Positions 1 to 64,000 of a stretch of DNA of 64,000 nucleotides are shown here, one piece after another. Source of the stretch: Squalus acanthias (taxonomy: Eukaryota). The stretch spans positions 49,726,001 through 49,790,000 of the forward strand of contig CM059432.1 of NCBI GenBank assembly GCA_030390025.1. Reading direction: 5' to 3'. A model generated the notes under the pieces. It did no database searches. It had not been told where the DNA came from and was given only the letters and a program-made list of their open reading frames with translations. The position numbers and the translations under genes were made by a program. Positions within the stretch are counted from its first letter, which is position 1. Each line of letters opens with the position of its first letter.

Positions 1-192
1 CGTTTATAGGCCCCCTAACAGTAGCTATACCGTTGGACAGAGTATTAATCAACAAATAATAGTAGCTTGTAACAAAGGTAATACAATAATCGTGGGGGAC
101 TTTAATCTTCATATAGACTGGAAAAATCAAATTGGCAAAGGTAGTCTGGAGCACGAGTTCATGGAATGCATTTGAGACAGTTTCCTAGAACA

Positions 193-2917
193 ATACATAG
201 ATACATAGATACATAGAAGATAGGAGCAGGAGTAGGCCATCCGGCCCTTCGAGCCTGCTCCGCCATTCAATGAGATCATGGCTGATCCTCCAATTCAGTA
301 TCCCGTCCCCGCCTTCTCTCCGTAACCCTTAACCCCTTTTGCCTGTAGAAATATATCTAATTCCCTCTTAAATATATTTAATGAGCTGGCGTACACTGCC
401 CTCTGTGGCAATGAGTTCCACAGGTTCACCACCCTCTGAGTGAAGAAATTCCCCCTCATTTCTGTCCTAAATGGTTTAGCCCTTATCCTTAAATTATGTC
501 CTCTAGTTCTGTTCTCACCCGCCAAGGGAAACATTCCTTCTGCATCTAGTCTGTCTAGACCTGTCAGAATTTTATACACTTCTATGAGGTCCCCTCTCAA
601 TCTTCTAAACTCCAGTGTGTACATCCCTAAACTACATAGTCTCTCCTCATAGGTCAATCCCGCCATTCCTGGTATCAGCCTGGTGAATCGCCGCTGCACC
701 CCCTCCATGGCAAGAACATCTTTCCTCAGATGAGGCGACCAAAACTGTACACAGTACTCGAGGTGTGGTCTCACCAGTGCCCTGTACAGCTGCAGCAAGG
801 TATCCCTGTTCCTGTATTCCAACCCTTTTGCTATGAAGGCCAGCATACCGTTTGCCTTCTTGACCGCCTGTTGCACCTGCATGCTCGCCTTCAGTGACTG
901 GTGTACAAGAACACCCAGGTCTCTCTGTACTTCCCCCTCTCCCAATTTATTGCCATTTAAATAATAATTTGCCCTCCCGTTCCTGCACCCAAGGTGGATA
1001 ACTTCGCACTTGTCCACATTATAGTGCATCTGCCATTTATCCGCCCAATCACCCAGTCTGTCCAAATCGCTCTGGAGCTTCCTGGTCTCCTCCTCTGAGC
1101 CCACCCCCCCTCCTAGTTTAGTGTCGTCTGCAAATTTGGAAATGCTGCATCCGACTCCCTGATCCAGGTCATTAATGTAAATTGTGAACAGCTGGGGACC
1201 CAGGACAGATCCCTGTGGTACCCCACTTGTTACTGCCTGCCATTCAGAAAATGAGCCGTTTATTCCAACTCTCTGTTTTCTATCTGACAGCCAGTTCTCT
1301 ATCCACGTCAATACTTTCCCCTTTATCCCATGAGCTTCAATTTTCCATGCTAATCTTTTATGTGGGACCTTATCGAAGGCCTTTTGGAAGTCCAGGTACA
1401 CCACATCTACTGGCTCTCCCCCATCTATTTTACCAGTTACTCCCTCAAAAAATTCCAATAGATTAGTCAAGCACGATTTACCCCTTGTAAATCCATGTTG
1501 ACTCTGTCCTATCCTGTCCCCATTTGCTAAGTGCTCCGCTATTTCATCCTTAATGATGGACTCCAGCATTTTGCCCACAACTGATGTAAGGCTTACAGGT
1601 CTGTAATTACCTGCTTTTTCCCTACCCCCCTTTTTGAATAGTGGGGTAACGTTAGCTACCCTCCAATCCATGGGCACTGTTCCCGAGTCTAATGAATTCT
1701 GAAAAATCATACTTAGTGCATCCGCTATCTCTAGGGCCACCTCCTTCAGTACCCTAGGATGCATGTTATCAGGCCCTGGGGATTTGTCCGCCTTCAATCC
1801 CTTTAGCTTCCTTAACACCATATCCTTAGAGATATTGATTTGCGTCAGTTCCTCCTTTGCCAATGTCCCTATTTTTCCCGATATCCCAGGGAGGTTTTTT
1901 GTGTCTTCCTTCGTAAAGACTGACCCAAAGTATGCATTTAGTTGGTCTGCCATTTCCTTATTTCCCGTTATATATTCCCCCGTATCTGACTGCAATGGAC
2001 CAACTTTGGTTTTCACCAGTCTTTTCCTCTTGATATACTTATAAAAGCTTTTGGAGTTAGTTTTTATATTTTCCGCCAGCTTGCTTTCGTAAGCTATTTT
2101 GCCCCTCTTGATTAAGCCCTTTGTCCTCCTTTGCTCTATCTTAAACTGTTCCCAATCTTCCACTCTGGCGCTTTTTTTGGCTATTTTATACGCCTATCTT
2201 TGGATTTTATGCTGTCTCTAATTTCCCCTGTTATCCACGGTTGAGTCACCTTTTTAGATTTCCTTTTATGCCAGATTGGTATAAACAATTTTTGCAATTT
2301 TGTCATTCTATCTTTAAATGCTTGCCATTGTTTATCTACCTCCAGTCCTCCCAGGAACGTTGTCCAATCAGACCTACTCAGTTCCCGTCTAATGGCATCA
2401 TAATTCCCCTTGTTTAAATTCAGGACCTTAGTCTCTGAGTCAATTTCTTCGCTCTCCATTTCGAGTGAGAAATCGATCATGTTATGATCGCTCTGACCCA
2501 TGGGTCCCCGTACAACAAGATTACTAATTAGTCCCTTCTCATTGCACAGTACCCAGTCCAATATAGCCTGTTCCCGAGTTGGTTCCTCGACATATTGATC
2601 CAGATAACCATCCCTTAAACACTCAAGGAATTCCTCCTCCTCATTATTTTTACTGATTAGGCTAGTCCAATCTATATGTAAGTTAAAGTCACCTATGATG
2701 ACAGCTGTGCTCTTATTGCACGCTTCTCTAATTTCCCTCGTGATGCCCTCCCCAACCTCTATTTTACTATTTGGAGGCCTATATACCACTCCTATTAATG
2801 TTTTTCGCCCCTCGCTATTTCTTAGCTCCACCCATATAGATTCTGTATTAACTGAGTTAATATCCTTCCTTTCAATTGCATTTATCCCCTCTTTTACCAG
2901 CAATGCTACCCCTCCTC
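193..2917 (-). mobile_element. Young 5'-truncated CR1 LINE inserted antisense into the older CR1
   Basis: ORFs 2181-2903 (APE: VYRPP, GDFN, SDHN) and 295-2163 (RT: NYRPVSL, GVPQGSVLGP, FADD). 3' tail is a (CTATGTAT)n octamer at 193-216. Confidence 0.95.
295..2903 (-). pseudogene. CR1 ORF2 endonuclease-reverse transcriptase, 5'-truncated, one frameshift near 2195
   Basis: Two long ORFs join if one base is restored in GAT-AG-GCG-TAT-AAA (KD.AYKIAKK), giving a continuous CR1 ORF2. Confidence 0.88.
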
Positions 2918-4539
2918 CAGGGAACAGGTTATTTTAAATCTTGTATAGTGTAATGATACAGGGTTAATTAGTAATCTCCTAGTAAAGGATCCTCTGGGGA
3001 AGAGTGATCATAATATGATAGAATTTCACATTGAGGTTGAGAGTGAAATATTTATGTCTGAAACGAGAGTCTTAAACTTAAATAAAGCCAATTACATAGG
3101 TATGAGGGGCAGTTGGCTAAGGTAGATTGTGAAATTAGATTAAAAGGTATGACAATAGATAAACAGTGGCAAATATTGAAAGAAATATTCCAAAATTCTC
3201 AACAAATATACATTCCATTGAGAAATAAAAACTCCATGGGAAAAGTGATCCATCCGTGTCTAACTAAAGAAGTTAAGGATAGTATTAGATTAAAAGAAAT
3301 GGCTTATAATGTTGCAAAGAATAATAATAAGCCTAAGGCTTGGGAGAGCTTTAGAAACCAGCAAAGGATAACCAAACAATTGATCAAAAGGGAGAAAATA
3401 GAATAATGGAGTAAACTAGAAAGAAATACAAAAACAGATTTTAAAAGCTTCGACAAGTATGTAAAAAGAAAGAGAGTAGCAAAAATAAGCATTGGTTCCT
3501 TACAGGCTGAGACAGGAGAAATTATAATGGGGAATAAGGAAATGGCAGAGACTTTAAACAAATATTTTATATCTGTCTTCATAGTAGAAGACACAAAAAG
3601 CATACCAAAAATAGTGGGGAACCAAGGGGTTAATAAGAGTGAGGAACTTAAAGTAATTAATATCAGTAGAGAAAAAGTACCTGAGAAACTAATGGGACTA
3701 AAAGCCGAAAAATTCCCTGGAGCTGGTGGCCTACATCCTAGGGTTCTAAAAGAGGTGGCTACAGAGATAGTGGATGCATTGGTTGTGATCTTCCCAAATT
3801 CCCTAGATTCTACAATTGTCCCAGCGGATTGGAAGGTAGCAAATGTAACCCCACTATTCAAGGACAGAGGACAGAGAAAACAGGGAACTACAGTTCAGTT
3901 AGCCTGACATCAGTCGTCGGGGAAGTGCTAACAGGGCACTTAGAAAATCATAATATAATTAGGCAGAGTCAACATGGTTTTATGAAAGAAAAATTGTGTT
4001 TAACAAATTTATTGGAAATTTTTGAGGATGTAACTAGCAGGGTAGATAAAGGGGAACCAGTGGATGCAGTATATTTTGATTTCCAAAAGGCATTCGTTAA
4101 GGTGCCACATAAAAGGTTGCTACACAAGATAAGGGCTCATGGGGTTGGTGGTAATGTATTAGTATGGCTAGAGGATTGGTTAACAGACAGAAAACAGAGC
4201 GTAGGGATAAATGGGCCATTTTCTGATTGGCAGGCTGTAACTAGTGGCTGCCGCAAGGCTCAGTGCTTTGGCCTCAGCTACTTACAATCTATATTAATGA
4301 CTTAGATGAAGGGACCAAATGCAATGTATCCAAGTTTGCTGACAATACAAAGCTAGGTGGGAAAGTAAGCTGTGAGGAGGACATAAAGAGCCTGCAAAGG
4401 TATATAGACAAGTTAATTGAGTAGGCAATAAGGTGGCAGATGGAGTATAATGTGGGGAAATGTGAGGTTATTCACTTTGGTAGGAAGAATAGAAAAACAG
4501 AATATTTTTTAAATGGTGAGAAACAATTAATGTTGGTAT

Positions 4540-5441
4540 TGTAAGATCTTAATGATCTCTGAGTTCTTGGACAAGACACCAATAGGCAGCAGCCAATATG
4601 TTTGAGCAATAGATCAAGATTTATTAAGCTTACAGCATAATATACTTAATACTAGGTGATAGTTTTAACGAGTAGCTCGCAGCCCTTGGTCTCTGGAACC
4701 TCTCGGACACGGATGACGTCGTCTTAAGTCTGTTCCTTTGTTCTCGCAGTACGTCTGTGTGAAGTTGTTCTTTGAGTATTGAGGTTTTAACCCTTTTCTT
4801 ATCAACAGTTCATTTGGCCAGTGTCCATATATGGTCTTTAACAAAATCACCTTTTATAATTGGTTCTAATGGTCAAAATACCATGGTCACTCAGACTAAG
4901 GTAGCATCCCGCCTTTCCAGTATTTTTCCACCAACTTTGCCATGTTCAGTGTTATCTTGTTTATAGTTTTTCACCCCATTGGAATGTACTTTATCTCTTT
5001 CATTTCTAGCTTCCCAGGTACAAGGCCTTTATACCAAGGGCCCAAATCAGCGCTGTTTCACTAGTCTTGAGGTATCCCAACTATCTCACTTTAATCCACC
5101 AGATAAATGCCTTATCTCCATGGTCTCTCTCATTTATGTCCTTATACTAATTATTTTTAAATATCATTGCAATTAGCTTTGTTAAGCGAATTCTAAGTTC
5201 TATACAGCATTATAATATGTTATTTAATGATTTAACCTTCACTCGCAGTCTGTGGCTATTTGTTATCAAAACTTAGTCAAAACTGCTTTTGACTGTCTGT
5301 AGCTACATTTTGAACAAGTCTTAGCTTTTTTAGTTACCCAGGAGTAATTATGGGTAATATTATTTGGTCAATGGCTACACTTGAGTTATACATATATGAT
5401 TTTCGTCTACTAAATATCTTTAAATACCAGCCTTTCGTACA
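4540..5441 (-). mobile_element. Solo LTR (902 bp)
   Basis: TG..CA ends (TGTAAG..CGTACA) and 4-bp TSD GTAT/GTGT. It cleanly interrupts the CR1 RT sequence (GTTGGTGTTCAGAG). AATAAA on the minus strand at 4620-4625, about 80 nt from the end. Confidence 0.8.
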
Positions 5442-5577
5442 GTGTTCAGAGAGATTTAGGTGTCCTCGTACAGGAAACACAGAAAGTTAACATGCAGGTG
5501 CAGCAAGCAATTAGGAAGGCAAATGGCATGTTGGCCTTTATTGCAAGGATGTTGGAGTACAAGATTAAGGAAGTCTT

Positions 5578-6024
5578 AGCTATGAGTTAGATTGGATGGG
5601 CTGGGGTTGTTTTCTTTGGAAAAGAGGAGGCTGAGGGGAGACCTAATTGAGGTGTATAAAATTATGAGGGGCCTAGATAGAGTGGATAGGAAGGACCTAT
5701 TTCCCTTAGCAGTAGGGTCAATAACCAGGGGGCATAGATTTAAAGTAATTGGTCGGAGGTTTAGAGGGATTTGAGGAGAATTTTTTTCACCCAGAGGGTG
5801 GTGGGCGTCTGGAACTCACTGCCTGAAAGGATGGTAGAGGCAGAGACCCTCATCACATTTAAAAAGTACTTGGATATGCACTTGAAGTGCCATAACCTAC
5901 AAGGTTACGGACCAAGTGCTGGAAAGTGGGATTAGGGTGGATAGCTCTTTGTCGGCCGGCACGGACAAGATGGGCCAAATGGCTTCCTTCTGTGCTGTAA
6001 ATTTCTATGATTCTATGATTCTAT
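5578..6024 (+). mobile_element. CR1 3'-end fragment nested in the old CR1
   Basis: LGLFSLEKRRLRGDLIEVYKIM..TRGH, then 3' UTR and an (ATTCTATG)n tail ending about 6024, after which the host CR1 resumes. Confidence 0.85.
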
Positions 6025-6869
6025 ACTACAATTGTACAGGGCTTTGGTGAGACTACACCTGGAGGACTGTGCACCAGGGAGGCAACATACCTTCCTGGAA
6101 TCACATCTGCGGCCACAGAAACGCCTGTCTGTTCCCCATACTATCGAATCCCCTACCACTATTGCAAGATGTACTTAGGGGACTCCTGCACTACCTGCCT
6201 GGTCTTCCTTGTCTGTCTGATGGTCACCCATTCCCTCTCTGCCTGCACACTCTTACGCTGCAGGGTGACCACCTCCTGAAATGTGCTATCCACGTAGCTC
6301 TCAGCCTCATGGATGCACCGCAGTGACGCCAGCTGCTGCTCAAACTCCGAAACCCAGAGCTTGAGCTCCTCCAGCCAACGACACTTCCTGCACACGTGGT
6401 TGTCCAGGACACGGGAAGCATCCTGGAGTTCCCACATGGCATAGGATGTGCATTCCACGGGACTATTTATTCAACTATTAACTAACTTACAGAAATAAAC
6501 TTCAGACTAAGGGCTAGAAATTCATGATAGCCAAGGAATAGGCGGTGTCAGTCGAAATGTTGGAGAATTAGTGCCAGGCACAAATGTTTTAGACTGCACG
6601 CAAAATTCGTGCTCACTGCTCAAAATAATGATTGGAGTCCTAATTCATGTCTTAAAACCTAAGCTCATTGGCTTTACACTCAAAGGGTGGACCAATATCA
6701 AGTGCAGTCTAATCGCAAGTTATGATTGCCACAGGCTTTTTTCACTTCTTAAAGGGGAGGTTCATTGATGCTGCAGCACCTCATTGTCAGCATTGCTGGC
6801 TTTGCAGCTGCTTCAGCAAGCAGAAGCAGAATTAGGAGAAGGAGCCGAAGGACTGAACCAGTTGTGCTC

Positions 6870-8495
6870 ATGGCAGATCCACGCCCCAGGGAGAGAGCCT
6901 GTAGATTCTGCGATGAAGCATTGGAGGCATTGGTTTTCGCTGTGGAGAGATGGACGGCAAGTGGCAGGAGGCCCTTGCCACAAGTCTTCCGCACCATGTG
7001 GAAGGAGGTAGCGCAGCATGTCTCGGGCAGCACTGTGATTCCTAGGACCCACACACAGTGCAGGAAGAAATTTAATGACCTCACTCGGGTGGTCAGGGTA
7101 AGTCAATGCTTCAACAAATGCTACATACCACCGTCTGAGCCACAGTCTTCACACACTGCCCAAAGCACCACATCCCCAGCACTCACCCAGCAACAATCTC
7201 CACCTACCAACACTCACACCCACATCTCACACCTTGCACACAATGACAGCTATTCAACTATGGCAGGCACATCACCCAAACATATTGCTCCACCCTCACT
7301 CACAAACTTACCTTTCTCTTGCAGACCAAGGTGGCTCACAACAGGAGGGAGCAGGATCGCACAGGCGGGGGACAAGCTGACACCCAACCATTGTCTGTGC
7401 TGGAGAATCGAGTGCTGCAGATTATTGGGGGTCAGGTGGTGGGCGCCGTGGCCACCGGCGACATTGACCCCCTTGGGGACAACAACGGTATGTTCATTCC
7501 TACTCCTTCCATTCACATCACACTTCCACCTCACCCCACAAGCATTTTGCACTGTCCAGCTAATCATGGTGTATGCATGCGTTTCTCTCTTTCTCCCCCC
7601 ACTTCCCCTCACCTTAACCTGACTCTTGTGCCTTTATGCTTACAGATAATCAGCAAGCACCTGAGCAGTCTGTCCCTGAGGGCACCGTAGATAGCGAGGC
7701 GGGAGAAGAGGAGGAGGAAGAAGACACTGCGTCATTGCATGTCTCACCCGCAGACACCAGCTCAGATCCTGGCACTACACATTCTTTAGAGGCTAGCATA
7801 GTAGCGGGATCTGTACAGAGTGAGCCACCGGGGCGAGTGGGCTGCAGCAAGGCCAGGGAGAAAGGGTAGCTCGGGGGCCAGCTCCCTGGAGATGCCACGT
7901 GTGATGGGCGATCTGGCAGCTTCCAGTTCAGCACAGGTGGAAGCGACACAACGTCTTAGTGCTGTAATGCAGTCTATGATTGGTGGTATCCAATCTCAGT
8001 CTGCTCTCATGTAGTCTCAGCTTGATGCCATGCAAGCTCTGACTGCTGCCATCGTGGCTGGGTCTATCACCGTCGACCGGGGCTTTCATTGTGTGACAGC
8101 AGGCCAGCAATCTGTGCTCCAACAGATTGCTAGGGATGCTGTGGTGCTGCCCCAGGGAAGTGGCAGTGTGTCAGTGGAGCAGGAACTTGCTGTCCTCTCT
8201 CAGGATGACAGCATTCCTGCTCCCACCACTGCCACTCCGCCATTGCACTTGCCTGTCCTCCAGCCAGCTCAGATTGCTGCCTGCCCATGCTGAGGTGGTG
8301 CAGTCTACAACCGGTCCTTCCAGGTCCAGAGCTGTTCGAGGCCGTCCTGCAAGGCCATCTGAAGTCTCCTGCATGGACACTCAGCAGCCTTCCACCAGCC
8401 CTGCTGCAGCCACTGGGCCAACACTTCATAGGAGCACTAGAGCAGGAAAAAGCACAGTAACGAGAGGCACTAAGGGATTGCACAAGGGTGAATAG
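6870..8495 (+). pseudogene. Harbinger Myb/SANT-like (trihelix, MSANTD-type) accessory gene; exons 6870-7097, 7325-7487, 7646-~8495
   Basis: RF.DEALEALV..WKEVA..RTHTQCRKKFNDL, then GTAAGT. Exon 2 KVAHNRREQDRTGGG has canonical AG/GT sites. Intron phases 0 and 1. Exon 3 has stops and frameshifts. Confidence 0.85.
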
Positions 8496-8655
8496 TTAAT
8501 ACTATTGGTTTAAAAATGTGTTCACTGATTTTTGATAAATTTATTAATTCACTTACCATTTTTTTGTGATGTCTGTCATTTCAGCTTTGCGCTGTGATAC
8601 GGCCTGCGAGCTGGATGGAATGTTGGGGATGTGGTGAGCAATGGGGATCTGGGCT

Positions 8656-8931
8656 TTAAGTCATCCTGGTGGGAGGCTGAAGGTCTGTTTGGAGGAGGTG
8701 GTAGAGTTCCGTGACCACCTTCTTGGTGAGGCGGAGCCATCTAATACACTGCTCCTCGCTTCATTGAAGGTAGAAGTGCTCTCGGAATACCCTCAGAGGG
8801 TAAGGCCTCCTGGTGAGCGCCCTGATGTCCCTCCTCATCTCGCTGCGCACATGTTCCTGTCTTTCTCGCTGCCTACGCTCCCTCCGCTGCAGATCCTGGA
8901 GGCTGAGGTGGCATGCCAGCACAGCCCCCAT
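8656..8931 (-). pseudogene. Harbinger transposase N-terminal remnant (catalytic DDE region deleted)
   Basis: My translation: MGAVLA..RRPYPLRVFREHFYLQ*SEEQCIRWLRLTKKVVTELYHLLQTDLQP. Homologous to [37 protein letters not shown] at 58100-58250. Confidence 0.8.
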
Positions 8932-10004
8932 TCATGTCACCAAGTGTAGCAGTTTGATTTTTTGAAGAATAAATGTAACTACTTTTTAGATGCCAGATCA
9001 CTCCTGATACAAAAGAACCTTGAAATTACTGAATGAAACATGTTGCAGTATGTGAAACTGAGAAGACTGAAACTGCACTAACCTGACAGCTGCGAGTCAT
9101 TATTTATGTTCCTTTTAAATAACATCCCTGGAGCCGGCTTCCTGGTGCTGCATGCCAGCTCTCCCTGGCGGTGTTTACTCCAGGTGCTAAGGTATGTTGT
9201 GAGAATCAATTTAGCAGATCGGTCGGTCAGTGAGCGTTGCACACTCACTGATGTCACGATCCACCTGGCGTTGATGTTCCCGGCGATACCTGTTACCGGC
9301 GGCACCACGGGGAGCGGAATTTGGCATGCGGCGCTGGATTCGCCTTGCCCCGGTGACACTGCTCTAGTGCTCCATTAGCACCATCTGCTGGTGCTAACGG
9401 GAGGTGCTAAGGGGACGAATTTTTCCCCCAAGAGTCTTATAAGTCGAGCCTACATTTATCTCCGGCCGCTCCTCTTGCTCTCTTAGTTAAAGTCTTTATT
9501 CACATGATTATTTATAGTTATATTAATTTGTTTCTCTCATTAAGTTAGAGAGATAAAATGCTAATACTCCCCTACCAATCACCTACCTGCTGTCCTGTGA
9601 TGTCACTCCTTGATTTTGCTGTTCTCTTGGAATTCACCAGATTTATTCTGCCGCCTCAGATGCCGACTCCTTCCAGGTCCGCTACCTCAGCCTCCCGCCC
9701 TCTTTATTTTCTGCTGCCACCTCAGATACCAACTCCTTCCAATTAGCTGCATGGCGGATTCAGTGCAGTCATAATATTGAACCATTGATGGTGGTGATGA
9801 TTTTAATCATATTGATGCAAAAATGCAGCACAATTGAGAAGTACTTGCTGGTATTGACATAAATAAGGTAACCTCTGAAAGGTCATCTTGAACTGTTTAC
9901 AGATTGCACTAGTTACAACCCATTTCTAACAATTTAATTTAATTTAATTTAGGTAGTCTTTGGTAGTACCGTTCTATTTGTTCTGGTAATGTGTTCAGTA
10001 CAGG

Positions 10005-10731
10005 TAGGGCACTTTTTATTGCCCATCCCTAGATGCCCTGAGGGCATTAAGAATGAACCACATAGCATGGGATTGGAGTCGCATATCGACCAGATCAGTC
10101 ACGGGTGACAGGTCCCTTCACTGAACAGCATTAATGTCAGCCATGGCTCAGTGGGTAGCATTCTCGCCCCTGAGTCAGAAGGTTGTGGGTTCAAGTCCCA
10201 CTCCAGAGACTTGAGCACAAAAATATAGGCTGACACTCCAGTGCAGTGCTGAGGGAGTGCGGCACTGTCGGAGAGGCTGTCTTTCAGATGAGATGTTAAA
10301 CCGAGGCCCCATCTGCTCTCTCAGGTGGACGTAAAAGATCCTATGGCACTATTTTGAAGAAGAGCAGGGGAGTGATCCCCGGTGTCATGGCCAATATTTA
10401 TTCCTCAATCAACATAACAAAAACAGATTATCTGGTCATTATCACATTGTTGTTTGTGGGAGCTTGCTGAACAAAAATTTGCTGCCGTGTTTCCTACATT
10501 ACAACAGTGACTACACTGCAAAAGTATTTAATTTGCTGTAATTTGCTTTGGGACGTCCGGTGGTCATGAAAGGTGCAATATAAATGCAAGTCTTCCTGTT
10601 TTTTTTAACCAGTAGGAATTTTACAACAATGCCGTAGATTTCATGGCCTTTTTCGTGTGCCAGCCTGCAAACTTTGAACTCATGACCTCTGGGTTGCTCA
10701 TCCAGTGCCATAACCTCTAAACTACCATACC
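10005..10731 (-). mobile_element. Short tRNA-headed retroposon (derivative of the ORF1-less LINE), split by a DeuSINE
   Basis: 3' tail TTTATTGCCCATCCCTAG at about 10015 and head ..TTTGAACTCATGACCTCTGG..CATAACC..ACCATACCC at 10673-10731. Both resemble 47370-47753 and the LINE ends. Confidence 0.65.
10136..10605 (+). mobile_element. tRNA-derived DeuSINE (SacSINE1-like)
   Basis: Box A TGGCTCAGTGG and box B GGTTCAAGTCC. Central Deu-domain-like GATCC.ATGGCACTATTT.GAAGAAGAGCAGGG..GGCCAATATTTAT. L2-like tail ATATAAATGCAAGT. Confidence 0.8.
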
Positions 10732-10989
10732 CACAATTAACAACCACAGGCTGTCCTGTCATCTCTTCTCAATCGATATAAAACTCACTAGCTGATAAGC
10801 AGTATTTTCTGGACTCTATAGTGGTATGGGTGGCAATGTAACATTGGCTGCCCCTTGCATCACTGTTTAAATGCGAGTAATAATGCATCAGCAAGTGCAG
10901 TGGAGTGTGTGGCATGAATGCACCTAACAGTGTACCTCAAGTACAATAGCCTATCGGTTATAGTACTGGACTATCAACCCAGAGGTTAT

Positions 10990-11882
10990 GGGGGAAAAAT
11001 TCAGTTGGTGGTGCCTCCCGTTAGCGCCTTAAGAGAGCGCTAATGGGGCGCAAAGCATCTAGCGCCCAGGTGCAGCGAAGTTTGCGCCGCTCGCAAAATT
11101 AACTAGACATTTTGCGGCAGCGCTAAACACTACCGCCACGATCTCCTGCGCCGGCAGATCATGACGTCAGTCGAGTGTGCAACGCCCCGGTATCGCCCCG
11201 GAGTGGATATTGAGTGGCGCCCCCTGCCTTACCGCCTGACGCTAGCAACGACAGGTTGAGGGGAGCGTTCTGCAGTCATGAAGGGAAAGGGGGAACGCTA
11301 TTTAAAGGTGACCGCTTCCTGCCTTTTATTGTTGGTGCCATTTTTGAACTACGCATTCTGAGAGAGAGAGGGAGAGACTTCTGGAGAGATTCAACGTTGT
11401 GTAAAGGAGTTTTGGGTACTGAGCAGCACTTTGCAGGTTCATTTTGATTTGCCATTCCTTGTATCGATTTAGCAGAGACTGTGGGGGCTGCACTCTGGGC
11501 TCTTTGCCTGGTACTCTCCATTGTTCTTTCCAGCACATTTGATGTGCAAGTCTCTCCAGGCCGAGATTCAAGGCTGCAATGAACAGGATGTGGATGGAAA
11601 GCAAGATTAACCATCCCCTTTAAGAACTGGCCCGTGCCATTGTGTGTGTGTTCCATTGCTAACTGACATTACATGAGCTTCGCCAGCGCTCTGAGTTAGC
11701 GCCTCACTCTTCGGCCTTTGCGCCTTAAGACAGGTGTGCAGTGCCTGATTTAGCGCTCCAATCACCTCCCGGGGCGTTAAAAGTGAAGTTTCCAGTCAGT
11801 GGCGATAATTAGCGCCAGGCGCTAATTTTTGCGCCTAGACGATATTTGCGCCCCAAACGGGGCACGACTGAATTTTTCCCCC
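10990..11882. mobile_element. Harbinger-type non-autonomous element / MITE (893 bp)
   Basis: Perfect 16-bp TIR GGGGGAAAAATTCAGT / ACTGAATTTTTCCCCC and TAT TSD. Repeated subterminal TAGCGC/GCGCTAA motifs. It splits a tRNA-headed retroposon (about 10960-12074). Confidence 0.92.
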
Positions 11883-12074
11883 TATGAGTTTAAATCCAAC
11901 CATGGCAATTTGTGAAATTGAATTCAATAAATCTGGTAATTTGTGAGCTGACAGTATGAAAGCAGACAGGTTATCATAAAAATCCAACTGATTTACTAAT
12001 GTCACTCAGGGAAAGGAACTTCCCACCTCTACTCTATATGTGACTCCAGTCCCACATTTTGTGGTTGAGTCTTA

Positions 12075-12480
12075 GGCCTAGAAATTCGTTGATGTCACAA
12101 CCGCCTAATGGGCATAAAACAGGCGCCTAAGCGTCCAATATGGCAGGCGGCATCTGAATGTACATTCATGCTGGAGGTGCGCACCCACTATATTGGTAAA
12201 GACTCTTGTATAGGCTTGCTTCCAGGGCCCGTGCCTGTTTGAGGTATTTTTCCTGAAATTGGGCTGCCCTGATCGTAGCCAGCGCTGGGCTGGCTGTATT
12301 CAGGATAACCATGTCTACATACTGCTACCAAAAATGAAAGTTTTTTTGAAAGTACTGACCTGAAAGTGCTCCTCCTGGCTCCACAGCATTCCTGAAGACC
12401 ATTACAGGCCCTGTGCTCAGCCCCCCCACCAGCCCACACCGATTACCCCCCCCTCTCCTGCAAGCCTCCGCCCGCCCCAT
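12075..12480. mobile_element. Harbinger-type left end (truncated)
   Basis: TTA followed by GGCCTAGAAATTC, resembling the TIR at 6511. It interrupts the tRNA-headed retroposon. No right TIR found. Confidence 0.55.
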
Positions 12481-14096
12481 AACAGACATGCTACAAGATT
12501 TTCTCCAACTTGTCTCCTTAAATATGATTGATCGGGGTACAATTTAAAATCTTTGTTAAGGGAATTAATAAGATGATTATGAGTAACCCTTTTGTGTGGA
12601 ATGAAAAGAAGAGAACCAATGAGTGATTTTTCTCGTGCATTACTGTCTGTACAATGTACATGGGCAATATGTTAGATACTGGTCATTTTTCAGTTAATAA
12701 ATTTGTTATTGCCCAAATCACTGCTCCTATAGTTTTTATCACTGTTCTTAGCCAGATGGAATATATGTTTTGACTTGCAAAAATGGTGTTCCTCTCTTAA
12801 CTTAGCATCCACACAATGTTCCATTATAATTGTGATTGATGCTGTCAAGGATAATAAGATCTGCTCTCATCTGTTATTAATGATACTTCAGGCCTGTAAA
12901 ATTGCTGTAATAGTAGTTGCAGTTATTATTCAATGTGGAAAATGCAGAGTCCCTTGCCCTAATTACAGTCTCCAATGTGCATCTAGCAGATTATTGCTGC
13001 TTTTGTTAATAGGAAGGATAATTTGTTTTTTTGCCAACTTCAATCTTGGATTTCATTTCAGAATCTACCAATTGTAGTCATCTGAAATTTTGAATGTTTA
13101 ACAGTATGTTGCACAAGTCAGTGATCCAGTCCTTACCTAGTCTCTTTAAGTGAAATGACACAATAAAAAGAGAATTTCAGGAGCACAGGTACAATTGCTG
13201 CCATTTTGTCTTCTATGTGCATATTCAATTAGATTACTCCACACTATTAAACAAATGTATCACTTAAGAAGGTTGTTAGCTGCTTGAGCAGTGCTAAGCA
13301 GCCATTATAAGAAGTCCATTGTGACTCTCTTGTGTTTTTTTTATTCCTGCTAATGAAATTACATTCAACAAAACTTCATGGCCGTGATTTTGTTAGTGAA
13401 AATATAACCCATCGTTCCCCACTGTCTCTTTGTTAAATAGATTGCTGGTATTAAAAAAGATATACACAAGACTTACGTTGTGAAATGCAACAAACAGATT
13501 TTATTTTGAGGTAGTTATTTCACTGAAAGGCTGTTGTTTTTTTCTAAAACATTCTTCACTGAAAAGATTGGAAGGAGCTGATATAATTCTTTGACATAGA
13601 CATATCCTTAAAATAGATAGTTATTACTGGGAATAGATGATGACTTGGCTTCCATGTATGAAGGACCTGGTCAATCTGCTAGGGGAATCTAGCTGACCAC
13701 CACCAGCTAAAGATTAGTAGGGAGTCCAAGGAGCCAGGCGCTGGCTCAACATCCTCGATAAGGATAAGTTTGGACTACAAGTGGATGGAATCTCCAAGGT
13801 GGATTCTAAATTATTTTTGTTTGGTAAACCATTTTTTGGAAATGATTGGTGTGTCTGCATGGGGTATACATAGGTAAGAATAAAAATCACATTGTACAAG
13901 CATTCACATGGTATCAAAATTACCTGCACACTAAAGTATAAACTTCTATGGTTGGCAGGTCTCTATCCTCTGCCTTAACTTTCTGACTACTGCTTTAAAT
14001 CTGTCGTATTCAATCATCTCTGGTGCTGAAAAGGGATTCTGAAGGAATGTCTGTAGGAAGGTAGACCAAGTATTGCACCAATACCCAGTTTACAGC

Positions 14097-14882
14097 CAAC
14101 AATGACAACTTGCATTTATATAGCGCCTTTAATATAGTAAAATGTCCCAAGGCTCTTCACAGGAGCGTTATCAAACAAAATTTGACAGCAAGCCAGGTAA
14201 GGAGATATTAGGACAGGTCAAAGAGGTAGGTTTAAAGAGTATCTTCAAGGAGGAGAGAGGGGTAGAGAGGCGGATAGGTTTAGGGTGGGAATTCCAGAGC
14301 ATAGGGCCTAGGCAGCTGAAGGCATGGCCGGCAATGGTGGGGTGATGGTAATCGGGGATGCGCAAGAGGCCAGAATTGGAGGAGCGCAGAGATCGTGGAG
14401 GGTTTTATGGCTGGAGGAGATTACAGAGATAGGAAGGGGTGAGGCCATGAAGGGATTTGATCACAGGGGTGAGAATTTTAAATTCAAAGCTTTGCTGGAC
14501 TGGGAGCTAATGTAGGTCAGTGAGCACTGGGGTGATGGGTGAATGGGAATTGGTGCAAGTTAGGATACAAGCAGCAGAGTTTTAGATGAGCTGAAGTTTA
14601 TGGACAGTGGTAGATGGGAGGCCAGTCAAGAAAACATTGGAATAGTTGAGTCTGGAGGTAACAAAGGCATAGATGAGGGTCTCAGCAACCGATGGGCTGA
14701 GGCAGTTGTCGAGACGGGTGATATTACGGAGGTGGTACTAGGCGGCGTTGGTGATGGAGAGGATATCGGGTCAGAAGCTCAGTTCAGAGTCAAATAGGAT
14801 GCTGAGGTTCCAAACAGTCTGGTTTAGCCTCAGATAGTGGCCAGGATGGAGGATGGAGGATGGAGTCAGTGGCTAAGGAATG
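14097..14882 (-). mobile_element. L2 LINE 3' fragment
   Basis: Minus strand encodes degraded HITPVL.DLH.LPV..FKIL..KSLHGL.PSYL..LRSS..LL (L2 C-terminus). 3' end GCGCTATATAAATGCAAGTTGT. Confidence 0.85.
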
Positions 14883-15289
14883 AACTAGTCAGCCACATCT
14901 TGCCCTTGGATTTTCAGTGCAAAAGGGAATTAGCACTGGCATTCTGCTCGGCCTCCCTTTAATTTGGTTGTATTATCCTGTCTACTGCGCTTGTCGCACA
15001 AGTGATAAGTGGCACGGCTCTTTTATTTCTAGATGTGTAGTTTTATTCTCAGGTTTTTAATGTCCTGCCTAATGGTCTGAGAGGATTTGGGATAGATTTG
15101 GTTTCATCCCAGTTCCATCCAAAAGAGATTTTGCAATCACAAGTCTGCTGGAGTCCACTTTTCTTTGCAAAAACACCAAGGTGTCACCTTGAAACTGGCT
15201 TAGCTGAAAATGGAAAGAACTCCAGTTTCCAAAGCACAGTTCATGGTAGAAGGAATGACTATTATATTAATTTCATTTTCAAACACTAA

Positions 15290-17060
15290 GGGCTGGATTT
15301 TCGGGGGGGGGGGGGGAGGGGGGGGGGGGGTCAGTGGGCACGATCGGTGGCAGGTTGGGTGGGAAAGTTTTTTTTCCCAGCGAGTTGGGACCCCGCTGTG
15401 AACTCGCCACCACGCGCCTTTACCAAAAGTCAGGTCTGTCAGTGCTGACCAGACCCAACACGCAATGGCGGGGGAGGCAATTAAAATCATTCGTGGCTTG
15501 TTTACAGCCACTTATCAATGTTTTTTTTCCCAGCTTTATGGAGTTGACAGCTCGCCCACCGGTTTCCCACTGTGCCTAGACCTCATCTGTGAAGCTGAGG
15601 TGGGAGGTCCGTGGTCATTGAATCAGCTGATGAGTTGACAGCTTGAATGTCAAGTCAAAACTCCCAGCTGATGTTCCCTTCACCATTAGTTTCTTTAAAC
15701 TGCATTTCCACTACAGATTCAGGATTCTGCAAGTCTTTACACACGTCTCCATCCAGTCTGACCTCATTACCTCTCCCACCATTGACAGATCGCTTCTGTC
15801 ATCTCTACTTCACCTGCCATCTATTCCATCTGCATGGGTGCCCTTGAAACTCTCTCACCTTGGTCCTCAGAATCCCACCACGATCAGCCCCAACACCAGC
15901 ATCACCAGGCACACCAGCAGCACCAACAACAACACCAACCTCCTCCGCAATCAACTGATGCTGCACAGGACAAAGGGCATCAGCACCCGACTACATTGCT
16001 GCCTGGAAGGTCAGGGATGGCCTCACCATGGCCAGATTTACTTCACTTGATGCTGTACACTCTGGCTGCCACATGATGCACCAGGTTGGCACCGCCCCAC
16101 ACCAACACCATAAAGCATCCCTACAATGCCCAAGCCATTCATTTCACACTCATCACAATTGCCTCACCATTATGTCTCACCATTCACTGCAACTCACTAA
16201 GCCACTTCCAAAGGTGCACACAAATCTGTCCAAGAACGCAAAGTGTTAAAAATAAAGGTTTCAATGTTTGACACCACATTAACAGAAACTTTACATGAAC
16301 ATTGGCTAAAACACCCATGTGCCTACCCTTGTGTATTGTTAGTTGGTATGATTGCACTAGGATGAGGGTGAGTGTGAGGGGTGACTAGTGAGATGGGGAT
16401 GTGATAATATAGGTAGAGAGGGATGGGTGGAGGTGCAAGGTAAGTTGGTGTGAGTAAGGGTGTGCAGGAGTAGGGTAGGGAAGGCAGAGTGATGGGGATG
16501 TGATGAGAGGCACAGCAGGATGAGGTTGAGTGTGGCTTTGTACTAACGTTTCGTGATCTACTGAGATCATTGAAACTTTTGCGGCACTGCACCCAGGTCC
16601 TCCTGACCACATCCCTGCTTGTGCCCTCCTCTGCAATGTGCAACCAGGCTGTGTTGATCTCCTGGGGAGGTCTCTTCCGCCCTTGGGAAGGGAAGAGGAC
16701 CTCCCTTTGTGCTGTGACTCCCTCCATAAGCATATGGAGAGCGTCATGGGAGAGCCTGGGTGCACCTCTGTGCAATGCTTGTCAGTGTTTGCAGCACCTC
16801 AATGCTGTAGAACACTGACAGCACAAATGTCAAAAGAAAGTTGGCCATGGTCCCTTTAAAGAAGCCGGCTGATCACAAATCATGAAATGACGTCACCAGA
16901 CCCGCTTCCTCTAATTGGGCCAGATAACGTGCTGGGCGGGCATAACAAGCCCTATCAAGGGAATTTCATTTCAGAGGCCAGGATGGAGACAGCAGCGGGG
17001 TCGGGACCCGCCACCGACGTCGCCCGCAACGGACCTGCCGAGGTTCATAAAATCGCGGCC
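15290..17060. mobile_element. Non-autonomous Harbinger with transposase N-terminal remnant (+, from 15834) and Myb exon 1 (-, about 16549-16775)
   Basis: TIRs GGGCTGGATTTT / AAAATCGCGGCC with TAA TSD on both sides. APRLSHDALHMLMEGV..WLHIAEE..RTWVQCRKSFNDL is followed by a GTTAGT donor. Gln/His-rich N-terminus like that at 58250-58420. Confidence 0.88.
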
Positions 17061-18464
17061 TAAGATTTGGATGAGCCCCACATCCCCCCCAGTAGCTTCA
17101 GAAAAGCAGAGTTAATTTTCACGGCCTCTAGCTGCTCATTAACGCAAATGCCCTTTCTGGATAATTGTTCATTTATGGAATCTCAGAGAGTTCCTCTGAT
17201 AGGAGAAAGGCTATGAACTGCTGTGAGATAGATGTTTGTTTGTCACAGAAGACTGAGCCAATATCCTATTGGAGTTTGTCCACTAAGATTTGCACCAACA
17301 GCCTCAGAAGGAATATTGGCAGAGGTTTTTCACTGATTTCTCGGTGGATCTGGCAGACACAGACATAAAACAATTCGGGAATGTGCTCTGCTGCGTCCCT
17401 GCCTCCCTGCGGATTTTCGGTGGCTCGTCCCATCGGGGTAAACTCCCCACCCATGTGCGGGCAAGCATATGTTAACTGTAATAAGGGAAACAAGGCATCC
17501 ACTGTGTTTCCCACCATTTCTGCTGTTTGAGCACTAGGCTGGGGACTGTGTGCTAAGTCCCGGCATCCAACATTCAGAGGTCGGTGAAGGGGGCTCCAGT
17601 GCACAAATTGAAGAGGGACGTGTGAAAGTACTCTCAGATTGCAGCCATGCACAGGCCCCCTTAGTGAGACGCAAGATTTTTAGGATGAACTTTTTTTGGC
17701 ATACGAGCCACTCCCCAGGATCGAAAATACGGCTGGTGTCAATAGGGCATCTCTGTGGTGGGCGGAGATGAACCCCAACTGGGGGGGGGGGGGGTGGGGC
17801 GGGGTGGTGTTGAGTGGGAGAGGTAGAAACCAATACTTTCTGTAAGCTCATTATCTCTCACAGAAATACCTGTGCCACAGGAATGACTTGGAAACATCCT
17901 CAGCATTGTTTCTGAGATGGTGTTTTTGAACAGGCTGAGAATGTTGACCAGTTAGTGTTCAGTGTATAATTGGCAAGTATCATGCTGTTATGAAATTTTG
18001 GACGGCAGTTGGATTCAATGGCGTCAGTCACTCCCTAAAATGGCCTGAGCTTTTACTTTTCTGGAAGTTGGAGCACACTGCTCAATATCTACAGGTACGA
18101 TAGCATAACCTGTGGATGTAACAATAGCATTGACTTATGGTCTGGATTAGATACTTGAGTCTTTTGTGTGTACGTTTCTTTAACCTCCTTGATGGCGGAC
18201 CGAATTGCCACTAGGAGAGGTGAGACTTGCTATAAATTATTAAGCTGCTTTGTTTCACAGTAAGATAATGTACAGAGCAACAGTTATGATAAGTGACACT
18301 TAGTTCAATTGGTAAAACTTATCTTAATGCTGAATGATATAAAAATAACAAACAAGCACTTTGCTGTCTGCTGTCCTCCACAATTGCTCTCACAGCTTTC
18401 CCTTTTACCAAGTCTGACTGCTCACATGTGAGCTTTGCTGAACTTTATCCTACTATGGCAAAAC

Positions 18465-19258
18465 GATGACAGCTGGAGTTCAATATGGGGAAGTGTGAGG
18501 TTTGGATCCGAGAAAGACAAATCAGAATATTTTCTTAATCGGGGAAGACTGGGAGCTGTGGAGGAGCAAAGAGATTTAGGTATCTATGTACACAAATCCC
18601 TAAAAGCTAGGACACAGGTCCAAAAAATAATCATGAAGGCTACTGGAACATTGGCCTTTATCTCAAGGGGGTTGAAATTCAAACCTGAAGAAGTAAAACG
18701 TCAGTTGTACAGAGCCTTGGTCAGACCCCATCTGGAGTATTGTGTTCAGTTTTGGCCATCGCACCTTAGGGAAGATATATTGGCCTTAGAAAGGGTACAG
18801 CGTAGATTCACCAGAATGATACCAGGGATTAAAGGGTTTAAATCATGAAGATAGATTGCATAAATTGCCTTGTATTCCTGGGAGTTTAGAAAGTTGAGGA
18901 GAGATCTAATTGAGGTGTTTAAAATGATAAAGTGATTCAGTAGGGTAGATAGAGAGAAACTATTTCCTCTAGTGAGGGAATTTTAGAATAAAAGGGCATA
19001 ATCTTAAAATTAGAGCTAGGTCACTAGGGAGTGAAATCAGGAAGCACTTTTTCCACATAAAGGGTAGTGTAAATCTAGAAATCTCTCCCCCAAAAAACTG
19101 TGGATGCTGGGTCAATTGAAATTTTCAAGTTTGACAGATTTTTGTCGGGGAGGGGTCTCAAGGGATATGGAGCAAAGGTCGGTAAATGGAGTTGAGGTGC
19201 AGATCAGTCATGATCTAACTGAATGGTGGAACAGGCTCAAGGGGCTGAATGGCCCACG
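18465..19258 (+). mobile_element. Old CR1 3' fragment
   Basis: EQRDLGIYVHKSLK..QLYRALVRPHLEYCVQFW..ERVQRRFTRMIPG, then CR1 3' UTR. Confidence 0.85.
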
Positions 19259-19498
19259 GAAATTTCCATGGGAAATTGAGGATTTGTACCAGAACCCTCC
19301 TCTTGTCCAGGGTTGGCCAGACGGACTGTTAGTCAAGCCTCACATTGTAACTAAATCCATGTAAAGCTCAACTTGAAAGGACATTCAATCCCCACTCCCA
19401 CTCCTACAGTGTGAATGTTTGTTGGTAGCTCCTGGGATGAGATCATAACTTGCTTATTGTTCATGATCATCCTGGGTGACGGTGTCAATGTCATACTC

Positions 19499-22400
19499 AT
19501 AGAGTCATAGAGTTATACAGCACAGAAAGAGGCCCTTCGGCCCATCGTGTCCGCGCCAGCCATCAAGCCCTGTCTATTCTAATCCCATTTTCCAGAACTT
19601 GGTCCGTAGCCTTGTATGCTATGTCGTTTCAAGTGCTCATCTAAATGCTTCTTGAATGTTGTGAGAGTTCCTGCCTCTACCACCCTTTCAGGCAGTGAGT
19701 TCCAGATTCCAACCACCCTCTGGATGAAAAAGTTTTTCCTCAAATACCCTCTAAACCTCCTGCCCCTTACCTTGAAACTATGCCCCCTGGTTATTGACCC
19801 CTCTACTAAGGGGAAAAGTTCCTTTCTATCTACCCTATCTATGCCCCTCATAATTTTGTACACCTCAATCAGGTCCCCCCTCAGCCTTCTCTGCTCTAAG
19901 GAAAACAACCCCAGCTTGTCCAGTCTCTCTTCATAGCTGAAGCGCTGCAGCCCAGGTAACATCCTGGTGAATCTCCTCTGCACCCTCTCCAATGCAATCA
20001 CATCCTTCCTATAGTGTGGCGACCAGAACTGCACACAGTATTCCAGCTGTGGCCTAACTAGTGTTTTGTACACCTCCATCATAACCTCGCTGCTCTTATA
20101 TTCTATGCCTCGGCTAATGAAGGCAAGTATCCCATATGCCTTTTTAACCACCTTATCTACCTGTCCTGCTGCCTTCAGGGATCTACGTACATGCACACCA
20201 AGGTCCCCCTGATCCTCTGTCCTTCCTAGGGTCCTACCATTCATTGTGTATTCCCTTGCCTTGTTAGTCCTCCCAAAATGCATCACCTCACACTTTTCAG
20301 GGTTAAATTCCATTTGCCACTGTTCTGCCCATCTAACCAATCCGTCTATATCGTCCTGTAGCCTGAGGCTTCCCTCCTCACTATTTACCACCCCACCAAT
20401 TATCGTGTCATCTGCGAACTTACTGATCATACCTCCTAGATTCATAACTAAATCATTAATGTACACTACAAACAGCAAAGGACCCAGCACCAATCCTTGC
20501 GGTACACCACTGGACACAGGCTTCCAGTCACAAAAACAACCTTTGACCATCACCCTCTGCCTCCTGCCACTAAGCTAATTTTGGATCCAATGTGCCAAGT
20601 TGCCCTGGATCCCATGGGCTCTTACCTTCTTGACCAGTCTCCCATGCGGGACTTTGTCAAAAGCCTTACTGAAGTCCATGTAGACTACATCAACTGCACT
20701 ACCCTCATCCACACACCTAGTCACCCCCTCGCAAAATTCAATCAAATTGGTCAGACATGATCTCCCCCTGACAAAGCCATGCTGACTATCCTTGATTAAT
20801 TCTTGCCTCTCCAAGTGGAGACTAATTCTGTCCCTCAGAATTTTTTCCAATAATATCCCTACCACTGATGTTAGGTTCACTGGCCTGTAATTCCCTGGTT
20901 TATCCCTACTACCCTTCTTGAATAATGGTACTACGTTAGCTGTTCTCCAGTCCTCTGGCACCTCTCCTGTGGCCAGAGAGGTTCTGAAAATTTGTGTCAG
21001 AGCCCCTGCAATCTCCTCCCTTGCCTCACACAGCAGCCTGGGATACATCTCGTCTGGGCCTGGGGCTTTATCCACTTTTAAGCCCGATAATACCACTAGT
21101 ACCTCCTCCCTCTCAATTCTAATTTGTTCAAGTATATCACAATCCCCCTGCCTGATTTCTATGCCTACATCGTCCTTCTCCATAGTGAACACAGATGCAA
21201 AATATTCATTTAAAACCCCACCGACATCTTTCGGCTCGACACACAGATTGCCACTTTGGTTCCTAATGGGCCCTACTCTTACCCTGGTTATCCTCTTGTC
21301 CTTAATATACTTATAAAACACCTTGGGATTTTCCTTTATTTTGCCCACCAGTGTTATTTCATGCCCCCTCTTCGCTCTCCTAATTTCTTTTTTAAGTACC
21401 CCCCTGCACTTTCTATACTCCTCTAGGGCTTCCACTGTTTTTAGTCCTTTGTATCTGCCAAAAGCCTACCTTTTTTTCCTAATCCATTCTCGTATATCCC
21501 TTGATATCCAGGGTTCCCTGGGCTTGTTGGTCCCACCCTTGACCTTTTACGGGAACATGTTGCCGTTGTACTCTCTCTATTTCCTTTCTGAAAGACTCCC
21601 ACTGCTCTGATGTGGATTTTCCTACAAGTAGCTGATACCAGTCCACTTTGGCCAGATCCTGCCTTATCATATTAAAATCGGTCTTCCCCCAATTTAGAAC
21701 CTTTATTTCCAGTCCATCTTTGTCCTTTTCCGTGACAACCTTAAATCTCACCGAATCATGGTCACTGTCACCAAAATGCTCTCCTACTAACACTTCTACC
21801 ACTTGCCCAGCTACATTCCCTAGAATTAGGTCCAGTACCACCCCCTCTCTTGTTGGACTTTCTACATGCTGGCTCAAAAAGCTCTCCTGGATGCTGTTTA
21901 AGAATTCTGCACCCTCTAAGCCTTTCACACTCTGACTATCCCAATTAATATTGGGGAAGTTGAAATCCCCTACTATTATTACCCTATTATTTCTACACTT
22001 CTCTGAGATTTGCCTACATATCTGTTCCTCTATCTCCCCCTGACTGTTTGGAGGCCTATAGTACACTCCCAGCAAAGTGCTTGCCCCCTTTTTGTTTTTA
22101 AGTTCTACCCATATGGCCTCATTAGAGGAACCTGCTAAGATATCATCCCTCCTTAAAGCAGTAATTGACTCCGTGATTAATATTGCGACACCCCGTCCTC
22201 TTTTACACCCCCCTCTGTCTCGCCTGAAGATTCTATACCCTGGAATATTGAGCTGCCAGTCCTGCCCCTCCCTCAACCATGTCTCTGTGATAGCAACAAT
22301 ATCATACTCCCATGTGTTCATCAACACCTTCAATTCATCTGCCTTACTCGCAAGATTCCTTGCATTAAAATAAATGCCATCCAGCCTTGCCATACTCCCT

Positions 22401-23201
22401 TGTGCCGTTACATATTTGCTCTGCCTTCCAGGTTGACTTGTTTTTTCCTCTATATTTGGCTGTGCATCACCCCCTACTATAGCTCCACTCCGTATCCCAT
22501 CCCCCTGCCAAGTTAGTTTAAACCCCCCCAACAGTACTAGCAAACCTCCCTGCAAGGATGTTGGTCCCGTTCCGGTTCAGGTGCAGCCCATCCGACTTGT
22601 ACAGGTCCCACCTTCCCCAGAAGCAGACCCAATGATCCAGGAAACTAAAGCCCTCCCTCCTGCACCAACTCTTTAGCCACGCATTCATCTGCTCTATCCT
22701 CCTATTCCTATACTCACTAGCACGTGGCACCGGGAGTAATCCAGAGATTATAACCTTTGAGGTCCTGGTTTTTAATCTGCTACCTAGCTCCCTAAATTCT
22801 AGTTGCAGGACCTCATCCCTCTTTCTACCCATGTCGTTGGTACCAATGTGAACCACGACCTCTGACTGTTCGCCCTCCCCCTTCAGAATGCTCTGCAGCC
22901 GTTCAGTGACATCCTTGACCCTGGCACCAGGGAGGCAACATACCATCCTGGCGTCACGTCTGTGGCCACAGAAACGTCTATCTGTTCCCCTTACGATAGA
23001 ATCCCCTATCACTATTGCTCTCCCACTCTTTTCCTCCCCTCCTGTGCAGCTGAGCCACTCGTAGTGCCACGGACTTGGCTCTTGCTGCATTCCCCTGAGA
23101 AACCATCTCCCCCATCAGTATGCAAAACAGAAAATCTGTCGGAGAGGGAGATGGACCCAGGGGACTTCTGCACTACCTTCCTAGTTGTTTTACTCTGTCT
23201 G
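19499..23201 (-). mobile_element. Near full-length CR1 (partial ORF1 esterase + disrupted ORF2)
   Basis: ORF1 SGNH esterase (VIGDSIVRG..HIGTND..DGLHLN) at 22518-23090. ORF2 APE at 21479-22555 and RT at 20575-21435 and 19579-20553. (CTCTATGA)n tail at 19499. Confidence 0.95.
22518..23090 (-). pseudogene. CR1 ORF1 SGNH/GDSL esterase domain
   Basis: Block motifs GDS, G, GTND and DGLH are all present. Confidence 0.88.
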
Positions 23202-23682
23202 CAATGCCAGAAAATGCAGAGATGTTTTTTGTTTCAGCAGTCTCTGAATAAATTGTACTCCCACCTGTTGTTATGTTCTCATTCCGACAGTGTTCAGGGA
23301 AACCTTATTGTTGCTCTAGCTAAGGAAGTTTTAACAGTACAGGGGAAATCAGAGCAGATGTTTCTAGCAAGTGACATAATGTTAAAGCTTCTTTATGTTT
23401 GTCAGGGGAGTTATGTTTCACCAAATTGAGGGAGTTTGCAAAGTTGATTACTTGGTTACAATCCCTATCACTCATAAATTTGGCACTAATTCTGCTGCTG
23501 ATCGTGTTTAGATTGGCTTTCAACCTAGATTTGGACAGATTGTTGGGATAATTCCACCCAGTGAATATCATCTATGTCGTCTTTCTGATGTTGCTAGTGG
23601 AATGTTGACCTTCAAACAAAGTAACATTCAATGTATCATAACGTGAAACAGACTGGGCTCCAGAAGAAACTTCTTCTATGAT

Positions 23683-24446
23683 GGCCCAGAAATTAAACAG
23701 TGAGGGTTCCCGCGGGGGTAAGGATTCCCCGCGCTATCGCACTCCGCGCCTACCTTTTTGCTCCAGGCCCCCACGAACTTTAGTCTGAAAGGCTCTCTCT
23801 CTTGGAACCGTGCAGTGCTTGCGTGACCCAGAGACGCAATTAGTTCGTGCGAGCTCTGGGATCACGTGATTCAGTTAGAGCCAATGGCAGCACACCATCT
23901 TTCATTCATAGTTTTGACAGGAAGACCTGTCAAAGCTATAAATACTACACCCCCCAAAAGAACAGCTAAACCTCAATTAAATTTTAAAAAAAAGCCATCA
24001 CATTAATAAAATAAGTATAGTTAAATAAATTAACCACTTTAAACAAAAAATTAAATTTTTGAAAAAATTTAAAATCTTTTTAAAAGTTATAAAAATAAAC
24101 TTACCTTTCTTTAAAGTCTCTAAAAAAGATAAACCTGTTGAAAAAACTTTAAAATAACACTTAATTAACTACTTACCTTGTTAAAAGGGTGTCCTACGCC
24201 TGCTTTCTTTATGTGTAAAATATCCAACACTTACCTGCGCGTTCAAAGCTGAAAAAATAACTAAGTGCACTGTGTGCGCACAGCCTGTAGTAGGCACGCG
24301 GTTCACTTAGGAACCGCCCCCTTTTCAATTCACGAAGTGCCGGTTTCCCGCGCATGCGCAGTGCATGCAGGAAACCAGCAATTCGAGATCTAATACGCGA
24401 GAGTACACAGTGCATACTCTCACGTATTAGGTTTAATTTTCGGGCC
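23683..24446. mobile_element. Harbinger-type MITE (764 bp)
   Basis: TIR GGCCCAGAAATTAAAC / GTTTAATTTTCGGGCC (14/16) and 3-bp TSD GAT/AAT. A-rich core. Confidence 0.8.
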
Positions 24447-25244
24447 AATAAGAATCAGTGTCTATCATCAGTAAGAGGCACATGTTTAAAAAACTGCTGC
24501 TAGGCAAATGTCAGCAGAAAATTGCACAAACTATGATAGTTCTTCTCAAATGAGCCATTTGCTTCCCTGTGCATTTGCTGCATACCCCGACCTATTTTAG
24601 GCTATTGGTGGCTGTGAACTTGCTGCAGTAATTCTCTGGATGAGTTGTAAAGCGTAACCAGGTAACAGATGTATCATGTTTTTGACTAGAAAGAGGGAAA
24701 GAAGAGAGCAATTTTCATCAACTTCATTCTGACATTAACAGGTACAGCATGGGGAAATCCTTTGACAGTTTCGATAGGTATTGAAGATTGAGGTCGGAGC
24801 ATCGCTATAGTAGTACTGAAGAAAGATTGCTTGGCCCACATTTACTTCTTTTACTCCTTTGTACTCCCACTGTCTTCTATATATAATTGGTGGCACAGAA
24901 GACAAACTAAAACCTATGCTGGAGTTTTCTGAGGATACTGTTGGCAAGTCTGAGTCAGACATAAAGCAGTGCTTCCTTGATGTGCAAGGACTGCATCAGT
25001 AAGATGGAGAGCAAGTTACGTTCGGCTGAGTCTCACTTCTTGGGGGCATTTTGTTTGATTTTTGTAAAAGGCACACTGTCCTTGTTTATAGAATGTGTGT
25101 AGGTGTTAATAAATCAGAATAGTTTAAAACACAAGCCGGTCTTTTAAAGAGACCTTTTAGTGGAACTTGCTTTGGACAATTCTGCCTTTCATGAATAGTA
25201 TAATTCATCTCTGTAGACCTACACCCCGACAGTTTTTCCTCTTT

Positions 25245-25760
25245 AATAAAAACAGAAAATGCTGGAAAACACTCAGCAGGTCAGACAGCATCTGTGGAGA
25301 CAGAAATAGAGTTCACGGCTCCAATATTTACAGGGAGGCAGGGAGGGTACAGAGGAAGTGGAAACTGGCTGAAGATCCCAGCAAGGCCGGGGATGCGGAG
25401 GTCCTGCTGAGCATAACGGCAGGACCTCAGTAACGTTTTTTACTTCTGTTTCCCTCCTGGCAGCTGGCCAAATAGACAGCCTGGTCGGCACCTGGGAGGG
25501 AAAACCTGCGGCAAGAGGCCGCAGCTGGGGACTCTTGGGGACGGTACCCGGCAGTTGGGGAAGAGAGAGAGAGGCCGCGATCGGCAGGATATCGGACGCC
25601 TCGATATTCGCCGCTGAAGGAAGGTGGTGGGCGCAAGTGTGCTGTTTTGGGTGTGCGTTCCCCGTATTTAAGTCTTTAACCACCCCCTTCCACGACCCTC
25701 TTCTGCCCGTCGTGGGGGGGTTAATATCGAGGTCAATGTTTCAGGTCAATGAACTTTCTC
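25245..25760. mobile_element. Short shark repeat terminus (probably Penelope-like) split by a 418-bp Harbinger-type MITE at 25317-25734
   Basis: AAAACAGAAAATGCTGGAAA..CTCAGCAGGTCAG..GAGTT is interrupted and resumes GTTTCAGGTC. The same motif occurs at 45695-45800 and 54235-54276. MITE ends GGCTCCAATATTTAC / GTTAATATCGAGGTC. Confidence 0.6.
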
Positions 25761-25887
25761 TCTAGTTTTTCTCTTTAGTTTAGTTTCTGATCAATTTCTA
25801 TACTGCTTTCAAGCAGCTTCCCTAGATTAGACAACCTTTCAAACCTAAAATATGTTTAACTTGGGCATTTATTTACAAAGCTAAGTG

Positions 25888-27686
25888 GGGGGGTGATTTC
25901 CCCCAGTTACTTTAGGCGCTAAAGAGCCTCTGAGGTAGCCAAGATGGGGTCTTGAGCTGCAACGTCAGTTTAACCCACGTTTAGTGCAAAATACCATCTT
26001 AAGAACATAAGAAATAGGAGCAGGAGTAGGCCATACAGCCCCTCGAGCCTGCTCCGCCATTCAATAAGATCATGGCTGATCATCGATCTCAACTCCACTT
26101 TCCCGCCTGATCTCCATATCCCTTGATTCCCCTAGAGTCCAAAAGTCTATCTATCTCAGCCTTGAATATACTCAAAGACTCAGCATCCACAGCCCTCTGG
26201 GGCAGAGAATTCCAAAGGATCACAACCCTCTGAGTGAAGAAATTCCTCCTCATCTCAGTCTTAAATGGCCTACCCCTTATCCTGAGACTATGCCCCCTAG
26301 TTCTAGACTCTCCAGCCAGGGGAAACAACCTCTCAGCATCTACCCTGTCAATCCCCTTCAGAATCTTGTATGTTTCAATGAGATCACCTCTCATTCTTCT
26401 GAACTCCAGAGAGTATAGGCCCATTCTACACAATCTCTCATCATAGGACAGCCCTCTCATCCCAGGAATCAATCTAGTGAACCTTCGTTTCACCGCCTCC
26501 AAGGCAAGTATATCCTTCCTTGGATAAGGAGACCAAAACTGTGCACAGTACTCCAGGTGTGGTCTCACCAAGGTCCTGTATAATTGTAGCAAGACTTCCT
26601 TACTCTTATACTCCAACACCCTTGCAATAAAGGCCAACATGCCATTTGCTTTCCTTATTGCTTGCTGTACCTGCATGCTAGCTTTCTGTGTTTCTTGCAC
26701 GAGGACACCCAAATCTCTCTGAGCTCCAAAGTTTCTCACCATTTAAAAAATGTTCTGTTTTTCTATCTTGTTAAAGGAGTTGAAGTGCGTGCTAGGAACG
26801 GCTGCCCCGAGGATTGTTAAGACTCTGATTGACAATTAAATTGTCTGCTAGCACTCAATAAAGAGTCTGCATTATATTTTGGTGGCTAATGATTCAATTA
26901 TCATCCTCTCCTAACAGCAATCAGCTGAACAGGAGTAAAGACGTCATTACTGAGGATTTCAAGCGCTACTTAAAGGTACGCTCAGCTTTCACTGTTCACT
27001 TGCTTGAAGAGCACGTTTGAGACACATCGGGAGACTGTCTGGGACACTTTGTCAAGACTTCACCAACACACTATCAACATTTATTCTGAAAATTCTCTAA
27101 GGACTTCACCTAAAGAGAGTGAGTGCTGTGCTACTCTACCTTATTGGGGACCTAATAGGAGTCACCAGGAGAAAGGGAGTGCATGGTCACGGGGATCTTG
27201 CTAGGGGTCCCTCCTGGTCTGGAGGAGGAATGGGAGGAGGACATAAGGCCAGGCAGGGCAGCACCAGCTGCTGCAGAAGAGAGGGACAGGAGGACGGGGT
27301 GGACTTCTTCCCCTGCGGGAACTGGACATCACTCCTACTCTGGACCTCTTCCAGCAGGACCTCCAGTGCAGCTTCTGAGAATCTGTGTGCCCTTTCCCTC
27401 GCTCCCTGAGCCATCCTGAAACGTGCCGTTGTGTGTCAGTGAGCGCACTCCGCACCTTCAGTGGAAGTGGGTGCATGGAGGCTACATATATTGCTCCACA
27501 AAAATTGCTTCTAATCAGTGCTAGACCTGTAGATGTCTGTTTTAGCGCCTACAGCCAAGTTTAAATCATGGTAACCAGCAATTAGCCCCAAAATTATGTG
27601 CTAAACCAGACTTTCAAACAGACGTGTCTTATTAGCACAGCACCCACTTAGTGCTTGTTTTCACTCAGTCCCCAAAATAACCACCC
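25888..27686. mobile_element. Internally deleted Harbinger (transposase 5' remnant + fused to Myb 5' remnant -), containing a CR1 insertion
   Basis: Imperfect TIRs GGGGGGTGATTTC / AAAATAACCACCC. MAQGARERAHRFSEAALEVLLEEV (27414, -) is the Myb start. An acidic/Arg-rich transposase-like start lies at 27183 (+). Confidence 0.7.
26001..26765 (-). mobile_element. CR1 3' fragment
   Basis: ORF 26089-26742 (RT C-terminal region), (TTCTTATG)-type tail, and ATCTT on both flanks. Confidence 0.9.
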
Positions 27687-27696
27687 AAAACTATTA

Positions 27697-27821
27697 GGCC
27701 CTGAAAATCTGTAGGTGTGCTCCTGCTTGCCTGCCTTAATTCCGCTACCCTGGGGGTTCTGGTGGTCTCCTGTCAAATTTATGGTAGGAGATCAGAAGAA
27801 ACTCCATGGGATTTCAGGGTC
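27697..27821. mobile_element. Tiny Harbinger/Tourist-like MITE (125 bp)
   Basis: TTA TSD on both sides; TIRs GGCCCTGAAAATC / GATTTCAGGGTC. Confidence 0.72.
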
Positions 27822-28659
27822 TTACTCTTTTAAGCACAGCAAGTTTCCATAAACATTAGCACATTTTATGAGCAAAGACCAACACATGGGCTTTTGTTTA
27901 TTAGTGGCTGTCCATTTAGCTATTATGATGTTGCTGTCTGACACACATTGCCCAGTTCCCTCCACCTTATTCCCTACTTTTAAAAAATCTCCTCAAATCT
28001 CTTCTCTTTGACTGTGCCTTTGGTTTCTACCCCACCTCTCTTTTTTCCCTTTTTTCCTCCTGCTTGGCGGCCTCTGTTTTGTCTTCTTAATGTTAAGTGC
28101 TTTTAGACACCTTCCTGCCCACGCACTGCGATAAAATGCAAATTATTCTTGGATTAGATCTGTTGCTCTAAAAGCAGCCCACTTTTTATGCATTGCAAAT
28201 CAAAAAGAACCTTACAGTAAACCATATAAAATCAGTATGTAAATGTAATGGTGATTGAAAAACGTGTATCTCACTAGAGAGCATAGTCCAATATTTGAAT
28301 CTCTATAATTAAAGTCTAGCATTCGTCATGGTGTGCCTTTTAAAAATGCATTGCACCTGAAAGCGTGGCATCAGAGGTGTCACAGCTTAAAGAGCAAAAA
28401 CAGTGATTGGCTGAAATAAGCACTTATTTGTGAAGTAATCAATCAACTATCTGATTAACTAAACATGACTGAATATAATAATGTAAAACAACTAACCAGC
28501 AGAAAATTAAGCAATCAAATTTACCATTCATTAATGCGCAAGTACCACAAAACATTTTCCTTCTTCATTTAGGTGAATGTCTACAATTAGAAATAATGGA
28601 GCTAAAGATTCTCAGCCCTGCTCTGCTGGTGTGTGTACAGCAGAGCAGGCGCGGTGACC

Positions 28660-29075
28660 TCCTAAAATGAATTTGGCCTTTTTTATGGCTTTATCTTCTT
28701 GCACTCGCACTTCAGGGCATTATGTACTTGAACCTCAGGTCACTTTGTTCAACCATACCTTTCAGCATCTTCCTATTGAGTGTAAACACACATTTCTTGT
28801 TTTTTTTTCTCCCAAAATGTATTACCTCACACTTATCCACGTTAAATTGCATCTATCATCTATCTGCCCATTCCACTAACCTGTCTGTCTTCCTGAAGTC
28901 ATTTATAGCCCTGCTTGCTGTCTAACAAATCTTCTACTTTCATCTGAACAGCACATTCTGAGATTGTTTCCCTCTGCCCAAGTCCAAAACACTCTCTCAC
29001 CACTTCCAGTTAATCTCCAATCTGAACAGCACTCATTTACACTAACTCCTTGTTTCCTGTCTGTCAACCAACCTT
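28660..29075 (-). mobile_element. Ancient CR1 fragment
   Basis: WLTDRKQGVSVNECCSDWR and a degraded W.D.WQM.FNVDKCEVIHFG. Confidence 0.65.
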
Positions 29076-30850
29076 GGCAGTTTTCCACATTGTCGGATAG
29101 ATGCCAGTGTTGTAGCTGCACTGGAACAGCTTGGCTAGAGGTGTGGCTAGTTCTGGAGCACATGTCTTCAGCACGATAGCCGGGATGTTGTTGAGGCCCA
29201 TAGCCTTTGCTGTATCCAGTGCACTCAGCCGTTTCTTGATATCATGTGGAATTAATCAAATTGGCTGAAGACTACCTTCTGTGATGGTGGGGACCTCGGG
29301 AGTAGGCCGATATGGATCATCCACTCGGCACTTCTGGCTGAAGATGGTTGCAAACGCTTCAGCCTTGTCTTTTGCACTCACGTGCTGGGCTCCACCATCA
29401 TTGAGGATGGGGATATTCATGGAGCTTCCTCCTCCGACTTGTTGTTTAATGGTCCACCACCATTCACGACTGGATGTGACAGGACTGCAGAGCTTTGATC
29501 TGATCCGTTGATTGTAGGATCACTTAGCTCTGTCTATAGCATGCTGCTTCTGCTTTTTAGCATGCATGTAGTCCTGTGTTGCAGCTTCCCCAGGTTGGCA
29601 CCTCATTTTTAGGTACGCCTGGTGCTGCTCCTGGCATGCTCTTCTACACTCTTATTGAACCAGGGCTGGTCCCCTGGCTTGGTGGTAATGGTAGAGTGAG
29701 GGATATGCCTGGGCCATGAGGTTACAGATTGTGGTGGAATACAATTCTTCTGATGCTGATGGCCCACAGCGCCTCATGGATGCCTAGTTTTGAGCTGCTA
29801 GATCTGTTCTGAATCTATCCCATTTAGCACGGTGGTAGTGCCACACAACAGGATGGAGGGTGTCCTCAGTGTAAAGATGGGACTTTGTCTCCACAATGAC
29901 TGTGCTACCAATGCTGTCATGGACAGATGCATCTGCGACAGGTAGATTGGTGAGGACGAGGTCAAGCAGGTTTTTCCCTCGTGTTGGTTCTCTCACCACC
30001 TGTTGCAGGCCCAGACTGGCAGTTATGTCCTTCAGGACTCGGCCAGCTCGGTCAGTAGTGGTGCTACTGAGCCACTCTTGGTGATGGACATTGAAGTCCC
30101 CCACCCAGAGTACATTCTGTGCCCTTGCTACTCTCAGTGCTTCTTCCAAGTGGTGTTCAACATGGAGGAGTACTGATTCATCAGCTGAGGGAGGGCAGTA
30201 GGTGGTAATCAACAGGAGGTTTCCTTGCCTATGCTTGACCTGAAGCCTTGAGACTTCATGGGGTCCGGAGTCAATGTTGAGGACTCCCAGGGCCACTCCT
30301 TCCGACTGTATACCACTGTGCTGCCACCCCTGGTGGGTCTGTCCTGCCGGTGGTACAGGACATACCCAGGGATGGTGATGGAGAAGTTTGGGACATTGGC
30401 TGAAAGGTATGATTCTGTGAGTATGACTGTCAGGCTGTTGCTTGACTAGTCTGTGGGACAGCTCTCCCAATTTTGGCACAAGTCCGCAGATGTTGGTGAG
30501 GAGGACTTTGCAGGGTTGACTGGGCTGGGTGTGCCGTTGCCGTGTCCATAGCCAGTGCCGAGGTCGATGCCGGATGGTTTGTCCAGTTTCATTCTTATCT
30601 TTCGTAGCGGTGAGTTACAACTAAGTGACTTGCTAGACCATTTCAGAGGGCAGTTAAGAGTCAAACACATTGCTGTGGTTCTGGAGTCACATATAGGCCA
30701 GACCGGGTAAGGACGGCTGATTTCCTTCCCTAAAGGACATTAGTGAACCAGATGGGTTTTTACGACAATCCGATAGTTTCATGGTCACCATTACTGATAC
30801 TAGCTTTTTATTCCAGATTTATTTAACTGAATTTAAATTCCCCAGCTGCA
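29076..30850 (-). mobile_element. 5' half of the ORF1-less CR1/L2-superclade LINE (UTR + APE + linker), 3' part missing
   Basis: PKLGELSHRLVKQQPD..WVGDFNVHH..EPTRGKNLLDLVLTN APE motifs. Same family as 50440-63540. Confidence 0.85.
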
Positions 30851-33469
30851 TAGTTTCAGTCAATCTCCTACCCAAAACTGGCTGGTGGGAGCACAATGTC
30901 TTGGGGCAGGAGGCCACGGGTCGTGGACCAAAGGACCAGGAGGGGCTTTGGGTGGACCTCACGATCAGGGAAGGGGGATAAGCCTGGGGCAGAGAACCTA
31001 AATGCTCCTTGTAGGGCCCAGAGGAGCATCCCTGCTCCTGCAGGCCTCACAAGGAAAGTTAAAAAATGTTCCTAGACCTTACTCCTCAATGGTTGGCCTG
31101 TTGAACAGTTTGGTAGTGAAACTTAAGGCTATTGTTATAAGGCGCTCCTTGTCTGAGAGCAGTAACTGTATTGAGTGCTTCGCAGTCGATAGCACCGCAC
31201 TAATGTCGGCTAGGAAGCTGGGCTCTGACTGTTGAGAGAGCTCCACCCCGGCCCGATTGAGAGCACAGATAAGAGTTTCTGGTTTCTCCAAACATTTTAA
31301 AAAAATCAGTTTATAAAGTAACAAATAGGACCCTAAACATTCTTTGAACTTGGCTTGACACCACACTATAGCTACATTATGTGCTGTTAAACTCAAGAGG
31401 TGTGTGATCGCCTCCGCAAGGGGATCTCACACCTCAGAAGTCAGATTGGGATCTGATGTTGAAGTAGTGATGGAAGCCACTTGACAGCAAAGCAAAAGTG
31501 ACAATGCAATTGTACTCTTAGGTCTCCTTTCAAAATAAATACCAACAACTCTTAAATGAAAAAATAATAGACACTATTGAAAGGATATTGTTCCATTGTG
31601 TATAATATTTCTGTTTCAAATTTTTAGTTTCATGTCTGTTTGAACTTCTAGAACTTGATTTCAAACAGGATTGAAGAGAATTCTGTATAGCAGATAACCT
31701 GGAGGCAGGTGAAAGTATTTTATCTGATGTCTCTCTTACTGTGATACGATAGAACAAACATGTGATGCATAGCCTTCAATTGTATAAATTATTTGAATCC
31801 CGGTTAGCCATTACAATCAGTGAATTTATTATCCACTGCTGTACTTCATTTTTATTATGACTGCTTGAATCAGTGCATATTTATCATTATTATCTTACCC
31901 ACTATCCTAGTTCAGTCTCAGGTTTCTGGTAAATAGGATGAGTCAGATATCACTTTTTTCATGGATTATTAATATTTATTGTGCAGATAGATCCTGTATT
32001 TTGTAATATTGCTCACTGTATCATCAACTAGATTCAGCCTGATGTCTTCTGAATGCAAAGGTTAGGAAGTCATTTGTTTAAAGCAATGCAGAGGTACTCG
32101 CTGGAAATAACTCATGACGCACTGCAACACTTTCAAATTATTAAATATTAAAAATAACATACATGATATTTTATAATAAAAACAGACATTGACTTTGGTC
32201 TTTAATACTGCAATTTATCTTCATTTGGACAGTTCCATTCTGCACATTCAATACTTTTTTTTTAAACAGGTTTATACTTTATTGTACAAATACTTTGTTC
32301 ATATTTTCCCAATTTTGTGAATTCAGTATTTTCAACTAACAGACATGTGAATGAAGATTAGCTCAGTGAATATGGCTAATTATCTTTCAGAATTTCAATA
32401 CAAGCATAAACTTTTCTTAGTGCAATTTCTTTTAGTGATGAGAAGTGTGTGCAATATGACACTGCTTGTTGATTATTTGTGCACCATTTGATCAGGTGAC
32501 GCTCTTGGCTACTGTATGTTTACATTGTTTTATTCCAGACTTGAAATATTGTCACTGAAATGATTTTCAGAAAAGGTACAATAAAAAGTTAGAACAAATG
32601 TTGCAGAATTTAAGTTATTCATAGTTCAATGAACAATGTCAGAAACTACAAGTCATTTCTATGCAGCAAAGGTAAATAATAACAATTGAGTCAACCTATT
32701 TGCCAAGATTACAATTTGAATTCCGGCACTAATCTGTTACATATCCAGGAGAAGAGGCAGGTAGGGGAGAAGTGCAACGGACAGCTGAGGCACCAGGGCA
32801 ATAATGGCAGTGCCATCTTATGATCAAGCACAGACAAGACATTCACTACAGGTGAGTCACCAAGACACCATTGAAAAGCATGAGCAAGCTACCATGCTTG
32901 CTTCCCTCACTGAAGTAGCGCTTAGAAGGAGCAAGATATAAAAGGGTAGATGATACATCCTTCACTATCACCAGGGAAGCAAACATTTATGCAGGGACAC
33001 ACAGGACATTCCTTGCACCTGTGGTGCAAATAGCCTGCTGGCAAAGAGTAATCCAAGATCGGGCTATTGTTAGTATTGCAGCGGCCCTCAGGTATGTGAA
33101 GGTCGGGAGATCAGCAGCCATGGGGGCGGAAGATGGGAGGCCGTGGGGAAAGGGGGGATTGGAGACTGGGTCGGGGGAGCAGTGGCCCACTTTCTTTAAA
33201 TGTGAGGTACAGCTCCACATTAAAGTAAGTAAATTTAAAAGCTTACCTTTTCAGTAGCAGGTGGTCCCAAGGACTGGTTTTATTGTGTGGTCTGTGCTGG
33301 CACCAGCTGCCTCAGGGCAAACCAATTCTAGTGTGGACTTCAAACAGATTATGTTTCAGGCGTGGGACCTGGATACCTATTTTATTCATTTCACCAATAT
33401 GGTGGGTGGCACACTTCTGGCCAGCGTGTGCACGCTTCCTGCCCACCATATTGGGGGCTTAGTGCTCAA

Positions 33470-33690
33470 AAAACAGGCATTAGTAAACCAGTTCGGTTTT
33501 TCTGACAACCCAATGGCTTCCTGGTCACTTTTTTTTAGTGATACAAAATTTTTATTTCCATATTTTCTTCTAAACTGAATTCAAAATCTCAAACTGCCTT
33601 GCGGGGGGATTTGAACTCAGTTCACTGAATTATTAGTCCAGGCCTTTGGATTTGTACAACAGTAACATAACCATGACACTACCATACACC
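33470..33690 (-). mobile_element. tRNA-like head of the same LINE/SINE family
   Basis: GGTATGGTAGTGTCATGGTTATGTTACTG..GAGTTCAAATCCC on the minus strand. Confidence 0.65.
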
Positions 33691-33831
33691 CAACTTTGTC
33701 AATATTCTGTACCTACAGAAAATGTAAATATACTTTCAAACAATGATGTGTTAAAATTATCAAGCATTTTAATTATTTCTTATAGTTGAACGTCTTTAAA
33801 ATTATCCAAGTGCAGTACAAGTTCTGTGAGT

Positions 33832-35401
33832 AATAGAAAAAGATAGGAGTAGGAGTAGGCCATTCAGCACCTCGAGCCTGCTCTGCCATTTAATGAGATC
33901 ATGGCTGATCATCCAAATTCAGTACCCTGTCCCTGCTTTCTCCCCATATCCCTTGATCCCTTTAGCCTTAAATATATCTAACTCCTTCTTGAATATATTT
34001 AATGAATTGGCCCCAACTGCCTTCTGTGGTAGAGAATTCCACAGGTTCACCACTCTCTGGGTGAAGAAATTCCTCCTCATCTCAGTCCTAAATGGCTTAC
34101 CCTTTATCCTTAGACTGTGACCCCTGGTTCTGGACTCCCTGCCATCAGGAACATCCTTCCTGCATCTAGTCTGTCTAGTCCTGTTAGAATTTTAAGTTTC
34201 AATGAGATCCCCTCTCATTCTTCTAAACTCTAGCAAATACAAGCCCAATCGTCCCAATCTCTCTTCATAAGTCATTCCTGCCATCCCAGGTATCAGTCTG
34301 GTGAATCTTCGCTGCACTCCCTCCATGGCAAGAACATCCTTCCTCAGATAAGGTGACCAAAACTGCACACAATACTCAAGGTGTGGTCTCACCAAGGCCC
34401 TGTACAACTGCAGCAAGACATCCTTGCTCCTGTACTCGAATCCTCTTGCTATGAAGGCCAACATACCATTTGCCTTCTTAACTGCCTGCTGCACCTGCAT
34501 GCTTACCTTCAACGACTGGTGCACAAGGACTCCCAGGTCTCGTTGCACTTCCCCTTTTCCCAATCTATTGCCGTTCAGATAATCTGCCTTCCTGTTTTTG
34601 CCACCAAAGTGGATAACCTCGCATTTATCCACATTATACTGCATCTGCCATGCATCTGCCCAATCACCCAACTTGTCCAAATCATACTGGAGTTTCTCTG
34701 CATCCTCCTCACAACACACACGCCCACCCGCTTTGTCATCTGCAAACTTGGAGATATTACATCTAGTTCCCTCGTCTAGATTATTAATATATATTGTGAA
34801 TAACTGGGGTCCTAGCACCGATTCCTGCGGTACCCCACTAGTCACTGCCTGCCACTCGGAAAAAGACCCGTTTATTCCAACTCTTTGCTTCCTGTCTGCC
34901 AACCAGTTCTCTATCCAAGTCAGTACCTTACCCCCAATCCCATGTGCTTTAACTTTGCACGCTAATCTCTTATGCGGGACCTTATCGAAAGCCTTCTGAA
35001 AGTCCAAATGCACCACATTCACTGGTTCTCCCTTATCTATTCTACCAGTTACATCCTCAAAAAATTCCAGTAGATTAGTCAAGCATGATTTACCTTTTGT
35101 AAATCCATGTTGACTTTGTCCGATCCTGTCACTGTTTTCCAAGTGCTCTGCTATTACATCTTTTATAATGGACTCTAGCATTTTCCCCACTACCAATGTC
35201 AGGCTTACAATTCCCCATTTTCTCTCTACCACCTTTTTTAAATAGTGGGGTTACATTAGCTATCCTCCAATCCATGGGAACTGTTCCAGAGTCTATAGAA
35301 TTTTGGAAGATGACCAGCAATGCACCTACTATTTCTAGGGCCACTTCCTTAAGTACCCTAGGATGTAGATTATCAGGCCCTGGGGATTTATCGGCCTTCA
35401 A
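33832..35401 (-). mobile_element. CR1 3' half (RT)
   Basis: ORFs 34192-35232 and 35129-35401 with SQHGF, DFQKAFDKVPH, FADD. 3' UTR hairpin region matches 220-290. Confidence 0.92.
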
Positions 35402-37921
35402 GACCTTTAATGTTCAAGGAACGTATAATACTATTGATAACATGGATCTGTGTCAATTTTGTGCAATGGTCTCCAAATTAGGGATAAGACCGTCCCCAAA
35501 TCAGGTGGATTCTGTTATTTTCTTTGCTCCATCCTGTAAAACAAAGGAATGTTGAAGAAATTTTAATGTTTTACGGTGTCAGGCCAAGAAATATCAAGTG
35601 ATACATGTCAGGAAGATGGATAAATCCACAAAAGGCTCCGAGGCATGCTCCAAGGCAGCCCTGAGCAGTGTCCAATTCACCTAAGGGAAATTCTACATGA
35701 ATGCCTTGGCTCAAGTAAAAAGAAATTACTCAAAAGATAATTTTGCTCAGATCTAGTGCAAAGAAGCATAGCTCTACCACGATCATGCAGATTCAAGAGG
35801 GATTCAAACTTAAAACAAAAAGGCAAGGTAAAGGCTGATGCAAGTCAATCTCAAAGCTTACATGCAAAACATTGACACTAGTGTTATATCGAGGCAAATA
35901 TGGGTGCATGGATACTGATACCAATAGAGAGTTGCAAGAAAGATAACATGAAGCTTGATGTAATAAATCTCAGATTTAATGCCATAAAAAGTTCTGGTGT
36001 TTGAAATAATTTATGAATCTTTGCTCTGCATTGCAGGACAACTATAGCAATTGGTAGGATTCCTAGAAATTTATTATTGCAAGCTGCTTCAAGCACTTCA
36101 ATGAGATGCTGGGATATGGCTGACCTTGTGCTATCCTGACACTCAGTCAATCCAGCTACAACAACATTGGCATGACAATTCACACTGGTGTTAATAGTAT
36201 GAGGGGTGGTCTGGCAGTTATGTTGGGAGTGTGCACATCGCTGCTCTCCAGTGCTGAATTCACTGGTAGCTTGCAGGGTCAGTAGGAAATCAGTTTATTT
36301 GCATGGGGCTGGCAGGCACCCATGACAATACGGGCCCATCTCGGGCACCCGTCTGGTCAGAAACCCTGGTGCCTGGCCACCATCAGGGAGGAGGTGTCCA
36401 GACTCCTCCCACCCCCTGCCAAGATCCCATAAAGTACACCCCTTGGCCCCATGTGCAATATTTTTAAAGGTGCCCATGTTTGGGGCTCCCCTAACCTGGA
36501 AACCCCTCCCTCCACAGGCCCACCCACCCTCTTGGAGGCTGTTTTAGCTCATCTCACTGGGTATGCCAACCTCTGGTTTTATGCCAAGTCCCTTATGGGC
36601 CAAGGAAGTGGAACTCCCAGCATAGAGAGTCCATGCCCCTGACCCTGCCTTTTCCATGTCACTGGCCTTGATGTTTGGGCATGTAGGACATCAAATGCAA
36701 CCTGAATTTCAGGAAACCACACATTCAGGATTCCTAGGGACTGACTAGTCAAGACAACAGTTCACTTAAATTGGACAGACTGTAAAGTTAAGTTTTTTTT
36801 TAAGGCAATTTTTGATCTTTATTTTCCTGCTGGCACTTAGGCTTTCATAAGCTGCATGTTCTTTATTTATTACTGGCATCGATAGATTTCCAAATGGTAA
36901 TCCACCAAACTGATATATTTAGAAGCCGACGACCTATGGAGGGATGCCAGGCAGGTTAGGCTGCACAAGAATTGCTCTGTGCCCTCCCACTAGTACCTGC
37001 ACACCCATATCTGCAGACATAGGTGAAATTACATCACTGACAGGCATATTGCTGCTCCATCCCTGTAAATTTTCCTTGCGGTTTTCTCTTTTCACCACTG
37101 TGCTCTCTAGATGCATTTAGATCTGCACTTGGACTTGAGTAATTAGACAAATGGACTTATGCTGGAAAATTGAGTGCTATGTGCACTTTCCTATTCCAGC
37201 ATTAGTTCTTAACCATTTTGAACTGAATTACAACCTGTAAATGAAACATACTCCACTATATGAAATATATCTTCAACCATAATTCAGTGCTTTGTCTAGA
37301 TGTTGCCTCAGTGGTAGGACTGTATGAGGTGTCTGGCTACTGTGTGTAAATAGGAGCCTCTTAAGATTGAAGTCTTCCTTGCCTCACATCCAGTAAATGG
37401 TACAGGCTGTGACACTTTTGCTATGGCATTGGCAGCCTGGGCCTCCATGTTTTTTTTGCACTTGTGCAAGTATAAGATGAGGCTGGTTGGAGGGTCCAGA
37501 TATGTTGGCATGCTGAGAAATAGCAGCATCGTTCATGCCTATGCTATTGGGCATTACCTTACTATGGCTACTGATCAGCAGTCCTAATGGCACCAATGAG
37601 ATCAGTGAAACCCTGCCTTGTGGTTCTCCCTAACTAATTCATATGCCTGTCAAAGCCAGAAGCAATAGCACGTTCCACTCTGGCATCCCAAGCCTCTGGC
37701 AGCAATCTGAACCTCCTTCCCTTGGGGGTTTTTGCATGGAGAGGCACTGTTGCAGATGTTCCTGGTGTTGCTAACAGCAGTGATGGACTGCAGTGTTACA
37801 AAGCTGTTCAGGATAGCTATGCACACGAGTAGTGGACCCCTCCACATGAGCAGCCAGATGCAGCACACTGTTTCCTAAGACCCTGATGTTTGCAACAAGG
37901 CTTGATGCTCAGTAAGATTCC

Positions 37922-39212
37922 AGGGGTGAAATTTGATAGCGCTAAAAAAGGGCGTAGGCACATCGGTGAGATACGCCCGTGCAAAAAGCGCAGGCAGCAC
38001 GTCAATTTGGTGCTACCTGCTAATTACCATGAAAGGAGCGCACAGCCTACTGCGGAACGTGCTTCTGACTGGCTGTGCCAGCTTAGCAGGGGCCGAAGTC
38101 TGCTCCTCTTCAAGGCAGCCTGCAGCTCTTAAAGCTGAGTTTCCTTCTACACGTAAAGAAAAAAAAATAAATACCTTCAGCACTAAGCAGTCTGCAGCTT
38201 TTAAAACTGCGCTGCCTTCTGGAGATAAAAAAAGCTAAGTGCTTCAGCACTATACACAAATAACTCAACAGGCCAGGGGAAGGGCACCCAGGGTTTGGGA
38301 CACAGCTTTGTGCAGGGGGTCAACACTGCAAGAGAGATCCTCTACCCACAGGGGCCCTCCAGAAAGGAGGATGTGGGACCAGATCACTGAGGCCAGCAGT
38401 GTCGCTCCCCCAGGACCTGGCTCCAGTGGATAAAGTTGGATTGGAAAGTTTGCTTTGAGGTGGCTTTTATTTCAGCATTGTGGGCAAGAGGATGCTGTGA
38501 TAGTCAGTAACAGAGGGAAGGTAAGGTGTGGGACAAATATTGAAAGGAGAATTGGGGTTGTGTTCACTGGTACTGCAGACAGATGATTTGATCCTGGAAA
38601 TCCCGGCCAGAAAGGGGCTGTCTGGGTTGAGTCTTCCTCTTTCTGCGTCTTCCTCCTGTGAGCAGCTTGTCCCCTTTGCTGCCTCTACTCCATCTCAATG
38701 TCATGCTGCAGCCCAAGGGGGACTGCAACTAGAGCCCCCAGGACTGGGAGCAAGTGGTGTTCTCAGAGGACTTCCTTTAAGAGCCAAAGCCTTGCAAACA
38801 TCCAGCAGCAATCTTTGCATACAACTTTTTAAATGTATTGCACTAAGCACTACTCCAATAAAATGTAAGAAAAAACACAGTCCAAAAGCAAAAATCTAAA
38901 CTTACCTGAAAGTTGTGTGTCCCTTAAAGCAGCACTGGCAGTGTCTGTTGTACTGCTGCACATGTTCTTCTGTTTGGAGAGGGTGGTATTAAGAGCGGTG
39001 ATGTCAAAAATTACAGATCGTGCATTAATTCAAGCGTTGCATGCCGATTGACATCATGATCTGGATCATTTAAATATGTGCGGTGAGCGCAGGCAACGGC
39101 AGACCTGCCCAAAATAATGGCCACCACGTTCCGCGCCGGAAGAGAGGCGGCCACCACTTTTTCTGCAAAACTGCCTATAATAGCCGGCGCTAAAGGTCCA
39201 AATTTCGCAGCC
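37922..39212. mobile_element. Degenerate non-autonomous Harbinger
   Basis: Ends AGGGGTGAAATTTG / CAAATTTCGCAGCC. The Myb-start remnant QQARGRAPR (38260-38430) matches 46570-46770 on the minus strand. Confidence 0.6.
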
Positions 39213-39655
39213 TGCTTCTTTTAAAAGTAGGACTGACGAGATTGAGATATACAGGGTCATCAGCAGAGACCCGAATCAGCTAGCCTTTCAGACGACAGAT
39301 ACCGCCTCCTGTCTCACCATTAGTTACTCCACCTTTTATATGTCTCATCCCCTCTCTCCACTAAAATCACTAAGTCCCCCAGGATGAATTTTTCTGATTT
39401 CGTGCTTTGGGAAGGATAGCGAGTGATGGCATGTAGTGCTGGAGATACTGAGGACTGGCTCTTTTTCCTCAGGCACAATTAGAAAAAGGAAAGAGGAAGA
39501 CAAGTTACCATGGTGTCCTAATGAGCAGACATTACATCTAACTTAAAATAGTAGTGACATGGTATAGAGCTTCAGGAAATGTTATGCTGACATTAATGAC
39601 AGGACAATCAGATAAGAAGGAAGACAAATTAATCTTGAGCTGGCTCCTGTCCTCC

Positions 39656-41270
39656 TATTTCCCCATCTTCAGCACTTTTGATGGATTCTCTCCAAGGATT
39701 TCCAGAGCTGCTTCCTTGTGGTTAACAGATTGGAGGTTTGCAGGGCTACTGCCTGTTGCTGCACTCTCCCTGTTGTTGTGGGCTGTCTTTTTCTTCAAAA
39801 ACTGTACAAAGAGAAGTAGCTAATGTTACCATGACATCCAGTAATCATGTGTCAGCAGGTAACCCATAATGGGTCGGATGACATGTGAATGCAACGGGCA
39901 GCCACATTACATGGGAGGCTTCTTATGCTGAATTCTCGAGATGTAGAAAGTATATACAGACCCTTAATTTTAATATTTCTTAATGCTTTGCCAGGCAAAA
40001 AGGTTCAACAAAGTGGAATAAAATTGGTAAATGTAACAAGCAGTCTTTCACTGATAAGGCAGGAAACATGGTTGTGACTGCAGGGGGTAGTGATAGTCAA
40101 CAGAGATAAACAAACCCCGAGTATTGTAGACATGGTGTCTCTGGTGACCTTTGAGGTGAGAAGTCAAACCTTTGAAGTTTTGAAATGCAGAATATGATGG
40201 AACTCATGAATCGAACCAAGTGGTTTTCTGCCACCTTTGTAAACTTAAGAGTGAATGAACAATTTTGGGCTGTGATAAGGACAAACTGAATAATAATCAC
40301 ACAGGATGTGTGATTGTAAACGTTTGACAGCTCAAAACAGCTCAGACCAACATTAAAAGGAAGATTTCACTATCTCTGAATGAATGATTTAATGCAAAAG
40401 ACAAGGAAAGCTGTATAAAAACATGGTGGCTAAAGAAAATCAGCACTGCAGTCAGAAGAAGGTGGCTTGGCCAGTCATCTCGCCTACGAGGATCAAGCTG
40501 CAGTCAGAGGAAGGAGGGGCCTGGCCAATCTTTTCGCTTACGAGGACCTACAGTCAACGCTGGACGGAACATCGGCGGGTGGTTGTATGTATAATTCTTG
40601 TAATATTATTGGTGAACTGCTCGAATAGTGGTCATGATGCTGTACCTGACAAAGGAGCAGAGCTCCGAAAGCTCGTAATTTCAAATAAAACTGTTGGACC
40701 ATAACCTGGTGTTGTGAGACTTCTCATTTTTGCTTGAATAGTGGTTGGGGTTTTGAATCTGTCTCAGGAATAAAAAAGGTTAAAGACAGAACCCGTGTGT
40801 CTGGTGTAATTTCTCATAAGTCTCAAGTCCGAACTCAATAACCTGTTGGATGGGGCGAGGGGTAATTCCGCATGTCCTACAGAGATTGAGTGTGAAAGAG
40901 CAGTTCCAGGTGAAAGCTGGAGGTATATGTTTCATTTGCATTCATTGTAAGCATCTGAACTACTTTAAGAGAATGGGACGAGAGATAATTGGAAGTGGCA
41001 AGCATGCATAGTACAGTCTGTTAAGAGAAAGTCTGCTTCTCTTACCTTGGCTGACCTGATAAAGTTAAAGCTTCTTCCTGCACTGTTTCCAAGGGTGTGA
41101 AGTGGTGGGGTTGGCAGTGATGGATGTGGTAAACTTTCAATTCCCTTGGACAGCTTTTATTAGGATGCTGCTTCTCTCCATTCCAAAGACATGTTACGCG
41201 TCTACCAATCTGGACCTCAACAAGTGAGCTCTCAGTCAGAGGTGTTGTTGACACCTGGAGCTCACCCATT
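39656..41270 (-). pseudogene. Highly decayed Harbinger Myb/SANT gene (exon 1 about 41047-41270, exon 2 about 39656-39800)
   Basis: WKQCRKK...IRSAK followed by GTAAG, and KKTAHNNRESAATGSSPANL..EAALEILG after a pyrimidine tract/AG. Same exon layout as 6870 and 54971. Confidence 0.65.
40073..40843 (+). mobile_element. Probable old solo LTR with about 52-bp internal tandem repeat and a Penelope-like insert (about 40640-40730)
   Basis: Starts TGTGAC, ends AATAACC, flanks TGGT/TGTT. TATAAAA at about 40415 and AATAAA at about 40769. Repeat units at 40446-40497 and 40498-40547. Confidence 0.45.
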
Positions 41271-41689
41271 AGTATAATCAGGAAATTACAGTGGGGCCAG
41301 TGGCGAGCACATCAGGTGGATGCCAATCACACACTGCGCCAGTTCTATTTGGGCTCACACCCCATTGGAAAATCTGAGATTATGAGCTATCCTGGGAGAG
41401 GTGAAGAAATGTTTCAAAGCGGGGCCAGTAATGACACCCGAGATATATAAACCACTGGAGATAAACCATTGCCTGCAAACCCACACTCCAACACAAGTAT
41501 GTTTAGTGGTTTAACCTTTTATTGTATCTGTTGTAAGTTATTGAATATTATTGTAAATGAAGCAGACTTTTGTCCACCTTCCACTATATTTTCAGCATGA
41601 ATGAGGTGATAGCAGGACAAAAATAGAGAACAAAATCACCAAGTTTCCACCGGAGACCTGCCTGTTGCCAACTCAGAACAGGCCTCGAT

Positions 41690-42250
41690 TTAAGCAGTCA
41701 GCGCTCCTTCAGGAAATAGGCAGGAGTCTAACAAATATATTTAAATGAGGGTCTTATGGCGATTAGAACTCGGATGCCATTTTTTTTTTGTTAGTGCTGC
41801 CGCCGCTCTTCCTAACCCCACCGACAAATCGTGGGTGGTAAAGGACAGCAAACAGCCAGTTCCACCACTATTTAAAGGGGCAATCACCTGCTCTAATTTC
41901 AATCACTGTAACCATTTGGTAGCCATCTTGCTTCTTTTTCTCAATCATTTTTTGGTGCAGAATCTCTTTTGTTGCTTGTAGCTGGACAACATTCAGGAAG
42001 CTTTAGGTGGTACTTTCAATAGACCTTTTCTGAAAATGGGAACCCTTTGGCCATTCCATTCTGAGTAGAGGAGGAAGAGAAGCAGCAACAGGGGGAACCA
42101 CCACATGGAGCTGCAGGGAGACCACAGAGGAGGAGGAGAGCTGGCAGAAATCCTTACCCTCCTAACAGGGTGTATGGGCCCAGAGTTACATACAGCACTG
42201 AGCAGCACATATGGAGACTGTCACACACGTGTCCTGTGCCACCCATGATG
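41690..42250 (+). mobile_element. Harbinger remnant with transposase N-terminus
   Basis: RRRRAGRNPYPPNRVYGPRVTY..EQH..RL at about 42128-42220 matches the Harbinger transposase N-terminal motif. Confidence 0.55.
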
Positions 42251-42814
42251 TGTAGCCAGGTTTAGGAACAGGTGGTGGCAGCACGGACTGAGGCCATGGT
42301 GGGATTTGAACAAGAATTGCTAGAATTATAGTTCTGGCTGAAGCTGTTATTGGCATAGCAATACACCAGAGGCTTTTTCCAGCATTAAGGCCTCGAAAGT
42401 CGCAGACTTACTGCTTTCCGTTAAGGCACATTTCTGGAAAAAAAATGGCGGCCGCCTCACTTCTGCCGCGAGACTCGGCGGCTACCATTTTGGTGAGGGC
42501 CATAGCGCTGCCATAGAAATGTAAATCAGCGGAGCGTGACATCAGTAGCCGTGCAACGACATGACATCACATCTGTAAACTGACCTTTCATTTACTTTAC
42601 TGCCGGGTCCTAAGCACGCTCAGAAAAGCGTGCATGCAGCAGACCTACTGAGACCCTGTCATTGCTTCTTAAAGGGCCACACACATCTTTCAGGTAAGTT
42701 TGGATGAAAGCTTTTGAGCTGTATTTTTTAATATCTTCTTGAAGTAGTGGCTTGGTGCAATAGATGTTAAAAGTTTTTAAAGTATACAGGGAGTGCTGCT
42801 GAATGCTTCCAAAG

Positions 42815-45663
42815 CTTTGCTGGGAGTGTACTATAGGCCCCCAAACAGTCAGGGGGAGATAGAAGAACAGATATGTAAGCAAATCTCAGAAGTGTAGAAA
42901 TAACAGGGTAATAATAGTAGGGGATTTCAACTTCCCCAATATTAACTGGGAGAGTCAGTGTGAAAGGCTTAGAGGGTGCAGAATTTTAAGTGCATCCAGG
43001 AGAGCTTTTTGAGCCAGCATGTAGAAAGTCCTACAAGAGGGGGACCTAATTCCAGGGAATGTAGCCGGGCAAGTGGTAGATGTGTCAGTAGGAGAGCATT
43101 TTGGTGACAGTAACCATAATTCGGTGAGATTTAAGGTTGTCATGGAAAAGGACAAAGTTGGACTGGAAATAAAGATTCTAAATTGGGGAAGGCCGATTTT
43201 AATATAAGGCAGGATCTGGCCAAAGTGGACTGGGATCAGCTACTTGTAGGAAAATCCACATCAGAGCAGTGGGAATCATTCAGAAAGGAAATAGAGAGAG
43301 AGTACAGCACCAACATGTTCCCGTAAAAGGTCAAGGGTGGGACCAACAAGTCCAGGGAACCCTGGATGTCGAGGGATATACAAGAATGGATTAGGAAAAA
43401 AGGGAGGCTTTTGGCAGATACAAAGGGCTAAAAACAGTGGAAGCCCTAGAGGAGGAGTATAGAAAGTGCAGGGGGGTACTTAAATAAGAAATTAGGAGAG
43501 CGAAGAGGGGGCATGAAAAAACACTGGTGGGCAAAATAAAGGAAAATCCCAAGGTGTTTTATAAGTATATTAAGGGCAAGAGGATAACTAGGGAAAGAGT
43601 AGGGCCCATTAGGGACCAAAGTGGCAATCTGTGTGTAGAGCCGGAAGATGTAGGTGAGGTTTTAAATTAATATTTTGTATCTGTGTTCACTATGGAGAAG
43701 GACGATTTAGGCATAGAAATCAGGCAGGGGGATTGAGATATACTTGAACAAATTAGCATTGAGCGGGAGGAGGTACTAGTGGGTTTAGCGGGCTTAAAAG
43801 TGGATAAATCCCCAGGCCCAGATGAGATGTATCCCAGGCTGCTGTGAGGCAAGGGAGGAGATTGCAGGGGCTTCGACAAGTTTTCAGAACCTCTCTGGCC
43901 ACAGGGGAGGTGCCAGAGGACAGCTAACGTAGTACCATTATTCAAGAAGGGTAGTAGGGATAAACCAGGGAATTAGAGGTCAGTGAGCCTAACATCAGTG
44001 GTAGGGAAATTATTGGAAAAAATTCTGAGGGACAGAATTAGTCTCCACTTGGAGAGGCAAGGGTTAATCAAGGATAGTCAGCACAGCTCTGTCAGGGGGA
44101 GATCATGTCTAACCAATTTGATTGAATTTTGAGGGGGTGACTAGGTGTGTGGTTGAGGGTAGTGCAGTTGATGTAGTCTACATGGACTTCAGTAAGGCTT
44201 TTGACAAAGTCCCACATGGGAGACTGGTCAAGAAGGTAAGAGCCCCAGGGATCCAGGGCAATTTGGCACATTGGATCCAAAATTAGCTTAGTGGCAGGAG
44301 GCAGAGGGTGATGGTCGAAGGTTGTTTTTGTGACTGGAAGCCTGTGTCCAGTGGTGTACTGCAGGGATCAGTGCTGGGTCCTTTGCTGTTTGTAGTGTAC
44401 ATTAATGATTTAGATATGAATGTAGGAGGTACGATCAGCAAGTTCGCAGATGACACGAAAATTGGTGGAGTGGTAAATAGCGAGGAGGGAAGCCTCAGGC
44501 TACAGGACGATAGACGGGTTGGTCAGATGGGCAGAACAGTGGCAAATGGAATTTAACGCTGAAAAGAGAGAGGTGATGCATTTTGGGAGGACTAACAAGG
44601 CAAGGAATACACAATGAATGGTAGGACCCTAGGAAGGACAGAGGATCACGGTGGCATAGTGATTAGCACAGTTGCCTCACAGCGCCAGGGACCGGGGTTA
44701 GAATCTGGCCTCGGGTAACTGTCTGTGTCGAGCTTGCACAGTCTCCCCGTGTCTGCGTGGGTTTCCTCCGGGTGCTCTGGTTTCCTCCCACAGTCCAAAG
44801 ATGTGCGGGTTAGGTTGATTTGGCTATGATAAATTGACCCTTAGTGTTAGGGGGGGGGGGATTAAATATGTGGGGTTACGGGGATAGGATGGGATGTGTG
44901 TCAGTGCAGGCTCGATGGGCCGAAATGGCCTCTATCTGCACTGTGGGGATTCTGTGATTCTGTGATCAGAGGGACCTTGGTGTGCATGTACATAGATCCC
45001 TGAAGGCAGCAGGACAGTAGATAAGGTGGTTAAGAAGGCATATGGGAAACTTGCCTTCATTAGCCGAGGCATAGAATATAAGAGCAGGGAGGTTATGATG
45101 GAGCTATACAAAACATTAGTTAGGCCACAGCTGGAATGCTGTGTGCAGTTCTGGTCACCACACTATAGGAAGGATGTGATTGCATTGGAGAGGGCGCAGA
45201 GGAGATTCACCAGGATGTTACCTGGGCTGGAGCATTTCAGCTATGAAGAGAGACTGGACAGGCTGTTTTCCTTAGAGCAGAGAAGGCTGAGGGGGGAACC
45301 TGATTGAGGTGTACAAAATTATAAGGGACATAGATAGGGTAGACAGAAAGGAACTTTTCTCCTTAGTAGAGGGGTCAATAACCAGGGGGGCATAGTTTCA
45401 GGGTAAGGGGCAGGAGGTTTAGAGGAGATTTGAGGAAAAACTTTTTCACCCGAGGGTGGTTGGAATCTGGAACTCACTGCCTGAAAGGGTGGTAGAGGCA
45501 GGAACCCTCAACATTCAAGAAACATTTAGATGAGCACTTGAAACACCATAGCACACAAGGCTACAGACCAAGTGCTGGAAAATGGGATTAGAATAGATAG
45601 GGCTTGATGGCCGGTGCGGACACGATGGGCTGAAGAGCCTCTTTCTGTGCTGTATAACTCTGA
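42815..45663 (+). mobile_element. CR1 (same family as 19499-23201), ORF2 frameshifted, interrupted by a V-SINE
   Basis: Collinear with the reverse complement of 19510-22080. Motifs GVLQGSVLGP, FADD, LVRPQLE. Confidence 0.93.
44649..44963 (+). mobile_element. V-SINE (HE1-like tRNA SINE)
   Basis: tRNA head GGTGGCATAGTGATTAGC. V-domain TCTCCCCGTGTCTGCGTGGGTTTCCTCCGGGTGCTC..CCCACAGTCCAAAGA. CR1-type tail GATGGGCCGAAATGGCC..(GATTCTGT)n. GATCA TSD. Confidence 0.9.
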
Positions 45664-45804
45664 CATCGGATGGTAAAGGAAGGCCTCCGAGAAGACAGAA
45701 AATGCTGGAAATACTCAGATCAGACAGCATCCACAGAGAGAGAAACAGAGTTCACGTCTCAGGTTGAGATGCTGCCTGCTTTTATTTCAGATTTCCAGCA
45801 TCCG

Positions 45805-47202
45805 CTCGCAGAGGGAAGAGGAAGACGCGGAAGATGAGGACACAGAAGGATGTAATCCAGACAGCTCCTTTCTGGCTGGGATATCCGGGATGGAATCATC
45901 CACCTGCGGTACCAGTGACCACAACCCCAATTCCCCTTTCAACATTTGTCCCACACCTTACCTTCCTGCTGTTACTGACCATCACAGCGTCCTCTTGGCC
46001 ACAATGCTGAAATAAAAGCCACCACAAAGCAAATATTCCAAACCAACTTTATACATCTATCCATCCAATATGACATCAAGAAATCAACTCATCACCCTTA
46101 TGCAATCCCTTAGTGACTGTCTTGTGTGTGCCTTTGCCTATCCTACTGATGTCACACAGTGCTACTCCAGGGCTGGTGGAAGGCTGCCGACTTTTTGGGG
46201 TATACTGCAGACGGCCTTGCAGGATGACTGGTGGCTGCAAGTGTCAAATCGAGTAACGGTGTTTCTTCACTCTCCTTTGCCTCTTCTTGGTCAACCACTG
46301 TCTGGGCAGGCTGCATTTCTTGGGTGTGTGAAATGATGAAGGCATATGGGTAGATTTGTGATGAGGGGGAGGGCGGGATGGCAAGAGGTGCATGAGAGAA
46401 GGAAGATAACGTATGAGGATACCAGCATCTTGTATCCTTTCAGCCCCGCCTCTGACCAAGGGCTCAGCCATGCCCCTGCCAAGAATGGCCAGCACCATCT
46501 CCTCCAAGGGGGTGAGGTGAAGCTTCACTGACCTTGATGAAACTGAGGTGATGAAACTTCTTTGGTCCCTGGAGCCAGGTGGTGGGGGTGACACTACTGG
46601 CAGTACAGCCTTGGTGATCTAGTCCCACATCCTTCTTTCTGGTGGGCCTCCTGGCACCTGTGGGTAGAGGACCTCTCTTGCAGTGTTGACCCCCTGCACA
46701 AAGCTGGAGTGCTCTGAGAGCCCCTGGGTACCCTTTCCGTGGCTTGTTGAGCCATTTGTGTTAGTGCTGAAGCACTTTTACCATTTTTTTTGGGTGCAGA
46801 AGGTAGTTCAGCTTTAAGAGCTGAAGGCTGCCTTTTGGGAATTATTTTTAATAATTTTTTTTTTCAGAAGGCAGTTGAGCTCCAAGGGCTAAAAACTGCC
46901 TATTTATAAAGTATTTTTTATCTTTTTCCATTTTAGAAGGCAGTTCCCCTTTCAGGGACCAACACTGCTTTCTAAAATGGCAGCCTTGTTTTAAGACACT
47001 GCTGTTCTTGTTTCCGGAATGCTATGGTCACGTTACATTGGGCCTCCTGCCGAGAGTAGCACCAGAAAAATAGGGTTGCACAGTAAGTTTAGCGCTCCAC
47101 TAATCTAAATTTGCAGGCAGCCTGTGCTATGAATTTGGGTGTCCGCTAACTTTGGCCCACAGTGGCATCGGCAGGTTTCCAGTGTATTGGAATTCCTAGG
47201 TC
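45805..47202. mobile_element. Harbinger right part with decayed Myb gene (-) and acidic transposase C-terminal remnant (+)
   Basis: LTPLEEMVLAILGRG (Myb exon 2-like). Exon-1 remnant at 46570-46770 matches 38250-38430. End GGAATTCCTAGGTC followed by TAA. Confidence 0.6.
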
Positions 47203-47369
47203 TAAGTTTCCAGAGACCAAATGGCTAATCACCAAGCTTTGAGCCTGACTGACAATATCTAAGCTCCGTATCAAATCTCTTCAAATATCCTACTCCATCC
47301 CGGACAGATCAGTGACATAAAAAACTCATCCATCAACACTGAGCTCAGGATTTTAAAATAATTCAGTCT

Positions 47370-47753
47370 CAACATGTGGACATTGCTGGAAAGGTTGGCA
47401 TTTATTGCCCATCCTTAGTTGTCCTTATAGAACTGAATGGCTTGCTACACCACTTCAGAGGGCAGTTAAGAGTCAACCACATTGATGTGGGACTGGAGTC
47501 ACATATAGCCCAGATCAGGTAAGGAGGGCAGGTTCCCTCCCAAAAGGGCATTAGTGAAGCAGTTGGGTTTTTATAACAATCTGAAAGCTTTATGGCCACT
47601 TTTACTGATACCAGCTTTTTATTTCCTCATTTTTAAAAACCTGAATTCAAAGTCTCAAACGGCCATGGTAGGATTTGAGCAAACATTGTCTCAATTATTT
47701 GCCCAGATCTTTGGATTACTAATCCAGTAACAACCACTATACCACCATACCCC
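47370..47753 (-). mobile_element. Short bipartite retroposon: tRNA-like head + 5' UTR joined to the 3' tail of the ORF1-less LINE
   Basis: 47430-47753 matches 54455-54695/63468-63540, and 47370-47425 matches the LINE 3' end at 50460-50515. Confidence 0.78.
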
Positions 47754-47779
47754 CAAATTTAATGGGTTAATGCAATATC

Positions 47780-48432
47780 AACTCTCTCTCACTCTTCACC
47801 CCTAACTTTTCTGACTCACATTGGCTCCTGGTCCCCCAATGTCGCAATATAAAATTCTCATCTTTGTTTTTAAATATCCATGTCCACACCATTTCATAAC
47901 TAACCTCCTCCAGCCCTACAATCCTCCCCCATCAAACTTCCTGTTTTTCTGACTCTGACCTCTGGTGCATGCCTTCAACCGAACATTGGCTATTGTGATT
48001 TCAGCTATCCGAGGCCCCATGCTCTGTAATTCCCTCCCTAAACCTTACCAACTCAGTACATTCCTCTTCTCTTTTAAGAACCTCCTTAAAAACCCAATCT
48101 CTTTGACCAAGTGCTCAGTCACCCCTCCTAATCTCTCATTACAACAGTGATTACACTTCAAAAAGAGAACTTCATTAGCTGTAAAGCACTTTGGGATGTC
48201 CAGTGGTCATGAAAGGCACTATATAAATGCAAATATTTCTTTTTTAGCTTCCTGTCCAAATTTTCTTATGCCTCAAGAGTCTTGGCACATTTTCTATGTT
48301 AAAAGGTGCTATATAAATGCAAGTTGTTGTAGACTATTTAAAAAGCTGTAAAGAATTAAGTGGTCATAAATCTCATTTGCGCTTTGTGCAAAATGGCTGC
48401 TGCATTTGCCTATATAACAGTCACTGCACTTA
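47780..48432. mobile_element. L2 3' fragment (+) with DeuSINE tail fragments
   Basis: SHWLLVPQ..YKILIFVFK, L2 3' end CTATATAAATGCAAGTTGTTGT at 48309-48330, and DeuSINE tail at 48137-48245. Confidence 0.65.
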
Positions 48433-49534
48433 CATAGATACATAGATACATAGAAGATAGGAGCAGGAGTAGGCCATCCGGCCCTTCGAGCCTGCTCCGC
48501 CATTTAATGAGATCATGGCTGATCCTCCAATTCAGTATCCCGTCCCCGCCTTCTCTCCGTAACCCTTAACCCCTTTTGCCTGTAGAAATATATCTAATTC
48601 CCTCTTAAATATATTTAATGAGCTGGCGTACACTGCCCTCTGTGGCAATGAGTTCCACAGGTTCACCACCCTCTGAGTGAAGAAATTCCTCCTCATTTCT
48701 GTCCTAAATGGTTTAGCCCTTATCCTTAAATTATGTCCTCTAGTTCTGTTCTCACCCGCCAAGGGAAACATTCCTTCTGCATCTAGTCTGTCTAGACCTG
48801 TCAGAATTTTATACACTTCTATGAGGTCCCCTCTCAATCTTCTAAACTCCAGTGTGTACATCCCTAAACTACATAGTCTCTCCTCATAGGTCAATCCCGC
48901 CATTCCTGGTATCAGCCTGGTGAATCGCCGCTGCACCCCCTCCATGGCAAGAACATCTTTCCTCAGATGAGGCGACCAAAACTGTACACAGTACTCGAGG
49001 TGTGGTCTCACCAGTGCCCTGTACAGCTGCAGCAAGGTATCCCTGTTCCTGTATTCCAACCCTTTTGCTATGAAGGCCAGCATACCGTTTGCCTTCTTGA
49101 TCGCCTGTTGCACCTGCATGCTCGCCTTCAGTGACTGGTGTACAAGAACACCCAGGTCGCTCTGTACTTCCCCCTCTCCCAATTTATTGCCATTTAAATA
49201 ATAATTTGCCCTCCCGTTCCTGCACCCAAGGTGGATAACTTCGCACTTGTCCACATTATAGTGCATCTGCCATTTATCCGCCCAATCACCCAGTCTGTCC
49301 AAATCGCTCTGGAGCTTCCTGGTCTCCTCCTCTGAGCCCACCCCCCCTCCTAGTTTAGTGTCGTCTGCAAATTTGGAAATGCTGCATCCGACTCCCTGAT
49401 CCAAGTCATTAATGTAAATTGTGAACAGCTGGGGACCCAGGACAGATCCCTGTGGTACCCCACTTGTTACTGCCTGCCATTCAGAAAATGAGCCGTTTAT
49501 TCCAACTCTCTGTTTTCTATCTGACAGCCAGTTC
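48433..49534 (-). mobile_element. Young CR1 3' fragment, near-identical to 193-1296
   Basis: Intact ORF 48532-49536 and the same octamer tail. About 5 differences seen by eye over about 1.1 kb. Confidence 0.95.
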
Positions 49535-50809
49535 ACTTCATATCATATCTCTCCGAATTGGCATATGCTAAGAGAATATACAAATGCAAGTCATCTTTCC
49601 CCCCCCCCTCTCTGAAGCTATCCAGATCAATATTAGGTAAGAATTAATGCTACTATGGATGGGGCCTTGGGTAAATTTAACACTCTTGGCATACACTGGG
49701 AGTACACATTGAAATATTGGGTGTTGAGAATAGCTTGCTTGTTATGCATCCTGCTTGATTTTACATTCATTAAATTTAATGGATGGCAAATGAAGCAGGC
49801 TGTGTAATAAGCACACCAATATTCTGATATATATTCTTTACATCAGATGCTCTGCACTCGGAGCACAAGTAGAAAATGGTCTCTGTAGAGCTACTTATGT
49901 TTTTTTCCCTCACATCAACAGTATTGAAAATTTGTGATACATGTATGAAGTGATGTTATTGAGTAAGCAATGACATCAGCACATGTATGGTTGCAGATAG
50001 GAAACAGCATTCTGGAAGGCAAAATACCTGTGTTACAGGGTCCTATCATCTCAGAGCCTCCATTCCTCAACAGTAGTCCTTGAACAATCCAAGTTCCAAA
50101 CACCTTTTTCTTAATGCCCAGACCACACAGTATGTCTTTCAGCTCTCCAATTCCCAGCCTCTTTCAACCCTTCCCAATTGACGCTTCCCAATTATGCTCA
50201 CCTGGCTGGGGAAAGTCTCCTCCCACTCAAGGAGAAATTATCTTAAAAGGGGAGGTTCTTAAAGGGGCCAAACCCTTACTCAGGAATCATAACCCTCATC
50301 AGCCTATGGCTGACATATGGGCTCTCAATCATACTGCGACACCTTCTAATATACTTGTTGTTGAGATTATGTTTGAAAATTGTAATAAATTTAAGGTGAT
50401 AATATGGATTATACATTTTGTTTGAAATTTGACTCTTTGACTTTTTTTTATTCGTTCATGGGATGTGGGCGTCGCTGGCAAGGCCAGCATTTATTGTCCA
50501 TTCCTAATTGCCCTTGAGAAGGTGGTGGTGATCCGCCTTCTTGAACCACTGCAGTCCATGTGGTGAAGGTACTCCCATAGTGCTGTTAGTGAGGGAGTTC
50601 CAGGATTTTGACACAGCGACGATGAAGGAACGGTGATATATTTCCTAGTCAGGATGGTGTGTGACTTGGATGGAACTTTTAGGTGATGGTGTACCCATGC
50701 TCCTGCTGCCCTTGTCCTTCTAGGTGGTAGAGGTCACGGGTTTGGGAGGTGCTGTCAAAGAAGCCTTGGCGAGTTGCTGCTATGCATCTTGTATCCATGG
50801 TGCACTGGT

Positions 50810-51210
50810 CCTCTTTTGTTGAACCAATTAACTGTAAATTAATAGAACTTTAAATAAAACTTATCAAATTAAATTAAAATTACATTGGCCGGGGTGATGA
50901 TGCACTCCAGTACCCGCGGCACCCACCAGTCTCGGAAGGCCTCAAATGTGCCGGCGGACACCGCGTGCTCCATCTCCAGGGCCACCCGGGCGCGAACATA
51001 GCCGCGGAAGAGAGGCAGGCAATCGGGCCGAACCACCCCCTCGACCGCCCACTGCCTGGACCTGTTAATGGCCACTTTGGCCAGGCCCAGGAGCAGTCCT
51101 ACGAGGAGGTCCTCCAACCTGCCTGCTCCCCTCCGCAGCGAGTGACTGAAGATCAGGAGCGTGGGACTGAAGTGCAACCAAAAATCGAGGAGCAGCCCCT
51201 TCAAATAATG
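50810..51210 (-). mobile_element. Tx1/L1-clade LINE 3' fragment
   Basis: C-terminus FSPTLLIF..LLLGLAKVAINRSR..LFRGYVRARVALE..FRDWW. 11-bp TSD GGTGCACTGGT at 50799-50809 and 51211-51221. Confidence 0.8.
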
Positions 51211-51724
51211 GGTGCACTGGTGGTGGAGGGTGTGATTAGGGTGCCAATCAAGTGGACAGCTTTGTCCTGGATAGTGTCGAACTTCTTGAGTGTTGTTGCA
51301 GCTGCATTCATCAAGGCAAGTGGAGAGTATTCCATCACACACTTGACTTGTGCCTTGTAATTGTAGAAAGGTTTTGGGGGGGTGAGACACTCGCCGCAGA
51401 ATACCCAGCCTCTGACCTGCTCTTGTTGCCACTGTATTTATGTGGCTGGTCCAGTTAAGTTTCTGGTCAATGGTGACTCCGCAGGATGTTGATGGTGGCG
51501 ATTCGGTGATAGTAATGCTGTTGAATGTCAGGGGACAGTGGTTAGACTCTTTCTTGTTGGAGATAGTCATTTCCTATCACTTGTGTGGCATGAATGTTAC
51601 TTGCTACTTATCAGCTCAAGCCTGAATATCATCCAGGTCTTGCTGCATGCAGGCACAAGCTGCTTCATGTATCTGACAAGTTGCGAATGGAACTGAACAC
51701 TGTGCAATCATCAGCGAACATCCC

Positions 51725-52373
51725 TGTTAAGCTGTCAACCTCCTTTCTCCTCTGGTTCACACAATACGTTTCAAGTAAGCACAAGACTTCGTATTGGGGT
51801 ATACGAAACAGACTTTATTGATGCACAGAAAGCTGATCGCCCTTTAACAGAGAGTGGCTTTTTGGTTACAAGTTCTATCAAGCTCACTCTGAGATACTGT
51901 TGAAAACCATGATCCTTTATACACCATATTTTGACTACATCAAAGGAAATGTCATAGATAAGCCTGTATGACATATCTATTTCCCAAATCCTTTTAAAAC
52001 AGACTATTTATGTAAGCAGTTTACTTCAAAACCACTTCGCCGACATGAAACTTCCTGACTTAACAGTTGCTAGACTCTTTGAAGTAAAAGCTTTACCAAC
52101 TGTTATCTGTATCTAATGGATCCTTGCTGCCCATGTTGATTACCCTAAAACTAAATCACTCATGGGTGACGTCATTACTAACACTTATTCCCTTACACAA
52201 GCACTTTACATCTCAGAAAACAAGCAATGCATTCCTTTTACGGCACTTCAAAGTCATCCTGTTTACATACTGGAAAGCCGGGAAAGCCTGTTAATCCAAG
52301 ATACAATGAAGTTTGACTGTTAACCCTTAACTCCCTAAGATGTCCAACATAAATCTCTCCAGGATGTCCAGCA
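51725..52373 (-). mobile_element. Solo LTR (649 bp)
   Basis: TGTTAA..CCAGCA ends and perfect 5-bp TSD ATCCC. It splits the LINE GMFADD codons. AATAAA on the minus strand at about 51814. Confidence 0.88.
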
Positions 52374-54970
52374 ATCCCCACTTCTGACCCTATGATGGAG
52401 GGAAGTTCGTTGATGAAGCAGTTGAAGATGGTTGGGCCTAGGACACTGCCCTGAGGAACTCCTGCAGCGATATCCTGGGGCTGACATAATTGGCCTCCAA
52501 CAACCACAACCATCTTCCTTTGTGCTAAGTATGACTGGAGAGTTTTCCCCCTGATTCCCATTGACTTAAATTTTGCAAGGGCTCCTTGATGTCACACTCG
52601 GTCGAATGCTGCCTTGATGTCAAGGGCAGCCACTATCACCTCACCTCTGGAATTCAGCTCTTTTTTCCATGTTGGATCAAGGCTATAATGAGGTCTGGAG
52701 CCAAGTGGCCCTGGCGGAACCCAAACTGAGCATCGGTGAGCAGATTATTGGTGAGTAAGTGCCGCTTGATAGCACTGTCAATGACACCTTCCATCACTTT
52801 GCTGATGAGAGTAGACTGATGGGGCGGTAATTGGCTGGATTGAATTTGTCCTGCTTTTTGTGGACAGGGCATACCTAGGCAATTTTCCACATTGTCGGGT
52901 AGATGCCAATGCTGCAGCTGCACTGAAACAACTTGGTTAGAGGCGCGACTAGTTCTGAAGCACAAGTCTTCAGCACAACAGCTGGGATGCTCTCAGGGCC
53001 CATACCCTTTGATATATACAGTGTGCTCAGCCATTTCTTCATATCACATGGAGTGAACCAAATTGGCTGCAGACTGGCTTCTGTGATGGTGGGGACCTCA
53101 GGAGGAGGCCGAGATGGATCATCCACTCTGCACTTCTGGCTGAAGCTGTTTGCGAATGCTTCAGCCTTGACTTTGCACTCATGTGCTAGGCTTCCCCACC
53201 ATTGAGGATGGGAATATTCATGGAGCCTCCTCCTCCTGTTCTTTGTTTAATTGTCCACCACCATTCATGAATGGATGCGCCAGCTCTGCAGAGCTTTGTT
53301 CTGATCCGTTGGTTGTGGGATTGTTTAGCTCTGTCTATAGCATGCTGTTTCCACTGTTTAGCATGTATGTAGTATGTGCTGTAGCTTCACAAGGTTGGCA
53401 CCTCATTTTTAGGTATTACTGGTGCTGCTCCTGGCATGCTCTTCTACACTATTCCTTTCTTGATGGTAATGGTAGCCTGAGGGATATGCCAGGCCATGAT
53501 GCTACAGATTGTGGTGGAGTACAATTCTATTGCTGCTGATGGCCCACAGTGCCCCATGGATGCCCAGTTTTGAGCTGCTAGATCTGTTCTGAATCTATCC
53601 CATTTAGCACGGTGGTAGTGCCACAAAACACGATGGAGGGTGTCCTCAGTGTGAAAACGGGACTTTGTCTCCACAAGTACTGTGCGGTGGTCACTTCTAC
53701 CAATGCTGTCATGGACAGAGGCATCTGCGACAGGTAGATTGATGAGGACGAGGTCAAGTAGGTTTTTCCCTCGTGTTGGTTCTCTCACCACCTGTCGCAG
53801 GCCCAGTCTGACAGCGATGTCCTTCATGACACGCCCATTTCATTCAGTAGTCGTGCTACCAAGCCACTTTTGGTGATTGACATTGAAGTCCCCCACCCAG
53901 AGTCCGTTTTGCTACCCTCAGTGCTTCTTCTAAGTGGTGTTCAACATGGAGGAGTACTGATTCATCAGCTGAGGGAGGGTGGCAGGTGGTAATCAACAGG
54001 CGGTATCCTTGCCAGTGTTTGACCTGATACCATGAGATTTCATGGGGTCCGGAGTCAATGTTGAGGACTCCCAGGGCCACTCCCTCTCGACTGTGTACCA
54101 CTGTGCTGCCACCTCTGGTGGGTCTGTGCTGCCGGTGGGATAGGACATACCCAGGGATGGTGATGGAGGAGTTTGGGACATTGGCTGAAAGATATGATTC
54201 TGTGGGTATGACTATGTCAGGCTGTTGCTTCACTAGAATAAAAACAGAAAATTCTGAAAATACTCAGTAGCTCAGCTTGACTTGTCTGTGGGACAGCTCT
54301 TACAATTTTGGCACAAGTTCTCAGATGTTAGTGAGGAGGACTTTGCAGGGTCGACTGGGCTGGGTGTGCCGTTGTCGTATCTGGTGTCTAGGTTGATGCC
54401 GGGTGGTCCGTCCAGTTTTATTCTTAGTATACGTCTCTGTAGTAGTTTGGTACAACTGAGTGGCTTGCTGGGCCATTTCAGAGGTCAGTTAAGAGTCAAC
54501 CACATTGCTGTGGGTCTGGAGTCACATATAGGCCAGACCAGATAAGGACAGCAGATTTCCTTCCCTAAAGAACATTAATGAACCAGATGGGTTTTTATGA
54601 CAAGGCTGCCATTACTTTTATTATTTTATTACTTTTTATTCCAGATTTATTTAATTGAATTTTAATTCGCAGCAACCATGCTGGGATTTGTACTCATCAG
54701 GCTGGATTTTGCCATTGGGGGCGGGTCAGGTGGTTGGCGGTTCCCGCTCCCGCCTCCCATGTCAGGCGGGATAATTTAGCGATTTTGCCCTAATTGGGCA
54801 CTTGATTCCCAGCGTGTGCGAACCCCTGGCCCAATGATTCTTTTGGTCCTGAAACTCGCCTCTGATTATGTCATTTATGCAGCTGCATTTAAGGCCTGCA
54901 AGCAGCCTTGGTTCATTTTCTGCCTTATAACTTTTATTTGGCATTGTTCTGAGGGATTTGTGCTGCGGAG

Positions 54971-56901
54971 ATGTCAACTTCAAGGTCCAAGGCCGCACCC
55001 CATTTTGATGAGGACTCCCTCCATGCTCTGGTGGAGGGAGCCAGAGCTCAGAAGGAGGTGTTGTTTCCTTCCTCTGGGAGGAATAAACCTCCCCAGCAGA
55101 CCAAAGCTGTGTGGCTGCAAGAGGTCAGTGCAATATCAATGTGCAGCAGAACCTGGCTGCAGTGCAGAAAGAGGTTTAATGACCTTCTCTGCACAGGAAA
55201 AGTGAATATGGCATCACCATGACCCTCAATCTGATCCCCATCGCCTCTCATGACCAGCACTCTGCATTGTCAACCTCCTCCTCCACATCCCACTTGACCC
55301 TTACATCCCTTTCACCCTTAACCATTCCCTCTCTCTCTATGTACACATTCACTTAACTATTTGACTATGCTGCCCTCACACTCCCTATCACTGTTATGCT
55401 ATGATAACAACTTAAAACACACAGGGTCTTGGGACCTCACTCCATCTTTGTGTCCTTCTAAGCATCTATGCTATGGATTCTCTACACTTATCCATCATTC
55501 TCACTCAAACTCCACTTGCGTCCCTCATTGCAGGAAAAGAGAGCCCACAATAAGAGGGAAAGGGCGAAGACAGGAGGATGGCCACCCTCAATAGCCCAGC
55601 TCACCAGAGCAGAGGAGGTGGCCCTCAAGATCGTGGGAGCCGAGGAGGATGTGCAAGTGGGGGATGGACGGACGGGCGCCTCAGAGCAAGCTGGTGACAG
55701 AATAATTTTCCATCTCTCTCATTTACATTGCATGAGTGACTGATATTGATTCTGATGCTCTAACAGATTGACTTATGATGATCTGCACAATTCGATGTGC
55801 ATGCAACATTTATCACATGTCTAACTTTTTCCTTTACTCCCCCACAGGACCATCGACAGCCCCCCTCCCCACTGTCCAGGAGGAACAGCCTGAGCCAGAA
55901 GACTCCACAGAGGAAGCTGTAACCTTTGAGGGTGCAGCATCACCAGAATTAAGCGCACCCAGCACCAGCGCAGACACTCACACTTCGGTGGGACCTTCGG
56001 AAGATAGAGTAGTATTGTCACCTGGTGTATCACAACTCACAAGTGAGCATCAGCAGATGGTGGAGACAGGGACAGCAGTGGAGAGTCGTTGTCGGAGGCC
56101 GCAGGGCGCTCCCAGCTCAGCTCAGCTGCATGTAGACGCTGTGCCTCCGGGTCCATCCAGAAGGAGAGCGGTGCTGGAACTCCAGGGACAAGTGCAGGAG
56201 TCTCTGGCAGGTTTTGTCTCCAGGGTCACTGTGAGTGTGGAGAGGATGGAGGAGTCCATCGCTAACATGAGCAGAGACTTTGTGGAGGCATTGGCACATG
56301 AACGCATCACCACAGAAAGGATGGCTACCATAGAGGAGAGGCTGGCTACGGTAGAGGAGAGGATGGCTACGGCCTGGAGGACCTAAGTCGCCAGGGCCTT
56401 GAAAATATGGTAATTGTTCAGAACAGACTGACATCTCTGGAGGAGCAATGGTCAGCTATTGAGCAGAGAAACCAGAGCTTCATGGAAGTCCTCTGGAGTA
56501 GGACTGCTAGTGCAGAAATGGGTCCTCATGGCCCCCCTGATGAGCAGCAAGGTGCTGTCATGCCACTTGCTAGCTCTGAAGTGGGGCTGACCCATGAGAG
56601 GGATGTTGGTGGCAGACAACAAGGACTTGGTGGCTCCTCTCCAAGCGCTCACACGACCATGCCACTGCAGAGCCCTCGGTCAGAGCCCCACCAGAGTCCT
56701 CACCCAACTGAGATGGGCGTCTCATCCCCTGCACAGCCGCAGGAGCAGCAGACTGTTGGTGAGCCCTCACAGGCTCGCAACCCCAGAGGATGCTCGCCAA
56801 AGTGTCGAGGCAGGAGCAGCATGAAAGTGAGCAAGGGGCCTCCACATCTGCTGAACCCACAGGGGAAGCACCACGTAGGAGCACGCGTAAGAGGAAGATA
56901 A
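54971..56901 (+). pseudogene. Harbinger Myb/SANT-like DNA-binding gene; exons 54971-55201, 55534-55693, 55848-~56901
   Basis: APHFDEDSLHALVEG..WLQEVS..RTWLQCRKRFNDL. Exon 2 EKRAHNKRERAKTGG. GT-AG introns in phases 0 and 1. Reading frame disrupted near 56370-56400. Confidence 0.88.
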
Positions 56902-58421
56902 AGCATAAGTAGTCACAAGGGTAGTCACTTGGGTGTTCTGTTGTGTTTAATTGTAAAATGCCATCCTTGACTGAATGTTATAAAATTAATTGATGGCAAT
57001 CTGTTGAAGTTGTGGGCTGTGTCATTTTGCAAATGGGACTTCCACATTGAGGGCTATGGGTGACTTGGAATTGTCAGTATGGTGGTCAGAGTGATAGGAA
57101 GCCACAGGTTCTTGTCCATTGTCGATGGTGTGGTAAGAAGGTGCGAGACAAATGTGATTGATTGGGCAGCCTAAGCAAATCTGGCCAAGATGAGTGCATC
57201 CCTTGCATCCCGGGCAGCAATGTTCTTGCGTGCTGCTGCCGCTGGTTGATGCGCCTCTGCAAGGTCTTCATTCTCGCTCTCCTACTCCTCCTCCTCCTCC
57301 ACATCCTCATCTGAGGAGGCTATGCGATGAGCCACTTCTACCTCAGGCAGCTGCAAGCCACGATGCTGTGCCATGTTGTGAAGTACACAGCAGACCACGA
57401 TGGTTCTGGAGATCCTGGCTGCTGAGTAGTGCAGGGCTCCACCTGATCTATCAAGGCATCTGAATCGTATCTTCAGCACGCCGATGGTTTGCTCGATAAT
57501 GGATCTGGTGGAAATGTGGCTGGAGTTGTAGCGCTCCTCAGCTTCATTGGATGGCCTGCTGAACGGCATCATTAGCCACATCTTCAGGGGATAGCCCTTG
57601 TCTCCAAGTAGCCATCCGCAAAGTTGGTTTGGTGGACTGAAGAGCGGAGGCACACTAGACTGGCGCAGGATGAACGAGTCATGGCAACTGCCAGGGTACT
57701 TGGCGCAAACATGCAAAATTTCCTTCTTGTGGTTACACACCAGCTGCACGTTGAGGGAATGGAAGCCCTTGTGGTTGACAAAAATACCTGGATTGTGATG
57801 GGGTGCCTTAAGGGCCACATGTGTGCAGTCTACGATGCCCTGCACCTTTGGAAAGCCTGCCATATTAGCAAATCCAATCGCACGCCCGGTTATACTTGCT
57901 TGATCCTTGGAGAAGTTGATGTAATTGTGCGCCTTGGCAAAGAGGGCATCAGTTACCTGTGTGATGCAAGTGTGTGCGGCCGCCTGGGAGTCGCCACTGA
58001 TGTCTGCTGTTGATCCCTGGAATGAGCCTGAAGCAAAAAAGTTGAGAGCGGTGGTGATTTTTACAGCCACTGGTAAGGGGTGTCCACCTGCTCCTCTGGG
58101 CTCCAGGTCTTGCTGCAGCATTGCGCAGATGTCACCCACTACCTCTCACGAAAGTCTGAGCCTCCTTTGGCACTGCTGCTCAGTCATGCTGAGGTAGCTC
58201 ATCCTCTGTTTGTAAACCCTGTTTTGGGGGTATCTCCTGTGGCGACGTCCTTCCCTGCGCTGGCGCCTTCTGGCCTGTGCAGCTTCAGGTGGGTGAGCAG
58301 CAGGTTGGCGCTCCTGTTGTTGCTGCTGCTGTTGGTGCTGCTGTTGTTCAGGGTTATGCTGCTGCCGCGGCTGGTCTTCCTCTGAATCTGATGTCCAGGA
58401 GGAAAGGAAATAAATGGTTCC

Positions 58422-58636
58422 TGTCATAAATCGCAAGTAACAACTCAGGAAGTACTACTGGGCGGCCAGCTGGGGCGCCGTCCAGGGAGTATAAATACTC
58501 AGGCATGGGCCCACCTTGGGCAGAGACAATCTGGAAACAGGAAGCTAGTGACTGCTAACCAGACCTCCATGTTTTGTTACAAGTTGATTAAAGCCTTGCT
58601 TTATGTTCAAGTGCGTAGTGAGTCTTTATTACGTCA
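58422..58636 (+). repeat. 5' LTR
   Basis: TGTCAT..ACGTCA. TATAAATA at about 58490 and ATTAAA at 58587-58592. Identical to the 3' LTR. Confidence 0.96.
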
Positions 58637-58736
58637 ATTTAATCAACTTGATATCGTCTCCACACTTTGGGTGATTCGGAACAACCAGCTGCAACTCGAA
58701 CCACAGAAGGGAACTAGGGCAAGAAACTGATCCATC

Positions 58737-60137
58737 ATGGAAAAACTCCTTAGACCCGCTCGTCTCGACCTGGACCCGAATGCACCTGCGGCAGCGAAGG
58801 TATGGAAGCATTGGTTTCGTACCTTTAGCAACTTTCTTGAAGAATGTGGGGCGGATGTCCCTAATAAGTTACGAATGCTTATCAACTACGTGTCTCCTCA
58901 TGTGTATGATTATATTGAGGACTGTATAGTCTATGACGCTGCTATCGAAATCTTACAGCAGCTATATGTCAAGTCCCCAAATGAAATATTTGCTCGACAC
59001 CTACTGGCCACAACTCGGCAGCAGCCTGGGGAATCACTCGATGAATTTCTCCAGAAACTTCGCAGGCTCAGCAAGGATTGTAACCTTAAAGCAGTTACAG
59101 CTGAACAGTATCAAGAGGAACTAATCCGCGATTCCTTTATCAATGGAATCGCGTCCCCTTTTATACGTCAGCGCCTGCTGGAAAATAAAACCCTCAATTT
59201 ACGGGCTGCTTATGACCAGGCGTGTTCCTTGGACTTGGCCAAGAAAAATGCAGACACTTATCTCCCACCACGTGCATGGGCGGCGGCTATCTCCTTTAAT
59301 GAGTCTTTCGGTAGGTCTCGGGCGGATGCCCCCACTGATGTTGACTCTACTCTAACGGACGACGACCCTACCCTAGAGGCCTTTGCTGATGACGACCCCG
59401 CCCTAGCAGCATCCTGGCAATCAGGAAGAAAGTGTTTCTTTTGTGGAGGGGCGTGCCATCACAGAAAATTTTGCCCGGCTCGTAATGTGACCTGCAATCA
59501 TTGCAGCAAGAAAGGACACTTTTCCAAGGTATGCCAGTCACGGGCCTTTGCTAACAAGAAAGGCCGCTCCTCTAAAGTATACCGGTCGAGAGCTCCTGTT
59601 AGCTTCACAGCTGCTATCTATGGAGCTGCTCCTCCCCCAAGAACTACTGTTAAGGCTACAGTTGCCGAAGGGAAAATTGACCCTCCTCCCATCACGGCTG
59701 TCTTTCCCCAAAGTTTGTCCCATGCAGCCACGAAGGTTTCAGTAAATGGGCACACTCTAAGCGCACTAATCGACTCCTGCAGCTCTGACAGCTTCATTAG
59801 TAAGCGGGCTGTCAACAGGTTAAAACTGCACATTTATCCCTCGGACAGGGAGATTGCAATGGCTCTGACGACTCTGACCACCAATTCTTCTGGCTTCTGT
59901 CTTGTCAACCTCATCCTCAACGGCCGCACGTATCTCTCCACCCGGCTCGGAGTACTCGCAAACTTATGCAGCGATGTACTTCTGGGACAGGACTTCCAGA
60001 AGCAGCACAAGAAGATCACTTTTGAGTTTGGATGGTCAAGGCCGGAGCTTACCATTTCTAAGGTGCCGTTTTGTGCACTCTCGGTGGCCTTACTCGGTGA
60101 ACCCTCCCTGTTTGCCAATCTTCCCCCCCCGCTGTAA
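58737..60137 (+). CDS. gag: Gypsy Gag-protease
   Basis: RQQPGESLDEF capsid motif, two zinc knuckles (CFFCGG..H..C and CNHCSKKGHFSKVC), and protease ALIDSCSSDSFI..LLGQDF. Confidence 0.92.
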   Translation: MEKLLRPARLDLDPNAPAAAKVWKHWFRTFSNFLEECGADVPNKLRMLINYVSPHVYDYIEDCIVYDAAIEILQQLYVKSPNEIFARHLLATTRQQPGESLDEFLQKLRRLSKDCNLKAVTAEQYQEELIRDSFINGIASPFIRQRLLENKTLNLRAAYDQACSLDLAKKNADTYLPPRAWAAAISFNESFGRSRADAPTDVDSTLTDDDPTLEAFADDDPALAASWQSGRKCFFCGGACHHRKFCPARNVTCNHCSKKGHFSKVCQSRAFANKKGRSSKVYRSRAPVSFTAAIYGAAPPPRTTVKATVAEGKIDPPPITAVFPQSLSHAATKVSVNGHTLSALIDSCSSDSFISKRAVNRLKLHIYPSDREIAMALTTLTTNSSGFCLVNLILNGRTYLSTRLGVLANLCSDVLLGQDFQKQHKKITFEFGWSRPELTISKVPFCALSVALLGEPSLFANLPPPL

Positions 60138-62679
60138 ACCCATAGCCACCAAATCGCGGCGCTTTAGCCAAGACGATCGAGCGTTTATTGAGGCGGAAAT
60201 CTCTCGCCTTTTAGTCGACGGTATTATCGAGCCATGTTCATCTCCCTGGCGGGCTCAGGTCGTCATCGTGAGGAATCCCTTAAAACAACATAAAAAACGT
60301 CTGTGTATCGATTATTCGCAGACTATTAATCAATATACCGATCTGGATGCCTACCCGCTGCCACGCATAGATGACATGGTCAACAACCTTGCCAAATACA
60401 AGGTATTCTTGACCTTCGATTTAAAAAGCGCGTACCATCAGGTGCCACTGCAAGACTCCGACAAGAAGTATACGGCCTTTGAGGCCAATGGTCGGCTTTT
60501 CCAGTTTCGCCGCCTTCCATTCGGGGTCACCAATGGGGTGGCCGTCTTCCAACGGGCCATGGATGGCCTAGTCCGGCAAGAGAACTTGACGGATACCTTT
60601 CCGTATTTAGACAATATCACTATTGCCGGCCATGATCAAAAGGAGCATGACGCCAATCTTCAGAGATTTTTTGACGTACTCCGCCGTCGCCACTTAACGT
60701 TAAACGAATCCAAATCGGTGAAGTCGGCGCCATCGGTGAACATTCTTGGCTACTGGGTGGGCAACGGTGTTATTAAACCGGACCCAGAGCGACTTCGTCC
60801 ACTTCAGGAGCTCCCTCCCCCGACGAACCTCGGCTCTCTTCGTCGGGCACTTGGCATGTTTGCTTATTACGCAAAATGGATACCACACTTCTCCGATAAA
60901 ATACAGCCCCTGCTCCATGCGAAGTCTTTTCCATTGGAAGCTACGGCTATTTCTGCCTTCAACCTCCTCAAACGACAGCTGGAGAAAGCCACGCTTCGCT
61001 CCATTGACGAAAATCTTCCTTTTGTGGTCGAATGCGATGCATCGGAGGTGGCGATCTCCGCTACCTTGAATCAAGGTGGCAGACCCGTGGCATTCCTATC
61101 CAGAACCTTGCAGGGTAGCGAGCTCCATTACCCCCCCGTCGAGAAGGAGGCTACGGCCATCATCGAGGCTGTACGCCAATGGGGTCATTTTCTTGCTCGG
61201 CGTCATTTTACGCTTATAACTGACCAGCGCTCTGTGGCCTTCATGTTGGATAACCGGAGGCGCACGAAAATCAAAAATAATAAAATTCAACTCTGGAGGA
61301 TGGAGCTGGCTGCCTTTGGATATACTATCTGTTACCGACCCGGCAAACAGAACGTGGCCCCAGATACCTTCACACGGGCATTTTGCTCCTCAATGTCAAC
61401 GTCGACTCTGGCGGATTTGCATATGGACTTATGCCATCCTGGTGTGACCCGCATGTTGCACTTTGTGCGCTCCAAAAATCTACCATTTTCAACCGAGGAC
61501 GTAAAGAAAACGTGCTCCTCCTGTAGGATTTGTGCAGAATTGAAACCACAATTCTTTCGCCCATCAGATGGCTTACTCATACATGCAATGCAGCCTATGC
61601 AGAGGCTCAGCATAGACTTTAAAGGGCCATTGCCTTCGTCGACAAGGAACACCTACCTACTTACGATGGTGGACGAGTATTCACGCTTTCCCTTCGCCTT
61701 CCCCTGCCCTAATATGCTTACCTCTACGGTAATTAAATGCCTCGATCAGGTCTTTTCCCTTTGCGGGACGGCCAATTTTATCCACACTGATCGGGGTCCC
61801 TCCTTTATGTCGAGTGAACTTAAAAGTTATCTCTCCCAACGGGGAATCGCCTCAAGTAGGACGACACCATATCACCCAATCGGTAACGGACAGGTTGAAC
61901 GATACAATGCCATCATCTGGAACGCTGTCCGTCTGGCACTAAGGTCACGCAACCTACCGGACCAGCAGTGGGAAACGGTGCTCCCCGACGTGTTACACTC
62001 TATCAGGTCTCTTCTCTCCACATCTACTAATGTCACGCCTCATGAGCGATTCTTCAAATTCCGGCGTCGCTCTACACATGGGACGTCTCTACCGTCATGG
62101 TTGGTGGCTCCAGGCCCGGTGCTACTCCGGAGGTTCGTCCGGTCTGCCAAAAACGACCCTCTCGTTGACGAGGTGGAGTTAACGGAGGTAAACCCCACTT
62201 ATGCGCACGTACGGTACCCTGATGGCCGGGAGACCACCGTCTCGCTCCGAGATCTGGCTCCCTGCCCAACCGGTCACACGGGCCCGAATGATGAAGGATC
62301 CCCCGACAATGATATCAACACTCCGCACCCCTATGAAAATGACGCCCCGCTTGGGACATCGGGGGATCTGCCGGCAACGCTACCGGATCAACTCAGGGAG
62401 CTGGACGCTCCCCGTAGGACGGCCACCCGAAACCAGGACGCCGGACAATCTCCAGCCACGACCCGGGATGAGGCCAGCTCAGCACCTGTGGGGACCCGCA
62501 CCCGGAGTCATGATATTCCCAGTCCTCCACAGGATGATCAAGATGACGCGGACTCTACTGACTTACCGGTACGGGCCAAGCGACCCAGGGACCAGGACAC
62601 GGTCCGGGGAGACGTGCCTTCCGGTCACAAGCAGAGAACTAAACGTCTACGGCTATTTTTGGTCCGTCTAGTCCGTTAA
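60130..62679 (+). CDS. pol: Gypsy Pol (RT-RNase H-integrase), +1 frame relative to gag-PR
   Basis: RLCIDY, DLKSAYHQV, LPFGV, YLDN. RNase H CDAS..EKEA..TDQ..PD. Integrase H..H..C..C, IDFKGP, TDRG, VERYN. Confidence 0.92.
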   Translation, partial: RCKPIATKSRRFSQDDRAFIEAEISRLLVDGIIEPCSSPWRAQVVIVRNPLKQHKKRLCIDYSQTINQYTDLDAYPLPRIDDMVNNLAKYKVFLTFDLKSAYHQVPLQDSDKKYTAFEANGRLFQFRRLPFGVTNGVAVFQRAMDGLVRQENLTDTFPYLDNITIAGHDQKEHDANLQRFFDVLRRRHLTLNESKSVKSAPSVNILGYWVGNGVIKPDPERLRPLQELPPPTNLGSLRRALGMFAYYAKWIPHFSDKIQPLLHAKSFPLEATAISAFNLLKRQLEKATLRSIDENLPFVVECDASEVAISATLNQGGRPVAFLSRTLQGSELHYPPVEKEATAIIEAVRQWGHFLARRHFTLITDQRSVAFMLDNRRRTKIKNNKIQLWRMELAAFGYTICYRPGKQNVAPDTFTRAFCSSMSTSTLADLHMDLCHPGVTRMLHFVRSKNLPFSTEDVKKTCSSCRICAELKPQFFRPSDGLLIHAMQPMQRLSIDFKGPLPSSTRNTYLLTMVDEYSRFPFAFPCPNMLTSTVIKCLDQVFSLCGTANFIHTDRGPSFMSSELKSYLSQRGIASSRTTPYHPIGNGQVERYNAIIWNAVRLALRSRNLPDQQWETVLPDVLHSIRSLLSTSTNVTPHERFFKFRRRSTHGTSLPSWLVAPGPVLLRRFVRSAKNDPLVDEVELTEVNPTYAHVRYPDGRETTVSLRDLAPCPTGHTGPNDEGSPDNDINTPHPYENDAPLGTSGDLPATLPDQLRELDAPRRTATRNQDAGQSPATTRDEASSAPVGTRTRSHDIPSPPQDDQDDADSTDLPVRAKRPRDQDTVRGDVPSGHKQRTKRLRLFLVRLVR

Positions 62680-62705
62680 AGGAAGACTGGACTTCCAAAC
62701 CCTTT

Positions 62706-62717
62706 AGGGAGGAAGAA
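62706..62717 (+). other. Polypurine tract
   Basis: AGGGAGGAAGAA directly abuts the 3' LTR TG. Confidence 0.9.
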
Positions 62718-62932
62718 TGTCATAAATCGCAAGTAACAACTCAGGAAGTACTACTGGGCGGCCAGCTGGGGCGCCGTCCAGGGAGTATAAATACTCAGGC
62801 ATGGGCCCACCTTGGGCAGAGACAATCTGGAAACAGGAAGCTAGTGACTGCTAACCAGACCTCCATGTTTTGTTACAAGTTGATTAAAGCCTTGCTTTAT
62901 GTTCAAGTGCGTAGTGAGTCTTTATTACGTCA
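62718..62932 (+). repeat. 3' LTR
   Basis: Identical to 58422-58636 and followed by the GTTCC TSD. Confidence 0.96.
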
Positions 62933-63467
62933 GTTCCCATGCTGCAGGTATATACCTCAGTTGAGGAAGTGCTCAGTCAAGGTGGGGAGAGGGTTTTCCC
63001 AGGAGGTCACAGTGGAGATGGATCTCAGCTTCAACACTTTCAAAATCAGTTGACCTGCAAAAAGTTCTCCAAGACCTGAGAAAAGAAAGTTCTGCCACCT
63101 GCAAATGATCATTGTGGAAAACTCCGTTTTTATGGTGGAGCTGCAGCTCTTAGTAAGCCAACCACTTGTGAACCCGACAGGATTAGCTGGCGTGTTCCAG
63201 GGGAGACGTGCAGCACACGGGAAGTGTGATAAACTCTGAAAGGCCTCTCAAAATGGGATTATAGAGGTACTTAAGTGGTGGTTAAGTGCCTTAAGGGCTC
63301 ATCCCGCCACTTGGAGGCGGAACCGAAACAGAGTCTGCAAGCCCGCCTTTGGGAAAGTTGCGCAGAGGCGGGTTGAAGGCGGGATCTGAGCTCGCCGCCA
63401 TTTTCTGCAACTTTCCTACCTGACCCACCTTCAAACCCGCCTCCTTGGGCCTGGCAAAATCCAGCCC

Positions 63468-63540
63468 ATAGTCCCCAGATCATTAGTCCAGGCCTCTAGG
63501 ATTACTAGTCCAGTAACATAACCACTATGCTAACGTACCC
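63468..63540 (-). promoter_or_regulatory. tRNA-like Pol III internal promoter head of the LINE (box A here; box B at about 54683-54695 across the Harbinger)
   Basis: TAGCATAGTGG fits the box A consensus TRGCNNARYGG. GAGT(A/T)CAAATCCC is B-box-like (GAGTTCAAATCCC in the 33600 copy). Confidence 0.65.
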
Positions 63541-64000
63541 ACGTGACTCTACAAACATTATTATTTCATTTTGTTAATACCATCAAGTTCAAACTATCCG
63601 AGCAAGAAAAGTACTATATTGTACACATCATTAAAAATGTAACAAATTCCATTATCGGAATATATTCTGTTATGAACTATCTGACTGTAACGCATCTTAC
63701 ATAAAGGTACTCATTAAAAATACAATGACCTTGTTCAGAAAGTTATAAATCCTTTGGGGAAAATATACAGTGGTGAAAGAAAGGATTTATAAAGAGTTTT
63801 ATAATAACCATATTTATTACATTAGAAAGAGATAATCAATTGAAAAAAATGTATTGAATGTGTCTACAGTGAGACAGTATCTTATTATCAGGAGACAGAT
63901 CCAGGTCTAAAATAGTTACAGCCTGGACAAAGCCACTCACATGGATTTCAGCTAAATCAATATTAGCCTCTCCTCTCACTTAACATGTTAAAGCATCCAT

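Follow-up and report, generated by a model that had tools for sequence, protein, structure and literature searches.

Probable Tf1-like self-primed reverse transcription in a Gypsy retrotransposon lineage without a chromodomain

How does an LTR retrotransposon begin reverse transcription when no tRNA-type primer site follows its 5′ LTR? The question is raised by a 4.5-kb Gypsy LTR retrotransposon in the window, by which we mean the whole 64-kb stretch (64,000 nucleotides) of shark DNA that was analysed. In this element, the primer-site position pairs with the element's own LTR exactly where minus-strand DNA synthesis must begin, through a fold-back at the left end of the element. On the basis of the comparisons presented here, we propose that the element, which belongs to a Gypsy lineage lacking a chromodomain, probably primes its own reverse transcription in the manner of Tf1, and we regard self-priming of some kind as quite probable.

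Anatomy of the element and its fold-back

The features of a Ty3/Gypsy (Metaviridae) element are all present, including the protease (PR)-RT-RNase H-integrase domain order, TG..CA LTRs, a polypurine tract and a short target duplication. Specifically, the element comprises the following parts:

58417–58421 (left) and 62933–62937 (right), plus strand: target-site duplication GTTCC, the same five bases outside both LTRs
58422–58636, plus strand: 5′ LTR of 215 nt, TG..CA, identical to the 3′ LTR at 215/215 positions
58490–58497, plus strand: TATAAATA (TATA), 90 nt upstream of the primer arm, of uncertain role
58580–58592, plus strand: 5′ arm CAAGTTGATTAAA, the proposed self-primer, whose last six bases are ATTAAA (58587–58592)
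58595–58611, plus strand: small predicted hairpin beside the primer arm, with 58595–58598 paired to 58608–58611 in the RNA fold
58613–58634, plus strand: second predicted hairpin, 9 bp, just before the LTR end, in both the minimum-energy fold and the centroid
58638–58650, plus strand: 3′ arm TTTAATCAACTTG, the proposed primer-binding site, one base past the terminal CA of the LTR
58737–60137, plus strand: frame for gag, with two CCHC knuckles, and aspartic protease
59878–62679, plus strand: pol frame, with RT, RNase H and integrase (pol protein 60139–62679)
62706–62717, plus strand: polypurine tract AGGGAGGAAGAA, adjoining the 3′ LTR
62718–62932, plus strand: 3′ LTR, in which the 5′ arm is repeated at 62876–62888, with no 3′ arm after it

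A search of pol for a chromodomain gave no Chromo match at E ≤ 0.01. The second predicted hairpin (58613–58634) occupies the position at which Tf1 has its U5-IR stem-loop. To the left of the insertion, 58380–58421 belongs to a high-copy repeat, with a word depth of 519–2246 in runs X1 and X3 that exceeds the depth of the LTR, and this repeat is preceded by a CTG/CAG-rich stretch (58280–58380); the element seems to have landed inside another repeat.

The initial annotation of this DNA had claimed a perfect 13-nt complement between the post-LTR segment and the LTR, and the claim is borne out: the segment at 58638–58650 is the exact reverse complement of LTR positions 58580–58592 at 13 of 13 bases. 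The end of the 5′ LTR is followed by a single A and then by TTTAATCAACTTG, and the bases that flank the 13-bp duplex are unpaired on both sides. Consistent with the claimed absence of a tRNA-type primer site, there is no TGG within ~30 nt after the 5′ LTR, and both the TATA at 58490 and the ATTAAA signal are present as the annotation had described them. Allowing at most one mismatch, the 64-kb window contains three occurrences of the 13-mer against 0.13 expected, a count reached by 0 of 100 shuffles, and the three sites are the two LTRs on the plus strand and the post-LTR site on the minus strand. The predicted RNA fold of 58570–58665 retains the 13-bp stem (−20.4 kcal/mol, z −2.6) and contains two small hairpins within the 45-nt loop.

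A covariance model built from relatives of the element (described below) finds a single match in the window, located at the 5′ LTR-leader junction. The 3′ LTR, which is not followed by a 3′ arm, gives no match to the model at E ≤ 1. The fold-back is thus peculiar to the 5′ LTR-leader junction, which confirms the claimed restriction to the 5′ LTR. An Rfam search of 58300–58900 returned no family, save for one chance-level match at E 0.54.

The LTR-leader stretch has 1188 candidate copies in the 3.7-Gb host genome, and all 40 scored copies are 99–100% identical, indicating that the family is very young. The initial annotation had taken the identical LTRs as a sign of recent function, and the LTR identity, together with the near-identity of the 40 scored copies, makes it clear that the family was recently active. 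Both arms are kept in all 30 of the other genome copies examined, and in 31 of the 51 copies scored, a single open frame of 1315 aa spans the coding region. The window copy itself is broken despite its identical LTRs: the 1315-aa gag-pol frame is split into two overlapping frames, with gag-PR and pol out of frame through a one-base length difference within 59878–60137. Because this is a one-base length difference from the other copies, the gag-PR/pol overlap is not a programmed frameshift site. A search for other related families in the same genome, with a catshark homologue as the query, returned this family alone, at ~99% identity.

In Logan contigs from runs X1, X3 and X9, the depth is even across the LTR, and the LTR is 5–10 times more abundant than the internal sequence; in this respect, the contigs behave like DNA with solo LTRs, and they reveal no transcript starts or ends. 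At 58585, inside the primer arm, a T-to-C variant is found in a minority LTR contig of run X3 (depth 32 of 280). No matching change of the primer site is listed for this variant, and solo or 3′ LTRs may be its source.

Covariation of the two arms among relatives

Homologues of the pol protein number 1771 at E ≤ 1e-10, and the best 120 share 56–77% identity with it. Named homologues (57–77%) come from sea anemone, soft coral, prawn, copepod, mussel, tunicate, catshark and stingray, and a chromodomain (PF00385) is found in none of the best 120 of the 1771. Among the same best 120 of 1771, the closest named homologues (72–73%) are cnidarian, not vertebrate, a pattern suggestive of horizontal spread among marine animals. 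Metagenome contigs contributed 80 loci with relatives at 42–77% identity; no relatives were found in viral contigs.

In every relative for which both LTRs were found, the segment after the 5′ LTR complements that element's own LTR 36–68 nt upstream, with different letters, and the same fold-back geometry with changed letters recurs in metagenome relatives at 44–77% pol identity. The post-LTR segment tracks each element's own LTR and no conserved host RNA, as self-priming predicts. A systematic test for inverted repeats was performed on the 30 gag starts preceded by at least 150 nt of sequence. Of the 30, 24 have a perfect inverted repeat that is 9 nt or longer, and in 19 it reaches 11 nt or more; 23 of the 24 repeats lie within the 90 nt that precede gag. 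The six gag starts with no repeat of at least 9 nt belong to decayed or partial copies, two of them weakly recognised by the covariance model. Single-base shuffles of A+T-rich upstream regions can also produce stems of up to 13 somewhere within 330 nt, and we therefore place weight on position, geometry and covariation, not on stem length alone.

Eighteen distinct arm pairs were obtained. Cognate arms pair at 11.7 of 12 positions, compared with 6.2 of 12 for non-cognate arms, and the pairing drops sharply past position 13. The non-cognate combinations that reach 10 of 12 (45 of 306) reflect letters shared between related families. The arms were assembled into alignment A2, comprising 21 rows of 13 pairs (273 cells). 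In A2, 96.0% of the 273 cells are paired, compared with 74.6% in shuffles, of which 0 of 500 reach the observed value, although this percentage is partly given by construction, since the rows were selected for containing the repeat. Both sides have changed in 10 of the 13 pairs, with double changes in 52 cells against 12.8 expected, so that the covariation test in relatives proposed by the initial annotation proves strongly positive. When the partner columns are slid, pairing falls to 19–53%. Only two of the 273 cells are G-U, and in 19 of the 21 rows the 3′ arm comes directly after CA and one further base. A swap from ATTAAA to AATAAA in the arms of L041, the closest relative (77%), and of L043 is matched by a compensating change of the primer site.

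The covariance model derived from A2 gives 26 full-length plus-strand matches of at least 44 bits in 562 kb. Six of the 26 had no part in training, and among these L079 and L071 are new lineages; 3′ LTRs score far below the full matches. The pairing is lost in the old copies L077, L107 and L038, indicating that it is kept only while an element is active.

A further 22 loci have no recognisable gag start. Three of these have too little sequence upstream of pol, and the remaining 19 have either no placed repeat of at least 10 nt or doubtful ones only. Thirteen of the loci without a gag start were checked for LTRs, with none found in 11 and two candidate pairs that yielded nothing usable; these loci are old or truncated. 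The first base of the 4046-nt contig L048 immediately follows the 5′ arm, and the contig closes with the final bases of that arm, which places the arms at opposite ends; this layout may be an assembly break or a property of the molecule sequenced. At 2990–3070 of L041, the polypurine tract and the first LTR bases occur as a tandem duplicate just before the LTR.

Transcript start and the identity of the primer

The initial annotation had also claimed that the primer lies ~60 nt past the start site and is hence unlike that of Tf1. This claim is unsupported, its sole basis being TATAAATA at 58490. It corresponds to a form of self-priming from an internal primer, which we consider unlikely overall and which would be rather doubtful in the shark family even if self-priming is granted. 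Specifically, transcription would start ~30 nt after TATAAATA, near 58520, so that the arm lies ~60 nt inside R; RNase H would cut an internal RNA duplex to leave, much as with a tRNA, a ~73-nt primer with a long 5′ tail, and the duplex would also hide the 5′ copy of the poly(A) signal. The window family does have this canonical TATA, located 90 nt ahead of the arm, with no TATA at −30 or anywhere 22–33 nt before the arm, and the duplex length, 10–18 among relatives, is not obviously fixed by an RNA end. However, TATA[AT]A is present in only 1 of the 11 LTRs examined, that of the window element, and is missing from its closest relative L041. The long 5′ tail would, moreover, be copied into plus-strand strong-stop DNA and, under the standard scheme, would hinder the second transfer. 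If true, an internal primer would represent a mechanism unlike that of Tf1 in what is perhaps the most widespread Gypsy lineage of animals.

The shortest LTRs bear directly on the start site. The LTR of L079 (1266–1356) is 91 nt long, with TATAAATA at nt 11–18 and the duplex from nt 35, while that of L071 (2571–2694) is 124 nt long, with the duplex from nt 45 and a TATA run at −33 to −22 relative to it. A start ~60 nt upstream of the duplex would fall outside the LTR in both, only 34 and 44 nt being available before the duplex. Judging from this LTR geometry and from the TATA 22–33 nt upstream, the transcripts of L079 and L071 must begin, like that of Tf1, close to the first base of the duplex. 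A TATA at this distance from the duplex start is found in 5 of 20 relatives and is lacking in 15 of 20. The duplex usually opens at a pyrimidine-pyrimidine-A step, which resembles an initiator. If the shark family is self-primed, it is likely that its primer is 5′-terminal, as in Tf1. Both L079 and L071 are apparently complete, and each packs a TATA box, a primer arm and a hairpin into its short LTR, with a U3 of at most ~34–44 nt.

With a 5′-terminal primer, the genomic RNA would, by analogy with Tf1, have its 5′ end at the duplex's outer end or no more than a few bases away. The RNA would then fold back, and the element's RNase H would cut it after the last paired base, A58592, again as in Tf1. 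The freed 13-nt RNA, still annealed, would be extended through 58637, U5 and the rest of R to give a strong-stop DNA of ~45 nt, and this DNA would transfer to the 3′ R by way of the segment that separates the arm from the poly(A) site. Later in reverse transcription, the primer is itself copied by the plus strand. Here, a plus strand primed at 62706–62717 would copy the RNA primer, and the primer site would be rewritten from the primer in every cycle. Such rewriting would explain why old copies lose the pairing and why G-U pairs are nearly absent. The scarcity of G-U cells in A2 fits a primer site that would be copied from the primer, rather than an RNA stem that is merely selected.

The primer arm contains ATTAAA or AATAAA in 10 of the 21 A2 rows; the other 11 have no canonical hexamer in the arm and still keep the pairing. 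In L031, L033 and L096, the canonical hexamer is situated in the loop, not in the arm. The hexamer in the arm is probably used, though not obligatory. The 80 metagenome loci all lack a terminal poly(A) tail. If the RNA starts at the arm, the 5′ hexamer would lie within ~13 nt of the cap, inside the duplex, while the 3′ copy would be free; masking of the 5′ poly(A) signal by the duplex is possible, being compatible with a start at the arm but not needed for it. Furthermore, the hairpin abutting the arm recurs, with a perfect 5-nt partner in 6 of 20 relatives against 0.6 expected.

The stem might instead be a regulatory or packaging RNA structure that acts in 5′ poly(A) occlusion, dimerisation or translational control, with another primer in use. 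In HIV-1, the 5′ poly(A) signal is occluded by a hairpin, and both the hexamers in the arms of nearly half of the A2 rows and the second hairpin adjoining the arm in several lineages speak for a role of this kind. We nevertheless consider it quite improbable, because the 3′ arm is placed exactly at the primer-site position in nearly all rows, no other candidate primer site is seen between the LTR and gag, and gag begins 2–6 nt past the arm in some relatives. In addition, the pairing does not depend on a canonical hexamer in the arm, and so few G-U cells are unusual for a stem selected for folding alone. A third reading has a host tRNA, a tRNA half or another small RNA bind the site, the LTR complement being incidental. 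Elements of the Mag lineage in mosquitoes use tRNA-Leu or tRNA-Ser (PMC3286476), and our comparison with host tRNAs covered a thin sample, the Rfam tRNA search of the genome having given Lys-TTT and Cys-GCA genes only. Among the nine distinct tRNAs of these two isoacceptors, the best complement to the primer site is 6–8 nt, compared with 13 nt to the element's own LTR, and there is no TGG to receive a CCA end. The site also differs in its letters from one relative to another, in step with the LTR of the same element, a pattern for which a conserved host RNA cannot account. A tRNA primer is thus unlikely for this element, and we regard the reading as a whole, with small RNAs of any kind, as very improbable. 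Chance complementarity in A+T-rich sequence deserves almost no credence: shuffled A+T-rich upstream regions do sometimes yield stems of 9–13 within 330 nt, but the 13-mer far exceeds its expectation in the window, and position and geometry are identical in at least 18 distinct arm pairs. Chance is rejected by the A2 covariation statistics and by the covariance-model matches.

Relation to known retrotransposons

The Mag lineage (Mag, SURL and Jule; A, B and C clades) is described as the most widespread metazoan Gypsy lineage, including marine invertebrates and fishes (PMC6238403, PMC8556966, PMC8220671), and LTRs of ~174 nt are given for a Mag C training set (PMC3601003). The element studied here shares with this lineage a compact gag-pol, the lack of a chromodomain, short LTRs and a wide metazoan spread. 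From its short LTRs and metazoan spread, it is probably a member of the Mag lineage (PMC3601003, PMC6238403), perhaps of the SURL-like C clade, and the label 'Mag-like' given by the initial annotation is plausible. It differs from insect members in its primer site: the primer sites of 13 mosquito Mag families are reported to match tRNA-Leu, tRNA-Ser or tRNA-Arg, and the tRNA-Leu/tRNA-Ser primer site of those families is not present here (PMC3286476). A literature search on the Mag lineage and its C clade, with most subscription journals outside its coverage, found no report of self-priming. We thus seem to have clade-wide self-priming, well supported, in a lineage apparently without an earlier description of such priming.

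If confirmed, this design would have several consequences. Annotation pipelines that demand a tRNA primer site would miss or mis-score elements that are very common in animals. With LTRs as short as 91 nt, the clade would lend itself to dissection of the promoter, the primer, the poly(A) hexamer and U5. Near relatives (57–77% protein identity) occur in very distant animal phyla, and the lack of dependence on a host primer may be part of the explanation. The finding also bears on whether self-priming or hairpin priming in LTR elements is ancestral or has evolved repeatedly, a matter discussed in PMC3601003.

The closest parallel is provided by Tf1, whose RNA anneals to the primer site through its first 11 bases and is cut by RNase H between base 11 and base 12 (PMC7175516, PMC4600332). 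Like Tf1 and Tf2 of Schizosaccharomyces pombe and Tj1 of S. japonicus, the element here has no tRNA primer site, and the segment after its 5′ LTR complements a short LTR-derived stretch of its own RNA (PMC7175516, PMC4600332, PMC5341516); in all of them, there is extra RNA structure between the primer and the primer site. The differences concern dimensions and context. The duplex here is 13 bp (10–18 in relatives) rather than 11, the arm is only 24–70 nt from the primer site, and the LTRs are 91–231 nt. A chromodomain is lacking, the 3′ end of the primer is often a poly(A) hexamer, and the hosts are metazoan. Finally, the start site and the cleavage are predicted here.

In PMC6317226, PMC6934838 and PMC4600332, self-priming is predicted from complementarity between the LTR and the primer site for the Tf1/sushi group, for Tcn1-like chromoviruses and for the Copia elements TAR, Houba and Osr-1. 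The Tf1/sushi group spans vertebrates and fungi there, with sushi-ichi, Maggy, Skippy, Cft-1, Boty and Grasshopper as members (PMC6317226, PMC6934838, PMC4600332). Plant TAR is a Copia lineage, whereas the element described here has the Gypsy domain order. The Gypsy members among the predicted self-primers, in the Tf1/sushi group and the Tcn1-like elements, are chromoviruses, in contrast to the clade described here, which combines the Gypsy domain order with the lack of a chromodomain (0/120 of the best homologues). Self-priming is thus documented in the chromodomain-bearing Tf1/sushi elements, chiefly those of the Tf1 type in fission yeast, and predicted in a few others, and the design found here belongs to a separate, chromodomain-less Gypsy clade that spans cnidarians to sharks and conserves it down to 44% pol identity.

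Follow-up and report, generated by a model that had tools for sequence, protein, structure and literature searches.

Asparagine at the last catalytic position of reverse transcriptase motif C is the likely inherited state of an animal Gypsy clade that probably primes from its own RNA

The 4.5-kb Ty3/Gypsy element at positions 58422–62932 of the window (the whole 64-kb stretch of DNA analysed here) houses a reverse transcriptase (RT) whose motif C reads YLDN, with an Asn in place of the last Asp of YxDD. Is this Asn an accident of one copy or the inherited state of a lineage, and is it tied to the unusual primer site of the same element? The original prediction had left the choice between a private GAT>AAT mutation and a natural YxDN lineage, and had suspected that the motif and the primer site travel together. 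We find it likely that YLDN is the inherited state of an animal Gypsy clade, whose RT works with two Asp and one Asn and whose reverse transcription is primed by the element's own RNA and not by tRNA.

The features of a Ty3/Gypsy element, TG...CA LTRs, a polypurine tract and a target duplication, are all present. The LTRs (58422–58636 and 62718–62932, + strand) are 215 nt each and 100% identical, as had been claimed, and the insertion is recent. The target-site duplication GTTCC is found at 58417–58421 and 62933–62937, and is supported by an uninterrupted flank in the sequencing runs X1, X2 and X7. A TATA-like sequence, TATAAATA, with a putative promoter role lies at 58490–58497 (+), and the polypurine tract AGGGAGGAAGAA at 62706–62717 (+) adjoins the 3' LTR. 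Gag, with two CCHC knuckles, and the aspartic protease (DSCS at 59772–59783) share an open reading frame at 58737–60137 (+). RT, RNase H and integrase follow in the order typical of Ty3/Gypsy in an open frame at 60136–62679 (+), assigned from Pfam, an alignment to Ty3 and a fold match. The Pfam scan confirms the domain order protease–RT–RNase H–integrase for the element and shows no chromodomain family in the Pol frame. An AlphaFold model with a pLDDT of 90 supports the fold only; the first-ranking Foldseek match is the Ty3 RT structure 4OL8, and the ESM Atlas matches are generic RT clusters.

The motif had been described as lying in an otherwise open Pol. This holds for RT, RNase H and integrase, but the Gag–protease frame closes with a stop and lies in a different frame, with the break at a C run at 60123–60130 (+). 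Sister contigs from X1, X2 and X7 do not have the break, so that it must be either a lesion private to this copy or a fault of the assembly. Full Gag-Pol from the window copy needs a frameshift, and a pattern search places protease and RT in a single ORF in 50 of 120 relatives. The protease motif at 59772–59783 reads DSC and not D(S/T)G. As DSC is also present in 21 of 72 scorable relatives, a second active-site motif appears to be naturally variable in this Gypsy clade.

The element hit a Harbinger-type DDE transposase gene (57282–58416, – strand) at its 5' end; this gene is not part of the element. The Harbinger-type transposon around the insertion is multi-copy, its transposase frame also shifts near 58145, and convergent ORFs at 55772–56901 (+) upstream of the transposase may be its second gene. 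Other dispersed, LINE-like families occupy 194–1805, 19633–21089, 25988–26673, 33838–35409 and 48431–49658, and also 29071–30546 and 52873–54381. The copies at 194–879 and 48431–49116 are 99–100% identical, and these repeats presumably resemble those of cartilaginous fish.

Motif C occupies 60604–60615 (+) as TAT TTA GAC AAT, read in frame as FPYLDNITIAG. In the alignment its YLDN matches the YLDD of Ty3 RT column for column, which confirms the motif as it was first read. The motif A Asp (FDLKSAYHQ, 60418–60420, +) is intact. Four of 23 sequencing runs were compared with the element, and three of them (X1, X2 and X7) contain sister contigs that are about 99.3% identical to it. A raw RNA run with another organism label shows no coverage of the element, which says nothing about its expression. 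The X1 and X2 contigs, for which the list of differences is complete over the piece with the motif, show none within 60604–60615; the X7 contig has none there among the 21 of 22 differences listed. The window copy carries about 31 substitutions relative to the sister contigs, and 15 of 29 coding differences are synonymous (p 0.002–0.05 for a neutral share of 0.25–0.35). Between 66 and 78% of the sequence words of the element are present in 20 runs (X1–X20) with at least six organism labels, and the three compared runs are nearly identical to each other. The closest proteins are 78–85% identical, compared to just 61% for the named cartilaginous-fish members. Recent horizontal spread of the element is possible. 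In run X1, record 5 is a 4325-nt contig in which 62717 is followed by 58422; it is either a circle with one LTR or an assembly artefact in which the two identical LTRs were collapsed.

Asn is the prevailing state among the relatives. The best 120 matches of the RT–RNase H region (59–85% identity) comprise 102 xxDN sequences, 12 xxDD, one YQDS and five that are gapped or not covered at the motif. The xxDN homologues occur in corals, crustaceans and cartilaginous fish, and carriers include Scylla, Palaemon, Macrobrachium, Oratosquilla, Caligus, Paramuricea, Xenia, Actinostola, Hypanus and Scyliorhinus. Among these 120 matches, 52 of the 59 full-length (at least 1140 aa) single-ORF polyproteins are DN. 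The state is fixed within clusters, with N in 60 of 61 covered members of seven DN clusters and D in 28 of 28 members of three DD clusters, as counted from 15 listed members per cluster. At the DNA level, the fourth motif codon in 25 distinct motif contexts is AAC in 12, AAT in 10, GAT in two and GAC in one. A search of viral contigs gave no relatives. Eight loci (L081–L088) place clade members in bacterial metagenome-assembled genomes (Rubritalea, Ekhidna and "bacterium"); these are likely misbinned host DNA.

The distribution of the two states suggests how the Asn arose. In a wider search of 150 rows, those with at least 45% identity comprise 54 xDN and 43 xDD out of 102, compared to no DN and 47 DD out of 48 below 45%. 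A tree of 87 ingroup and 46 outgroup rows, built with the fourth column of motif C removed, separates the ingroup from the outgroup with an SH-aLRT of 99; in it the basal branches carry DD, and DN occurs only within a nested group. The best tree contains 13 changes between N and D, but only one is forced by the starred branches and most fall on weak branches. A tree of the 111 close rows has DD in three distinct nested groups and forces three changes. DN thus appears, from these trees, to have arisen within a wider DD-basal clade and to have reverted to DD at least three times, with many of the switches on weak branches. DD members of the clade are found in insects, spiders and nematodes, and database names of the "K02A2.6-like" type occur among the DD relatives.

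By its tandem CCHC knuckles the clade appears Mag-like. It also resembles the Mag lineage of Gypsy in its short element and single Gag-Pol ORF. Saci2/lennie has a tRNA-type primer-binding site (PBS) and 4-bp duplications; the clade of the window element has 5-bp duplications (seen in L047 and L083 as well as in the window) and lacks a tRNA-type PBS, and identity with Saci2/lennie is ruled out by these two features. A further candidate, Selgy, was rejected as a plant (Selaginella) lineage according to the accessible text of PMC6317226, and the clade label CN1 gave no match in the literature search. The text supplements of PMC6238403, in the portion available, contain none of the motifs searched, and the accessible parts of PMC12471100, PMC2996953, PMC4558846, PMC13524379, PMC3601003 and PMC3587641 have no bearing on the clade.

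The same substitution is costly where it has been engineered. The original prediction stated that such mutants of the second Asp cripple HIV-1 RT and block Ty1 transposition while some polymerase activity is left, and the mutant data are borne out for Ty1 and Ty3 in the accessible text of PMC2148107 and PMC5371799; the corresponding statement for HIV-1 RT rests on the available part of PMC554778. In Ty1, D211N lowers kpol 223-fold, makes the enzyme prefer Mn and abolishes transposition, 5–10% of which is restored by suppressors in RNase H (PMC2148107). In Ty3, D151N and D213N abolish RT activity, D214N is active in vitro with lower processivity, and all three are lethal in vivo (PMC5371799). 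The clade background must, on this analysis, remove the penalty that Asn carries in Ty1 and Ty3. Between the window element and three open-frame relatives (two others with stops were skipped), pS is about 0.9 and pN 0.14–0.23. A conservation set of 203 non-redundant rows (102 N and 101 D) shows the remaining catalytic residues equally conserved in both states: the motif A Asp and the motif D Lys each stand in 101 of the 102 N rows, and the D, E and D of RNase H in 102, 101 and 101 of them. Judged by these substitution patterns, the clade is under purifying selection and DN is a lineage-wide, selected trait. Among the columns listed of the 25 tested, no compensating residue co-segregates significantly with N or D in independent pairs. 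As the clade tolerates both residues, compensation is probably spread over several sites or pre-dates the switch.

The primer site was also predicted to be unusual and self-complementary, and so it is. Positions 58638–58650 (+), where a PBS belongs, start one base past the LTR-terminal CA and are the exact complement of CAAGTTGATTAAA at 58580–58592 (+) within the LTR, giving a 13-bp pairing. This LTR arm, the predicted primer strand, ends in the LTR's sole + strand A(A/T)TAAA hexamer (58587–58592). Scanned on its + strand, the 64-kb window has no second stem of this kind with at least 12 bp after a CA. The PBS lacks a TGG and therefore is not a site for a mature tRNA 3' end, and ARAGORN finds no tRNA gene in the 64-kb window. 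Examination of 26 junctions gave 17 that pair at 12 or more of 13 positions, one that is decayed and eight with no match; these eight are truncated or decayed as far as inspected, and two of them, L011 and L040, show offset stems. LTR pairs confirm the element boundary in the window and in L003, L022, L036, L037, L040, L047 and L083.

In an alignment of 14 junctions, picked for having a stem, 90.5% of the cells pair and 10 of 15 pairs change on both sides. None of 500 shuffles matches the real stem, and slid partners reach at most 47%. In all 14 the partner arm begins exactly one base after the LTR-terminal CA, the next loop-side position is unpairable and there is no TGG. The hexamer is part of the LTR arm in 13 of the 14, and only the 5' LTR is followed by a partner arm. 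The PBS follows its own LTR, pairing at 6.7 of 7 variable positions compared to 4.0 across elements, and the stem length across the clade is 12–15 bp. Since the fold of the 186-nt junction has a z-score of 0.17, the support for the stem comes from covariation and not from folding energy. No Rfam family matches the junction, and no poly(A) tail is found in any locus examined. Some junctions vary. At L036 (2874–2951) and L037 (2589–2666) the LTR arm lies 6–7 nt upstream of AATAAA and the hexamer is unpaired. L052 has nested long inverted repeats with 15–21 bp arms at about 620–770, in the LTR upstream of the usual stem, and an LTR variant in run X7, probably from a sister subfamily, has a change in the pairing arm (58585) and a 4-base insertion in the loop (58607).

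The idea that YxDN and the primer site co-segregate is not supported. Two YLDD loci, L005 and L070, have the stem, and so does L022, which has YQDD elements as its nearest relatives. All 102 N rows fall in a 193-row group with a support of 98, and L027 and L070 branch outside it, although the branch is long and L070 covers 40% of the columns. The survey covers loci with DNA sequence, among which there are no basal DD elements from insects, spiders or nematodes. The stem appears older than DN, because L027 and L070 branch outside the group with all N rows, and appears to outlast its loss, because it is kept in DD elements. The two traits thus seem to be independent.

How else could the Asn be explained? 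If it were a private GAT>AAT mutation or a sequencing error in one copy of a YLDD family, it would keep company with the private frame break and the substitutions that distinguish the window copy from its sisters. The unchanged motif in the sister contigs, the preponderance of DN among the homologues and the use of both Asn codons refute this, and we practically discount it; the other option of the original prediction, a natural YxDN lineage, is what the same three observations support. Alternatively, the DN RTs might have no or almost no catalytic activity, and the DN families might depend for copying in trans on DD relatives, which are present at 66–73% identity; the lethality of the same Asp-to-Asn change for Ty1 and Ty3 transposition, in the papers cited above as far as accessible, would fit such a scheme. 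We regard it as very unlikely, since DN rows conserve the motif A Asp, the motif D Lys and the RNase H residues as well as DD rows do, and pN is much lower than pS. A group of 87 rows, 68 of them N and 8 of them D (support 98), also implies long DN-only descent, and no DD master copy is found among the members of the DN clusters (15 listed per cluster). On this sequence record the DN enzyme very probably works.

For the stem, one alternative is that it does not serve as a primer but only hides the poly(A) signal of the 5' LTR, and that priming is by an unrecognised small RNA, by an internal tRNA fragment or de novo. The hexamer within almost every LTR arm and the restriction of the partner arm to the 5' LTR are what masking would produce, and Ty3 RT is capable of de novo priming in Mn in vitro (PMC10415136, accessible text). 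However, the start of every partner arm one base after the CA, where pairing ends, is the geometry of a primer, the shifted arms of L036 and L037 leave the hexamer free, and the PBS tracks its own LTR and not a fixed host RNA. We therefore consider masking alone unlikely, and self-priming by the clade probable. A further possibility, which the original prediction called a distinct replication chemistry, is that the Asn is adaptive and linked to self-priming, for instance by giving a slower polymerase that suits primer cutting by RNase H. The stem is found in all DN elements with a readable, intact junction, the Ty1 D211N suppressors lie in RNase H (PMC2148107, accessible text), RNase H position 312 has the strongest raw correlation with DN (Asn in 0.90 of DN compared to 0.16 of DD rows), and self-priming might be a permissive background. 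But the stem is also kept in the DD lineages L005 and L070, in L022 beside YQDD and in a branch outside the DN rows, and the position-312 link has a median p of 0.5 in independent pairs. An adaptive tie of this sort is decidedly improbable.

For the preferred reading, a working two-Asp RT in a self-priming clade, we propose the following mechanism. The two metals would be held by the motif A Asp and the first Asp of motif C, and Asn would take the secondary role of the third Asp; this inferred metal binding fits the in vitro activity of Ty3 D214N and the partial rescue of Ty1 D211N. In the transcript, the LTR arm would pair with the PBS and then be cut at the end of the hexamer, in a Tf1-like manner and probably by RNase H. 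The cut would place a 3'-OH one base away from the end of the LTR, from this 3'-OH RT would copy the 45-nt loop, and the stretch just downstream of the hexamer would serve strand transfer. As a by-product, the same pairing would mask the 5' LTR copy of the poly(A) signal, and that copy alone.

The last Asp of YxDD has no settled role: in the accessible literature it is dispensable for chemistry in vitro and essential for transposition of Ty1 and Ty3. Here, natural families at about 70% identity differ at exactly this position and both have spread, which offers comparisons for kinetics, metal use and structure. If the two-Asp RT is efficient, natural matched Asn/Asp pairs can show the purpose of the third aspartate. 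Filters that score YxDN copies as dead would put a large clade of animal elements in the wrong class. The covarying stem probably marks one more origin of priming without tRNA, this one based on the poly(A) signal and lying outside the chromoviruses. In its fullest form the proposal is of an unnamed pan-metazoan Gypsy clade with an undescribed mode of self-priming by a cut after its own poly(A) signal, a stem that serves both to make the primer and to suppress 5' polyadenylation, and a fully efficient two-Asp RT that switches between Asn and Asp. We put this forward tentatively, as something approaching but falling short of an even call.

The best sequence match (E 5e-50) and the fold match are both Ty3 of S. 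cerevisiae, which has the order protease–RT–RNase H–integrase, the TG...CA LTRs, the polypurine tract and the 5-bp duplication in common with the window element. Ty3 differs in that its motif reads YLDD and not YLDN. It also primes with tRNA. Neither YxDN nor a self-priming stem was found for a metazoan non-chromovirus Gypsy clade in the literature searched, mostly open papers and without Repbase. Natural YVDN in BEL/Pao and self-priming in Tf1 are already known, and what is new, as far as the accessible part of that literature goes, is the occurrence of both in this Gypsy clade. The near-invariance of YxDD assumed by the original prediction needs qualifying, as natural YVDN is in print for nematode BEL/Pao elements (PMC554778, PMC9094657, accessible text), which makes YxDN less unprecedented than was implied. 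The nematode elements Cer7–Cer12 have YVDN, with an activity that was stated as undetermined in 2005 (PMC554778), and so does Atlas virus of the Belpaoviridae (PMC9094657). These nematode elements are similar in that they are intact, have identical LTRs and carry a natural Asn at this very position, but BEL/Pao has a triple Cys–His Gag box and a BEL-type RT, whereas the window element has two CCHC knuckles, a Ty3-like RT and no env. The Gypsy DN is nested inside a DD Gypsy clade and therefore has an origin independent of BEL/Pao. For the primer site, the closest parallels are Tf1/Tf2, the Tf1/sushi and Tcn1 chromoviruses and the TAR copia lineage, in which the PBS is complementary to the element's own LTR in place of a tRNA site (PMC6317226, accessible text), as in the window element; the self-priming mechanism of Tf1 is described in the available part of PMC7175516. 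Unlike Tf1/sushi chromoviruses, which carry an integrase chromodomain, the Pol of the window element has none in Pfam, and, unlike in Tf1, its LTR arm probably sits some 60 nt away from the cap, provided that the TATA-like box is the one in use.
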